IMG/VR virus record: IMGVR_UViG_3300045988_104347
Location: 1 to 39,615 of that record
DNA: 39,615 nucleotides
From: a virus
Direction: 5' to 3' (one strand)
The notes beneath the pieces were generated by a model. That model was not told the DNA's origin. It did no database searches and was given only the letters and a program-made list of their open reading frames with translations. Position 1 is the first letter of the stretch. The number at the start of each line of letters is the position of its first letter. This document shows, one piece after another, positions 1 to 39,615 of the stretch. The position numbers were made by a program, and so were the translations under genes.

Positions 1-213
1 TGTGACACATCCTTTCTGAAGGGCATTGCCCGTCTTTATTCTGCCACATTTCGCCGGAAAAGTCAAGCCCGGCGGACAAATCCGGAGAGAAGATTTACAA
101 CGGTGCATCATATTTTTTGTGCAGAATCAATAGAAAATCAACTGGTTTTGCGGCGTTTCGACTGATTTCGCCCCATCCTTTCCCCACGCAGAAAGGAAGG
201 TTAAAAAAAGGTG

Positions 214-242
214 TTGACATTTGCGACAGCCTGTGCTATAAT
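214..242 (+). promoter_or_regulatory. Sigma-70-type promoter upstream of the tRNA gene
   Basis: TTGACA (214-219), exact 17-nt spacer, TATAAT (237-242) preceded by TGC (extended -10). A-rich tract just upstream. About 35 nt before the tRNA 5' end. Confidence 0.75.
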
Positions 243-277
243 AAATAAGCACTCTGAGATGCGGAGTGTGCACAGAA

Positions 278-332
<55 letters not shown>

Positions 333-354
<22 letters not shown>

Positions 355-1772
355 ATAGTTCCCACGACCGAAGTTAATGTACTTTGTATGTTAATTTCGG
401 TCGTGTTTTTTATATCTATACGAGAAATGAGCAGGCGTATAGCTTTATCGTCTGGGCTGTCATGCAGAGCCTTGAGCCAAAGAGAAATCTGATCCGTAGT
501 GTAGTCCTTTGGCATTTCCGTCTTCTTCAATGCCTCTATCTCAGAACGGAGTTGGTTCATCTTCGCACCGATATCCTCGATAACATCAGCTGGGAGGACA
601 CCACTTGACATGTTGGTCATCAAGGTGTCATACTGCTTCTGCTTCTCCGATATCTTAGATGCAACTATCTTTTTGAAATCAGCAGCTCTCTCAGGCTCTC
701 CGCACTTGTACTTTCGCATAGCCTTAGCAATGGCCTTTTGATTTTCTTCACTGAGCAGGGTGCGAAGATATGTCTTAGCGGCGTCATCAACGATATCCAT
801 AGATATCATAGGTGCACCGCACTTCTTTGAACAACGATAGTAGTGATATACGTGTCCTTTCTTCGTTGATATGTGTGCGTGCATTTTCGCACCGCATGAG
901 CAGTAGACTAACCCACTGCATAGATATGATGTCTTTGGTCCACTCTGTTTTCTGCTATCCATAATCTTCTGCACCTCGTCAAATGTTGCCTTGTCGATTA
1001 TCATCGGCAAGGCATTTTCTATTCTTATAGCATTAGGCTTAGACCTGCGCTTGGATCTATCCTTTTCCTCGTCAACACAGTATATATATGTTCCTGTGTA
1101 TTTCTCGTTTCGTAGTATCTCATATACTGCAGAATACTTCAAGGGCTTTCCACGCTTGCCCACAATGCCCACTGCCGTCATTTCTGCGATAATGTCCTTA
1201 GTTCCCTCGTGATTTTTCACCGCCGCAAAGATCTTGCGGACATATTCCGCCTCATAGGGGTTTATGATGTACTTCTGATCTACGATATCATATCCGAACG
1301 GCGGATAGCCGCCATTGTGAAGACCTTTCAGGGCTATTTCACGTTCTCCCTTTTTCGTTTCATTTGCAAGGTTATCTATATAGTATTCTGACATTGACCA
1401 CATCAGTGCACGCATTATCTTGCTTTCAGGTCCAAGTCCGAAGTCCTGACCTACCGCTATCAGTGTAATGCCCATTTTCTGCAGGCGAGCGTCAAGATTA
1501 ACGTGTTCGCCCAGTGATCTAGCCACACGATCGTATTTGTGAATAAGAATAGTATCGAAAGTACCCTTATTGCAGTCTCTCAACATTTTTTGATACTGCG
1601 CACGGCTTGCCGTCATTGACCCCTTACCACTGATAGCCTCGTCCGCATATACTGCTACGATATTATATCCCTTAGTGGCGGCATACTGTCTGCACGCCCT
1701 GAGCTGGGCTTCAATGCTATCCTCAGACTGCTTGTCCGACGAGTATCTTGCATATATAACTGCATTGCTCAT
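333..1772 (-). CDS. Large serine recombinase (phage integrase), 479 aa
   Basis: N-terminal resolvase-type catalytic domain (AVIYARYSSDKQ, YDRVARS). Central recombinase domain. Cys-rich zinc ribbon (CSGLVYCSCGAKMH...YYRCSKKCGAP). C-terminal coiled coil. RBS GGGAG upstream of ATG 1772. The ORF 3' end crosses attL and stops inside the tRNA. Confidence 0.92.
363..411 (+). terminator. Phage-supplied hairpin plus T-run downstream of the rebuilt tRNA 3' end
   Basis: CACGACCGAA (363-372) pairs with TTCGGTCGTG (396-405), followed by TTTTTT (406-411). The loop is long (23 nt), so terminator efficiency is uncertain. It lies inside the 3' tail of the integrase ORF on the other strand. Confidence 0.5.
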
Positions 1773-1790
1773 AGTGACATCTCCCTAACG

Positions 1791-2372
1791 TTATTTCGGA
1801 CGAACCGTGTCGGCAATCGCTAGAAAATCTTTGGTACTATCTTCATAATCAGGATCTAGCATGAGAACATAGAAGTAACCATTTATATCAGCCACAGCCG
1901 CCGTATTGAAAGAAGTTGAAAGGTAAACCTCACAATCGGAAAGCCCGTTAACGAATGAATACACTTCACCATCCTGCGCCATATAGTCATTCAGAAAGTC
2001 CTCGGTGCTTATATAGCCTGGCTTCTCTGTCTTTATAATTGAAAAGCCATACCCATTTGTGACTACTGCCCATGAAGTATAGTGTTCTGTTGATTTTAGC
2101 TTCTGCTGCTGGTAATCTCCTTCTATGGTAAGGCTCAAATCGTCAAAAGTGAGTACGTTCTCAGCAGGTTTTGCAGCTGTTGTCGTTGTAGTTTCCGTAG
2201 TTGTCGTAGTTGTTGTAGTTTCTGCCGTGGTAGTAGTGGTTTCAGTAGCAGATGCCTCAGTCGTAACAGCAGGCGTTGTCGAAGTTGATGAAACGTCACT
2301 GCCCGACTCTGAGCAGCTTGTCATCATCAACAGGGTTGATATTACGGCGACTAAAATAACAATTTTCTTCAT
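1791..2372 (-). CDS. Prophage lipoprotein with Thr-rich linker (candidate superinfection-exclusion or lysogenic-conversion protein)
   Basis: Signal peptide MKKIVILVAVISTLLMMTSC with a lipobox-like Cys. Low-complexity TTTTTAETTTTTTTTETTTTT linker. C-terminal globular part of about 115 aa. RBS AAGGAGG. Sits between the ImmA gene and the integrase gene on the lysogeny strand. Confidence 0.75.
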   Translation of the reverse strand: MKKIVILVAVISTLLMMTSCSESGSDVSSTSTTPAVTTEASATETTTTTAETTTTTTTTETTTTTAAKPAENVLTFDDLSLTIEGDYQQQKLKSTEHYTSWAVVTNGYGFSIIKTEKPGYISTEDFLNDYMAQDGEVYSFVNGLSDCEVYLSTSFNTAAVADINGYFYVLMLDPDYEDSTKDFLAIADTVRPK

Positions 2373-2396
2373 TTTGTCCTCCTTATGTACAGCGAA

Positions 2397-2966
2397 TTAT
2401 TTCGCTGTTTGTTTTTGTATATACTCTTTGAAGTTATCATAAACCGCCTTTTCAAGCGGGCTTGTAAGAAACTTATTCCGAGAGTATAGGATTTCCATTC
2501 GCTCGGCTCTTATTTGAGCAGCGGTGTTTGATATGTCGCATAATTCCGCTATCTCCGTCATAGTGCGGACATTCAGCGCCCACAGCACGCAAGCAGGAGC
2601 TAACAACCGAGCGGCGAATGCGTCCGCCTGCTGCTCAATCGTGGGGCGTGTGGTGTCAAATGTTCTTGCGTGATACCCCTTGCGGAGCTCGTGCCCTAAA
2701 AAAATATGTCCGAGCTCGTGCGCAACGGTAAATCTGCAACGCTGACGAGTATTTTCATCATCATATATTATATACCATTGCTTGCCGTCAAGCACGCTTG
2801 CACCGCTTTCGTGTGGGGCAAGCTCGTGAACATCGCTATTTTTTATTACCTTTATCCCTGCCGCCCGAGCGATTAGCGACGGTTTAACGGGTAATTCTGA
2901 CACGTTGTAATCAATTAGACAACGCCACGCAGCGTTGCGGGTATCTTTATAAATACCGTAAAGCAA
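2397..2966 (-). CDS. ImmA/IrrE-family zinc metallopeptidase
   Basis: HEXXH motif VAHELGHIFLGH. Directly downstream of an XRE repressor, as in ImmR/ImmA modules. TTG start 6 nt after GAGGTGA. Confidence 0.85.
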   Translation of the reverse strand: MLYGIYKDTRNAAWRCLIDYNVSELPVKPSLIARAAGIKVIKNSDVHELAPHESGASVLDGKQWYIIYDDENTRQRCRFTVAHELGHIFLGHELRKGYHARTFDTTRPTIEQQADAFAARLLAPACVLWALNVRTMTEIAELCDISNTAAQIRAERMEILYSRNKFLTSPLEKAVYDNFKEYIQKQTAK

Positions 2967-3017
2967 ACGACATCACCTCGTAAGGTATTATGCCCTACGA
3001 GGTATTTGTTTATGTAA

Positions 3018-3443
3018 TTACAAATCGTCGTCGCTCTCGGGTGCGTCTTTCAACTTTTGCAGACGTTCAGCCGAAATATTTAAGATTTCGTCCTCGTGCC
3101 CGTCAGAGCTTTCGGCAGCTCGATATACCGTAATAGATTTATCGTTTGCAATGTCAAGCAGCTTGTCAATCGCTGGTTGCATTTCTGGCATTTGCCGATA
3201 TGCTTTGATTAGCTTTTGCTCGTGCGGCGTAACTATAATTTGCTCGTCACAGCCTCCGAATAAGTAGTTTGCGTCACAGTCTAAAGCCTCCATCAGCTTA
3301 ATTATGACTTTCTCAGGTGGAGAATTTGTGTTAACCTCGTAATTACTGATTGATGTCTTTTTAACACCTACTCTATTAGCGAGCTCGTCTTGCGTTATTC
3401 CTAACTCTTTGCGGCGCTCCCGTATACGTTCGCCTATCAACAT
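3018..3443 (-). CDS. XRE-family HTH repressor (CI-like), 141 aa
   Basis: HTH segment IRERRKELGITQDELANRVGVKKTSISNYE plus a C-terminal domain. ATG 3443 is preceded by AAGGAGG. The ORF-track start (3458) is a TTG inside that RBS. Confidence 0.88.
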   Translation of the reverse strand: MLIGERIRERRKELGITQDELANRVGVKKTSISNYEVNTNSPPEKVIIKLMEALDCDANYLFGGCDEQIIVTPHEQKLIKAYRQMPEMQPAIDKLLDIANDKSITVYRAAESSDGHEDEILNISAERLQKLKDAPESDDDL

Positions 3444-3465
3444 ATCGCCTCCTTTCAATAATTTT

Positions 3466-3494
3466 ATTATATCATATTAAATCCAGTATTTCAA
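3466..3494 (-). promoter_or_regulatory. Candidate leftward promoter for the repressor operon
   Basis: On the minus strand: TTGAAA (3494-3489), 17-nt spacer, TATAAT (3471-3466), just upstream of the repressor RBS. Confidence 0.6.
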
Positions 3495-3570
3495 GACTTT
3501 TATAGAGAAAAATTGATAAATCGAGGAAATTTGTTGAAAACGTCCAAAATAACTAGATTAAATTCTACAC

Positions 3571-3595
3571 TTTTATCCATTTAAAATGGATAAAA
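3571..3595. promoter_or_regulatory. Palindromic operator candidate (12+1+12 inverted repeat)
   Basis: TTTTATCCATTT-A-AAATGGATAAAA. The half-site AAATGGAT recurs at 3615-3622 inside the rightward promoter spacer. Confidence 0.65.
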
Positions 3596-3599
3596 CAGC

Positions 3600-3628
3600 T
3601 TGACAATACAGTTTAAATGGATTATAAT
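3600..3628 (+). promoter_or_regulatory. Rightward early promoter (PR-like)
   Basis: TTGACA (3600-3605), 17-nt spacer containing AAATGGAT, TATAAT (3623-3628). About 45 nt upstream of the Cro-like gene. Confidence 0.75.
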
Positions 3629-3672
3629 ATAGCTAAAGACCAGTTATAATGGACTTGAAAGGAGGAACTCAT

Positions 3673-3876
3673 ATGTTAACTATCATCGGAAAGAATGTAA
3701 AGCGCATTATAAATGAGCGAAACATCAAACAGAAAGACGCAGCCGCACTTTGCGGGTATTCGGCTAAAACATTCAGTAATATGCTTAACGGCTATCTTAC
3801 TATAAGAGATACCGATATAGTAAAAATCAAGCGTGGGCTTGACGTCGAATACAACGAGCTCTTTTTAAGCGCCTAA
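3673..3876 (+). CDS. Cro-like XRE-family HTH protein, 67 aa
   Basis: HTH KQKDAAALCGYSAKTFSNMLNG. ATG 3673 follows AAAGGAGG. Divergent from the repressor. Confidence 0.8.
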   Translation: MLTIIGKNVKRIINERNIKQKDAAALCGYSAKTFSNMLNGYLTIRDTDIVKIKRGLDVEYNELFLSA

Positions 3877-3913
3877 AAGGTTTCAACAAAACGATAAAAA
3901 AGAGGTGATACCA

Positions 3914-4120
3914 ATGTCAAAATCAACAGACCATGATTTCAATGAGATAGTATATGACAGTGTTCTTCCTGAGATTGCAAGAGCTTTTTGCTCTTTAAAA
4001 AAAGAAGTCTCAGGAAATAAACTCGTGAATGAGCTATCTCCTGAGGAAAATGAGATTATAAAAATCAAAAGCAAAATGTTGAACAAAGTCATAACAGACT
4101 TTATTCAGAAACAGCTATGA
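3914..4120 (+). CDS. Hypothetical early protein, 68 aa
   Basis: ORF with RBS AGAGGTGA before ATG 3914. No recognisable motif. Confidence 0.55.
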   Translation: MSKSTDHDFNEIVYDSVLPEIARAFCSLKKEVSGNKLVNELSPEENEIIKIKSKMLNKVITDFIQKQL

Positions 4121-4498
4121 TCAAGGCGTGAACTGATTCACAACATATATTTCAGCAAGTTTCTTGACCAATTCAAAAGTCATTGCTTTGGCTTTTGTCT
4201 TAACAGTGTTCCACAGCTTAGAATCTCGAATGCTGTCGAGATACTGATGACCCTCATACGTGATACTGCTGTAGACGATAGTCATAATCTTGCTGTCTGT
4301 CCCTACTGGTTTTGCTTCGATATACTTGGCTTCCCAGAGCTTCGTTGAGGCATACGCAATATCGGCTCGTGAGAAGTCTGGCATTTTCTCACAGACCTGC
4401 TTAAGATTTAAGCTTGGGTATGACAAGCTATCGTCCATGACTAGGTTTTCTTCAAGAGTTAGCAAAAGTTCACGAACACAATCATAGTTTAGTTTCAT
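4121..4498 (-). CDS. DUF2513-like winged-helix-type protein, antisense to the early operon
   Basis: 125 aa. N-terminal MKLNYDCVRELLLTLEE and C-terminal ITYEGHQYLDSIRDSKLW resemble the DUF2513 pattern. RBS AAGGGGGA. Has its own promoter. Confidence 0.6.
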   Translation of the reverse strand: MKLNYDCVRELLLTLEENLVMDDSLSYPSLNLKQVCEKMPDFSRADIAYASTKLWEAKYIEAKPVGTDSKIMTIVYSSITYEGHQYLDSIRDSKLWNTVKTKAKAMTFELVKKLAEIYVVNQFTP

Positions 4499-4530
4499 AG
4501 TTATCCCCCTTTCTGATATATTTCAAATTT

Positions 4531-4559
4531 ATTATATCATACAAGGTGGGAGCATTCAA
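4531..4559 (-). promoter_or_regulatory. Candidate promoter for the DUF2513-like gene
   Basis: On the minus strand: TTGAAT (4559-4554), 17-nt spacer, TATAAT (4536-4531). Confidence 0.55.
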
Positions 4560-4579
4560 GTTAAATAAGGAGAATAAAA

Positions 4580-5197
4580 GTGACAAACCATAAGATAAAA
4601 GACTATCATAAGAACCGCCTTGCATTCGAGGTCATAGTCAAGAATTACGAAATGCTCTGCTCCATGCTGATAGTGCTGAATAAGGAGTATCCTAAGACGT
4701 TCTATCCTAAGAAATGTCGCCAATGGATAGATGATTTTGCAGACAACTGCAAAATTGCCAACGAGTGGGACAAGGACGGTGTATATGCCTATAAAATGCA
4801 GCGGGCGTGCGAGAATAGCGGCATAGATCTGAACATGGTAGTAACGTTCGTTGAACGGAATTGCAAAGAGTTCAATCTCCAGAACAGGGCTATTCTGGCG
4901 GACAACATCAAGCTGGCGCTTGTGCAGACCGCCACAGAGTATGGCGTGGGCGGCAAGCGTATGAAAGCCATTCAGAACGCCATGTTGGAAACTTTCATTG
5001 ACAATCCTAGGGAGCAGGTCAAGGCGCTGGGTATAGATGATTACATCGAAGAATGCACAGTGGGTCAGGTCGATATCCGCAAGTTCAGAGTCAAAGACAA
5101 GGTCAGGACTACCCTGCAGGAGCAGAAAGAAGCCTTAGCAGGCTTGGAAGCGTTCCGGCGCTGGTCAGCTGAGAATGTAAAAAAAGAGGGGCAGTAA
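4580..5197 (+). CDS. Hypothetical early protein, 205 aa (GTG start)
   Basis: Long ORF preceded by AAGGAGA. No motif recognised. Confidence 0.65.
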   Translation: MTNHKIKDYHKNRLAFEVIVKNYEMLCSMLIVLNKEYPKTFYPKKCRQWIDDFADNCKIANEWDKDGVYAYKMQRACENSGIDLNMVVTFVERNCKEFNLQNRAILADNIKLALVQTATEYGVGGKRMKAIQNAMLETFIDNPREQVKALGIDDYIEECTVGQVDIRKFRVKDKVRTTLQEQKEALAGLEAFRRWSAENVKKEGQ

Positions 5198-5198
5198 A

Positions 5199-5366
5199 GT
5201 GAAAGAAACGATTGATATTCCCGTAAGCGTTACATATCGCATAGAGGACGGCAAGATCATAGAAACACGCCGCAAGGTCAAGAAGATACCGGCTGACGTT
5301 ATCGCAAGCATTCTTTACCGCCATTTCAAACAGAAAGAGAGGAATAAGAAGTGCTGCACATCATGA
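5199..5366 (+). CDS. Hypothetical small protein, 55 aa (not in ORF track)
   Basis: GTG 5199 lies 7 nt after AGAGGGG. It fills the gap between neighbours. The stop overlaps the next ATG (ATGA). Confidence 0.45.
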   Translation: MKETIDIPVSVTYRIEDGKIIETRRKVKKIPADVIASILYRHFKQKERNKKCCTS

Positions 5367-5581
5367 AGATAGACGCCATTATCGGCGAAAGAACAAACGC
5401 TGAGATAGAAAGAGCCATTGGTAAGGCTCAGCTTGTCGGTGACAAGCTATGGCATGGAGATCTGAGCAAAGAAGACCTCCTGAGCTACTACGTGGCGCAG
5501 ACCATAGAGAAGCATTTGGTGGCTGATATCGAGGAGCGTATCAAAGAGTTGGAGGGTGACGGAGATGTACGCAAAGAATGA
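5363..5581 (+). CDS. Hypothetical early protein, 72 aa
   Basis: ATG 5363 is coupled to the upstream stop. In-frame part of ORF 5351-5581. Confidence 0.55.
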   Translation: MKIDAIIGERTNAEIERAIGKAQLVGDKLWHGDLSKEDLLSYYVAQTIEKHLVADIEERIKELEGDGDVRKE

Positions 5582-5834
5582 TACCCGCAGTTCACTGATA
5601 TCGCAAGCCGTCATCAGAATAGCAACGGATATGGGGATTGAAAGCTATGTCCGAGAGATACGCCACGGCTATTCTATATGTGCCGGCGAATTCGTCATCG
5701 TTGACATGGCGGACAATACCAGCGTTAAGATGATAATATCAGATTATGACGGTTATTATCAGCAAATCAAAAGAAACCTGAGAAAATGGAGGAAAAATTA
5801 TGACAAAAAAAGACGTAGTCCTTGCACTCAATGA
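5565..5834 (+). CDS. Hypothetical early protein, 89 aa
   Basis: ATG 5565 follows GGAGGG. In-frame part of ORF 5556-5834. Confidence 0.55.
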   Translation: MYAKNDTRSSLISQAVIRIATDMGIESYVREIRHGYSICAGEFVIVDMADNTSVKMIISDYDGYYQQIKRNLRKWRKNYDKKRRSPCTQ

Positions 5835-6021
5835 AGATGTCAAGGCGGTTGATTACTTGGCAATGAGGGAGCAGAGAGACAAGCATAACAAGCTCGTTAA
5901 CCGTCGAAAGCGAGAAGATCGCAGAGAGTGCTTCGCAATGGCCTTGCTGACTATCTTTTTTGCATTCATGATAATAGTAGTAATGCTCGGCCTTGGGCAG
6001 GTATGGGAGATGATCTACTGA
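5800..6021 (+). CDS. Small membrane-anchored protein, 73 aa
   Basis: RBS GGAGGA. C-terminal hydrophobic helix CFAMALLTIFFAFMIIVVMLGLG. Confidence 0.55.
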   Translation: MTKKDVVLALNEDVKAVDYLAMREQRDKHNKLVNRRKREDRRECFAMALLTIFFAFMIIVVMLGLGQVWEMIY

Positions 6022-6323
6022 TGTATGATTTCAACAACGCAGTCAGACTTAACCGCATAGGTGGTGAATATGTCATCACTGTGGACGGAAAGCCGTTGGA
6101 AACGTCACTCAGCTCTAATCAGCGCCGTAATCCTCTTATAGCTGTCAGCAGATATGCATCAGCAATAGACGAATACCTCAGAGGGAACGTCAAGAAGTAT
6201 CTTGCTGAAAACGAGCTGAACGTTGTTACGGGTTGTAATGTCTGCATGGAGTGTACAGACTGCAAGTTCTATCACCTCAACAACGCTGAAAGCAACTGCC
6301 GCCTAGGTGACAACAATGAGTAA
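6021..6323 (+). CDS. Hypothetical early protein, 100 aa
   Basis: ATG 6021 overlaps the upstream TGA by 1 nt. C-terminal Cys cluster CNVCMECTDCKF. Confidence 0.55.
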   Translation: MYDFNNAVRLNRIGGEYVITVDGKPLETSLSSNQRRNPLIAVSRYASAIDEYLRGNVKKYLAENELNVVTGCNVCMECTDCKFYHLNNAESNCRLGDNNE

Positions 6324-6573
6324 GACCGTATACGTCGATAATACTATTTATCGAAAAGAGTCCAAGCAGTTTCCGAACGTCAAGTATCGTTTCAACCTTT
6401 CCAACGTCGTGATACATAGTATGTATACCATGTATCTTAAGAGCCGTGGCATACCGAAGACCATAGGGCTTACGGACAAGCAGCGTTTTGATTTTGAAAA
6501 ACGTGTTCAATCTCTTATCGACAACGGGTCTATCGTAGTGACAGAAGTCGAAGCAGGAACGAAAGGAAAATGA
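6316..6573 (+). CDS. Hypothetical early protein, 85 aa
   Basis: ATG 6316 lies 7 nt after AGGTGA. Confidence 0.55.
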   Translation: MSKTVYVDNTIYRKESKQFPNVKYRFNLSNVVIHSMYTMYLKSRGIPKTIGLTDKQRFDFEKRVQSLIDNGSIVVTEVEAGTKGK

Positions 6574-6710
6574 AAATGAGTACCATAGGAATAATACTGT
6601 TATCCATAGCGACGCTTATCGTTGCGGATATCGTGATGTACATAGTACTTGGTGCCATTGAAAAGCACTGGGAGAAAAAGTTTAAGGAGGATAAAGATGA
6701 CGAGAGATGA
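6570..6710 (+). CDS. Small single-pass membrane protein, 46 aa (not in ORF track)
   Basis: ATGA overlap with the upstream stop. Hydrophobic core TIGIILLSIATLIVADIVMYIVLGAI. Confidence 0.45.
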   Translation: MKMSTIGIILLSIATLIVADIVMYIVLGAIEKHWEKKFKEDKDDER

Positions 6711-7083
6711 AATAATTCTTGCAGCAAAATGCTGCATAGCAGACAACTGTGGAGCTTGTCCGTTTATGAATAGAGGTAATTGCATTACTGATTTTATGAA
6801 GAATGTTCTTGAATGCATAAAAAGTGAGCCTGCACCTGCGGCAACAGGTACAAGCTCAACGAAAAAAGAAAACACTTTTCAAGTTGATGATAGCACAAAA
6901 GAGAAGATTTGTCAAGCATATGATACCGTAGATGAAGCCTGTGCAGATATAATCGATATCTATGAAGTAATGTCTGAGCGAGAACATAGAGCTTTTAACA
7001 TTGGAGAGGCGTATGGAAAGATATGCAGCACGAGAAGTAAGTTAGAAGGACTGATCGGAGCAAGCGGAAGAGAGGGAGAGTAA
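6697..7083 (+). CDS. Cys-rich hypothetical protein, 128 aa
   Basis: ATG 6697 follows AAGGAGG. N-terminal CCIADNCGACPFMNRGNC cluster. Confidence 0.6.
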   Translation: MTRDEIILAAKCCIADNCGACPFMNRGNCITDFMKNVLECIKSEPAPAATGTSSTKKENTFQVDDSTKEKICQAYDTVDEACADIIDIYEVMSEREHRAFNIGEAYGKICSTRSKLEGLIGASGREGE

Positions 7084-7320
7084 ATGCCGATTATAACAGA
7101 CGTTGACCTGCTATGCTATAATGCTGAACTTGCAGGCGCCAGAAAGCGACTGAATTACAAATCGCCCCCGCCAAGGCATAACGCAGGCCCATGTATTTTT
7201 TATAATAGCATAAGACAAGAGTGTATGGCGCTAGTCGAGAAGCCAGCGCAAGAAACTTGCACACGCTGCAAGTTCTTCAAAACCAGAACGGAGGATTATA
7301 ATGCAGATGAATTCAAATAA
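7084..7320 (+). CDS. Cys-containing hypothetical protein, 78 aa
   Basis: Abuts the upstream stop. Contains C...C...CTRCKF. Confidence 0.55.
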   Translation: MPIITDVDLLCYNAELAGARKRLNYKSPPPRHNAGPCIFYNSIRQECMALVEKPAQETCTRCKFFKTRTEDYNADEFK

Positions 7321-7933
7321 TCAGAAACCAACATTTGATTGGAGAAAATTTAAGTATGAGAACATAGCTGTTCACGTCAAGACTCAGGAAGAATACGATA
7401 ACTTTATGAAAGAATGCAAGGCGCAGGGGTTTGCATGGTGCACTGGCAAAGAAGCTGATATGCCCAATCTTTGGCCAGACTGCGCATATGATATGTGCAT
7501 AATACATGACAATAGTGGGCTTGTAAAAAAGGGACTGCATTATCAAAGACTTGGCTTCTGGAAGGACACGGGATATAGAATAGAAGAATTCGCAAATTTC
7601 TATTTTCCAAAAGATTACCAGCCGCTTAATTCAAACAGCAATATCCCAGAAGAACAGATAGAATTCTTGGAAAAGCCAACAACGCACACCTTGAAGCTGG
7701 AAGAATGCTTCTGTGAAGCAGTTGTCACAGGTAAAAAGTGTTTTGAAATTCGTAAAAATGACAGAGGCTTTCAGCCTGGAGACACGATTGAATTCATTCC
7801 AGTAAGTAACGGACATCCTGCTATTCATGTGATATCAAACCGCAGATATAGGATAACATATGTCCTAAGTGGTTGGGGGTTGAAGAATGGATATGTTGCA
7901 TTAGGAATAGAGGAGGTAAAGAACTATGACTAG
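7301..7933 (+). CDS. Protein with C-terminal ASCH/DUF3850-like domain, 210 aa
   Basis: The C-terminal HTLKLEECFCEAVVTGKKCFEIRKNDRGFQPGDTIEF matches the DUF3850 (ASCH/PUA-like) pattern. The N-terminal ~130 aa are unassigned. Confidence 0.6.
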   Translation: MQMNSNNQKPTFDWRKFKYENIAVHVKTQEEYDNFMKECKAQGFAWCTGKEADMPNLWPDCAYDMCIIHDNSGLVKKGLHYQRLGFWKDTGYRIEEFANFYFPKDYQPLNSNSNIPEEQIEFLEKPTTHTLKLEECFCEAVVTGKKCFEIRKNDRGFQPGDTIEFIPVSNGHPAIHVISNRRYRITYVLSGWGLKNGYVALGIEEVKNYD

Positions 7934-8321
7934 CTACAGAGAGCAGGCGTTAAAGAAACTCACAGACGAACGAGAGGGCGTTAAGCTTAGCGGTGGAGCA
8001 TCGGCGAACACAGTGCTGAGCACTATCGTTCAGCCTGTCATAGACGCACTTGAAAGCTTCGTCAAGCAGGACGAGGAGTTCGCACAGGCGGTCGCTCAGG
8101 GTGGCACACTTCAGAAGTGTTTTGAAGCCGTCTACAAAGCTATTAAGGATAGCAACTTCGCACTATCAGACTTCAAGACTTATGAGACCGCCGCAGGTTT
8201 CTTCTTCCCTGGCTGTAAGATACGCTATCACATGGATATAGACCTCTGCGGTAGCGTCAGCAAGGAAGCGCCGGAGCAGAAGCGCAAGTCGATCACAGTT
8301 TCCTTTGATGACTTATTCTGA
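7926..8321 (+). CDS. PcfK-like protein (family that includes AcrIIA9), 131 aa
   Basis: Size, position immediately upstream of a PcfJ-like gene, and a central EEFAQAV...KCFEAVYKAIK segment resemble PcfK-like proteins. The assignment is from memory only. Confidence 0.45.
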   Translation: MTSYREQALKKLTDEREGVKLSGGASANTVLSTIVQPVIDALESFVKQDEEFAQAVAQGGTLQKCFEAVYKAIKDSNFALSDFKTYETAAGFFFPGCKIRYHMDIDLCGSVSKEAPEQKRKSITVSFDDLF

Positions 8322-8338
8322 TCTGAGGTGAGTCGATA

Positions 8339-10045
8339 ATGTGGAAAACTGATGAGCACAAGCAAGAGCTGGATATATTCCCCGTATATACAGACCGCCT
8401 CACGCCCGACCAGCGTGCTGACATTGAGAGTTTCCCACAGCTCAATGCCAATGATTGTAAGAAAATTAATGGCTGTTTCACGCCTTACATATTTTACAAA
8501 CGCACAAGTGCAGGAAGATACACTTGTTTCTGCACAAACTGCAACAAAGAATACAAAGTCAATCTGAACGATGTTGATGACATCTATCATGTGCAGGACG
8601 AAGTCAGACACGGATACAGAGGTGTATGTCCGTACTGCAAGGTCAATGCTGAGTATAAGTCTGCTGGATACAAGCAAGTGGGGCTTGCCGAGGCCATAGA
8701 CCTTTGTGTGTATAAAGTTGTCGATGATTTGGTCTACATATTTGCAGCAGTAGTCGAGAAGAATTATAACCTTTATTCTACAGATGACTACGATAGAGAG
8801 CCGAACATTGTTGTTGACATCAAGAAGATGTACGTTTTACGAAAAGGACGAGCAGAGGTGTACGATGTCGGCTATGCGTACACACGACACGGCTTTACAG
8901 CATTTTTCCGCCCAATAAAGAAAAAAATTTGCGGAGCCTTTAACGACGGCTTTGCAAGTCGTCCAAAAAGATATCTTTACAAAGAGACACTTCGTAACAC
9001 GTTTTTAAAGTATTCAGGGATAGATTTTGTGAAAAATGGCTACATCACCCAGTTCGATCAGGAACGCTACTACACAGCGTATGCTATGTATCCCATACTT
9101 GAAATGGCCACAAAGATGGACTGTGCAATGTTCGTTCAGGACCTTTTGTGGAGAAATAAAAAAAACTATAAGATTCTTGACTGGTCGGCAAAGTCGCCGA
9201 AAAAGTTCTTCAAGCACCTAACGCAAAATGAGGTCAAAACCATTCTTGAAGATCACACGCCGGCAGAAGTTATTGAGGTGTATCAGGACTTCAAGCGCAA
9301 AGGCAAGAAGAAAGACCTTTTCTACTGCCGAATGTATAGCTATATCATTGATTACTGTACCAGCATTGAAAAGGCAGGCGTTGATCCAGAGCAGGCATTA
9401 GAGTACCTGAGAAAAGTCATGAAGCACTCTCCTGAAGAAGAGCGTTGTGAGGACGATCACTCAGAGATAAGGCGCCTTGTCAATCTGTATGATGATTATG
9501 CTAACATAGGGCTGAAAATCGGATATGATTTTTCATTAGAAAACATAGCATTTCCAAGAGATTTAAACGAAGCACATGATAACGCAGTTGAGAACTTCAA
9601 CTTCATGGAAGAAGAACGCAAGAGAAAAGAAGCCGCCGAGCGTGAGGAAGCCTATAAGCCCAGATACAAGAAGCTTTGCAAAAAATATAAGGGCTATAGC
9701 TATCCAGGCATTCAACTGGTCGTGCCAAAGAATGCCGAAAGCATCATCAAAGAGGGAAAGGAATTGCAAATATGCGTCGGCGGCTATGCTTCAAGGCATT
9801 GCAACGGTGCCACGACAATTCTATTCATCAGAAAGCCGTTTGACCTTGATAAGTCATGGTTTACGATTGAAATAGACAATGCTGACCATATCGTGCAATG
9901 CCACGGATTTAAGAATGAACAAGCCAAAGACCCCTTAACGGGCAAGAAGCTTGAAAAGCCTGAAATAATCAAGGCGTTTGAAGTCAACTTCCAAGAGTGG
10001 CTGAATAGTCAGAAGAAGCAGAATAAGAGGAGAAAAGCAAGCTAG
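8339..10045 (+). CDS. PcfJ-like protein, 568 aa
   Basis: The C-terminal EGKELQICVGGYASRHCNGATTILFIRK matches the PcfJ-domain signature (EG..L.HCVG.Y...G...I.FIR). Zinc-ribbon-like CxxC pairs near the N-terminus. Confidence 0.6.
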   Translation: MWKTDEHKQELDIFPVYTDRLTPDQRADIESFPQLNANDCKKINGCFTPYIFYKRTSAGRYTCFCTNCNKEYKVNLNDVDDIYHVQDEVRHGYRGVCPYCKVNAEYKSAGYKQVGLAEAIDLCVYKVVDDLVYIFAAVVEKNYNLYSTDDYDREPNIVVDIKKMYVLRKGRAEVYDVGYAYTRHGFTAFFRPIKKKICGAFNDGFASRPKRYLYKETLRNTFLKYSGIDFVKNGYITQFDQERYYTAYAMYPILEMATKMDCAMFVQDLLWRNKKNYKILDWSAKSPKKFFKHLTQNEVKTILEDHTPAEVIEVYQDFKRKGKKKDLFYCRMYSYIIDYCTSIEKAGVDPEQALEYLRKVMKHSPEEERCEDDHSEIRRLVNLYDDYANIGLKIGYDFSLENIAFPRDLNEAHDNAVENFNFMEEERKRKEAAEREEAYKPRYKKLCKKYKGYSYPGIQLVVPKNAESIIKEGKELQICVGGYASRHCNGATTILFIRKPFDLDKSWFTIEIDNADHIVQCHGFKNEQAKDPLTGKKLEKPEIIKAFEVNFQEWLNSQKKQNKRRKAS

Positions 10046-10056
10046 GAGGAATTACA

Positions 10057-10569
10057 ATGAATGAGATCAAACTAAGACCTGGTGAGGAGTTCGTATATAA
10101 TGGTATACGTTTTATATGCCTCGATATTATCGACGGCAATTATTTAGCAATAGCGGCTGAGTGTTGGTGTGAAAAGCGTTTTAACGAGGAGTTCAAGGAC
10201 GGCTGCAACAACTGGGAGAAATCCACTCTCCGCCGCTTTCTTAACGAAAATGTGCTAGAGGGACATTTTAACACGGAGCATCTTATAAAGCAAACGTCTG
10301 ACCTTGTCGCCGATAACGGTGATAAAGCTTACGGAACGTGTGAAGATTATATAACGCTGCTCACTTGCGACCAGTACCGCAAGTATAGAGATTATGTGCC
10401 GCTCTTTGAAGGCTGTATGTGGACGCTTACTCCGTGGAGGTGCGACACCGGCTACGCTTACAACGTGCATATCGTCATCCCGGGGGCTATCGACCACGGC
10501 AATGCACACAGCAGTTTCGGGCTTGCCCCGGTTTGTTTATTTAACTCTGATAATCTCACATTGCACTGA
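10057..10569 (+). CDS. DUF6273-like protein, 170 aa
   Basis: The motifs NNWEKSTLRRFLN, YITLLTCDQY, WTLTPW and FGLAPVCLF resemble the DUF6273 pattern. Confidence 0.45.
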   Translation: MNEIKLRPGEEFVYNGIRFICLDIIDGNYLAIAAECWCEKRFNEEFKDGCNNWEKSTLRRFLNENVLEGHFNTEHLIKQTSDLVADNGDKAYGTCEDYITLLTCDQYRKYRDYVPLFEGCMWTLTPWRCDTGYAYNVHIVIPGAIDHGNAHSSFGLAPVCLFNSDNLTLH

Positions 10570-10620
10570 CAGGTGCAGCTTATACCCGCTGAATAACTAA
10601 CCAAAATAGGAGGAAACGCA

Positions 10621-11616
10621 ATGGAAAACACAGAAATTACAGTATCTATGAAAACGGCTATGGCAGAACATCAGCACATATGCGAGTGCTACCGAACAGC
10701 TGCTACGGCTATCGTTGACATGGGCAGATCTCTCAAGAATATCAGAGACTATAAGCTCTACATAGCACTGGGGTATGAGTCTTTTAGGGATTATCTTGAA
10801 AGCAATGGTGACTACACGTTCAAAGAACGTCAGGCGTATACCTATATCAAACTCTATGAGGACAATAGCACCAAGTTCCTTGAAGAACACGCAAGTATAG
10901 GCGTGACAAAGCTGGAGCTTCTCTCCAAGCTTCCGGAGTACGAACGTGAAGAATTCGCTGACACACATGACCTTGGCGGAATGACAGTTGAAGAAGTCAA
11001 GAAGCTTATCAAAGAAAAGCAGGCATTAGGCGAACAACTGACATTCCTTGAGGAGGAGAAGAAGGAGCAGACAGAAAGCGCCGAATCTCTCAGAGCTGAG
11101 CTTGAAGAACTGAGAGAAAAGCTTAAGCAGGCCGAGGACAAGCCTATCGAGGTAGTTAAGAGAGACCTCGACGAAGAAGAGATTGACAAGATAAGGCTGT
11201 CTATCCGTCAGGAACTTCATGCCGAACATATGAAAGAGCTGAATTCGCTGAAGAAGTCAAGCCGTGAAGCCGTGAATGCGGCAGAAGCTGAAAAAAATAA
11301 TGCCCTTAAGAAAGCACAGACAGAGCGTGACGATGCAGTTAAGGAAGCCGTCGCTAAGTATGAAATCGCCCTCAGTAAAGCTAAGGCTGAGGCAGAAGAA
11401 GCGGACCATGCCAAGGCAGAGTTGGAAAAGAAATTGAAGTCAGGCAATGCAGACGAAGCAAGGGTTGCGCTGAAGATCATCTTTGAAAACGTTCAGAAAG
11501 GGCTTACGGAATTCATTGAAAAAATCAATGATATTGAAGACCCACAAACCAAGGAAAAGTTCATTACTGTCACAAGCAAGTGGCTCAGACAGGCGGCTGA
11601 TGACCTTGAGGGGTGA
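10621..11616 (+). CDS. DUF3102-like N-terminal domain plus long coiled coil, 331 aa
   Basis: N-terminal IVDMGRSLKNIRDYKLYIALGYESFRDYLE, then about 180 aa of E/K/A-rich heptad-like sequence. Confidence 0.45.
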   Translation: MENTEITVSMKTAMAEHQHICECYRTAATAIVDMGRSLKNIRDYKLYIALGYESFRDYLESNGDYTFKERQAYTYIKLYEDNSTKFLEEHASIGVTKLELLSKLPEYEREEFADTHDLGGMTVEEVKKLIKEKQALGEQLTFLEEEKKEQTESAESLRAELEELREKLKQAEDKPIEVVKRDLDEEEIDKIRLSIRQELHAEHMKELNSLKKSSREAVNAAEAEKNNALKKAQTERDDAVKEAVAKYEIALSKAKAEAEEADHAKAELEKKLKSGNADEARVALKIIFENVQKGLTEFIEKINDIEDPQTKEKFITVTSKWLRQAADDLEG

Positions 11617-11638
11617 GCTGAATGACCAGAGAATTGAA

Positions 11639-12355
11639 ATGAAGAAGAACACCACCTATGAGGAAAGAAAAGCTAATGGAATATGCCCATATTGCGGGCG
11701 AGAAAAAGCTGTTCCTGGATATATTATGTGCGAGAAATGTAGAGAACAGAACAAGGAAAGATGTAAGAAACGCTATGAACGAGCGAAAGATAAAGGGCTA
11801 TGCACACGTTGTTACAAGAAGCCATCAATTGAGGGTCAAACAATGTGCAGAGAATGTCTTGCGAAAATGCTAGCGAAAGACAAAGAAAAGCGATATGGCG
11901 GAGTATGCGATATGGATTGTTTCAATTGCAAATATGATGACTGCATTAATGACAATGTGCCAGAATGCTATGCTGATTTGCCCTTTGAGGAAAAGGAAAA
12001 GATCCGAAAACGCAATCGAGCCCGATATCACGAACTTAAAGAGAGGGGAATTTGTGTAAAATGCGGAAAGCTGCCAGCAAAAGAAGGAATCACTCTTTGT
12101 GAAAGTTGCGCACACAAGAGAAGTAAGAGGGAGAAAAGGAAAAGGGCAGAAAATCAGCAGATCAGCAAGCGGGATTTATGGCGTGAACAAAGAAAATGTT
12201 ATTTCTGCGGAGGAGAATGTGTGCAAGGCCAGAAGGTGTGCACGAAACACTATGAAATGCTCAAAGCTATGGCAATGCATATGTGTGAAAGCGAAAGGAG
12301 CAAGATCGCAAGAGAACGGCTGAAAAAAGTATACTTTGCGGGAAGGCAACAATAG
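11639..12355 (+). CDS. Repeated zinc-ribbon protein with basic linkers, 238 aa
   Basis: Four CxxC...CxxC units (CPYCG..CEKC, CTRCY..CREC, CVKCG..CESC, CYFCG..C) separated by K/R-rich helices. ATG 11639 is in frame within ORF 11483-12355. Confidence 0.6.
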   Translation: MKKNTTYEERKANGICPYCGREKAVPGYIMCEKCREQNKERCKKRYERAKDKGLCTRCYKKPSIEGQTMCRECLAKMLAKDKEKRYGGVCDMDCFNCKYDDCINDNVPECYADLPFEEKEKIRKRNRARYHELKERGICVKCGKLPAKEGITLCESCAHKRSKREKRKRAENQQISKRDLWREQRKCYFCGGECVQGQKVCTKHYEMLKAMAMHMCESERSKIARERLKKVYFAGRQQ

Positions 12356-12377
12356 AATTGTGAAAGGAGAAATCACT

Positions 12378-12602
12378 ATGGAACACAAGTGTAAGTTCTG
12401 CGGAAGAAAGATAGGAACCGCACATTATATCCACAAGAAGGATTGTACGTGCGGGATTTGTACAAAGTACTGTATGAGCGAATGTCAACTCTCAAAGAAT
12501 GGCTTGTTGAGCTGGCATAAAGAGCCGTGCGTATCTTGTGAGAGAAATCCATATCGTAAGAACTATAAATGGAACGGAAAGGAATGGACAAAAGATGATT
12601 GA
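12378..12602 (+). CDS. Cys-rich small protein, 74 aa
   Basis: ATG 12378 follows AAAGGAG. Nine Cys residues (CKFCG, CTCGIC, CVSC). Confidence 0.55.
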   Translation: MEHKCKFCGRKIGTAHYIHKKDCTCGICTKYCMSECQLSKNGLLSWHKEPCVSCERNPYRKNYKWNGKEWTKDD

Positions 12603-13395
12603 TATTGACGGCTTCAAGGAATATCTTTACGAAGAGGAGCTTGCGCCGAACACAATAGCAACATATGTCAAAGGCGTAGAAAAATATGCTGAAAGGTTCG
12701 ACACCATAACGAAGCCGAACTTAATCGAATTCAAACGCTATCTGGTCGAGAATTACAAGCCGCAAACTGTAAATCTCCGAATAACTGCCCTACTCACTTA
12801 CTGCAAGTATAAAGGAATAGAAATAAAGTTGAAACAGGTTAAGTTAGCTAAGAAAACAAGCATTGACAATGTCATTTCACTTGGCCAATACAACCGACTG
12901 ATAGATGGACTTAAAAGAGACAATAATATGCGGTGGTATATTACTATCGTTGTCTTAGCAAGAACAGGAATGAGGATATCGGAAGCTTTAAAAATACGCA
13001 AGAGCGATATTATCAATGGGAAAGTGACCTTAAATGCTAAGGCTCATATGAGAACAATATTTTTTCCAAAAACGCTAACAGATGAGATACTTCCCTATCT
13101 TAGCAATGTTTCTGATGATGATTTCGTTCTGCAGAATCACAATGGTCAGCCTATAACATCACGAGGGGTCTCTGGTGAACTCAGACGTTTTGCAGACAAG
13201 TACGGCATCCCGAAAGAAGTAATGCACCCACATTCGTTTCGGCATTTCTTTGCTATCGAATTTGTTAAAAGAAACAATAATATTTCGCTGCTTGCTGACC
13301 TACTAGGACACGGAAGCGTTAACATCACGCAGATATATCTACGTCAGTCAGAAGAACAACAGAAAACAGCTGTTGATAATACTGTCAATTGGTGA
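12595..13395 (+). CDS. Tyrosine recombinase, XerC/D-like, 266 aa
   Basis: SAM-like N-domain (NTIATYVKGVEKY). Catalytic set ARTGMRISE (Arg), HPHSFRHFFA (His-x-x-Arg), LLGHGSVNITQIYL (His, Tyr). No arm-binding N-terminal extension. Confidence 0.88.
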   Translation: MIDIDGFKEYLYEEELAPNTIATYVKGVEKYAERFDTITKPNLIEFKRYLVENYKPQTVNLRITALLTYCKYKGIEIKLKQVKLAKKTSIDNVISLGQYNRLIDGLKRDNNMRWYITIVVLARTGMRISEALKIRKSDIINGKVTLNAKAHMRTIFFPKTLTDEILPYLSNVSDDDFVLQNHNGQPITSRGVSGELRRFADKYGIPKEVMHPHSFRHFFAIEFVKRNNNISLLADLLGHGSVNITQIYLRQSEEQQKTAVDNTVNW

Positions 13396-13410
13396 CAAAG
13401 GGTGAGAACA

Positions 13411-13572
13411 ATGAGATGTGGTGATAAGAGAATGAGATCAGAATACATATTTCCACTTCTGCTGATTTTGCTGGACGTGGGAGCGGCTATCATATACGCT
13501 TTGCAAAAGGACTACAAGAAATCCGTCTATTGGATAGCGGCGGCCGTACTGAATGTGACAGTAACAGTTTAG
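13411..13572 (+). CDS. Small membrane protein, 53 aa (not in ORF track)
   Basis: RBS AAGGGTGAG. Two hydrophobic stretches (YIFPLLLILLDVGAAIIYAL, VYWIAAAVLNVTV). Confidence 0.4.
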   Translation: MRCGDKRMRSEYIFPLLLILLDVGAAIIYALQKDYKKSVYWIAAAVLNVTVTV

Positions 13573-13583
13573 GAGGAATAACT

Positions 13584-13856
13584 ATGTCAGATGAAAATCC
13601 AATAGCTATAGCGCAGAAAATCTTGTCTGAAATAACCACGGGCAGAAATAAAGATAGAAAGAGCTTGAAAAAAGCTCTTTCAACACTCAAAGTTGGAGAT
13701 CAGATTGCAACAGACGAAGAAATATGGACTGTTATTGGTATAGAAACAATTGAATCTAAATCTTTTAAAATGCCAAGAACATTGAAAGTTAAGTGTTCAT
13801 CATCACAGCGGAGCAAATGCTTGATTTTCTACATACCAAAGGGCGGTGTTATGTAA
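13584..13856 (+). CDS. Hypothetical protein, 90 aa
   Basis: ATG 13584 follows AGGAGG. Confidence 0.55.
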   Translation: MSDENPIAIAQKILSEITTGRNKDRKSLKKALSTLKVGDQIATDEEIWTVIGIETIESKSFKMPRTLKVKCSSSQRSKCLIFYIPKGGVM

Positions 13857-14239
13857 TGAAAAATTCAAACACACCAACAGAACACATAGAGCAGGCATTG
13901 CTTTTCAAGTGGGCGACATTCAGCTCAGGCAAGTATCCCGAACTGGAGTATATGTTCGCTATACCGAACGGCGGCTATCGCCACTATAGAACTGCCGCAG
14001 ATCTTAAGTCTGAGGGCGTAAAGTCAGGTGTGCCTGACATAATGCTTCCGGTGGGACGTGGCGGTTACTACGGTCTTTTTATAGAAATGAAACGCACATC
14101 AGGTGGACGAGTATCGGAATCTCAACAGAAGTTTCTGAAAACGCTTAATGACAACGGCTATCTTGCAGTTGTTTGCAAAGGCTTTGAGCAGGCGCAGGAA
14201 GCAATCTTGAAGTACCTTAATAAAGGAGTGAGAAAATGA
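13856..14239 (+). CDS. VRR-NUC domain nuclease, 127 aa
   Basis: PD-(D/E)xK-type signature GVPDIML ... LFIEMKR ... SESQQKFL. TAATG overlap with the upstream gene. Confidence 0.8.
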   Translation: MKNSNTPTEHIEQALLFKWATFSSGKYPELEYMFAIPNGGYRHYRTAADLKSEGVKSGVPDIMLPVGRGGYYGLFIEMKRTSGGRVSESQQKFLKTLNDNGYLAVVCKGFEQAQEAILKYLNKGVRK

Positions 14240-14273
14240 AAATATCTAAGCTGAAAAAAATATGCAGTAAAGC

Positions 14274-14299
14274 GGCTAAGACTTATGGCTAAGACTTAT
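14274..14299. repeat. Perfect tandem 13-mer GGCTAAGACTTAT x2 (iteron-like)
   Basis: 14274-14286 and 14287-14299 are identical. About 100 nt upstream of the Rep start. Confidence 0.85.
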
Positions 14300-14349
14300 A
14301 TATTATATATAGTATAGAACAAGTGTTCAGCCCGTGTGTAAGCACGGGT
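14297..14349. promoter_or_regulatory. Candidate replication-origin elements: AT-only inverted repeat plus GC hairpin
   Basis: TATATAT-T-ATATATA (14297-14311), then CCCGTG-TGTAAG-CACGGG (14331-14348). Lies between the iteron-like repeat and the HUH Rep gene. Confidence 0.45.
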
Positions 14350-14400
14350 ATGAGGGCTTGTAATGGGTCTTAATAACTCGGACAGTGGGAGGAAATGACA

Positions 14401-15183
14401 ATGAGCCTTATGAGATACAGAGAGCAAAAGTATATTTATGGAAACTACATGGAAGTGAATATGTATCCTGTCTATGCCTGCCCACGTTCTTCTAGTCGAA
14501 AGAAGAAAAGAAAGCCGACAAGCAAGGTGCAGGAGAGATTGAATCAGATCAATGCTGAAAGAGCTCTGGCAAGACTTATCCCTGCAAACTTCACCGACAA
14601 AGACTATAAGTTCGAGCTGACCTATGCACCGCAGAATAATCCTGCTGACCTTGAGCGTGCCAAGAAAGACTTTGCTAATTTTGTCAAGCGTGTGAATAGA
14701 GCAAGAGTCAAGAGAGGCTTGCCGAGAATGAAATATATTTATTCCATTGAGCAAGGCTCTAAGTCTGGACGTATTCACTTTCACGTTATCATGACTGGTG
14801 GTCTGACTATCAACGAGATAGCATCCATATGGGGCAAGGGCTATGTTGACAAGGTCCTGCCATTGATGTTTGACCAGACAGGCTGTGCAGGAATTGCAAA
14901 ATATTTCTGCAAGCAGAAGATTTCAGATCATAACAACGGCAAGCACGCCAAGCGCTATGTTGCGTCAACGAGCTGCATTAAGCCGCAGCCGCAGAATAAC
15001 GATTATCGTCTGACGAAACGTGCGGTGCAGAGCATGGCATATAACTGTGATAACTCGGCACTGTTCGAGAATATGTATCAAGATTATTACTATGCTGATT
15101 GCCGTCCATTCTGGAACGAGGATAACGGCACGTTCTACATATCGCTGTTTATGTACCGGAGAACGGCGAAGCTGAACATATAG
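14401..15183 (+). CDS. HUH-superfamily rolling-circle replication initiator (Rep), about 260 aa
   Basis: HUH motif GRIHFHVIMTGG. Downstream Tyr motif GIAKYFCKQK. Basic N-terminal segment SSSRKKKRKPTSK. ATG 14401 lies 8 nt after GGGAGG (ATG 14395 is also possible). Confidence 0.7.
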   Translation: MSLMRYREQKYIYGNYMEVNMYPVYACPRSSSRKKKRKPTSKVQERLNQINAERALARLIPANFTDKDYKFELTYAPQNNPADLERAKKDFANFVKRVNRARVKRGLPRMKYIYSIEQGSKSGRIHFHVIMTGGLTINEIASIWGKGYVDKVLPLMFDQTGCAGIAKYFCKQKISDHNNGKHAKRYVASTSCIKPQPQNNDYRLTKRAVQSMAYNCDNSALFENMYQDYYYADCRPFWNEDNGTFYISLFMYRRTAKLNI

Positions 15184-15191
15184 GGGGTGAG

Positions 15192-15410
15192 ATGATGAGT
15201 CTTAAGGGAGCTGAGCTTAGCGTGATATGTGATGATTGCCATAAGGCATTCATAGTCTGCGTTCGCAAAGAGAGATTTCAAAGCATAGAAGGGGACGTAT
15301 GGTGCTATAACTGCCCTCACTGTGGTAAGTTATACGTTGCATATATCGACGATAGCCTGACGAAAATATCGAGAGAATTATCGGCAAGGCAGGGAAAGGA
15401 GAAGAATTAA
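15192..15410 (+). CDS. Zinc-ribbon small protein, 72 aa
   Basis: CDDCHKAF ... CYNCPHCGKLY. RBS AGGGGG. Confidence 0.55.
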   Translation: MMSLKGAELSVICDDCHKAFIVCVRKERFQSIEGDVWCYNCPHCGKLYVAYIDDSLTKISRELSARQGKEKN

Positions 15411-15646
15411 TGGACTCATACAGACAGGGATATATCAAAGCATTAATCGACGTGAAGAACTATGTCGATAGCCATTCGCACGTGATGAAGCACTACAAGC
15501 TTTATAATTCAAAGAAACTACCTATGCTTTTACAAGCATTTATTGACAACGCCGATGAAATGATTGCAATGGGTGATATGATAGAATTGACATTGACGTT
15601 CGATCAGAAAAGCATTAAGAAGTCCAAGGAGAATTATCATGACTAA
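15410..15646 (+). CDS. Hypothetical protein, 78 aa
   Basis: ATG overlaps the upstream TAA (TAATG). Confidence 0.55.
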   Translation: MDSYRQGYIKALIDVKNYVDSHSHVMKHYKLYNSKKLPMLLQAFIDNADEMIAMGDMIELTLTFDQKSIKKSKENYHD

Positions 15647-15932
15647 GAAGCGATTGTTGTCATATCGACAACTTAAGGCTGAGCTGAAGTGGGTAAGTGA
15701 AGATAGTGACGATTATCGCAGCCTGAAAGCAGAGATAGCAGAGATTGAAGCATATGTGTCAGGCATTGATGACGCATTCATCAGGATTATTTTTCGCCTG
15801 CGTTATCTTGTCCCACGCAAGGACGGAGCTTGGCAGCCGCCGTCATGGGCGTGGATAGCCAGGCAAGCCAATGCTTCAGAAGATTACTGCAAGGGCAGGC
15901 ATTGCAAGTTCTGTAAGAAAAACACGCTGTAA
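15639..15932 (+). CDS. Possible late-gene transcriptional regulator (sigma region-4-like / DUF1492-type), 97 aa
   Basis: Last ORF before the packaging module. The segment IRIIFRLRYL....SWAWIARQANASEDYC resembles small phage sigma-like activators. Confidence 0.35.
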   Translation: MTKKRLLSYRQLKAELKWVSEDSDDYRSLKAEIAEIEAYVSGIDDAFIRIIFRLRYLVPRKDGAWQPPSWAWIARQANASEDYCKGRHCKFCKKNTL

Positions 15933-16010
15933 CACGCACGAACACACTCTGCGTGCTATGATGATAATGCGGGGTTGTTGTTATAGTTTTTCCATAGGTT
16001 TATGTCGGTG

Positions 16011-16040
16011 CAAGGGCCACGTTGTATGACGTGGTCCTTG
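16011..16040 (+). other. 12-bp stem hairpin in the late-region leader
   Basis: CAAGGGCCACGT-TGTATG-ACGTGGTCCTTG, with one G-U position. No clean T-run follows. Confidence 0.5.
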
Positions 16041-16048
16041 TGCTATAT

Positions 16049-16408
16049 ATGCGAGGTGATAACGTGTATAGTACGAGTCAGATCAGAGAGCTAATCAAGG
16101 AAGGACGAGTTGACAAGTTCTATAACGATCGCTATTGGCGGAAGTTCAGCAAGAGCGTTATCGCAGAGCAGCACAATGAATGCCAGATATGCAAGTGCAA
16201 GGGTAAAGTGACGAGGGCAACTATTCTTCATCACGTCAAGCACCTTAAGCAGTTTCCACAGTTTGCATACAGTCGGTATTACTATGACGATACTGGCGAA
16301 AAGCATAGACAGCTGATAGCACTGTGTCATGACTGCCACGAAGCACAGCACCCAGAACGGCGCTGGCAAGAACGTGCCGATAAGTTCGTCAATGAGGAGC
16401 GGTGGTGA
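16049..16408 (+). CDS. HNH endonuclease (packaging-associated)
   Basis: HNH/zinc motifs CQICKCKG ... HHVKH ... CHDCHEAQH. Located just upstream of the terminase genes. The start is ATG 16049 or GTG 16064 (after GAGGTGA). Confidence 0.85.
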   Translation: MRGDNVYSTSQIRELIKEGRVDKFYNDRYWRKFSKSVIAEQHNECQICKCKGKVTRATILHHVKHLKQFPQFAYSRYYYDDTGEKHRQLIALCHDCHEAQHPERRWQERADKFVNEERW

Positions 16409-16534
16409 GCGCCTTGCGGCGATACCCCCCGGGGTCAAGGGTCAAAAAATTTTTTCGGCCTTGTACGACGGGAGGCACAGAAGACAAATCCGCCCTCGCA
16501 CGCACGTGAGAGAATTTTTTTCAAGAAAAGTCAA
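16409..16534. other. Candidate cos/packaging-recognition region
   Basis: Non-coding gap between HNH and TerS with CCCCCCGGGG (16425-16434), GTCAAGG/GTCAAAA direct repeats and the AAAAAATTTTTT palindrome (16444-16455). Confidence 0.35.
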
Positions 16535-16870
16535 ATGAAGGAGTTGACAAAAGTGAAAAAACCGAGTTTATCAGAGATTGAACAGTCGTTGATAGAGCAG
16601 CTCGAACAAATGGGAGCTTCTGTCGATTTCTATAAATCGCTGGTTTCAGATTATCTGTTTTATGAAAAACAGGAAAGGAAAATGCAGGCTGATATTCGCA
16701 AGAGAGGACTGACCTATATGGCAGTTTCTGCGGTAGGAAAAGAGTATGAAAAAGACAATCCGTCCGTAAAGCAGGCGTATATGTACAACAAGCAGAAACT
16801 TCAAATTCTGAAAGACTTGGGCCTGTCAACTGACAAGGTCAAGAACCTTGACGATGACGAAGAGCTGTAA
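16535..16870 (+). CDS. terS: Terminase small subunit (P27-family-like)
   Basis: About 110 aa. Position before TerL. The pattern LIEQLE...YKSLVSDYLFYEKQERKMQADIRKRGL is typical of P27-type TerS. GTG 16553 after GAAGGAG is an alternative start. Confidence 0.75.
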   Translation: MKELTKVKKPSLSEIEQSLIEQLEQMGASVDFYKSLVSDYLFYEKQERKMQADIRKRGLTYMAVSAVGKEYEKDNPSVKQAYMYNKQKLQILKDLGLSTDKVKNLDDDEEL

Positions 16871-18551
16871 GGGGCAAGAAGCTCTTGACCTCTCGTATCT
16901 TGCAGACTATATCAGCCTAGTCGAGGAGCATAAGTATCCGTATTGTGCTGAGCAGTATCAGCTTATTGACTACGTCAAGCGCATGTTCTTGTCAGAAGAT
17001 ATCTACATTGATGCTGAACAAGCTGATAAGTATTTCAGCTATGAAAAATATTTCCCTTTTGGCCTTTTTCCATGGGAAAAATTCGTATTTGTACTTCACA
17101 ACTGCACATATACCGCAAGCGGTTCCTTACGTTGGCCGGTGCTATTCTTGTATGTTGGGCGAGGAACAGGAAAAAACGGATACTTAGGATTTGAAGACTT
17201 TTGCTTGCTCACACCTACCAATGGCATCAAGCATTACAACATTGATATTTTTGCAACAACAGAAGATCAAGCAGAGACCACATTCAAAGACGTATATAAC
17301 GTTCTGGAAGACAATCGTGACAAAATGCAGCGGTTCTTTTACTGGAACAAAGAAGTGATAATAAATCTAAAAACGAAGTCTGAATTGAAGTTCCGAACAT
17401 CAAGCCCGAGGTCAGCCGACGGCGCACGTCCGGGAAAGGTAGATCATGACGAGGTACACGCCTATGAGAATAGCAAGCTCATTGACGTTGCTGTTGGTGG
17501 TCTCGGAAAAGTACCAAGACCACGCCGTACTATCATGAGTACTGACGGCTTCGTCCGTGAAGGGCCTCTCGACAAAGAGAAAGCCAAGGGAATAAGAATT
17601 CTTAACGGCGAGATTGAAGACAATGGTATGCTGCCGTTTATTGCACGTGTAGATAGCCCTGATGAGGTTGAAATGCCTGAAATGTGGTATAAAGCTAACC
17701 CATCGTTGCAATACCTGCCCGATCTTCTTCAGGAAATGAAGACTGAATTTCAAAACTATCTGGACGATAAGATAAGCAACATCAGCTTTGCAGTTAAACG
17801 CATGAACTGCCTGCCACAGCAGACAGAGGGCGGTATAACCGCATTTGATAATATCCTGGCAACTAATCAGGATATCACGCCATATTTGTCAAAGCTTCAA
17901 GGCAGACAATGCACAGCAGGCTTTGACTATATGAAAACCGATGACTTCCTTTCAGCTGGTTTGCTCTTTGACGTAGACGGAACTGACGTATGGATAACGC
18001 ACACCTGGGTGTGCAAGGCTTCTGCAGATTTATCAAGAATCAAGGCGCCCCTGCAAGAATGGGAAGCGGCGGGGCTACTGTCATTCGTTGACGGTCCAGA
18101 GATACCGCCTGAGATACCCGTTATATGGGTGGCGCAGAAAGCGGCGGAATTGAATGCAAAAGTCGCAATGACCGGCATAGATAACTACCGCTATACACTG
18201 CTTAGGAGGGCGCTTAAAGAGAATCTCTACGCTTCTGACGAAAAAGGCTACGGAAATATCATGCTTGTCCGTCCGTCAAATGAAATGATGATAATGCCTG
18301 TAATCACAAGTCAGCTGGTGAATCATAAGCTTGCAGTCGGAGACAATCCCCTTTTCCGCTGGGCTATGAACAATACCAAGGTATGCACTTCGTCCGCAGG
18401 CAATATGACATATGGTAAAATAGAGCCGAAGTCCAGAAAGACAGACCCTTTCAAGGCATATGTCGCCGCCAAAGCGGCACAGAATAAAATTGCTGAGCAA
18501 ATATCAAGTATGCCTATGGGCAAGAGCGTTATGAATGTATTCACATATTAG
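16854..18551 (+). CDS. terL: Terminase large subunit
   Basis: About 565 aa. Walker-A-like VGRGTGKNG. Follows TerS and precedes the portal gene. The start is uncertain (ATG 16854). Confidence 0.88.
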   Translation: MTKSCKGQEALDLSYLADYISLVEEHKYPYCAEQYQLIDYVKRMFLSEDIYIDAEQADKYFSYEKYFPFGLFPWEKFVFVLHNCTYTASGSLRWPVLFLYVGRGTGKNGYLGFEDFCLLTPTNGIKHYNIDIFATTEDQAETTFKDVYNVLEDNRDKMQRFFYWNKEVIINLKTKSELKFRTSSPRSADGARPGKVDHDEVHAYENSKLIDVAVGGLGKVPRPRRTIMSTDGFVREGPLDKEKAKGIRILNGEIEDNGMLPFIARVDSPDEVEMPEMWYKANPSLQYLPDLLQEMKTEFQNYLDDKISNISFAVKRMNCLPQQTEGGITAFDNILATNQDITPYLSKLQGRQCTAGFDYMKTDDFLSAGLLFDVDGTDVWITHTWVCKASADLSRIKAPLQEWEAAGLLSFVDGPEIPPEIPVIWVAQKAAELNAKVAMTGIDNYRYTLLRRALKENLYASDEKGYGNIMLVRPSNEMMIMPVITSQLVNHKLAVGDNPLFRWAMNNTKVCTSSAGNMTYGKIEPKSRKTDPFKAYVAAKAAQNKIAEQISSMPMGKSVMNVFTY

Positions 18552-18569
18552 CAGAGAGGAGGTAACGCA

Positions 18570-19721
18570 ATGGGGCTGAGATCACTGCTATCACGCATAA
18601 TGAATGCCAAAAGTAATGAAGTGATCAGTATTAAAACAGTTGGATATGATGACGAAGCGAGAATAGCCGTGCAGGCATACGCCATTCAGGTCGTTGTTGA
18701 AATCCTTGCGGCACTGGTTTCAAAGTGCGAGATAAAAACCTATCGTGACGGCAAGTCATTCCGTGGCGAAGAATGGTATCTTTTCAACGTTAAGCCGAAC
18801 GTCAATCAAACAGCAGTGCAATTCAAGAACGAGCTAGTCCGCAAGACCCTTGTGCGTGGCGAGAGCCTTGTTGTCAGCGCTGGAAAGCAGATAATCTGCG
18901 CCGACTCTTGGAGTACGCAGGAGTATGCGCTATATCCTAACCGCTTCTCTCAGGTAGCACGAGGTTCATTCACGTTTCAGAAAACATTCGATATGGGAGA
19001 TGTCCTATATCTCACGTACTCCAACGGCGGAGTAAGACAAATACTAACGGAAATGCTAGATGAACATAATCGTTTCTTGGAAACGGCTTCAAGCACCTAC
19101 GTCAAGAGTGGCGGCCAAAAAGGCATACTCGAGATAACGCCACTGGCGCAAGGTCAACCTGATTTTGAGGAGAAATTCGATGTTCTCATGAATAATTATT
19201 TCAAAACATATTTTGACGCCAAGAATGCAGTGCTTCCACTGTGGGGCGGAATGAAATATACCTCTCAAACGGCAGGTGAGACCAAGAGAACAGTGTCAGA
19301 AGCAACCGACTACATTTCTATGCTAAATGACGCATTGGAAAAAGCGGCGATTGCTTTCAACATTTCCCCGGCTATCGTAAAGGGAAATGTCGAGAACATC
19401 AGTGAAGCGTTATCAATGACATTGACATCTGCCGTTGATCCATTCGCCAAGATGTTATCAGACGAGATAACGGCAAAGCGCTATACAAAAGAGCAAGTCC
19501 TGCGTGGGTGCTACGCCAAAGTCTGTACTAATAACCTTAAGCACCTTGACGTGCTTGAAATGGCAAATGCAGTTGACAAGCTTATCGCAAGTGGCTTCTA
19601 CTCAACGAATGAGTTGAGGGAGAAGACAGGTGAGGAAAGAATTCCAGAAGTCTGGGCCGATAAGCACACAAGAACTAAGAACTACGAGACAATCGAAGGA
19701 GGTGGAAACAGCAATGAATAG
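18570..19721 (+). CDS. Portal protein (HK97-type)
   Basis: 383 aa. RBS GGAGG. Between TerL and the head protease. Confidence 0.85.
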   Translation: MGLRSLLSRIMNAKSNEVISIKTVGYDDEARIAVQAYAIQVVVEILAALVSKCEIKTYRDGKSFRGEEWYLFNVKPNVNQTAVQFKNELVRKTLVRGESLVVSAGKQIICADSWSTQEYALYPNRFSQVARGSFTFQKTFDMGDVLYLTYSNGGVRQILTEMLDEHNRFLETASSTYVKSGGQKGILEITPLAQGQPDFEEKFDVLMNNYFKTYFDAKNAVLPLWGGMKYTSQTAGETKRTVSEATDYISMLNDALEKAAIAFNISPAIVKGNVENISEALSMTLTSAVDPFAKMLSDEITAKRYTKEQVLRGCYAKVCTNNLKHLDVLEMANAVDKLIASGFYSTNELREKTGEERIPEVWADKHTRTKNYETIEGGGNSNE

Positions 19722-20520
19722 CATTTTTAATCATTTTGAATTCAAAATGGAAGCGGATAAGCCCAAAGAGCTTAACCTATATCTATATTCACAAGTCTGT
19801 GGAGGGCTTGCCATTGATTGGGAAAAGGGAAAAGTTGAGGAGAGCAAGACAGGTGCTAAGTATTTCGCCGCCAAGCTTGATGAGTACAAAGATTGTGAAC
19901 ATATCAACCTGTACATCAATTCTCTTGGAGGTCAAATCAAAGAGGGCGTTGCTATTGGAAATATCCTTAAGCGCCATAAAGCCAAAGTTACTTGCTATGT
20001 AGACGGCTGGGCATGCTCTATCGCAAGCGTTATCGCTATGGCAGCAGACGAGATCATCATGTATAGCAACAGTATGATGATGATACATCAGGCGTCCTGC
20101 TACTGTGAGGGCAATGCTGACGATATGAGAACGGCGGCGGCTGAACTTGACAAGATGACCGATACCGCTATCACTACGTATGCAGAGCGTTGCAACGGCA
20201 AGTGTAGCCGTGAGGAAATAAGCGAAATGGTAAAGGTGGGTACTTGGCTGACAGCGGCAGAATGTCTTGAGAAAGGCTTCTGCGATAGCATATCAACCGC
20301 AGAGCAGCCCGTTGATATGGCTACAATGCTTAGTGATACAAAGCAGTACACTATGTCAAGCGCCCTCGACAGGGAGAATGTGGACAAACTCATTGAGCTT
20401 TATAAGGAGTCCACCGCACAGCAGGCTTTGCCAGCAAAAAAGACCGAAGAAGAAAAAACAAATGCCGCTATGTCGGCTTTTGAAAAGTTCATGAAAATGG
20501 AGGTAAAAATGAATGATTAA
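19714..20520 (+). CDS. ClpP-like head maturation serine protease
   Basis: ClpP-type motifs INSLGGQIKEG, GWACSIASVIAMA (Ser) and MMMIHQA (His). ATG 19714 follows GGAGGTGG. Confidence 0.88.
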   Translation: MNSIFNHFEFKMEADKPKELNLYLYSQVCGGLAIDWEKGKVEESKTGAKYFAAKLDEYKDCEHINLYINSLGGQIKEGVAIGNILKRHKAKVTCYVDGWACSIASVIAMAADEIIMYSNSMMMIHQASCYCEGNADDMRTAAAELDKMTDTAITTYAERCNGKCSREEISEMVKVGTWLTAAECLEKGFCDSISTAEQPVDMATMLSDTKQYTMSSALDRENVDKLIELYKESTAQQALPAKKTEEEKTNAAMSAFEKFMKMEVKMND

Positions 20521-21694
20521 TCTTGACGCAATCAAAGAGCAGAAAGCAGATATCCTTGCTTCACTGTCAACCGCTATCAGAGATAGTGATGACAAGGGCA
20601 TGGAAACCGCCCTTGATAAGTACGGCAATCTGATTTCAGATGTTATCATGGAGCAGGTGGAGAGCACTGCGGAATCTGTCGATAATCAGATACTCAGCAC
20701 CAGAGGTGTGAGAATGCTGACCAGTGAGGAAAGAGACTACTACAACGCTGTAATTGAGGCGGGCAAGTCCTCTGACCCCAAGATGGCATTGGCAAACGTT
20801 GATAAGACAATGCCAATCACTATAATCGAGTCAGTTCTTGGTGAGATCCCACAGCAGCACCCTCTGCTCAACTTCATCAATTTTCAGGATACCACAGGCA
20901 TTACAAAGATGTTGGTCAATGATCAGGGCGTTCAGACAGCTAAGTGGGGAGATCTTAACACAGCTATCGACAAGGAACTCTCAGGTGCATTCAAGACCTT
21001 TGACGTTGCGCTGAAGAAGCTCACAGCATGGATTCCAGTGTCTAACGATATGCTTGACCTTGGTGCCTCATGGCTGGATAGATATGTCCGTGAGATACTG
21101 GCAGAAGCCCTTTGGGTCGGCATGGAAACCGGTGTCGTGTCAGGCGACGGTCTTAACTGTCCTATCGGCATGTGCAAGGACGTATCTAGTAGTGCATCAG
21201 TAGTCGGTGGCAAGTATCCTGACCAGAAGACAGTTGCACTCAATGAACTCTCCCCTGAAGCTATTGGTGCTATTGCCGCACAGCTTACCAAGACAGAGGC
21301 TGGAAACAACAGGCCGCTTGATAACCTCATCTTTGTGGTCAATCCAAAGACATATCTGACAAAGGTAATGCCTGCGACAACAAATTTCGTTCAGGGAAAA
21401 TGGGTTAACGATGTTATGCCTATTCCATGCACTATTATCCAGTCATGCGCCGTTCCTGATGACAGAGCTATCTTCGGCCTTGGCAAGCGTTACTTCATGG
21501 GTCTTGGTATGGCTAAGGGCGGTAAGCTGGAGTTTGATGACTCATTCAAGTTCCTTGATGACGCAAGGACATATAAGATCAAAACATACGGCAACGGCAA
21601 GCCACTCGACAGCAATGCTTTCAGGTATCTGGATATCTCAAAGCTTAAGAGATTTATCCCGACAGTATACACTGTCACACCGTCAGAAACATAA
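20513..21694 (+). CDS. Major capsid protein (HK97 fold inferred)
   Basis: 393 aa. Immediately after the protease. Helical N-terminal delta-like region followed by the capsid body. Confidence 0.85.
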   Translation: MINLDAIKEQKADILASLSTAIRDSDDKGMETALDKYGNLISDVIMEQVESTAESVDNQILSTRGVRMLTSEERDYYNAVIEAGKSSDPKMALANVDKTMPITIIESVLGEIPQQHPLLNFINFQDTTGITKMLVNDQGVQTAKWGDLNTAIDKELSGAFKTFDVALKKLTAWIPVSNDMLDLGASWLDRYVREILAEALWVGMETGVVSGDGLNCPIGMCKDVSSSASVVGGKYPDQKTVALNELSPEAIGAIAAQLTKTEAGNNRPLDNLIFVVNPKTYLTKVMPATTNFVQGKWVNDVMPIPCTIIQSCAVPDDRAIFGLGKRYFMGLGMAKGGKLEFDDSFKFLDDARTYKIKTYGNGKPLDSNAFRYLDISKLKRFIPTVYTVTPSET

Positions 21695-21707
21695 GGAGTT
21701 GATATAA

Positions 21708-22010
21708 ATGCAGCAGGCATTATTCGAGGAAGTTAAAAATCAGCTGAACATAACTTGGTCAGACGAAGCTACTGACAGAAAGATAAACAGCATTATAGCA
21801 CGTGCTATAGGAGTACTTAACGGATATGCAGGTCAGGTGCTGGATATCAACGTTGACGAAAATATCAACGGCGACGCCCAGCTTCTGATCGACTGCTGCA
21901 GATATATATATAACGATTGCTTCGAGGACTTTGAAAAAAATTATCACTCTCAGCTCTTCGCTCTGAGAGCAAGATGTCAGATTGAGGAGATGTCAGGAGG
22001 AAGCGTATGA
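21708..22010 (+). CDS. Head-tail connector (gp6-like)
   Basis: 100 aa. First ORF after the capsid gene. Size and position are typical. Confidence 0.65.
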   Translation: MQQALFEEVKNQLNITWSDEATDRKINSIIARAIGVLNGYAGQVLDINVDENINGDAQLLIDCCRYIYNDCFEDFEKNYHSQLFALRARCQIEEMSGGSV

Positions 22011-22345
22011 TAAGTAAGCGGCAGACGTTCAATGACGGCATATGCACTATTGCAACTATCATCAATGCCAATAGCTTGAATATCAAGCAAGCAGGCATAA
22101 GATATGACAATCGTACCGTCGGCTCAGAGCGTTTCTATAAAGCCGCTGAGTATCAGCACCGCTGTGATAAGGTGATAAGAATACCACTTATCGCCGAGCC
22201 GCAGGCGACTGACATTGTGATAATGAACGGCGACCAGTATAACGTCATTCAAGTTCAGATGATAAAGGACGCTAAGCCGCAGGCTTGGCAGTTATCAATA
22301 GAAAAGCGGAAAAAGAGGTTAGAAATCCATGTCAATGAGTCCTGA
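22007..22345 (+). CDS. Head closure / head-tail adaptor protein
   Basis: 112 aa. Overlapping start. The pattern ...DKVIRIP...DIVIMNGDQYNVIQV... is typical of this family. Confidence 0.65.
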   Translation: MISKRQTFNDGICTIATIINANSLNIKQAGIRYDNRTVGSERFYKAAEYQHRCDKVIRIPLIAEPQATDIVIMNGDQYNVIQVQMIKDAKPQAWQLSIEKRKKRLEIHVNES

Positions 22346-22736
22346 TGAGATGGCTGAGGCTTTACAGCACGCATTTCAGCAAGAAAGTCACCGTGTTAAT
22401 GAAGCCGCCAAAAGAGCCGTTAAGAAGACCGCAAAGGAAACCCGCAAGGTCGTCCAAGAACACTTCACGTTCAATAACCGCTCCGGCAAGTATGCCAAGG
22501 CGCTTACAGTTAGCACCGAATACGAGGACTCTTTCGACATTCGGCAGATAGTGAATTTCAAGAAGAATAAGCAGTATCTTCTCACACACCTGCTGGAGTA
22601 TGGCCATGCTATGAAGCGTGGTGGCAGAACGCTTCCGTTTAATGCGAAAGCTTATCCGCACATGATTTACGGACAAGAGTATGCCGAAGAAAAATTACCG
22701 GAAAACATCAGAAAGGAGATTGAGAAGTCGAAATGA
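22329..22736 (+). CDS. HK97 gp10-like tail-joining protein
   Basis: 135 aa. LLEYGHAMKRGG motif. Position. Confidence 0.6.
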   Translation: MSMSPDEMAEALQHAFQQESHRVNEAAKRAVKKTAKETRKVVQEHFTFNNRSGKYAKALTVSTEYEDSFDIRQIVNFKKNKQYLLTHLLEYGHAMKRGGRTLPFNAKAYPHMIYGQEYAEEKLPENIRKEIEKSK

Positions 22737-23059
22737 CATTGACAGAACTTATATCACTTTCGGGCATTCCTGCGGACAGGATTGCTAAGATAGATTTTCC
22801 AGTGGAAACGGAATTGCCGTTCGCAACATGGATAAACAAGACACCTCAGACGATATCTGCAGACGGAAGAACTGTCGCAGTTATCCCACGGATTGCAGTT
22901 GAAATATACTGCGAGCCGGAAGATGAAGAAACACATATCCTATTTGAGAACGCCCTTATGGATAAGGGCATATGTTTCTCAGTCGCCGCAGGCTATCTGG
23001 GGCAGGATCAGCAAATGGATATGTGGGTATACGAATTCGATCGCAAGGAGGAATATTAA
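22733..23059 (+). CDS. Tail completion/terminator-like protein
   Basis: 108 aa. Immediately precedes the major tail gene. Confidence 0.5.
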   Translation: MTLTELISLSGIPADRIAKIDFPVETELPFATWINKTPQTISADGRTVAVIPRIAVEIYCEPEDEETHILFENALMDKGICFSVAAGYLGQDQQMDMWVYEFDRKEEY

Positions 23060-23664
23060 TGAAAGGAACAGTGAAAGCCGTTGCCCATGCACTGATTACA
23101 GAGTCTACAGATGTCAGTGGTGCGACAACTATCACATATGGAGAACTTAAGTATCATAAGACAAAGCTTTCGGGCACCCGTCAGGTAAGCCTTGACCCGA
23201 AGTCATCAAGCAAGGAGATATGGGCTGACGGCGTAGTAGCATTCGCAGGTCAGACTAATCAGGGCTACGAGGGAACTATCACTACCCTTGACCTGTGTGA
23301 TGATCTTGAAAAAGACTGGTATGGCAATGTCATCGAAGAGAAAAACGGCACACTGGTCGAAGTAGCAAGAACAGGAGAAGCGCCAAAGTTCGGCTTGATC
23401 GTACAGTATGAGTCAACATCAGAAGCCGAGGGATACACCGAGGTTTTCCCTTACTGCTATACTACAGATCGCACGAAATTCTCAGTTAAGACAGAGGAAG
23501 ACAGCGGTATGGACTATGAGTATACAGAGCATAAGATTGCCTGCAAGCCGTCACCGGCTGAGGCTACTGTCAACAACAAGAAAGGACACATTGCACGTTT
23601 CCGTATAAAGGGTAACACAGTACTCACAAAGTTTCCTGAGTACACCTACACCCCGGGTGAATGA
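23059..23664 (+). CDS. Major tail protein
   Basis: 201 aa. ATG 23059 follows AAGGAGG. Followed by the frameshifted chaperone pair and the tape measure gene. Confidence 0.8.
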   Translation: MKGTVKAVAHALITESTDVSGATTITYGELKYHKTKLSGTRQVSLDPKSSSKEIWADGVVAFAGQTNQGYEGTITTLDLCDDLEKDWYGNVIEEKNGTLVEVARTGEAPKFGLIVQYESTSEAEGYTEVFPYCYTTDRTKFSVKTEEDSGMDYEYTEHKIACKPSPAEATVNNKKGHIARFRIKGNTVLTKFPEYTYTPGE

Positions 23665-23993
23665 CAATGAGCAATACATTAGTCCTGACTATAGACAGCA
23701 GGCAGATAGGCTTCAAGGCTACAGCAGGCCTTTTCTATCGATACAAGGAAGCATTCGGCACGGAGTATCTTGAGGACGTTGTCAAGGTTCATCAGTTCGG
23801 TAAGGGTGCCTTTGTTCAACAGGTCGAATACCGCACCCTATGGGTGCTTGCCAAGACTTATGATGATAGTATACCGCCTATTCAGACGTGGCTTGACAGC
23901 TTCGCCTATGGTGCATTTCCTGTTGATGATATCTATAATCAGGTTATGCCTATACTGCAGGCAAATATGAAAGTTGACAGAAAAAATCCATAA
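23661..23993 (+). CDS. Tail assembly chaperone (G-like, zero-frame product)
   Basis: 110 aa. Lies between the major tail and tape measure genes. Ends just after a slippery heptamer. Confidence 0.8.
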   Translation: MTMSNTLVLTIDSRQIGFKATAGLFYRYKEAFGTEYLEDVVKVHQFGKGAFVQQVEYRTLWVLAKTYDDSIPPIQTWLDSFAYGAFPVDDIYNQVMPILQANMKVDRKNP

Positions 23994-24298
23994 GCGGCAG
24001 TAAAAGCGGAGATGATCGGCCTCTCAAATCGGAGGAGGTCATCTCTCTTGTTATAAACAGGGGTCTTACTGTCGCTGATTTAGACCGCATGACGTATGGT
24101 ATGGTAGTGAACTATGCCTGCGCCTATGACCGACAGCGATTAATCGCCGCCGGCAAAAAGGTCATTGACCCCGAAATAAAATACGAAGAACTGAAAGCAA
24201 ACCTGCCTGTTGTGGAAGAACGATATAAGCAGGGAAAAATCAGCAAAGAACGATATGAAAAGTATATTGCGAAAATAAAGGCATGGGAGGGTGAGTAA
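23661..24298 (+). CDS. Tail assembly chaperone, -1 frameshift-extended form (G-T-like; join 23661..23987,23987..24298)
   Basis: The continuous -1 frame after the heptamer includes ORF 24089-24298. Its stop overlaps the tape measure ATG. Confidence 0.7.
23981..23987 (+). promoter_or_regulatory. Programmed -1 frameshift slippery heptamer A_AAA_AAT
   Basis: The zero frame reads AGA AAA AAT CCA TAA. The -1 frame is open from 23978 to 24298 (translated by hand). Confidence 0.75.
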
Positions 24299-27200
24299 TG
24301 GCTAAGTCATCATCAGATGAGAAAATCAAAGGTATGTACGTCAAAATCGGCGGCGATACGTCTGAGTATACTGCCGCCATGAAAGGCCTTAATGCTGACA
24401 TCAACTCGACTACAAGAAATCTGAACAATGTCAACAAGCTCCTAAAGCTTGACCCATCGAATGTTGAATACACCGCACAGAAGCAGAAACTATTAAGCGA
24501 GGCCATTGAAGCCACGAAGACAAAGCTTGATGTTCTTATCAGAAACGAGAAAGATATCAACGAGCAATATAAGAAAGGCGAATTGCCCGTTGAATCGTAT
24601 CTTAAATATCAAGAAGAGCTTGAAAAGACAAGAAAGAAACTGAATACCCTACGAGATCAGACCAAGACTGCAGATGATAGCACGAAGAAAATGGGCAATG
24701 AAGCCAAAGAAACTTCTGACAAAGTAAAAGAACTTGGTACCAAGGCTAAGGAGACATCTGATAAAGCGAAAGATCTTGGTGATAAAACTAAGGACTTAGG
24801 CGACAAGACCAAGGACTTGGGGGAAAAAGTCGATAAAACAGGCAGTGTCTTCAAGGACGTTTTCTCTGCTAATCTTGCCGTTGAGGGGCTGAAAGCTATA
24901 GCTAATGCCGCCAAGGAAGCGGCGGAAAGCTGTGCACAAGTTGGTATAGACTTTTCAAGTTCTATGTCCAATGTGGCGGCGACAATGGGCATGACCGCAG
25001 AACAGGTCAGCTCAGGCGCTGAGGACTATCAGAAGCTAGAGAACGCCGCCCGTGAATGTGGCGAAACAACAAAGTATACCGCTTCGGAGTCCGCTGACGC
25101 TCTTAATTACTTGGCTCTTGCAGGATATGACGTAAATAAGGCGGTTGAAACACTGCCGAAAGTTCTTAATCTTGCCACTGCCTCAGGCATGGACCTTGCG
25201 TCCTGCACTGACATGGTAACGGATACTATGTCAGCACTACAGTTGCAGACGAGTGACCTTGACGGCTATATGGACATGATGGCCAAGACAGCCCAAAAAT
25301 CTAATACCACAGTTGCTATGCTTGGTGAGGGCATTCTCCAGTGTGCCGGCACGGTCAAATCCACAGGGCAGGACGTTGATACAATGTGCACCTCTCTTGG
25401 AATACTGGCGAACAACGGTATCAAGGGTGCAGAGGGCGGCACACATCTCAGAAATATGCTTTTGTCGTTAACATCACCGACAGACGTTGCTTCCGCTAAG
25501 TTGAAAGAACTGGGCGTGAGCGTGGCTGACAGTGAGGGAAATATCAGAGATATCAACGATATTTTCGGAGACCTTAACGCCAAGCTTTCCAAGCTCTCAG
25601 ATGACCAGAAGACCAAGGCGCTTAGCGATATCTTCAATAAGACAGACTTATCGTCCGTTAATGCCATGCTTCAAGGCATGAGCGGGTCTTTCGATGACCT
25701 GAAAGCTCAGGTAGATAACGCTGACGGAGCGTGTCAGACAATGGCTGACACCATGAATAACAATCTTAAGGGTAAGCTGGCTATAATGGACTCTTCCCTT
25801 GAATCCCTTGGCATAACTATTTTTGATAAGTTCAGTGCCCCACTCGAAGACGCCGCCGAAAAAGGCTCAGAGCTTTTCAGTGAACTTACCAAGGATATCA
25901 AAGATGGAGACCTCAGTGACGAATTCGACGATATGGGCAATGCCCTTGGAGATTTAGTCGAAACAGGCGCCAAGTTCGCCAAAGGTTCGTTGCCTATCCT
26001 CATTGACGGTGTAAAGTTCTTCTGCGAGCATTCTAACCTTGTTATTGGCGGACTAACGGGCATTGCAACAGCTATGCTGACACAAAAAGCCGTTACAACA
26101 GTATCTGCCGCCGTCACAGGTTTCAAAGAATTATCCTCAGCCGTGAAGTCAGCCAAGACCGCAACTGAAATGTTCAATGCAGTCAATGCGGCTACGCCAT
26201 GGGGTGCAATTGCAACCCTAGCAGGCATTGCAGTTGGTGGTATAGTCGCTTATGCTACGTCAGCAGACGACGCCGCTGACTCAACAAAAGTCCTCAGTGA
26301 CGAAGAGCAGGCGTTGGTCGACAGCACGAATGAACTGACAGACTCCATGAAGAAAGCCGCAGATCAGAGAGAAGAAGCCAAGACAGATATAGAAGCCGAG
26401 TATAGCAGCTATAAAAGTCTTGCAGATAGAATTTTTGAGCTTTCTGACGCCGAGAGCTTATCTAATGACGAGAAGTCAGAAATGAAAACTCTTGTGGACC
26501 AGCTGAACAGCGCAATTCCTGACCTTAATCTTCAGATTGACAATCAGACAGGCAAGCTTCTCAACAATAAGGACGCTGTCTATGAGTGCATAGAAGCAAA
26601 GAAAGAACAGCTTCTTGTCGAAGCAGCTCAGAAAGATATGGTCGCTATATCAGAAGACCTCTATAAGGCTGAGCAGAAGCGCAATGACATTGAGAAAGCA
26701 ATCACGGAAAACAAGCAGGCTCAGGCTAAAGTTCAAGAAATACTTGATAAAAGGGAAAACAAGTTTGAAGAATTTGACAGAACGGACAGCACAAAGCAGT
26801 GGAAGACCAAGCTTGAAGAGCTGAAGAAAGCTGGAGATGAGCTTCAGAATTCATACTATGATATCAATAGCGAACTGAAACGCTTGGACTCTAACTATGC
26901 TGACGCCTCCAAGTACGTTTCTGAGCATTCTTCTGCTCTCGAAGACAATTCAAAGGCCGTAGAGGACAATGCAAAAAAGGTCGATACGATCTATAACCGC
27001 ACTGTCATGTATAAAGACGGCTTACACAAGGTATCACAAGAAACTGTTGACGCAATAGTTGAGATGAATAAGAGCTATGACGAAGCCGTCCAGAAACGAA
27101 CGGAAGAATTGCAGAACAATCTTAACCTCTTCGACGAATTCAACGGCGGTGCTGAGATATCCGCAGAACAGCTTATGCAGAACTTGGAATCTAATCTTGA

Positions 27201-28011
27201 CGGCATGGCAAGCTGGTCTGATGATATCAAGACGCTTGCAGACAGAGGCGTGAATAAAGGTCTTATTAAGACCTTGCGGGAAGCAGGTCCGCAATCTGCA
27301 AGCAAGATAAAGGCGCTACTGTCTATGTCGCAGCCTGAGTTGAAAAAGTACAGTGATATGTGGGAAGGGTGCATGAGCGACTGCAAGAAGATAGCAACAT
27401 CAGAGTTCGACGAGCTCAGGCAGCAGCATGATAAAACCATAAAGACGCTTTTAAAGCGTGACCAAATAAGCCAGATATCAGACGTATGGAAACAAACAGG
27501 TGCGGCAATGATGGTAGGTATGCAGCAAGGCATACTGTCTGCACAGCAGTCTGTCATTGATACCGCAACAAGTGGAGCGAACGCAGTGCTTGCGGCGGTC
27601 AAGGGGGTATATGATATACACTCCCCTTCAAAGGCATTTGAAAATATATCGAAAATGAATGCGCAGGGTGAGATCCAAGGCTGGAAGTCATCAGAGGACG
27701 ATATCATCAAAGCCTATACCAATACTGGTGACAAGATACTGTCAGAGAATATGCGAAATACATACAGCGATACGAATAGGGTCGCAAGGTCGGTATATAA
27801 TGGATCATATGCCCACAGTATCACGCAGAAAGCATCAACAAGCGCCACAGAAAACACGCAGGTCGTCCCAACAGTCAGACAAATGCCTGAGACTATTCAT
27901 AACGTGATAGTATTCCCGAATGGGAAAGTGATTGCAGAGGAAACAGTTCCATTTATAGATGTAATGCTTGGCGAAAGAGCTGCGAGAAAGAAAAGAGGTA
28001 GTGCAGTATGA
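24298..28011 (+). CDS. Tape measure protein
   Basis: 1237 aa, the longest ORF. Helical/coiled repeats (KDLGDKTKDLGDKTKDLGEK). Hydrophobic central segments. Position. Confidence 0.92.
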   Translation: MAKSSSDEKIKGMYVKIGGDTSEYTAAMKGLNADINSTTRNLNNVNKLLKLDPSNVEYTAQKQKLLSEAIEATKTKLDVLIRNEKDINEQYKKGELPVESYLKYQEELEKTRKKLNTLRDQTKTADDSTKKMGNEAKETSDKVKELGTKAKETSDKAKDLGDKTKDLGDKTKDLGEKVDKTGSVFKDVFSANLAVEGLKAIANAAKEAAESCAQVGIDFSSSMSNVAATMGMTAEQVSSGAEDYQKLENAARECGETTKYTASESADALNYLALAGYDVNKAVETLPKVLNLATASGMDLASCTDMVTDTMSALQLQTSDLDGYMDMMAKTAQKSNTTVAMLGEGILQCAGTVKSTGQDVDTMCTSLGILANNGIKGAEGGTHLRNMLLSLTSPTDVASAKLKELGVSVADSEGNIRDINDIFGDLNAKLSKLSDDQKTKALSDIFNKTDLSSVNAMLQGMSGSFDDLKAQVDNADGACQTMADTMNNNLKGKLAIMDSSLESLGITIFDKFSAPLEDAAEKGSELFSELTKDIKDGDLSDEFDDMGNALGDLVETGAKFAKGSLPILIDGVKFFCEHSNLVIGGLTGIATAMLTQKAVTTVSAAVTGFKELSSAVKSAKTATEMFNAVNAATPWGAIATLAGIAVGGIVAYATSADDAADSTKVLSDEEQALVDSTNELTDSMKKAADQREEAKTDIEAEYSSYKSLADRIFELSDAESLSNDEKSEMKTLVDQLNSAIPDLNLQIDNQTGKLLNNKDAVYECIEAKKEQLLVEAAQKDMVAISEDLYKAEQKRNDIEKAITENKQAQAKVQEILDKRENKFEEFDRTDSTKQWKTKLEELKKAGDELQNSYYDINSELKRLDSNYADASKYVSEHSSALEDNSKAVEDNAKKVDTIYNRTVMYKDGLHKVSQETVDAIVEMNKSYDEAVQKRTEELQNNLNLFDEFNGGAEISAEQLMQNLESNLDGMASWSDDIKTLADRGVNKGLIKTLREAGPQSASKIKALLSMSQPELKKYSDMWEGCMSDCKKIATSEFDELRQQHDKTIKTLLKRDQISQISDVWKQTGAAMMVGMQQGILSAQQSVIDTATSGANAVLAAVKGVYDIHSPSKAFENISKMNAQGEIQGWKSSEDDIIKAYTNTGDKILSENMRNTYSDTNRVARSVYNGSYAHSITQKASTSATENTQVVPTVRQMPETIHNVIVFPNGKVIAEETVPFIDVMLGERAARKKRGSAV

Positions 28012-28778
28012 CACGACAAATCAGATTTAATGGCAAAAAGTCGTATGAGGATTTTAAAATCAGAATAATCAGTGCAACAGTTGCAGAGCCGAAGAAGCGT
28101 GAGATCAAAGTGACTGTACCTTATCGCAACGGCAGTATTGACCTGTCTGACTATGACGGCAATTTTTATTTTGACGACACCGAAGTATCATACAAGATGT
28201 TCGTATCTGATACAGAACCTGTCACACTGCTCCGCAGGATTGAGAAGATCAAGAGCTGGTTATGTGAAGCTCCACAGCAGAATATTTATGACAACTATTC
28301 CGAGAACTATCATTTTGTCGGCAAGTGTAGAACTGTTGAGACCAGCCTTGGTGAAGATGACATAACAGCTACTCTCGAGGTCACTTTCGATGTAGCACCA
28401 TATAAGGTCTCTGACGACTTTGCAGACACAGCGTGGGACACTTTTTCATTCGAGGATGATTGCCTCAATCAGATGCCTCTCTCCTGCATAGCACACAAAG
28501 ACGGCTATCATTCCCAACCGGGGGTACTATACTTCTATTCTTATGCCAAAGATGACATAGTTCCGAGCTTAAGGTATCACAAAAATGCTAACGATAAGGA
28601 CAAACGAGGATTGACAATGCTTGATCTCAACGGTCATACCCTCACAGAAAACCTATACAAAGAAACTGAATCAACGTTTAGAATGCAAAATTTCGTCGTC
28701 AAACCCGGCACAAATGTCTTAGCTCTATACGGATCTGGTTCACTTGAAATCGAACTAACGGAGGAAATACTATGTTAG
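28008..28778 (+). CDS. Distal tail protein (Dit-like)
   Basis: 256 aa. Directly after the tape measure gene with an overlapping start. Confidence 0.75.
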   Translation: MTRQIRFNGKKSYEDFKIRIISATVAEPKKREIKVTVPYRNGSIDLSDYDGNFYFDDTEVSYKMFVSDTEPVTLLRRIEKIKSWLCEAPQQNIYDNYSENYHFVGKCRTVETSLGEDDITATLEVTFDVAPYKVSDDFADTAWDTFSFEDDCLNQMPLSCIAHKDGYHSQPGVLYFYSYAKDDIVPSLRYHKNANDKDKRGLTMLDLNGHTLTENLYKETESTFRMQNFVVKPGTNVLALYGSGSLEIELTEEILC

Positions 28779-29836
28779 TTACACTCGATGATGCAAAGAC
28801 GATTCACGATACTGGTTCTGTCAGAACCAACAAGCTGACAGGAACCATCGTCAAAGAAATAAACGCTATTGACATTTTTACGTTCAACATATATCCCGAC
28901 AACAGCTACTACTCCGATTTAAAGGAACTGACATCGTTGATAAAGGTTTACGATAAGGAAAGCCTTATATTCGATGGCAGAGTACTGACGATATCACCAT
29001 ACATGACTGATAGTGGCGAGATTGGCAAACAAGTTGTCTGCGAGGGCGGTTTGTGTTTTCTGAAAGATAGTGTACCAATTATCAAACAGCTAAAGTGCAC
29101 AATAAGAACGTATATAGCCACACTACTTTCAGCACACAATAATTCTGTTGAAAGCTACAAGCAGATACATATTGGCAATATTAACTGTTCGCAAGCACAG
29201 CACATCTTTAATCCAGGATATGAAGACACGTTCTCAGAACTGACGAAAAACCTGATTTCCGGCGAAGATATCAGAGGTGAAATGAGGGTGCGCATCGATA
29301 AAGGCATTAGATTTTTCGATTTCACAGCAAACGAATTTTCAGAAGTCAGCAATAAAACAATACAACTAGGAAGGAATATGCGATCTATCACGCAGGCGAT
29401 TGACCCAAGTGAGATCATCACAAGGCTGTATCCGCTAGGTGCTGTCATCAACGATGATACGGGCGAACGTGTGACGCTTTCGGGAGTAACGAAGTATATC
29501 GACAACGACCAGCTGATAGAGCGGTACGGAGTACACGCTGGAACTATGATATTCGACAATATCACCACTCCAGGCGTATTGTCTCAAGCAGGCAGAGTAT
29601 GTGCCGGAGCACTAAAAGCAGCAAAAGTTCAGTATGAGGTATCGGCTATTGACATTGATGAGAAGCTGGACGGATTTGCAGTTGGCTGCAAGTATCGCAT
29701 AGTCAATAGCTACCTTGGCATCGACGAGGTATTGAGGTGCATCGGCACCAGTATCGACATCAATGACAGATCGCAGAATGTGCTGACATTTGGCGACAAG
29801 ATCGACACAATTAGTGGAATGTCAGCAAGAAAATAG
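28772..29836 (+). CDS. Tail-associated protein (Tal / prophage-tail endopeptidase-like N-domain)
   Basis: 354 aa. Follows Dit. The N-terminal pattern is typical of siphovirus Tal. Confidence 0.7.
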   Translation: MLVTLDDAKTIHDTGSVRTNKLTGTIVKEINAIDIFTFNIYPDNSYYSDLKELTSLIKVYDKESLIFDGRVLTISPYMTDSGEIGKQVVCEGGLCFLKDSVPIIKQLKCTIRTYIATLLSAHNNSVESYKQIHIGNINCSQAQHIFNPGYEDTFSELTKNLISGEDIRGEMRVRIDKGIRFFDFTANEFSEVSNKTIQLGRNMRSITQAIDPSEIITRLYPLGAVINDDTGERVTLSGVTKYIDNDQLIERYGVHAGTMIFDNITTPGVLSQAGRVCAGALKAAKVQYEVSAIDIDEKLDGFAVGCKYRIVNSYLGIDEVLRCIGTSIDINDRSQNVLTFGDKIDTISGMSARK

Positions 29837-29847
29837 GAGAAATGATT

Positions 29848-30237
29848 ATGGCAAAAGCAATTGATATAAGTTTAGAGGTCACACAGGTGGCAACAGCATA
29901 TACAGGTCGAGACGTCCGACAGGCTATTGTCGACGCATTGAACGCCGCACAGAACGCAATCAATGAAATGAATATGCCAGCAGGATCTCAGACCCTTATC
30001 GTACCGTCAGAGACGGCACTGGCCACAACGACTTTGAACCTGCCGTTCACACCGACTCAGAACACGCAGGTCATCTGTAGTCTGCGGGAGGTGTCGGCAC
30101 CAAAAGCGAGAAGGCTGTGTGTAGAAACATTTTTCACAAGCAACAATTTGATAGTAGCGCTGACGAACGCAGAAAGTGCAAGTGCTACCGTTCCACAGGG
30201 TGAATACATTATTGACTGGATCGTAACAAAGCCATAG
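29848..30237 (+). CDS. Hypothetical tail/baseplate accessory protein
   Basis: 129 aa. ATG 29848 lies 7 nt after AGGAGA. Confidence 0.55.
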   Translation: MAKAIDISLEVTQVATAYTGRDVRQAIVDALNAAQNAINEMNMPAGSQTLIVPSETALATTTLNLPFTPTQNTQVICSLREVSAPKARRLCVETFFTSNNLIVALTNAESASATVPQGEYIIDWIVTKP

Positions 30238-30252
30238 AAAGGAGGAATATCA

Positions 30253-32340
30253 ATGCACATAAAAATCAACGAAGACTACAATGTAGTCGTGAACACAGCC
30301 CTGCTGGGCTACGTCGGCGAAACAAATGCTAGACCCGTGTCTGTCGAGGGCATGGAGATAGACGGTGCAGACCGCTATGTACTGACTATCGACTACGGCA
30401 ACGGCACTGTCTACGAGGTCGATATCACAGACGGCACATGGACGCCTACTGCTGATATCTTGCAGTCAGCGCAGACAGTCAGCTGTCAGATATGTGCTAA
30501 AAAACTGTCAGGGCAGGAATATATCCTGGTTAAAAAATCACGCATTTTCCGTCTGAGAATAGGTGCGGCAATCGGTGATACAGCTATCCCGTCACCTGAT
30601 GTGGCTATGGACGCACTGGACCGCATAGATGCCATAGGCAGACAGGCGCACGCAGATATGCAGACAGCCGTCACCGCCGCAGAAACAGCGACAACAATGG
30701 CAAATAACGCCGCTAAATCTGCCACCGCCACAGAGAAATCAGCCGACACGGCAACGCAGGCGGCGAAACGTGCTGAAACCGCACAGGCATCTGCTGAAAC
30801 GTCCGCTACACAGGCAGAAACTGCAAGGCAGGGTGCAGAAACCGCACGTCAGCAGGCGGTCACAGCGCAGAACGCCGCCAAGATATCCGCAGCGCAGGCA
30901 TCAACGGCAGCACAGCAAACCGAAGCCGACAAGACCATAACATCAGGCTATGCAAAGACCGCAAAGACCTGCGCTGACAACACTGCGGCAGACAGACAGG
31001 CGGTGCAGGATATGGCAACACAGGTGACGGCGGACAAGACCACAGTGGCAGACCATGCCGCTAAGGTCGCAGAGGACAGAACAGCCGCTGAAACTGCTGC
31101 ACAGACGGCGCAGGCGGTGGCTGACAGTCTGCCTGATGATTATGTAACGGCTGTCGGAAAAATCGCTGAAAATACGGCTGAAATAGCTAACGTGAAGCTA
31201 ACCGACAAGGAACTGCAAAGGCGTGTGGACGCACTGTATTCCATAGGTCAGGGTATCACGCATAGGTTTGAAACCGACAGCGAAACGGCATATCAGAAGG
31301 TTGTGCCGACAGGGGCAAAACTGATGAGCGTGAAGTCAATAGGCGGTCATTCTGAGGTCATTGACGGGGAAATTGTTAGTGCTGGGGTGACAGAGGTTGT
31401 TGAGCAGGGACGAAATTTGTTTGATGTTGAAAAATGTGCAGCATTAGGTCTGTATTACGGTTTTGAAATTGACACAAATAAAACACTACAAATAGCCCTG
31501 AAAGACGGAAAAACGTGTCCGACAAATGTGTCGTTTGGAATTGCGTATATTCGTGGCAACACGATGGCAAACTGGCTGATAACATCGCAGGGTTTAGTAG
31601 AGACTAAAACAGATTCTAGTAAAATGACCGATTCAACACAAATTATGGTGGTTTGTTATCCAGGCAACAAAGAAACCATGCAATCAATAGCTGACGCATT
31701 TGATATAATGCTTGTGGACGGTATATACAAACCAGATACCATGCCAGCCTATGCCCCCTTCCACCGCAACGAGTACCCAATCCCCGACGCTATCAAGGCA
31801 CTGCCTGGCTACGGCTGGTCGGCAGGAACGGCGCGAAACTATATTGATTATGAGAATAAACGATATGTTCAGTGCGTTGGTAAATACACGTTTACAGGCA
31901 ATGAGGATTGGGTTGCAAGCGGAGATAATCAGTATTATGCAGTGCTGAAAACGCCAGCCACTAAGGTTTTCGACATGAACACTAAATCGAATTGTCTAAT
32001 GGCTACTATACCGACAGAAACTGTAAATAGTGTATATGGCGGTACAAAAACAGGTTTAGGCATTAATTTTCTGAACAACGTTTCCTACGCATATATCAGT
32101 GCAGATGATTATAACAATCGTGTCAGCAAGATAAATGGACAAGATATGTATTACGAACTAGCGAACCCTATCGTAACCGATATTTCAAACCTGACTGATG
32201 ATGAGTTTCTGCGAAATATCGAGGTTGAAGCAGGCGGTTCAATCACGTTCAAAAACAGCAATGGCGACAGTTATCGCATACCTGTGCCAAGCGAAGAAGA
32301 ATACATCGTGAAACTATCAGAAGTAGGAGGTAGCGTATGA
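30253..32340 (+). CDS. Tail fibre / receptor-binding protein
   Basis: 695 aa. RBS AGGAGG. Central Ala/Thr/Gln-rich coiled segment (AETAQASAETSATQAETARQGAETARQQA...). Distinct C-terminal globular domain. Confidence 0.75.
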   Translation: MHIKINEDYNVVVNTALLGYVGETNARPVSVEGMEIDGADRYVLTIDYGNGTVYEVDITDGTWTPTADILQSAQTVSCQICAKKLSGQEYILVKKSRIFRLRIGAAIGDTAIPSPDVAMDALDRIDAIGRQAHADMQTAVTAAETATTMANNAAKSATATEKSADTATQAAKRAETAQASAETSATQAETARQGAETARQQAVTAQNAAKISAAQASTAAQQTEADKTITSGYAKTAKTCADNTAADRQAVQDMATQVTADKTTVADHAAKVAEDRTAAETAAQTAQAVADSLPDDYVTAVGKIAENTAEIANVKLTDKELQRRVDALYSIGQGITHRFETDSETAYQKVVPTGAKLMSVKSIGGHSEVIDGEIVSAGVTEVVEQGRNLFDVEKCAALGLYYGFEIDTNKTLQIALKDGKTCPTNVSFGIAYIRGNTMANWLITSQGLVETKTDSSKMTDSTQIMVVCYPGNKETMQSIADAFDIMLVDGIYKPDTMPAYAPFHRNEYPIPDAIKALPGYGWSAGTARNYIDYENKRYVQCVGKYTFTGNEDWVASGDNQYYAVLKTPATKVFDMNTKSNCLMATIPTETVNSVYGGTKTGLGINFLNNVSYAYISADDYNNRVSKINGQDMYYELANPIVTDISNLTDDEFLRNIEVEAGGSITFKNSNGDSYRIPVPSEEEYIVKLSEVGGSV

Positions 32341-32495
32341 CGGATTTACAGAGAAAAATGGCTGACAAGCTTGGTCTATCCACAGAAGACTTTCAGCCGA
32401 AGAAAGCCACAAAGGTGGACGAGCTAGAAGCACAGGTGCTATATACCGCGCTAATGACCGACACTTTGATTGAGGAGGGTGACGACAATGTATAG
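32337..32495 (+). CDS. Small hypothetical protein, 52 aa (not in ORF track)
   Basis: ATGA overlap with the fibre stop. Fills the gap. Confidence 0.45.
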   Translation: MTDLQRKMADKLGLSTEDFQPKKATKVDELEAQVLYTALMTDTLIEEGDDNV

Positions 32496-32628
32496 GAAAG
32501 TCAAACGTTTGTACGATTTAGGGTTGTACACAGCCGAGCAGGTCAAGGATTTTGCCGACAGGGGGAAAATCACAGCTGAGGAATATACAACAATCACAGG
32601 ACAAACATATGAAAAGGAGAAGCAGTAA
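32488..32628 (+). CDS. XkdX-like small protein, 46 aa (not in ORF track)
   Basis: MYRKVKRLYDLGLYTAEQVKDFADRGKITAEEYTTITG matches the XkdX-family pattern. Its stop overlaps the holin ATG. Confidence 0.6.
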   Translation: MYRKVKRLYDLGLYTAEQVKDFADRGKITAEEYTTITGQTYEKEKQ

Positions 32629-33077
32629 TGAAAGAAAACACAGCAAAAATCATCATATCAGCGATAGCCGCAGGGCTGTCAGCGTATTTCCGTGTTATGG
32701 CGATACCTATAGTCATTCTGGTACTTGTGATGATCATTGACTACATTACAGGAATGTGGAAAGCATGGAATAGGGGCGAACTTTCAAGCCGTGTCGGTCT
32801 TAAAGGGCTTTTCAAAAAGGTCGGCTACATATTTGTGGTGGCGGTGTCAGGCGTGCTTGATTGGCTCTTTATCTCAGGACTTTCACAGATAGGCATTGAG
32901 GTAAACGTCAGCTTTTACTTCGGTCTTATCGTAACGATATGGTTTATCATCAATGAATGTATTTCTATTTTGGAAAATCTTGCGGTGATAGGTATACCAC
33001 TGCCGTCATTCTTGGTGAAGATAGTACACAAGCTTAAAATCACAGTTGAAAACAAAACAAACGAAAGCGAGGAATAG
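32628..33077 (+). CDS. Holin (phage_holin_4_1-like)
   Basis: 149 aa. Multiple TM helices. IDYITGMWKAW motif. Immediately upstream of the endolysin gene. Confidence 0.85.
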   Translation: MKENTAKIIISAIAAGLSAYFRVMAIPIVILVLVMIIDYITGMWKAWNRGELSSRVGLKGLFKKVGYIFVVAVSGVLDWLFISGLSQIGIEVNVSFYFGLIVTIWFIINECISILENLAVIGIPLPSFLVKIVHKLKITVENKTNESEE

Positions 33078-33080
33078 AAA

Positions 33081-33761
33081 ATGACATATGATGAATTTAT
33101 CAAGAAGCACAATGGTGTAGCGATTAACTATGACGGCGCAGCAGGCAAACAGTGTGTAGACCTTGCAACGGCATATTTCAACGAGGTCTTCGGATCAGGT
33201 ATCAAGAATTTCTGGTATGACGCACACCATTTTTGGGATTTATTCGATAAGAACACTTGGCTGAAAGCAAATTTCACAAAGGTAAAGAACACGCCAAGTT
33301 TCGTGCCGAAAAAGGGTGATGTAGCGATATGGTCAGGCACGTTGAATGGCGGCTGGGGTCACATAGCAATCTGCACGGGTGAGGGCAACACGAGTTATTT
33401 TTATTCGTATGACCAGAACTGGAGCGGAAAAGCCTGCACTAAGGTCAAGCATACTTATGACCACATTGCAGGCTTCCTGAGACCAAAGAAACAGAGCAAG
33501 ATAAGTGCGAAAGTGCTTGACAAGACAGGCTACAAGCAGGGCAACAAAACAAGCGGTGTGCTTGCCCTCAAGGAGCTGTTGCTTCTTGCAAAGGCGGTCA
33601 AGCTTCACAGCGTAGGTATGGATAAGAACGGTACATACGGAAAAGGTACTGCAAAGGCAGTTAATACTCTGCTGAAAAAGTGGGGATATTACGAAAACGG
33701 CATTGCAGGCGTGAACTTCATCAAACGGCTTGGCGATGAGATTACAAAGAAGATAAAGTAG
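33081..33761 (+). CDS. Endolysin: N-terminal CHAP domain plus C-terminal peptidoglycan-binding-like domain
   Basis: CHAP Cys/His (GKQCVDLA ... WGHIAICTG). C-terminal GVLALKELL...GTYGKGTAKAVNTLL resembles PG_binding_1. Confidence 0.85.
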   Translation: MTYDEFIKKHNGVAINYDGAAGKQCVDLATAYFNEVFGSGIKNFWYDAHHFWDLFDKNTWLKANFTKVKNTPSFVPKKGDVAIWSGTLNGGWGHIAICTGEGNTSYFYSYDQNWSGKACTKVKHTYDHIAGFLRPKKQSKISAKVLDKTGYKQGNKTSGVLALKELLLLAKAVKLHSVGMDKNGTYGKGTAKAVNTLLKKWGYYENGIAGVNFIKRLGDEITKKIK

Positions 33762-33770
33762 ACAGTAAGA

Positions 33771-33804
33771 CAGCCGACAGGGATTATTCCTTGTCGGCTG
33801 TTTT
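33771..33804 (+). terminator. Rho-independent terminator ending the late operon
   Basis: CAGCCGACAGGG-ATTATT-CCTTGTCGGCTG followed by TTTTAC. Confidence 0.8.
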
Positions 33805-33810
33805 ACTTTA

Positions 33811-34002
33811 TTATTCGATTTTTTTATCTTTTGCCATATCATTCTCAACGAGTTCTACAATCAAACCGGTTAAACTTTTCCCTTTGCTCTCAGCGTAAGC
33901 CTTATATCGCTCTTTGTCGCCAAGCGGCAAGTTAAGCGTAAGTTTATCACGTTTTTCTTTCATATAGCGCATTGTGCGTTCTTTTGATTTTTCATTATAC
34001 AC
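33811..34002 (-). CDS. Ribbon-helix-helix (Arc/Mnt/CopG-like) DNA-binding protein
   Basis: KLTLNLPLGDKERYKAYAESKGKSLTGLIVELVENDM is a strand-helix-helix pattern. The likely start is GTG 34002, 8 nt after GAGGGGG (ATG 33972 is the alternative). The ORF-track N-terminus overlaps the promoter. Confidence 0.65.
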   Translation of the reverse strand: MYNEKSKERTMRYMKEKRDKLTLNLPLGDKERYKAYAESKGKSLTGLIVELVENDMAKDKKIE

Positions 34003-34023
34003 AAATGTCACCCCCTCATTGTC

Positions 34024-34032
34024 ATTATAGCA
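34024..34032 (-). promoter_or_regulatory. Extended -10 promoter (TGCTATAAT) for the RHH gene
   Basis: The minus strand reads TGCTATAAT. The -35 position coincides with operator repeat 1. Confidence 0.55.
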
Positions 34033-34042
34033 CATATTCAAT

Positions 34043-34055
34043 TACACGGCTATAT
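34043..34055 (+). repeat. Operator-like 13-mer TACACGGCTATAT, copy 1
   Basis: Exact 13-mer. Overlaps the -35 position of the RHH promoter. Confidence 0.8.
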
Positions 34056-34069
34056 GCAAAATGAACAAA

Positions 34070-34082
34070 TACACGGCTATAT
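34070..34082 (+). repeat. Operator-like 13-mer TACACGGCTATAT, copy 2
   Basis: Exact 13-mer. Flanked by the inverted heptamers AACAAAT/ATTTGTT (34064-34070, 34083-34089). Confidence 0.8.
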
Positions 34083-34110
34083 ATTTGTTGATATTTTAAT
34101 ATAAAAGTCA

Positions 34111-34139
34111 TTGACATATACACGGCTATATGCTATAAT
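34111..34139 (+). promoter_or_regulatory. Consensus promoter of the right-arm accessory operon
   Basis: TTGACA (34111-34116), 17-nt spacer, TGC-TATAAT (34134-34139). Confidence 0.8.
34119..34131 (+). repeat. Operator-like 13-mer TACACGGCTATAT, copy 3
   Basis: Exact 13-mer. Lies entirely within the 17-nt spacer of the rightward consensus promoter. Confidence 0.8.
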
Positions 34140-34172
34140 AATATCAGAAAAGAACGAAAGGGGGCGGTTAAA

Positions 34173-34286
34173 TTGGACAAGAAAATAAAAAAGCTTGTTA
34201 AGCTGGTCCAACAACTTAACAAGCTAATGATCGAGATAATCGGCTTGATTGGCTACATCTTGATCATAAAAGATTTACTTAAATAA
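34173..34286 (+). CDS. Mini membrane peptide 1, 37 aa (TTG start; not in ORF track)
   Basis: LDKKIKKLVKLVQQLNKLMIEIIGLIGYILIIKDLLK. RBS AAAGGGGG 8 nt upstream. Lys-rich amphipathic N-terminus and hydrophobic C-terminus. Confidence 0.45.
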   Translation: MDKKIKKLVKLVQQLNKLMIEIIGLIGYILIIKDLLK

Positions 34287-34362
34287 GTAAATTCGGCAGA
34301 AAGGAGAGTTGACCGCTCTCCTAACTGCTTGAATTATACCACAAAAACGAAAGGGTGTCAAT

Positions 34363-34449
34363 ATGAAAAATGATATTTTCAAACTTTGTAAAGAGCTGCT
34401 CAAGCTTGGCGGATTGATACTTGCAGTAGCGTACCTGGTGTTAAGATAA
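34363..34449 (+). CDS. Mini membrane peptide 2, 28 aa (not in ORF track)
   Basis: MKNDIFKLCKELLKLGGLILAVAYLVLR. Same ACGAAAGGG leader as peptide 1 and the same architecture. Confidence 0.45.
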   Translation: MKNDIFKLCKELLKLGGLILAVAYLVLR

Positions 34450-34467
34450 TTCAAGGAGGTAAATAAC

Positions 34468-35022
34468 ATGATAGTTACAGTTGAAAACGAGAAAATCAAG
34501 GTCAACAGTCCGTACAACAAGAGCTTTGTCGCAGGGGCAAAGCAGATACAGGGTAAGTGGAACGCCCCTTGCTGGGTCTTCCCAGAGGAGAACAAGGAAG
34601 CCGTCAAGGCGTTGCTTATTGAATGCTACGGAGAGTGTGGAGAGCTTGGTGCGGTCAGCACTGTCACAGTAGATCTTGACCTCGACACTTATACAGAGGG
34701 TTACGAGGACGGAGAAATCAGAGTTGGCTCAATCGTTGTTTTGAAAAGACTCTATCGTGATAGAGAGGTTATTTTCTCCGACAATGCAATGCTTATAAGC
34801 GGTGGCTTTGCCACTTCGGGCGGCTCTGCCAAAAATCCCAGAATATCAGCTGACGAGGGTACAATCGTTCGTGTTAAGGGTGTGCCTGAAACAATTTACA
34901 GCAAGATAAAGGACCATAAGGGCGTTAAGCTTGTATCTGATATAGACGTGGAAAGCTTAAAAACAGAGCGTGAAAAGCTTCTCAAAAGAATTGCCGAAAT
35001 AGACGGCTTGCTTGCGCTATGA
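34468..35022 (+). CDS. Unknown 184-aa protein, translationally coupled to the short serine recombinase
   Basis: RBS AAGGAGG. The N-terminal SPYNKSFVAGAKQIQGKWNAPCWVFP weakly resembles the DUF5710-type motif. C-terminal coiled segment ESLKTEREKLLKRIAEIDGLL. Its stop overlaps the next ATG (ATGA). Confidence 0.7.
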   Translation: MIVTVENEKIKVNSPYNKSFVAGAKQIQGKWNAPCWVFPEENKEAVKALLIECYGECGELGAVSTVTVDLDLDTYTEGYEDGEIRVGSIVVLKRLYRDREVIFSDNAMLISGGFATSGGSAKNPRISADEGTIVRVKGVPETIYSKIKDHKGVKLVSDIDVESLKTEREKLLKRIAEIDGLLAL

Positions 35023-35825
35023 AAGCGGCGGTCTATATAAGGGTGTCAACGCTGGACCAAGCACGAGAGGGGTACTCCCTCTCTGCCCAGCGAAAGACAC
35101 TAACAGAATGGTGCGCCACAAGAGGTTATGAGGTATACAATGTATATGCCGACGAGGGTATAAGTGCAAAAGATATTACACACCGCCCAGCGTGTCAAGC
35201 CATGCTTGAAGCGGCGTATAACAGTGAATTTGATATCATACTGATATGGGCGTTAAGCCGTTTCACAAGGTCCGTTGCAGATCTTTACGATACATGGGAT
35301 AAACTACAAAAACATAACGTCGGCGTTGTAAGTTGCACAGAGGGTTTCGACACATCTACACCGACAGGGCGTGCTATGATGGGCGTACTTGGTGTTTTCG
35401 CCCAAATGGAGAGAGAATTGACGGCTGAAAGAGTTTCGTTTGCTTTAGCTGAAAGAGCTTCACAGGGGAAGCGGACTTGCTCTGACGTTTTAGGCTATAA
35501 CCTAGACGGAAAGGATAGTCTTACTATCAATGAAACAGAGGCAGAAGTTGTTCGGTTAATTTTCAAAAAATTCATTGAGTATCAGTCCTATCTACCTGTA
35601 GCTGAGATAGTCAACGCAATGGGGCATCATGGGCGACGAGGAAGTTCATTTAACGCTGAGTCGATAAAGAAAATAGTAACACGCCCTGTTTACATCGGCT
35701 ATTATAGCTTTAAGGGGCATTTATATCAGGGCGACTATGAGCCGTTGATATCGGAAAAAGATTGGAGACACGCACAACGTATCGTACAGAAGATACGTTG
35801 CGGTCGGAGAAAGTATATCAGATAG
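35019..35825 (+). CDS. Serine recombinase, 268 aa: catalytic plus recombinase domains only (no zinc ribbon or coiled coil)
   Basis: AAVYIRVSTLDQ (nucleophile Ser), LSRFTRS, FAQMERELTAERV, then a recombinase-domain-like GYNLDG...EAEVVRLIF...IVTRPVYIGYY. Ends at RCGRRKYIR, directly before a strong terminator. Confidence 0.85.
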   Translation: MKAAVYIRVSTLDQAREGYSLSAQRKTLTEWCATRGYEVYNVYADEGISAKDITHRPACQAMLEAAYNSEFDIILIWALSRFTRSVADLYDTWDKLQKHNVGVVSCTEGFDTSTPTGRAMMGVLGVFAQMERELTAERVSFALAERASQGKRTCSDVLGYNLDGKDSLTINETEAEVVRLIFKKFIEYQSYLPVAEIVNAMGHHGRRGSSFNAESIKKIVTRPVYIGYYSFKGHLYQGDYEPLISEKDWRHAQRIVQKIRCGRRKYIR

Positions 35826-35830
35826 TATTT

Positions 35831-35869
35831 CAGACGTCTCGGAGTGATCTGAGACGTCTGATTTTTTTT
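35831..35869 (+). terminator. Rho-independent terminator of the right-arm operon
   Basis: CAGACGTCTC-(10-nt loop)-GAGACGTCTG followed by A-TTTTTTTT. Confidence 0.85.
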
Positions 35870-35927
35870 CTATCGTTGAAAAAAGTATAAAAATTTGAAA
35901 AGTATCGTGGGAAAAATATGTTGCGGT

Positions 35928-35939
35928 CTCCCGCAACCA
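35928..35939. repeat. attR common core CTCCCGCAACCA
   Basis: Identical to 343-354. The left flank (35906-35925) is the symmetric partner of 347-366. Confidence 0.85.
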
Positions 35940-35969
35940 TATTGGTGATACCAAATGGATACTCACCTT

Positions 35970-35996
35970 AAAAAGCCCGTGTTTACGGGCTTTTTT
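35970..35996. terminator. Bidirectional-looking terminator, probably the displaced native tRNA-fMet terminator
   Basis: AAAAA-GCCCGT-GTTT-ACGGGC-TTTTTT, 30 nt downstream of the attR core. Confidence 0.75.
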
Positions 35997-36369
35997 GATA
36001 TTTAGAAAACAAAAAATTTTAATGTAAAACCGTGGATGCTTTTCACCAGTTTTCACGAAAAAAAGGGAGTCGAACCCTACACAACAAAAAATATCGAACA
36101 TAACGGCAGACTTTGAGTATATTTTGCTCTAAGCCTGCCGATTTTTTATGAAAAAACATTCACAAAGTTTAGAAGGCTGTTTTGTCAAATATCACGAAAT
36201 GTGATAAACGACAAAGCGGTCTTTTTTTATTTCAAAGGAGGCTTGATAACAAATATACTATAAAAAGGGAATCTAAAACGACTGGAGGTGATCAAGTAAA
36301 AAATAAACAGCAGTCAGACCGATGATATGACCAAAGACCCGATATGGGAATGACGATGTGAGGCAGAAT

Positions 36370-36645
36370 ATGATTTACAACGAAAAGAAGGTAGAAATGC
36401 TCAGGCAGAGATATCCCGAAGGAACTCGGATATGCCTTGACAGTATGGATAACGATCCCCGTCCGATTCCACCAGGTACTAAAGGCATAGTTCAATTTGT
36501 GGACGATGCAGTAACTCTGCATTGTAAATTTGACAACGGAAGAACGCTTGGGGTTATCCCCGATGTGGATAAGTTCCATAAAATCGCTCAGGAACAGGCT
36601 CTGAATGATACGCAAAGGCAGAATCCGCCGTCTGATGCCTGTTGA
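36370..36645 (+). CDS. DUF4314-like protein with an aberrant C-terminal tail
   Basis: EKKVEMLRQRYPEGTRICLDSMDNDPRPIPPGTKGIVQFVDDAVTLHCKFDNGRTLGVIP matches the DUF4314 pattern. The last ~15 codons overlap the methylase remnant in another frame. Confidence 0.6.
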   Translation: MIYNEKKVEMLRQRYPEGTRICLDSMDNDPRPIPPGTKGIVQFVDDAVTLHCKFDNGRTLGVIPDVDKFHKIAQEQALNDTQRQNPPSDAC

Positions 36646-36826
36646 GTGCTGGCGGCTTCAAGGTTTTACAACCGAACAGTTTGAAAAAGTCGCAACTGCA
36701 GGAATGTCCGACGCACAGATCTACAAGCAGGCAGGAAATTCAATTACGGTAAATGTGGTTGAAGCTATTGCAAGAAATTTACTGAAATTTGACGAGGAGG
36801 AAAACGCAAATGGAACAGGTAATTAA
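36605..36826 (+). pseudogene. 3' remnant of a C5 cytosine DNA methyltransferase (motifs IX-X only)
   Basis: RRLMPVECWRLQGF and YKQAGNSITVNV are the C-terminal Dcm-type motifs. About 300 N-terminal residues (motifs I-VIII) are absent upstream. Confidence 0.75.
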
Positions 36827-37583
36827 AATCTTTGAAAACGAGGAATTCGGCAAAGTGAGAACGGTCGTAAAAGACGGTGAACCGTGGTTTGTAGGCAAAG
36901 ATGTTGCGGAATGCCTTGGATATTCTAAGCCAAGAAATGCGATTAACGCTCATGTTGACAACGAAGATAAGGCACTCGCCCCGATTCAGGGCGGGTGTTC
37001 TACGGGTACTCAGAATACGATGATAATTAACGAAAGCGGACTTTACAGTCTGGTACTTTCAAGCAAGCTTCCGAGAGCCAAAGAATTCAGGCGTTGGGTC
37101 ACAGCCACGATTTTACCAACTTTGAGGAGAACAGGCGGCTACGTCAGCAACGAAGAAATGTTTATAGAAAACTACCTCCCGTTTCTCGACGAGCCGTACC
37201 GTGACCTGTTCCGAATTCAAATGACGATCATAGGAAAGCTGAACGAGCGTATCCGTCACGATCAGCCACTGGTGGAGTTTGCAAATCAGGTGTCAAATAC
37301 CGATAATCTTATCGACATGAACGCAATGGCAAAGCTTGCGAGAGCAGAAAATATCCCCGTCGGCAGAAACAAGCTTTACGGCTGGCTCAAAGGAAAAGGC
37401 GTTCTTATGGCGAATAATCTCCCCTATCAGGCGTTTATCGACCGAGGATATTTTTCCGTAAAGGAGTCGGTTTTTGAAACTCCGACCATGACAAAGACCT
37501 ATCAGCAGACGTTTGTGACAGGAAAAGGGCAAAGATTTGTGATCACTCTGCTGAGAAAATATTATGGCAAGGAGATGGGATAA
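36810..37583 (+). CDS. Antirepressor (Bro-N domain plus KilAC/ANT C-terminal domain)
   Basis: IFENEEFGKVRTVVKDGEPWFVGKDVAECLGY (Bro-N). The C-terminal half has the KilAC-type pattern (AKLARAENIPVGRNKLYGWL). ATG 36810 follows GGAGGA. Confidence 0.8.
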   Translation: MEQVIKIFENEEFGKVRTVVKDGEPWFVGKDVAECLGYSKPRNAINAHVDNEDKALAPIQGGCSTGTQNTMIINESGLYSLVLSSKLPRAKEFRRWVTATILPTLRRTGGYVSNEEMFIENYLPFLDEPYRDLFRIQMTIIGKLNERIRHDQPLVEFANQVSNTDNLIDMNAMAKLARAENIPVGRNKLYGWLKGKGVLMANNLPYQAFIDRGYFSVKESVFETPTMTKTYQQTFVTGKGQRFVITLLRKYYGKEMG

Positions 37584-37780
37584 TGCACACAAACAGAATT
37601 AAAGCTAAAGTTGACTTCAAGTTCTGCCTCGGCAGTATTCCAGCAATGCTGAGAGCCACAAAGCCCGTACTTTCGGAAAGGCAGTACAAGGAGCTGTGTA
37701 ACGAGGTCAATAAAGCCAACGGCTACCTTGAACAGAAACGCATCATATTCAGCTATGTTGACCCGATAATCAAGGGTTGA
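37583..37780 (+). CDS. Hypothetical protein, 65 aa
   Basis: ATG overlaps the upstream stop (TAATG). Confidence 0.5.
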   Translation: MHTNRIKAKVDFKFCLGSIPAMLRATKPVLSERQYKELCNEVNKANGYLEQKRIIFSYVDPIIKG

Positions 37781-37948
37781 AAATACAACAAATGAAAATC
37801 AGCGGGCAGGCAGTATAGTTCATATCAAATTTGAACGTAAATTGCGCCGTCCGCGCTAGGACAAGGTTGTTTTGCCAACAGCAGATAAAAATCTGGTGCT
37901 TGCAAAGCGACTTTTCTGCTGTTGGTTCTAACGGCAGAAAGGAAAAAC

Positions 37949-38791
37949 ATGAACAGTTTTATGTCATGGGTAGGCGGAAAGAAAGCGTTGCGTGACGCCG
38001 TGCTTGCTCGCTTTCCTCCATATTATGAACGGTATATCGAGGTTTTCGGGGGCGCAGGCTGGGTGCTTTTTCGCAAACCGCCCGGTATGGATTTTGAGGT
38101 GTACAACGATTTTAACGGAAACCTTGCAAACCTGTACCGCTGTGTAAGAGATAAACCGAATAAGCTGAAATACAAGCTTCGTTATGTCCTCGATTCTCGT
38201 GAAGATTTCGACTGGATTGCTAGTCTTCACAAGCGAGGTCTGTTCAGCAGATTTCGTGATGTTGACAGGGCGGCGAAGTTTTATCAGCTTATTAGATACA
38301 GCTACGCAAGCGGACTTGACAGCTTTGCAAGTCAGCCGCATTCAATATGGTCGGATTTCCCGATGATAGACTTGGCAGCAAGGAGATTGCAGAAGGTAGC
38401 AGTTGAGAATAAAGACTTTGAAAAACTGATACGGCAGTACGACCGCCCTGTCAGCTTTTTTTATTGCGATCCACCGTACTTTGCAACCGAAAACTACTAC
38501 AAAGACGTTGGTTTTAAAACCAAGGATCATATTAGGCTCAGGGATTCGCTAATGGATATCAAGGGCAAGTTTCTTGTTTCCTACAATGACTGTCCAGAAA
38601 TCCGTGAGATATGGGATAAGCCTAATATTCACATTGAGGAGATCAGCAGACTGAATAATCTGGCGCAGAGATACGACGGCGGCTGTCAGTATGCGGAGCT
38701 GCTCATATCCAATTACGATACAAGCGAGAGATTACAGGCGGTTCGCCAGCTTTCGCTGTTTGACGATGAAACAGACAATTTGGAGGTATAA
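37949..38791 (+). CDS. N6-adenine DNA methyltransferase, Dam/D12-class, orphan
   Basis: WVGGKK, FGGAGWV (AdoMet motif) and DPPY (FFYCDPPYFATENYY). No adjacent restriction endonuclease gene. ATG 37949 follows GAAAGGA. Confidence 0.85.
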   Translation: MNSFMSWVGGKKALRDAVLARFPPYYERYIEVFGGAGWVLFRKPPGMDFEVYNDFNGNLANLYRCVRDKPNKLKYKLRYVLDSREDFDWIASLHKRGLFSRFRDVDRAAKFYQLIRYSYASGLDSFASQPHSIWSDFPMIDLAARRLQKVAVENKDFEKLIRQYDRPVSFFYCDPPYFATENYYKDVGFKTKDHIRLRDSLMDIKGKFLVSYNDCPEIREIWDKPNIHIEEISRLNNLAQRYDGGCQYAELLISNYDTSERLQAVRQLSLFDDETDNLEV

Positions 38792-38795
38792 TTTT

Positions 38796-39065
38796 ATGAA
38801 AAAAATAATTTTTGCACAAGTAATGGCAGACAACGGAAAAAGCGTATTTTCGGGGCTTTTTGATGAAAACGGCGATCCCGTAAGCGTAGAAACGGAGTGC
38901 GATGATAGCGGAGTGACGCTTACGATATGGCGAAATGCTCCCGAAAGAGAACGCCGTGACTGCGGTATCTCAGAGGAAGAGATTGAGAGGACTTGCGCTA
39001 TGCATGATGACTGCAGTGATTGTCCGCTGTGGGATTATTGCAATGAAGATGAGGAGGTTTTGTAA
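38796..39065 (+). CDS. Hypothetical acidic Cys-containing protein, 89 aa
   Basis: ATG 38796 follows GGAGG. Confidence 0.55.
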   Translation: MKKIIFAQVMADNGKSVFSGLFDENGDPVSVETECDDSGVTLTIWRNAPERERRDCGISEEEIERTCAMHDDCSDCPLWDYCNEDEEVL

Positions 39066-39476
39066 ATGAAAATACTTGTTATTGAGCCTGAAAAAGCGCC
39101 GTATGAAAAGGAAATCGGCGATGATATTCACGATATGCAGGCAATAGTCGGAGGGTGTATCGAACCTATATATTTTGAGCCGAAAGAAACTGCGATTGCT
39201 TGGTGCAACGATGAATTCCTGCTTAATGGTTCACAGCCTAATCGTATTGTGGGAAATGTTCTTGTACATGGAACTTTCTTTGTTTCAGGAAATTATATGA
39301 ACGAATACGGCGAATGGGACAGCTGTTCACTTACCGATGATCAGATCAAGAAATATTCCGAAATGTTTGAAACTCCCATTATCGTATTGGAGCAAATGCA
39401 GGCTACGGAAATTGAGGTAGAAAATACTCCCGATGAGGAAATGGCGGATGAACCTGAGCCGGAAATAACGATGTAA
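39066..39476 (+). CDS. DUF3846-like protein
   Basis: MKILVIEPEKAPYEKEIGDDIHDMQAIVGGCIEPIY... matches the DUF3846 N-terminal pattern common on conjugative elements. Confidence 0.6.
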   Translation: MKILVIEPEKAPYEKEIGDDIHDMQAIVGGCIEPIYFEPKETAIAWCNDEFLLNGSQPNRIVGNVLVHGTFFVSGNYMNEYGEWDSCSLTDDQIKKYSEMFETPIIVLEQMQATEIEVENTPDEEMADEPEPEITM

Positions 39477-39523
39477 TAAAAAGTAAAGTGTTGTAATTTA
39501 AAATCAAAGGAGAAATGTACTTT

Positions 39524-39615
39524 ATGTTTAAAATTAAATCAAAGATTTTAAAGAAACTTAGCGCAGGGTTCATGGCAGGACTCTGCGCTTTTTCTATGCT
39601 CGGTTCATCTGTGAG
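39524..39615 (+). CDS. 5' end of a secreted/membrane protein gene (partial)
   Basis: RBS AAAGGAGA. MFKIKSKILKKLSAGFMAGLCAFSMLGSSV is signal-peptide-like. Runs off the window. Confidence 0.5.
   Translation, partial: MFKIKSKILKKLSAGFMAGLCAFSMLGSSV

Follow-up and report, generated by a model that had tools for sequence, protein, structure and literature searches.

The outer half-sites of att sequences are read in large serine recombinases (LSRs) by a zinc-ribbon/coiled-coil domain, which thereby sets directionality; the known directionality factors bind either the coiled coil or the zinc-ribbon domain. A different kind of control is known from the immI region of phage P22, where the operator of a divergently encoded RHH repressor overlaps a strong promoter and the sar antisense RNA is made from a convergent leader promoter. 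Convergent promoters also form the sense/antisense switches of mobile elements in Firmicutes, that is, prgQ/prgX with Anti-Q of pCF10 and the par RNA I/RNA II pair of pAD1. The 2-kb cassette described here has traits in common with all of these; it is a real and conserved entity which matches no described system. We consider the chances about even that it is a conditionally expressed site-specific recombination module, in which a 184-aa protein (p184) and a short serine recombinase of 268 aa (SR268) are placed behind a two-layer off-switch.

The window, that is, the whole stretch of 39,615 nt analysed, contains a prophage of a gut bacterium (343-35939), the 479-aa LSR of which integrates into tRNA-Met (Table 1). 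Its attR, defined against a circular form of the phage (L024) and attL, is real, as had been proposed from the sequence: the 12-bp core CTCCCGCAACCA is found twice, at the right end of the prophage and at the 3′ end of the tRNA gene. A Bro-N/KilAC gene (36789-37583) lies outside the prophage. The cassette fills a variable slot (33805-35827) adjoining attR. What lies between endolysin and att is hypervariable: unrelated alternative cargo fills the slot in phages that share the endolysin, and phages lacking the cassette have the same LSR and the same att site. Homology to the phages with other cargo stops at 33804, and the hairpin of the late-operon terminator announced by the sequence-only reading is present. 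Comparison with these phages supports the view of that reading that the lysis genes are followed, before att, by an accessory cassette with its own repressor; its statement that the cassette has promoters and a terminator of its own stands for the promoters, but not for the terminator (35830-35861), which is common to phages with unrelated cargo in the slot. In every genomic context examined the right cassette edge is the end of this terminator, which shows compensatory stem changes in variant sequences; 3′ of its T run the sequence diverges immediately in four different contexts, and no att-like arm accompanies the cassette.

Table 1. Features of the cassette and its surroundings (positions in the window)
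Feature	Position	Strand	Remarks
tRNA-Met	278-354	+	ARAGORN and sequence; attL core at its 3′ end (343-354)
Own integrase (LSR)	333-1772	-	479 aa; Resolvase, Recombinase and Zn_ribbon_recom domains; context, outside the cassette
Late-operon intrinsic terminator	33764-33807	+	20-bp stem, then T run; its end is the left edge of the slot
RHH repressor, type RHH-A	33811-34002	-	63 aa from GTG at 34002; divergent
Candidate operators TACACGGCTATAT	34043-34055, 34070-34082, 34119-34131	.	Three direct 13-bp repeats, exact copies
Operon promoter TTGACA-17-TATAAT	34111-34139	+	12 of 12 consensus positions
Leader peptide A	34173-34286	+	37 aa, TTG start; Lys-rich N-terminus, then hydrophobic helix
Antisense unit	34185-34361	-	Consensus promoter, predicted RNA, intrinsic terminator
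Leader peptide B	34363-34449	+	28 aa; hydrophobic C-terminal half
p184	34468-35022	+	184 aa; from a large family of mobile-element proteins without annotation
SR268	35019-35825	+	268 aa; catalytic domain, αE helix, LSR-type recombinase domain
Cassette-end intrinsic terminator	35830-35869	+	14-bp stem and T run
attR	35899-35939	.	Phage-derived left arm of the own LSR's attP and 12-bp core CTCCCGCAACCA (35928-35939)

Near-identical copies of the cassette adjoin attP in three or more phage backbones with different integrases, either a large serine integrase or one of two kinds of tyrosine integrase. The cassette is a mobile accessory element, and as cargo beside the attP of another integrase it is dispensable for integration in these backbones. 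Since the same cassette accompanies different integrase types, the suggested control over integrase directionality is improbable for the phage's own enzyme.

SR268 is recognised by Pfam as Resolvase (PF00239, 9e-41) and Recombinase (PF07508, 1e-16, profile positions 1-100 of 102), and its signature motifs YIRVSTLDQ and SRFTR are intact; both are invariant in the family alignment. Neither a PF13408 zinc ribbon nor a coiled coil was found in the protein, which ends about 10-11 residues after the recombinase domain, whereas a search of this kind does detect PF13408 in the prophage's 479-aa integrase (27% identical to SR268). Pfam and Foldseek therefore agree with the earlier description of a recombinase with intact catalytic motifs lacking the zinc-ribbon/coiled-coil domain. 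By sequence SR268 matches the TP901-1 integrase (1e-22; catalytic domain 5e-22) far better than γδ resolvase (1e-4), its best NCBIfam match is CcrB, and its PHROG class is integrase. Its counterpart in the Bxb1, SPβ, phiC31 and A118 integrases is their N-terminal part of ~290 residues; the structural matches do not go beyond this part in targets of 486-596 aa, with Foldseek TMq values of up to 0.71 for SPβ and Bxb1, and the recombinase domain of A118 superposes on that of SR268 at 1.7 Å rmsd over 126 columns. The family has more than 1000 members, and the best 120 matches are 179-299 aa long, nearly all of them 250-299 aa. All 24 unique alleles of SR268 are intact, and pN/pS is 0.06, by which measure the protein is evidently under strong purifying selection. 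As alleles from different backbones are intermixed, this selection may act mainly outside the backbone of the window; the low pN/pS of p184 and SR268 also holds within phages having the att site of the window. SR268 is a natural short form and not a decayed integrase. No recombination site for it was found in the window; searches for res-, hix-, gix- or enhancer-like sites adjoining the gene, or for other paired sites, were likewise negative.

The 184-aa protein had been said to belong to no confident family, and Pfam and NCBIfam bear this out. Homologues are nevertheless plentiful (2125 clusters at E ≤ 1e-3), and pN/pS is 0.07 (24 unique alleles). The protein has a small N-terminal α/β domain, a β-rich middle and a long C-terminal helix; its AF2 model (pLDDT 88) matched no PDB fold, and neither by sequence nor by fold does it resemble any PDB chain searched, a set which includes the SPβ and phiC31 integrase-RDF complexes. 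Fusions are seen among the homologues, in some cases to an HTH_17 domain of the excisionase type and in one to an Eco57I-like methyltransferase, and one homologue carries a virion structural protein annotation. Homologues also adjoin tyrosine recombinases, a small resolvase and large serine recombinases; many have no recombinase nearby and lie among plasmid partition genes and anti-defence-type neighbours. The neighbours include AcrVA2-like, DUF932, DUF4314, DUF3846, SSB and ParA/ParB genes, which are typical of plasmid/ICE leading regions. In the cassette the p184 and SR268 genes overlap by ATGA, as noted before (Table 1), and the pair is found in three diverged lineages; the overlap is kept at protein identities for the pair of 63%/79% (L095) and 30%/57% (L290). 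To judge from gene arrangement, p184 and the recombinase form an invariant, translationally coupled core.

The remainder of the cassette is exchangeable. Between variants the repressor (three RHH types or an HTH_26 protein) and the leaders (37 and 28 aa, or 48-49 and 27 aa) are swapped; the gene set recurs together in other loci, but the six parts do not make up the one fixed system first envisaged, only the 184-aa gene and the recombinase gene being constant. Many members of the recombinase family have unrelated genes 5′ instead of p184, and members also occur in plasmid-like or jumbo contigs of 80-210 kb, within arrays of small genes. That no standard function explains the module remains a fair description: PADLOC, like Pfam and NCBIfam for p184, returned nothing meaningful, four of the five cassette proteins having no hit and SR268 a weak partial one to JukA (E = 0.006).

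The product of the divergent gene does have ribbon-helix-helix (RHH) signals, as suggested: an Arc-like repressor in PHROG (6e-6), DUF6364 in Pfam (2.6e-5, short of that family's cutoff), ParG (0.04), and weak matches to AmrZ, Mnt (E 0.9) and ParG in the PDB search. Its real start is probably the GTG at 34002 or an ATG at 33972 (53 aa); the mechanical TTG start at 34041 would give 76 aa (ORF 33811-34041). In other variants its position is taken by RHH-B, RHH-C or the HTH_26 protein. The three exact 13-bp operators and the perfect promoter reported for the intergenic region are both present (Table 1). With up to two mismatches TACACGGCTATAT has five matches where 0.73 are expected, a number reached in one of 100 shuffles, and among 101 fetched loci the operators occur only in the 12 which encode RHH-A. 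The third copy falls in the spacer of the plus-strand promoter, between -35 and -10; the position of this promoter is conserved across regulator variants, while the sequence of its spacer varies with the regulator type. Sequence and the covariation of operator and regulator thus predict that the divergent RHH protein binds three tandem operators and represses the operon promoter.

A further perfect TTGACA-17-TATAAT promoter is found by promoter scan on the minus strand (34361-34333), and a terminator scan places a minus-strand intrinsic terminator at 34225-34192, within the ORF of peptide A; the first regulatory inventory was right about the sense promoter but overlooked this pair, which predicts a structured antisense RNA of ~140-150 nt. 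A 148-nt minus-strand stretch (34180-34327) folds with -46.5 kcal/mol (z = -6.5), none of 200 shuffles being equally stable; no Rfam family matches the predicted RNA. The minus-strand promoter is perfect in seven of nine cassettes checked. Terminators on this strand were examined in the window and in L095, which has the same convergent design, again with the terminator within a peptide ORF, in a sequence that cannot be aligned with that of the window. The cassette is therefore probably silenced by antisense RNA in addition to the repressor. As for the leader, the 37- and 28-aa ORFs exist, but the peptides are not paralogous as had been thought, no similarity between them being detectable; peptide A has a weak match to phrog_7712 (6.6e-4). 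In some variants a peptide of 48-49 aa, amphipathic and not membrane-spanning, replaces peptide A, its frame kept through many substitutions and a one-codon indel, and the sequence of L095 contains a 27-aa counterpart of peptide B. Translation of the leader peptides is predicted.

A mechanism may be pictured as follows. With one operator inside the promoter spacer, binding of the RHH repressor to its three tandem operators would silence the operon; as a second layer, the convergent promoter ~220 bp downstream would give rise to an antisense RNA of ~140-150 nt across the first leader-peptide ORF and might damp read-through by transcriptional interference, RNA pairing, or both. Where the repressor is absent or lost, upon entry into a naive cell or upon induction, a burst of operon expression would follow. 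SR268 dimers might then use the recombinase domain to bind short sites and recombine DNA site-specifically, with p184 as an accessory or architectural factor. What such a reaction could be is suggested by a sister phage (L318), in which the cassette takes the place of the cargo, the tyrosine integrase and the attP of a relative (L324). Within 10 kb of attP there, the homologous SR266 has no other recombinase beside it, and it may be the sole recombinase of this phage, all but ~10 kb of the contig having been examined. Circular and tRNA-Pro-integrated forms of this phage both exist, all with one precise junction, although attL and attB were not recovered. Its attP is thus seen joined as well as integrated, and the only recombinase seen near it is that of the cassette, so that the module can probably perform integration and excision as one of its reactions; in the phage of the window, which has its own integrase, it would be an auxiliary recombination module.

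Other readings have to be weighed against a recombination module. The cassette might be cargo that aids establishment or counters host defence, or might itself provide defence or exclusion. The payload would then be p184, alone or together with the peptides, produced in a burst on DNA entry or expressed in the lysogen, and the recombinase would be a passenger or only aid movement of the cassette. This is unlikely, if worth serious thought: the slot between endolysin and att does hold unrelated alternative cargo, a self-repressed promoter would fire on entry into a repressor-free cell, and p184 homologues lie amid genes of the leading-region type, one of them with the methyltransferase fusion. 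However, PADLOC recognises neither p184 nor the RHH protein nor the peptides, no structural likeness to any solved anti-defence or defence protein was seen, and the peptides and the repressor are exchangeable, while the recombinase is constrained as strongly as p184 and the coupling of the two outlasts deep divergence; nothing was found to suggest that the peptides act on membranes to bring about exclusion or abortive infection. Rather improbable is a module for multimer or cointegrate resolution and stability, with SR268 acting like a resolvase on one site per replicon, p184 as accessory, and dimers of phage or plasmid-prophage, or tandem prophages, as targets. Lacking the zinc-ribbon/coiled-coil domain, SR268 has no known means of distinguishing attP and attB, so that recombination between identical sites, as in resolvases and invertases, is the simplest chemistry; p184 homologues lie 5′ of a genuine 187-aa small resolvase in plasmid-like contigs with relaxase and ParA, others adjoin KfrA-like, ParA or ParB genes, and the large plasmid-like or jumbo contigs with family members fit as well. 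Yet no res-like site was found near the SR268 gene, the three upstream repeats track the RHH protein and not the recombinase, and resolution systems are usually constitutive or autoregulated instead of doubly silenced; moreover, the phage of the window integrates and shows no partition genes, and the cassette of L318 occupies the position expected of an integrase module.

The leader could also be a type I toxin-antitoxin of its own, a toxic peptide with an antisense RNA antitoxin, which merely precedes a recombinase operon unrelated to it. That the peptides are small and hydrophobic or amphipathic, that a strong convergent promoter gives a predicted structured RNA overlapping a peptide ORF, and that the antisense terminator lies within that ORF would fit such a pair; but the peptide region is inside the operon, no plus-strand terminator separating the repressed promoter from p184, the 48-49 aa form of the overlapped peptide does not span membranes, no Rfam antitoxin family matches, and the convergent design is also found 5′ of other recombinase cassettes with different leaders, which leaves this reading with a small chance. 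A DNA-rearranging switch in the form of a local inversion, which the sequence-only reading had listed, fares much worse. SR268 would be an invertase flipping ~108 bp between 10-bp inverted repeats, CTTGAATTAT (34328-34337) and ATAATTCAAG (34446-34455), which lie on either side of peptide B and of the -35 box on the minus strand; judging by the sequence, inversion would put TTGACA ~17 bp upstream of GATAAT, facing p184. This phase switch is largely refuted by the junctions of all fetched loci, none inverted against 14 native; the repeats are exact over only 10 bp, the 2.4-kb region scanned has 27 similar-sized inverted-repeat pairs, and variant leaders lack them, making the idea very improbable. 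Virtually no weight is left to the view that SR268 is what remains of the 5′ part of a full-length integrase after decay, and the cassette debris, a possibility raised at the outset: the protein has about half the canonical LSR length and adjoins an att site, but the reading is refuted by the lengths within the family (more than 1000 homologues, the best 120 nearly all about 250-300 aa and with the same domain boundary at the end), by the intact alleles with their low pN/pS, and by the complete recombinase domain with a terminator after it.

Taken as a recombination module, the cassette may be set beside known systems. The catalytic, αE and recombinase domains of SR268 superpose on those of LSRs (Bxb1, SPβ SprA, phiC31, A118, TP901-1; CcrB of SCCmec), and like them it is phage-borne and adjoins attP; LSRs, however, are 440-700 aa long, as against about 250-300 aa in the SR268 family (best 120 matches), which lacks their zinc ribbon and coiled coil and is usually accompanied by another integrase. 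As to an LSR-type role on attP and attB, the att sites of the window are explained by the phage's own LSR. With small serine recombinases (Tn3/γδ resolvase, Sin, Hin/Gin) SR268 shares the catalytic fold and the size class, and the absence of directionality-setting domains makes it likely that it acts on similar sites, as they do; but these have a C-terminal HTH of ~45 aa where SR268 has an LSR recombinase domain of ~100 aa, and its sequence affinity is to LSRs, with no res-, hix- or enhancer-like site in evidence. Coupling of a recombinase gene to a small or medium-sized partner without a family is also known from Anabaena XisF with XisH/XisI and from the RDFs of LSRs (SprB, gp3, gp47), and the excisionase-type HTH_17 of some p184 homologues is in keeping with these; the domains bound by LSR RDFs are absent from SR268, though, and p184, by contrast, also occurs without a nearby recombinase.

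Type I toxin-antitoxin loci have a small toxic, usually membrane, peptide and a cis-encoded antisense RNA across its mRNA; the control region of the cassette has a peptide ORF with a predicted antisense RNA overlapping it, in a conserved design, and the 48-49 aa form of this peptide is amphipathic. As in the pCF10 and pAD1 switches, a strong promoter leads through a short peptide ORF toward downstream genes that determine fate and is opposed by a convergent promoter with a structured antisense RNA of ~100-150 nt, predicted in the present case; unlike there, no plus-strand attenuator terminator was found, nothing seen points to the peptides as signals or toxins, and the protein repressor is encoded divergently and not convergently. 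With P22 immI (mnt/arc/ant, sar) it shares the overlap of RHH operator and promoter, as far as the sequence tells, the predicted antisense RNA and an accessory position within a temperate phage; the operon has no second, Arc-like repressor, the similarity of its repressor to Mnt is weak, and HTH_26 proteins are freely exchanged for it. The likeness to immI, drawn already from the sequence, holds for the regulatory logic and is closer than first stated because a sar-like antisense RNA is predicted; the payload differs, being the antirepressor Ant in P22 and p184 with a serine recombinase here.

The window holds a temperate siphovirus-like prophage and flanking DNA; the closest isolate genome is that of Hominimerdicola aceti. 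The gene of the phage's own integrase, a 479-aa large serine recombinase (LSR), is followed by those of an ImmA-like peptidase and then a CI-like repressor (coordinates are collected in the table). Comparison of both window ends with a 36.2-kb contig in circular form (L024), in which the gene of a 268-aa short serine recombinase (SR268) is followed by about 107 bp and then the stop codon of the 479-aa integrase, yielded a 12-bp att core, CTCCCGCAACCA. The core rebuilds the 3′ end of tRNA-Met and is crossed by the integrase reading frame, the last three residues of which differ between prophage and circular form. The attP of the LSR (L024 7440–7490; window 343–354 and 35899–35939) is a near-perfect 46-bp palindrome, CGTGGGAA-aaatat-GTTGCGG-TCTC-CCGCAAC-caatag-TTCCCACG, as expected for the site of such an enzyme. 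From the att sites at both ends it follows that the cassette considered here, a slot of 2 kb with a repressor, leader peptides, a 184-aa protein (p184) and SR268, lies between the lysis genes and attR; its placement in the sequence-only reading is thus borne out.

Features of the prophage, its cassette and the adjoining DNA (window coordinates)
Feature	Position	Strand	Remarks
tRNA-Met	278–354		ARAGORN
479-aa LSR	333–1772	−	left end; Resolvase, Recombinase, Zn_ribbon_recom domains
attL core	343–354		tRNA-Met 3′ end
193-aa ORF	1791–2372	−	directly upstream of integrase
Holin	32628–33077		right end of prophage
CHAP endolysin	33081–33761		right end of prophage
Late-operon terminator	33764–33807		hairpin
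Cassette	33805–35827
Perfect promoter	34111–34139		TTGACA-17-TATAAT
Stretch folded for the predicted antisense RNA	34180–34327	−	148 nt; predicted RNA start ~34326
Intrinsic terminator	34225–34192	−	inside 37-aa ORF
Second perfect consensus promoter	34361–34333	−
p184	34468–35022
SR268	35019–35825
Terminator after SR268	35830–35861
attR core	35928–35939		comparison with L024
Further mobile element	36000–39615		right of attR
C5 cytosine methyltransferase fragment	36605–36826		C-terminal part; overlaps DUF4314 ORF

Next to the integrase gene, the 193-aa ORF has a lipoprotein-like signal sequence, a long Thr-rich linker and a weak 'New_glue' match, and looks like a typical moron or surface-exclusion candidate; it was considered as a relative of p184 and is unrelated. 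To the right of attR the DNA belongs to another mobile element instead of the host core; on it lie a DUF4314 gene, genes for a Bro-N/KilAC antirepressor and a Dam-type methyltransferase, and small acidic ORFs, kinds of genes also found around p184 homologues in plasmid-like contigs. The last 30-nt region of the SR268 gene (35776–35805) matches the left arm of the LSR attP (35899–35928) at 77% identity. This match includes ATA(C/T)GTTGCGGTC, a motif absent from the homologous gene (SR266) of a sister phage, and could be chance or a trace of the joining of the cassette to the window backbone.

All cassette parts listed in the sequence-only reading exist: the late-operon terminator, the divergent ribbon-helix-helix repressor gene (RHH-A), three exact 13-bp repeats TACACGGCTATAT, a perfect promoter with the third repeat inside its spacer, and ORFs of 37, 28, 184 and 268 aa, the last two overlapping by ATGA. 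RHH-A is matched by the PHROG Arc-like repressor (6e-6), by DUF6364 (2.6e-5, below the cutoff of that family) and, weakly, by AmrZ, Mnt and ParG in the PDB. The idea that the two mini peptides are paralogues had to be dropped, as they have no detectable mutual similarity, and the terminator ascribed to the module itself is present but common to phages with unrelated cargo. A search for TACACGGCTATAT with up to two mismatches allowed gave five matches where 0.73 were expected. Among 101 loci compared, the repeats occur only in the 12 that encode RHH-A, one of which, GenBank MT836843, shares only the repressor and leader part (window 33832–34468) and lacks p184 and SR268; a function of the repeats as res-like recombinase sites was rejected on these grounds. 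When the regulatory regions are aligned, the −35 and −10 boxes are fixed in position and the spacer varies by regulator type, which supports a repressor that would act at the promoter spacer.

Absent from the earlier reading were a second perfect promoter, on the minus strand, and an intrinsic terminator on that strand. The minus-strand stretch from the predicted start past this terminator folds into four stem-loops at −46.5 kcal/mol, against a mean of −25.5 for shuffled sequences (z = −6.5; 0 of 200 as stable); Rfam has no matching family for it, with nothing near gathering scores. We predict from this arrangement that the unit encodes an antisense gate RNA. The cassette of the sister phage (L095), with an HTH_26 regulator, a 49-aa leader and 63% and 79% identity to the window's p184 and recombinase, respectively, has a leader which cannot be aligned with that of the window, yet shows the same convergent-promoter design: a perfect promoter on the plus strand, another one 266 bp downstream that faces it from the minus strand, and a minus-strand terminator in the Lys-rich first part of the peptide ORF. 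Six other cassettes (L159, L161, L162, L192, L283 and L290) likewise have a perfect minus-strand promoter ahead of the payload; L098 and L101 have none there.

SR268 is a complete two-domain enzyme with Resolvase (9e-41) and Recombinase (1e-16, profile positions 1–100 of 102) matches and, as had been noted, without a zinc ribbon. Over its full length, the AF2 model (pLDDT 82) superimposes on the integrases of SPbeta, Bxb1 and phiC31, in each case on the ~290 N-terminal residues (TMq up to 0.71 against LSR structures); for the C-terminal half, the A118 recombinase domain gives a fit of 1.7 Å. A protein search gave 1050 homologues at E ≤ 1e-10; the best 120 of them measure 179–299 aa, nearly all 250–299 aa, with PF00239 and PF07508 in all but one truncated 179-aa match and a zinc ribbon in none. 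The p184–SR268 pair is intact in 24 of 24 distinct alleles, at pN/pS values of 0.076 (p184) and 0.066 (SR268), or 0.072 and 0.062 for the 13 alleles from phages with the window's att site; alleles of different backbones are intermixed, and the selecting backbone therefore cannot be assigned. That the ORF is only the 5′ part of a decayed integrase, a reading left open before, is essentially excluded by the lengths within the short family, the intact alleles with low pN/pS and the whole-length structural match. Likewise, the suggested DNA-rearranging switch is, as a local inversion by SR268 between 10-bp inverted repeats, essentially excluded (0 inverted versus 14 native junctions), and, at an identity of only 27%, the 479-aa integrase was rejected as a paralogue or partner of SR268.

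Short recombinases of the same family (55–59% identity) also lie within long co-directional arrays of small ORFs on very large, viral or plasmid-like contigs of 80–210 kb (L292–L313), each preceded by a conserved protein of 105–111 aa (MRKYEVIEDNGGGLTLVVFN...). Upstream of other short recombinases, unrelated genes of 89–209 aa take the place of p184; the family as a whole thus does not have p184 as an obligate partner.

No family in Pfam, NCBIfam or PADLOC and no PDB match to the AF2 model was found for p184, which agrees with the absence of a confident family reported from the sequence. An exhaustive profile search collected 2125 clusters (at 50% identity) at E ≤ 1e-3 and 1414 at E ≤ 1e-10, from phages, plasmids and integrative conjugative elements of several phyla, most homologues being stand-alone proteins of 180–200 aa. 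In the model (pLDDT 88), a small alpha/beta domain at the N-terminus is followed by a beta-rich middle and, at 161–183, a C-terminal helix. Among the predicted viral protein structures of BFVD only gp41 of SSIP-1, annotated in GenBank as a structural protein, matched; the N-terminal ~50 residues fit the N-terminal domains of phage helicases and topoisomerases at 1–2 Å with weak E-values, and one homologue has a faint DUF5710 match. Three high-GC homologues, apparently actinobacterial (P0258, P0260, P0243), carry a C-terminal excisionase-type HTH_17/MerR domain, and in P0296 (889 aa) the p184 domain is joined to a C-terminal Eco57I-like methyltransferase.

The neighbours of p184 are diverse. 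A short serine recombinase gene overlaps it by 4 nt in L095 and, beside terminase genes, in L290 (30% identity); a 303-aa tyrosine recombinase follows 2 nt downstream in Fusobacterium phages, an 86-aa gene and then a 284-aa tyrosine recombinase in many gut contigs of 60–115 kb, and two small genes and then a 187-aa resolvase in relaxase-bearing plasmid-like contigs; in a single high-GC viral contig (L382) an LSR lies immediately upstream. A cyanophage has a KfrA-like gene as neighbour, no recombinase is nearby at the start of an ICE-like element beside dnaA or in plasmids with ParA/ParB and AcrVA2-like genes, and none was detected at 12 of 16 distant viral loci. By a rough count, without null comparison, a recombinase is found within 3 kb of a p184 homologue in about 11 of about 27 lineages, a suggestive association; the repeated pairing with recombinases of three mechanistic classes is a concrete lead that can be tested.

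About 17 of 80 viral contigs with the endolysin at 96–98% identity carry the cassette; about half have too little downstream sequence to judge. The gene set sought elsewhere by the sequence-only reading is thus found again in its p184–SR268 part, which is constant while regulator (RHH-A, RHH-B, RHH-C, or an HTH_26 protein of 74 or 118 aa) and leader (37 and 28 aa, or one Lys-rich amphipathic peptide of 48–49 aa, then a hydrophobic one of 27 aa) vary; further joints inside the cassette lie at ~34128/34161 and 34455. Two contigs with the same endolysin and att core (L191, L211), from otherwise near-identical phages, have 362-aa and 56-aa genes instead, and their homology to the window ends at 33804 and picks up again at 35828. 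The 362-aa protein of L191 (5827–6915) has no Pfam match, and its 56-aa ORF (6927–7097, minus strand) is convergent and hydrophobic.

The 3′ edge of the cassette is always the T run of its terminator, with four different sequences beyond it. In the window this is the attP arm of the 479-aa LSR. Two others are versions of an att region that belongs to a tyrosine integrase and includes tRNA-Pro(CGG) and arm repeats of TTCGTGTCATAT; the fourth, from the H. aceti isolate, is an att arm whose TACACGA repeats resemble those at the attP of a different tyrosine-integrase phage. At least three phage backbones that differ in their integrases thus carry the cassette as cargo next to attP. Where a tRNA-Pro sits 200–350 bp downstream, SR268 was rejected as the integrase because the intervening TTCGTGTCATAT repeats are arm-type features of a tyrosine-integrase attP, seen in about 60 contigs. 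This tandem repeat (L033 5166–5190; L027 ~7425–7450; ~60 IMG/VR contigs, L392–L447) lies 131 bp from tRNA-Pro(CGG) or directly adjoins a tyrosine integrase gene, and is apparently the arm-type site in an attP that is widespread among Oscillospiraceae phages of the gut. Both the L324-type attP and the H. aceti junction (L102) are flanked by an analogous repeat, TACACGA(T/A).

The sister phage encodes, in order, a GH25 endolysin, HTH_26, the 49-aa peptide, p184 and SR266. Beyond SR266, contig L318 continues with an 80-aa ORF, a 362-aa HSDR_N-like gene, a CI-like repressor and early genes, which is the circular or attP order; no other recombinase was called within 10 kb on either side of SR266, about 10 kb of the contig lying outside that range. 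Five contigs (L317, L319, L320, L322, L323) share the sequence up to ...TTTTGGTCG and then have the 3′ end of tRNA-Pro(GGG) and host genes, and the high-coverage contig L321 breaks exactly at this junction; the phage occurs both joined and integrated. Its nearest relative, L324, is 93% identical on the side that runs from tail to endolysin and 98% identical on that of the repressor. In the cassette's place it has a 383-aa tyrosine integrase, two cargo genes and an attP that includes 17 nt of tRNA-Pro(CGG); an entire integration module was therefore replaced by the SR266 cassette. A single metagenome scan for the attL and attB that belong to the SR266 phage yielded nothing but the sister phage with the tyrosine integrase. 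The SR266 phage is the strongest evidence, though incomplete, for a module that does integration and excision. Just past its target tRNA-Pro(GGG), L320 carries a further element with a canonical LSR (11156–12139, minus strand), which suggests tandem occupancy of this locus.

The best-supported account, in which we place moderate confidence, is that the cassette is a site-specific recombination module, conditionally expressed under a gate of repressor and antisense RNA, with p184 as a probable accessory factor to the recombinase; in the window it would be auxiliary to the phage's own integrase. That p184 is the payload of a cargo for establishment, anti-defence or defence is unlikely; defence models gave no useful match for the cassette proteins. 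Even with the cassette as ordinary cargo, the analysis maps a well-defined hypervariable slot and its exchange joints in abundant human-gut Oscillospiraceae phages. We think it quite improbable that the cassette is a resolvase-type stability module. Very unlikely is a type I toxin-antitoxin leader that happens to lie upstream of an unrelated recombinase.

A bolder possibility, which we regard as doubtful, is a compact two-component serine integrase, in which a zinc-ribbon-less recombinase of ~266–268 aa is joined by p184 in the coiled-coil role. The long C-terminal helix of p184 would provide, in trans, the synapsis and directionality control of the coiled coil, and repressor and antisense gate would confine the enzyme to a pulse; the SR266 phage would enter tRNA-Pro by SR266 and p184 alone, and the SR268 copies would give other phages a second, portable capability for integration or excision. 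Serine integrases are central tools for the insertion of large DNA, and their size and directionality depend on the zinc-ribbon/coiled-coil domain. Here, a large natural family without this domain is still strongly constrained and phage-borne, and in one phage the short recombinase is apparently the only one beside a working attP. This would reveal either that an integrase can be built smaller, with its partner as a separate protein, or regulated resolvases or invertases of phages that form a new class.

That the system is undescribed, as the sequence-only reading proposed, agrees with a literature search of incomplete coverage, in which neither the p184 family nor LSR-type recombinases that lack the zinc ribbon were found described. 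The chemistry and the regulatory motifs are already known in kind; what has not been described is the arrangement of the domains, the partner protein that recurs and the double gate. A gate of repressor and antisense RNA with exchangeable repressors would be a compact regulatory design that could be reused, and the predicted antisense RNA would functionally resemble sar RNA of P22 immI and Anti-Q of pCF10.

Follow-up and report, generated by a model that had tools for sequence, protein, structure and literature searches.

A short serine recombinase beside a prophage attachment site appears to belong to an exchangeable cargo cassette of a temperate siphophage

Large serine integrases require a zinc ribbon and a coiled coil for att recognition and synapsis. 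The phage DNA analysed here (the window; positions 1 to 39,615 of IMG/VR record IMGVR_UViG_3300045988_104347) encodes a prophage integrase of this type and, on the other side of its attachment site, a second serine recombinase of only 268 amino acids (aa) that contains neither element. What, then, does the short enzyme serve? The initial annotation had coupled it to a 184-aa partner and suggested, among other roles, a module for the directionality or excision of the integrase. The features on which the argument depends are given below in window coordinates; L numbers are our handles for the contigs compared.

333 to 1772, minus strand: large serine integrase, 479 aa, the prophage integrase (Pfam); its ORF crosses the att core
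343 to 354: attL core, the 3' end of tRNA-Met (278-354) and left prophage end (overlap with L116)
33811 to 34041, minus strand: 76-aa ribbon-helix-helix (Arc-like) regulator, divergent from the cassette operon (PHROG, Pfam)
34038 to 34131: three direct repeats with TACACGGCTATAT (repeat families D6 and D2), a probable operator by inference
34111 to 34139, plus strand: P(+), sigma-70-type consensus promoter, TTGACA-17-TATAAT with TG (12/12 match)
34173 to 34286, plus strand: leader small ORF A, predicted amphipathic peptide of 37 aa
34192 to 34225, minus strand: terminator-like hairpin within ORF A
34333 to 34361, minus strand: P(-), consensus antisense promoter convergent with P(+) (12/12 match)
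34363 to 34449, plus strand: leader small ORF B, predicted hydrophobic peptide of 28 aa (position-matched peptides elsewhere)
34468 to 35022, plus strand: 184-aa protein in the cargo slot, with a HARP-like N-terminal domain, a beta domain and a C-terminal helix (phrog_18108, AlphaFold, BFVD)
35019 to 35825, plus strand: 268-aa serine recombinase, catalytic domain and recombinase domain (RD) only (Pfam, homologues, AlphaFold model)
35830 to 35869, plus strand: intrinsic terminator, also the right module boundary
35928 to 35939: attR copy of the 12-bp att core CTCCCGCAACCA, the right prophage end (overlap with L116)

According to Pfam, the 268-aa protein consists of a Resolvase domain (PF00239; residues 3-151, E 8.7e-41) followed, after helix E, by a Recombinase domain (PF07508; residues 172-257, E 1.2e-16) covering positions 1-100 of the 102 in the profile, and the scan returned no Zn_ribbon_recom (PF13408). 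The last RD helix (residues 246-266) closes the AlphaFold model, so the earlier reading of a protein that keeps both domains and stops where the zinc ribbon would start was upheld. The closest matches in both sequence and structure are large serine integrases (Bxb1, SPbeta SprA, phiC31, A118, TP901-1), which have the catalytic domain, long helix E and RD in common with it: top structural matches were Bxb1, SPbeta, the phiC31 NTD+RD and the A118 RD, the latter superposing on the RD of the model at 1.8-2.0 Å rmsd, and the TP901-1 catalytic domain was matched with an E value of 1e-35. Unlike these integrases, the short protein lacks the zinc ribbon with its embedded coiled coil and is ~200 aa shorter. 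The PHROG DNA-invertase profile covers its residues 1-155 only. With the small serine recombinases (gamma-delta/Tn3 resolvase, Hin/Gin invertases) it shares a stand-alone form, a modest size and a single DNA-binding module after helix E, and like them it probably acts on short sites; in contrast to these enzymes of ~180-210 aa, its DNA-binding module is an RD of ~100 aa instead of a helix-turn-helix of ~45 aa, and no res- or hix-like sites adjoin its gene.

Because the protein ends exactly at the boundary between RD and zinc ribbon, its gene might be taken for what is left of a large serine integrase gene in decay, a reading to which we give practically no credence. At a cutoff of E ≤ 1e-20, the protein has ~1000 homologues (996); the best 120 of the 996, 55-99% identical to it, have the same two domains and lengths of 179-299 aa, nearly all 252-299 aa. 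In architecture, length and similarity it fits the Resolvase+Recombinase-only "recombinase family protein" of Clostridia (~260-285 aa), and our literature search found no characterised enzyme of this architecture. Residues S10, R8, R81 and R84 are invariant across an alignment of 28 recombinases (54-79% identity), and low pN/pS values, 0.065 for the recombinase gene and 0.066 for the 184-aa gene (24-25 distinct alleles), show both genes to be under purifying selection. When the C-terminal halves of three integrases were compared with 35600-36600 by tblastn, only noise was obtained for a zinc-ribbon remnant 3' of the gene (best E, 0.17), and the gene has its own terminator, a hairpin at 35830-35861 with a 14-bp stem and T8, as the initial annotation had pointed out. 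Altogether, the hundreds of homologues of the same length, the selection analysis and the empty remnant search rule out a truncated pseudogene, bear out the earlier argument against random truncation, and confirm that the short recombinase is a genuine short form belonging to a large uncharacterised family.

The 479-aa integrase contains Resolvase, Recombinase and Zn_ribbon_recom domains. Its identity to the 268-aa recombinase is 27%, so that the latter is no recent duplicate, in agreement with the judgement first made by eye. In the circular-form contig L116, window position 35939 is joined to window position 343 via the common 12-nt core, and the two recombinase genes were seen to converge on attP as predicted; in the attP form the integrase is 495 aa long. 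At least five different right flanks follow ...CAACCA. Such an arrangement, with the short gene ending 102 nt from the att core, running against the integrase gene and encoding the catalytic and recombinase-domain fold of large serine integrases, makes it attractive to suppose that a paralogue without a coiled coil, together with its partner, steers or inhibits the 479-aa integrase at attP or at attL/attR.

The distribution of the cassette renders this supposition highly improbable. We compared 80 phages whose endolysin is 96-98% identical: the cassette is present in 15 of them, and at least 24, all with sufficient downstream sequence, have other content in its place. In L267 and L287, the window flanks (up to 33804, then again from 35828) are preserved, as is the att core, around a 362-aa PDC-S02-like protein that replaces the cassette, and the slot of L260 holds a GmrSD/NsnA-like gene. 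Related phages share the integrase at 98-99% identity, and it is present in the L267/L219 contig, which has no cassette; these cassette-less siblings (L267/L219, L287) are nonetheless integrated at the same site. The cassette recurs at 97% identity in L113 and L122, phages at tRNA-Pro(CGG), and in L022, from an H. aceti isolate, at a non-tRNA site flanked by ordinary chromosomal genes; near-identical cassettes or recombinases thus adjoin three different att regions, and more distant members of the family run convergently to tyrosine integrases (L147, L317) or endolysins (L127, L146, L324). With 27% identity, mixed tetramers with the integrase are unlikely, and to our knowledge none of the known recombination directionality factors is a recombinase paralogue. 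By genomic comparison, these data demonstrate that the cassette is optional and independent of the 479-aa integrase and attP, and that it is exchanged between phages with different integration sites. The cassette does not display the specificity for a cognate integrase that marks a recombination directionality factor, nor, by genomic inference, does the 268-aa recombinase seem to act as the integrase of the element on the adjacent attP; in contrast to large serine integrases, it appears neither bound to one attP nor needed for integration of the carrier phage.

DNA common to all carriers of the near-identical cassette is confined to 34455-35865. On the right, homology to other phages breaks at 35865-35873 (L022, L113, L121), and homology to L267 and L287 begins at 35828. 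On the left, the cassette boundaries differ (33772, 34128 and 34455) and fall within shared terminators, a pattern suggestive of homologous module exchange; for the same reason, the reading as a mobile element with defined ends was rejected.

The gene preceding the recombinase varies as well. Consistent with the initial annotation, the 184-aa and 268-aa ORFs overlap by ATGA at 35019-35022, a spacing that suggests co-transcription. A Pfam scan of the 184-aa protein returned nothing, while PHROG assigned it to phrog_18108; in its AlphaFold model (pLDDT 89), the N-terminal ~50 aa resemble HepA-related and helicase N-terminal domains (BFVD), and whole-protein PDB fold and sequence searches gave no meaningful match. 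A coupled ORF lies directly upstream of the recombinase in nearly every member of the short-recombinase family (gap of -4 to +27 nt), and these ORFs come from at least 14 unrelated families, the one in L024 being AcrIC5-like (36.2 bits versus a cutoff of 27). HMM iteration placed the 184-aa family in only five lineages, and it is also found with no short recombinase: on conjugative-plasmid-like contigs, at the border of a conjugative-element-like region, in one phage beside an AcrVA2-like gene, and on Clostridium perfringens, Streptomyces-group and Leptospira plasmids. Its neighbours elsewhere include AcrVA2-like, DUF4314, DUF3846 and SSB genes. The idea of a dedicated partner is not sustained by these results; on comparative grounds, the gene before the recombinase is exchangeable cargo. 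In the five lineages, where recombinases are 57-79% and 184-aa proteins 29-64% identical, the ATGA coupling is kept, which indicates long co-inheritance and leaves room for a functional interplay of the two proteins in this sub-lineage. Altogether, the cassette-less siblings, the occurrence of the cassette at other sites, the variable slot and the free-standing 184-aa family argue for an autonomous accessory cassette in a cargo hotspot and against a directionality module.

The region upstream of the cargo points to tight regulation. The 76-aa regulator matches the PHROG Arc-like repressor phrog_582 (E 6e-6), with weak Pfam matches to DUF6364/ParG, and in other lineages its position is taken by an HTH_26 regulator of 71-118 aa. 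In P(+), which drives the operon, the third TACACGGCTATAT repeat separates the -35 box from the -10 box; an equivalent of P(+) is present in divergent cassettes. Convergent P(+)/P(-) pairs, 200-260 bp apart, were detected in at least seven divergent lineages, the background of such promoters being 0.1 per kb, and the hairpin at 34192-34225 would end a short antisense RNA begun at P(-), with a predicted length of about 110-140 nt. L001, L022 and L315 each have a counterpart of ORF A in the corresponding place and encode transmembrane-like peptides of 27-29 aa where ORF B sits. An Rfam scan of 33700-36400 gave nothing above threshold. The repeat 34322-34337/34446-34461 was considered as an mRNA stem masking the ribosome-binding site, which the minimum-free-energy fold does not support.

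A strong promoter and a dedicated repressor are typical of anti-CRISPR operons, and the cassette also resembles operons with Aca repressors in having a conserved gene after variable small ones and in the AcrIC5-like gene of the L024 slot. It differs from them in that the conserved gene encodes an apparently active recombinase where those operons have a helix-turn-helix repressor, its own repressor gene points the other way, and the anti-defence role is putative. This resemblance, the PDC-S02-like and GmrSD/NsnA-like genes in the slot of sibling phages, the AcrIC5-like gene directly upstream of the recombinase in one lineage, and the AcrVA2-like, DUF4314, DUF3846 and SSB neighbours of the 184-aa family raise the possibility that the recombinase is itself a defence or anti-defence effector acting on foreign or host DNA, for instance by collapsing repeat arrays or cutting incoming genomes. 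We regard this as unlikely: PADLOC matched neither the 184-aa protein nor the 268-aa recombinase, and we know of no defence system with a serine recombinase as effector. Moreover, in the closest published analogue, the recombinase is dispensable for defence (PMC13552941).

That analogue is RADS, the recombinase-associated defence cassettes, in which the gene for the small serine recombinase EF_B0058 shares a transcript with that for a type IV restriction enzyme (Andersen et al. 2026; PMC13552941). RADS recombinases lie downstream of variable defence genes on mobile elements of Bacillota; cargo mobilisation has been postulated as their role (PMC13552941). In RADS (PMC13552941) as in the present cassette, a short operon has a varying upstream gene and, at its 3' end, a conserved serine recombinase gene, and both reside on Bacillota mobile elements in defence-rich contexts. 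In contrast to the Gin-like small enzymes of RADS (PMC13552941), the recombinase here is RD-type, ~270 aa and of a different subfamily; the cargo is uncharacterised, with one lineage anti-CRISPR-like rather than defensive, and the cassette has its own repressor and a convergent-promoter leader.

On what DNA might the enzyme act? In the window and related contigs, we found neither a recombination site nor an invertible segment, nor any variant with a rearrangement; among ~40 near-identical contigs there was no inverted-repeat pair or inversion; no candidate res/hix/gix-type repeats were found near the gene in a search that short degenerate sites could escape; and 34455-35865 contains no convincing dyad apart from the terminator. 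The proposed enzymatic role is consequently argued from conservation and analogy. Several candidates were rejected: the terminator palindrome 35830-35861 as crossover site, since terminators 3' of homologous recombinases have no common half-site sequence; an invertible promoter between the inverted repeats 34322-34337/34446-34461, since the ~40 contigs include no inverted variant and the inverted form would start transcription inside the ribosome-binding site; and a tail-fibre invertase like Gin or Cin, since inverted repeats and inversions are both absent. These results bear on the proposal that the enzyme is a multimer resolvase or invertase of the carrier replicon, with its site elsewhere in the phage or plasmid. 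Members of the family on large plasmid-like or conjugative-element-like contigs, the intact catalytic residues, and an RD that, from the A118 structure match, may bind DNA alone are in keeping with it; however, it is not obvious why an integrated prophage would require dimer resolution, and neither inversions nor a shared dyad were seen, which leaves this proposal rather unlikely.

Another proposal is that the short recombinase is a minimal serine integrase in some phages and a second integration system in the window. The circular form L001 matches L002-L004, which represent the prophage at tRNA-Pro(GGG), without a difference until 143 bp past a 266-aa recombinase gene, where they diverge abruptly. 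Across the L001 attP (about 8880-9000) from this gene are encoded an endonuclease (phrog_4225), an M78 fragment and a cI-like repressor, and no integrase appears over 8 kb. Yet the L001-type genome is seen only to about half, other lineages have tyrosine integrases, or tRNA/tmRNA junctions with direct repeats in the DNA between, adjoining the short recombinase, recombinases that are nearly identical adjoin three distinct att regions, and the need of large serine integrases for zinc ribbon and coiled coil is well established. We consider this proposal very unlikely.

Weighing these data, we favour, with a probability of about 0.55, the reading that 34.0-35.87 kb is a self-contained cargo cassette whose resolvase- or invertase-type recombinase serves the cassette or its carrier and not phage integration or excision. 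The carrier would be a temperate siphophage integrated at the tRNA-Met of a gut bacterium related to Hominimerdicola aceti, and the cassette would fill a variable cargo slot with the lysis genes on one side and attP on the other. In proposed order, the cassette would comprise a divergent repressor with operator repeats, P(+) facing P(-), two leader mini-ORFs, the cargo (here the HARP-like 184-aa protein), a translationally coupled recombinase and the terminator. The recombinase would bind short sites of ~30 bp as a dimer through its RD, and its job might be to move or maintain linked cargo or to resolve multimers of the element, in a parallel with the published small serine recombinases co-transcribed after variable defence genes. 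The related phage L001, with no other recombinase visible near attP, counts against this cassette reading. A bolder idea, which we hold to be unlikely, is that RD-only recombinases are autonomous site-specific enzymes without zinc ribbon or coiled coil, acting as minimal phage integrases, at which the L001-type phage hints, or driving, in Clostridial phages and plasmids, an integron-like swapping of defence or anti-defence cargo into the slot immediately before their gene.

For the phage of the window, the tempting but wrong idea of integrase directionality control by a short paralogue is removed. In sibling phages, defence candidates fill the slot that its cassette occupies. Should the short-recombinase family prove active, it would represent a third architectural class of serine recombinase, between the resolvases/invertases and the large integrases, with ~1000 members on phages, plasmids and conjugative-element-like DNA of gut Clostridia, none of which appears to be characterised; at ~270 aa, the short recombinase could also be a compact scaffold for genome engineering. 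Because it holds a constant 3' place in a regulated operon with an exchangeable gene, in prophage hotspots, it may serve as a marker for new defence and anti-defence genes, as small serine recombinases already do for defence genes.

The short recombinase, a 268-aa serine recombinase, lies in a cassette at 34.0-35.87 kb; the ORF positions, ATGA overlap and terminator of the initial annotation were confirmed. The features of the cassette and of the prophage ends are as follows.

278-354, tRNA-Met
333-1772, minus strand, 479-aa large serine integrase of the prophage
343-354, left copy of the att core, 3' end of tRNA-Met
33811-34041, minus strand, 76-aa Arc-like regulator, divergent from the cassette promoter
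34111-34139, plus strand, predicted promoter with a perfect consensus
34361-34333, minus strand, predicted antisense promoter with a perfect consensus
34468-35022, plus strand, 184-aa ORF
35019-35825, plus strand, short recombinase ORF, overlapping the 184-aa ORF by ATGA
35830-35861, plus strand, terminator-like hairpin (14-bp stem, then T8) 3' of the short recombinase
35928-35939, right copy of the att core

Pfam searches matched residues 3-151 of the short recombinase to the Resolvase catalytic domain (E 8.7e-41) and residues 172-257 to the Recombinase domain (RD), and found no zinc ribbon in the protein; Resolvase, Recombinase and zinc ribbon were all present in the 479-aa integrase, with which it shares 27% identity. 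The AlphaFold model ended at the last RD helix, where, as proposed, the zinc ribbon would start. Its top structural matches were Bxb1, SPbeta, the phiC31 NTD+RD and the A118 RD, and its top sequence match among solved structures was the TP901-1 catalytic domain. No zinc-ribbon-like coding sequence, degraded or otherwise, was found downstream in any frame. With a cutoff of E ≤ 1e-20, a search of 5.8 billion proteins recovered 996 relatives, of which the best 120 were 179-299 aa long (nearly all 252-299 aa), with the identical two-domain make-up and 55-99% identity, and relatives named by genus came from Agathobaculum, Anaeromassilibacillus and Faecalicatena. Among GenBank phages, relatives never exceeded 42% identity, and those matches were all full-length integrases. 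R8, S10, R81, R84 and other catalytic residues were invariant in a 28-sequence alignment, and in 24-25 distinct alleles from near-identical phages pN/pS was 0.065 for the short recombinase and 0.066 for the 184-aa gene, indicating that both are working genes. Relatives of the same length and make-up, invariant catalytic residues and low pN/pS together uphold the view that the protein is not a random truncation.

The window holds a prophage flanked by host DNA. In L116, an IMG/VR contig that represents the circular form, window position 35939 is joined straight to 343, and the two joined ends have the 12-nt core CTCCCGCAACCA in common. Contigs with an identical short recombinase showed at least five different right flanks, each beginning just past ...CAACCA. 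The junction, the shared core and the differing flanks therefore place the prophage at approximately 343-35939. The expected convergence of the two recombinase genes on attP was seen in the circular form, with 44 bp between the stop codons of the short recombinase and the integrase. The integrase ORF spans the att core, so its C-terminal tail is altered by integration: the 495-aa protein of the circular form (L116 10851-12338) ends in ...TIGCGRPQHIFPTILFKFLYFFQR, and the 479-aa prophage protein in ...TIGCGSWI, with its stop codon within tRNA-Met; the window stretches concerned are 333-354 and 35928-35939. From 35940 to the window end lies host-side, conjugative-element-like DNA (DUF4314, methylase remnant, Bro/ANT, Dam, DUF3846), which adjoins tRNA-Met downstream and is not phage DNA. 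Its counterpart in contig L006 goes on into a Cna_B/SpaA adhesin, DUF3852 and DUF3991-Toprim; at 36605-36826 a 73-aa ORF preserves only the C terminus of a C5 cytosine methylase, whose gene is full length (411 aa) in contig L013. On the opposite side of the same tRNA-Met, L182, a contig resembling the source of the window, carries an inovirus-like element (11793-18421) with a Zot-like ATPase, REP_ORF2-G2P and a 256-aa tyrosine recombinase.

One proposal for the short recombinase and its upstream partner was a directionality or excision module for the integrase. Among 80 sibling phages (endolysin 96-98% identical to that of the window), 15 carry the cassette; where enough downstream sequence was available, at least 24 have something else. 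Siblings L267 and L287 match the window as far as 33804 and again from 35828, terminator, attP arm and core included, with a 362-aa PDC-S02-like protein replacing the cassette; L267 also has the integrase (L219). L236 carries the same 362-aa gene on a contig that stops short of the att region. In further siblings the place is taken by an HTH+M78 pair with a tyrosine integrase behind it, by a GmrSD/NsnA-like gene or by others. The slot from the endolysin terminator to attP is a cargo hotspot in siblings, with the following occupants.

L267 6827-7915, L260 6844-8040, L240 6873-7766 and L272 6742-8425, slot coordinates; occupants: PDC-S02-like, GmrSD/NsnA-like, HTH+M78 pair, HTH_26 protein with unknown 324-aa protein

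In turn, other phages carry a cassette with 97% identity to window 33772-35869: it lies beside tRNA-Pro(CGG) in prophages L113 and L122 (L121 is similar), where two direct repeats TCGTGTCATATT lie in the intervening DNA, and occurs in L022, a prophage of the H. aceti isolate, with ordinary chromosomal genes directly after. Distant family members convergently face tyrosine integrases (L147, 427 aa; L317, 345 aa) or endolysin genes (L127, L146, L324), and some adjoin tmRNA or tRNA-Lys junctions. Because the integrase occurs without the cassette and the cassette at other sites, integrase/attP and cassette are separate modules, and a directionality-factor role for the 479-aa integrase is very unlikely.

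The proposed pairing is likewise not supported: the upstream gene is exchangeable cargo. Almost all family members have a coupled upstream ORF (gap -4 to +27 nt, 66-250 aa), and these ORFs fall into at least 14 unrelated families; in L024 an AcrIC5-like gene (9764-9964; Pfam 36.2 bits, cutoff 27) immediately precedes a short recombinase of 61% identity. Between contigs L180 and L157, nucleotide homology is limited to the recombinase gene. The 184-aa protein model (pLDDT 89) has three parts: an N-terminal domain that over ~50 residues matches HepA-related and helicase N-terminal domains, a beta domain, and a helix conserved at the C terminus. Among solved structures none matched the whole protein. 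In iterated HMM searches, only five lineages (window, L001, L023, L153-155, L054) had its family in front of the recombinase. Without the short recombinase, the family occurs on conjugative-plasmid-like contigs (84% identity, beside AcrVA2-like, DUF4314, DUF3846 and SSB genes and a relaxase), adjoining dnaA where a conjugative-element-like region ends, in one phage adjoining an AcrVA2-like gene, and on plasmids of Clostridium perfringens, Limosilactobacillus, Streptomyces-group bacteria and Leptospira. Some interplay between the 184-aa protein and the recombinase is conceivable in the five lineages, since ATGA coupling outlasted divergence to 57-79% (recombinases) and 29-64% (184-aa proteins) identity. 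On plasmid-like contigs (L014-L021 around 10001-12036; L331 1825-6390), a small serine recombinase of 187-204 aa, which in L331 is annotated only as 'recombinase family protein', follows the family at 0.9-3.3 kb in the same orientation. This could be chance, or it could reflect a looser tie between the family and serine recombinases.

Three TACACGGCTATAT repeats overlap the cassette promoter, and the leader 3' of it contains a 37-aa ORF, a hairpin, the antisense promoter and a 28-aa hydrophobic ORF. Cassettes with an HTH_26 regulator instead of the Arc-like one show this layout too. At least seven divergent lineages have the convergent promoter pair (background for such promoters: 0.1 per kb). 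In the conserved leader (window 34111-34461; L001 6970-7452; L022 8963-9452; L315 9292-10003), the convergent consensus promoters are separated by ~200-260 bp, and the two mini-ORFs encode an amphipathic peptide of 37-49 aa and a transmembrane-like one of 27-29 aa, alongside a hairpin. From sequence, a minus-strand terminator in the leader would yield a short antisense RNA, and the arrangement is suggestive of a bistable or antisense switch, similar to convergent-promoter switches such as prgQ/prgX, which would imply tight, switch-like control of the cassette.

Could the short recombinase itself be an integrase? L001, the circular form of a phage whose recombinase is 79% identical to that of the window, has an integrated form at tRNA-Pro(GGG), with divergence 143 bp past the recombinase gene and crossover at the last 6 nt of the tRNA gene (L001 8801-10183 vs L002 8801-9020). 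The other side of its attP carries an endonuclease (phrog_4225), an M78 fragment and a cI-like repressor, and no second recombinase was seen within 8 kb of attP in the roughly half of the genome covered. A minimal integrase in L001-type phages is thus a possible but unproven reading.

No inverted-repeat pair or rearranged variant marking a target was found in the cassette or related contigs; the terminator palindrome was rejected as a target, as it is not conserved among homologues. PADLOC models matched neither the short recombinase nor the 184-aa protein. The closest published pattern is that of small Gin-like serine recombinases co-transcribed 3' of variable defence genes in Bacillota mobile elements, where the recombinase is dispensable for defence and postulated to mobilise cargo (PMC13552941). 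We therefore read the short recombinase as the conserved member of a cargo cassette. It is probably of the resolvase/invertase type and would bind short sites via the RD, and it probably serves the cassette or the element that carries it rather than phage integration. The short form itself is a genuine architectural variant of serine recombinases, both widespread and uncharacterised.
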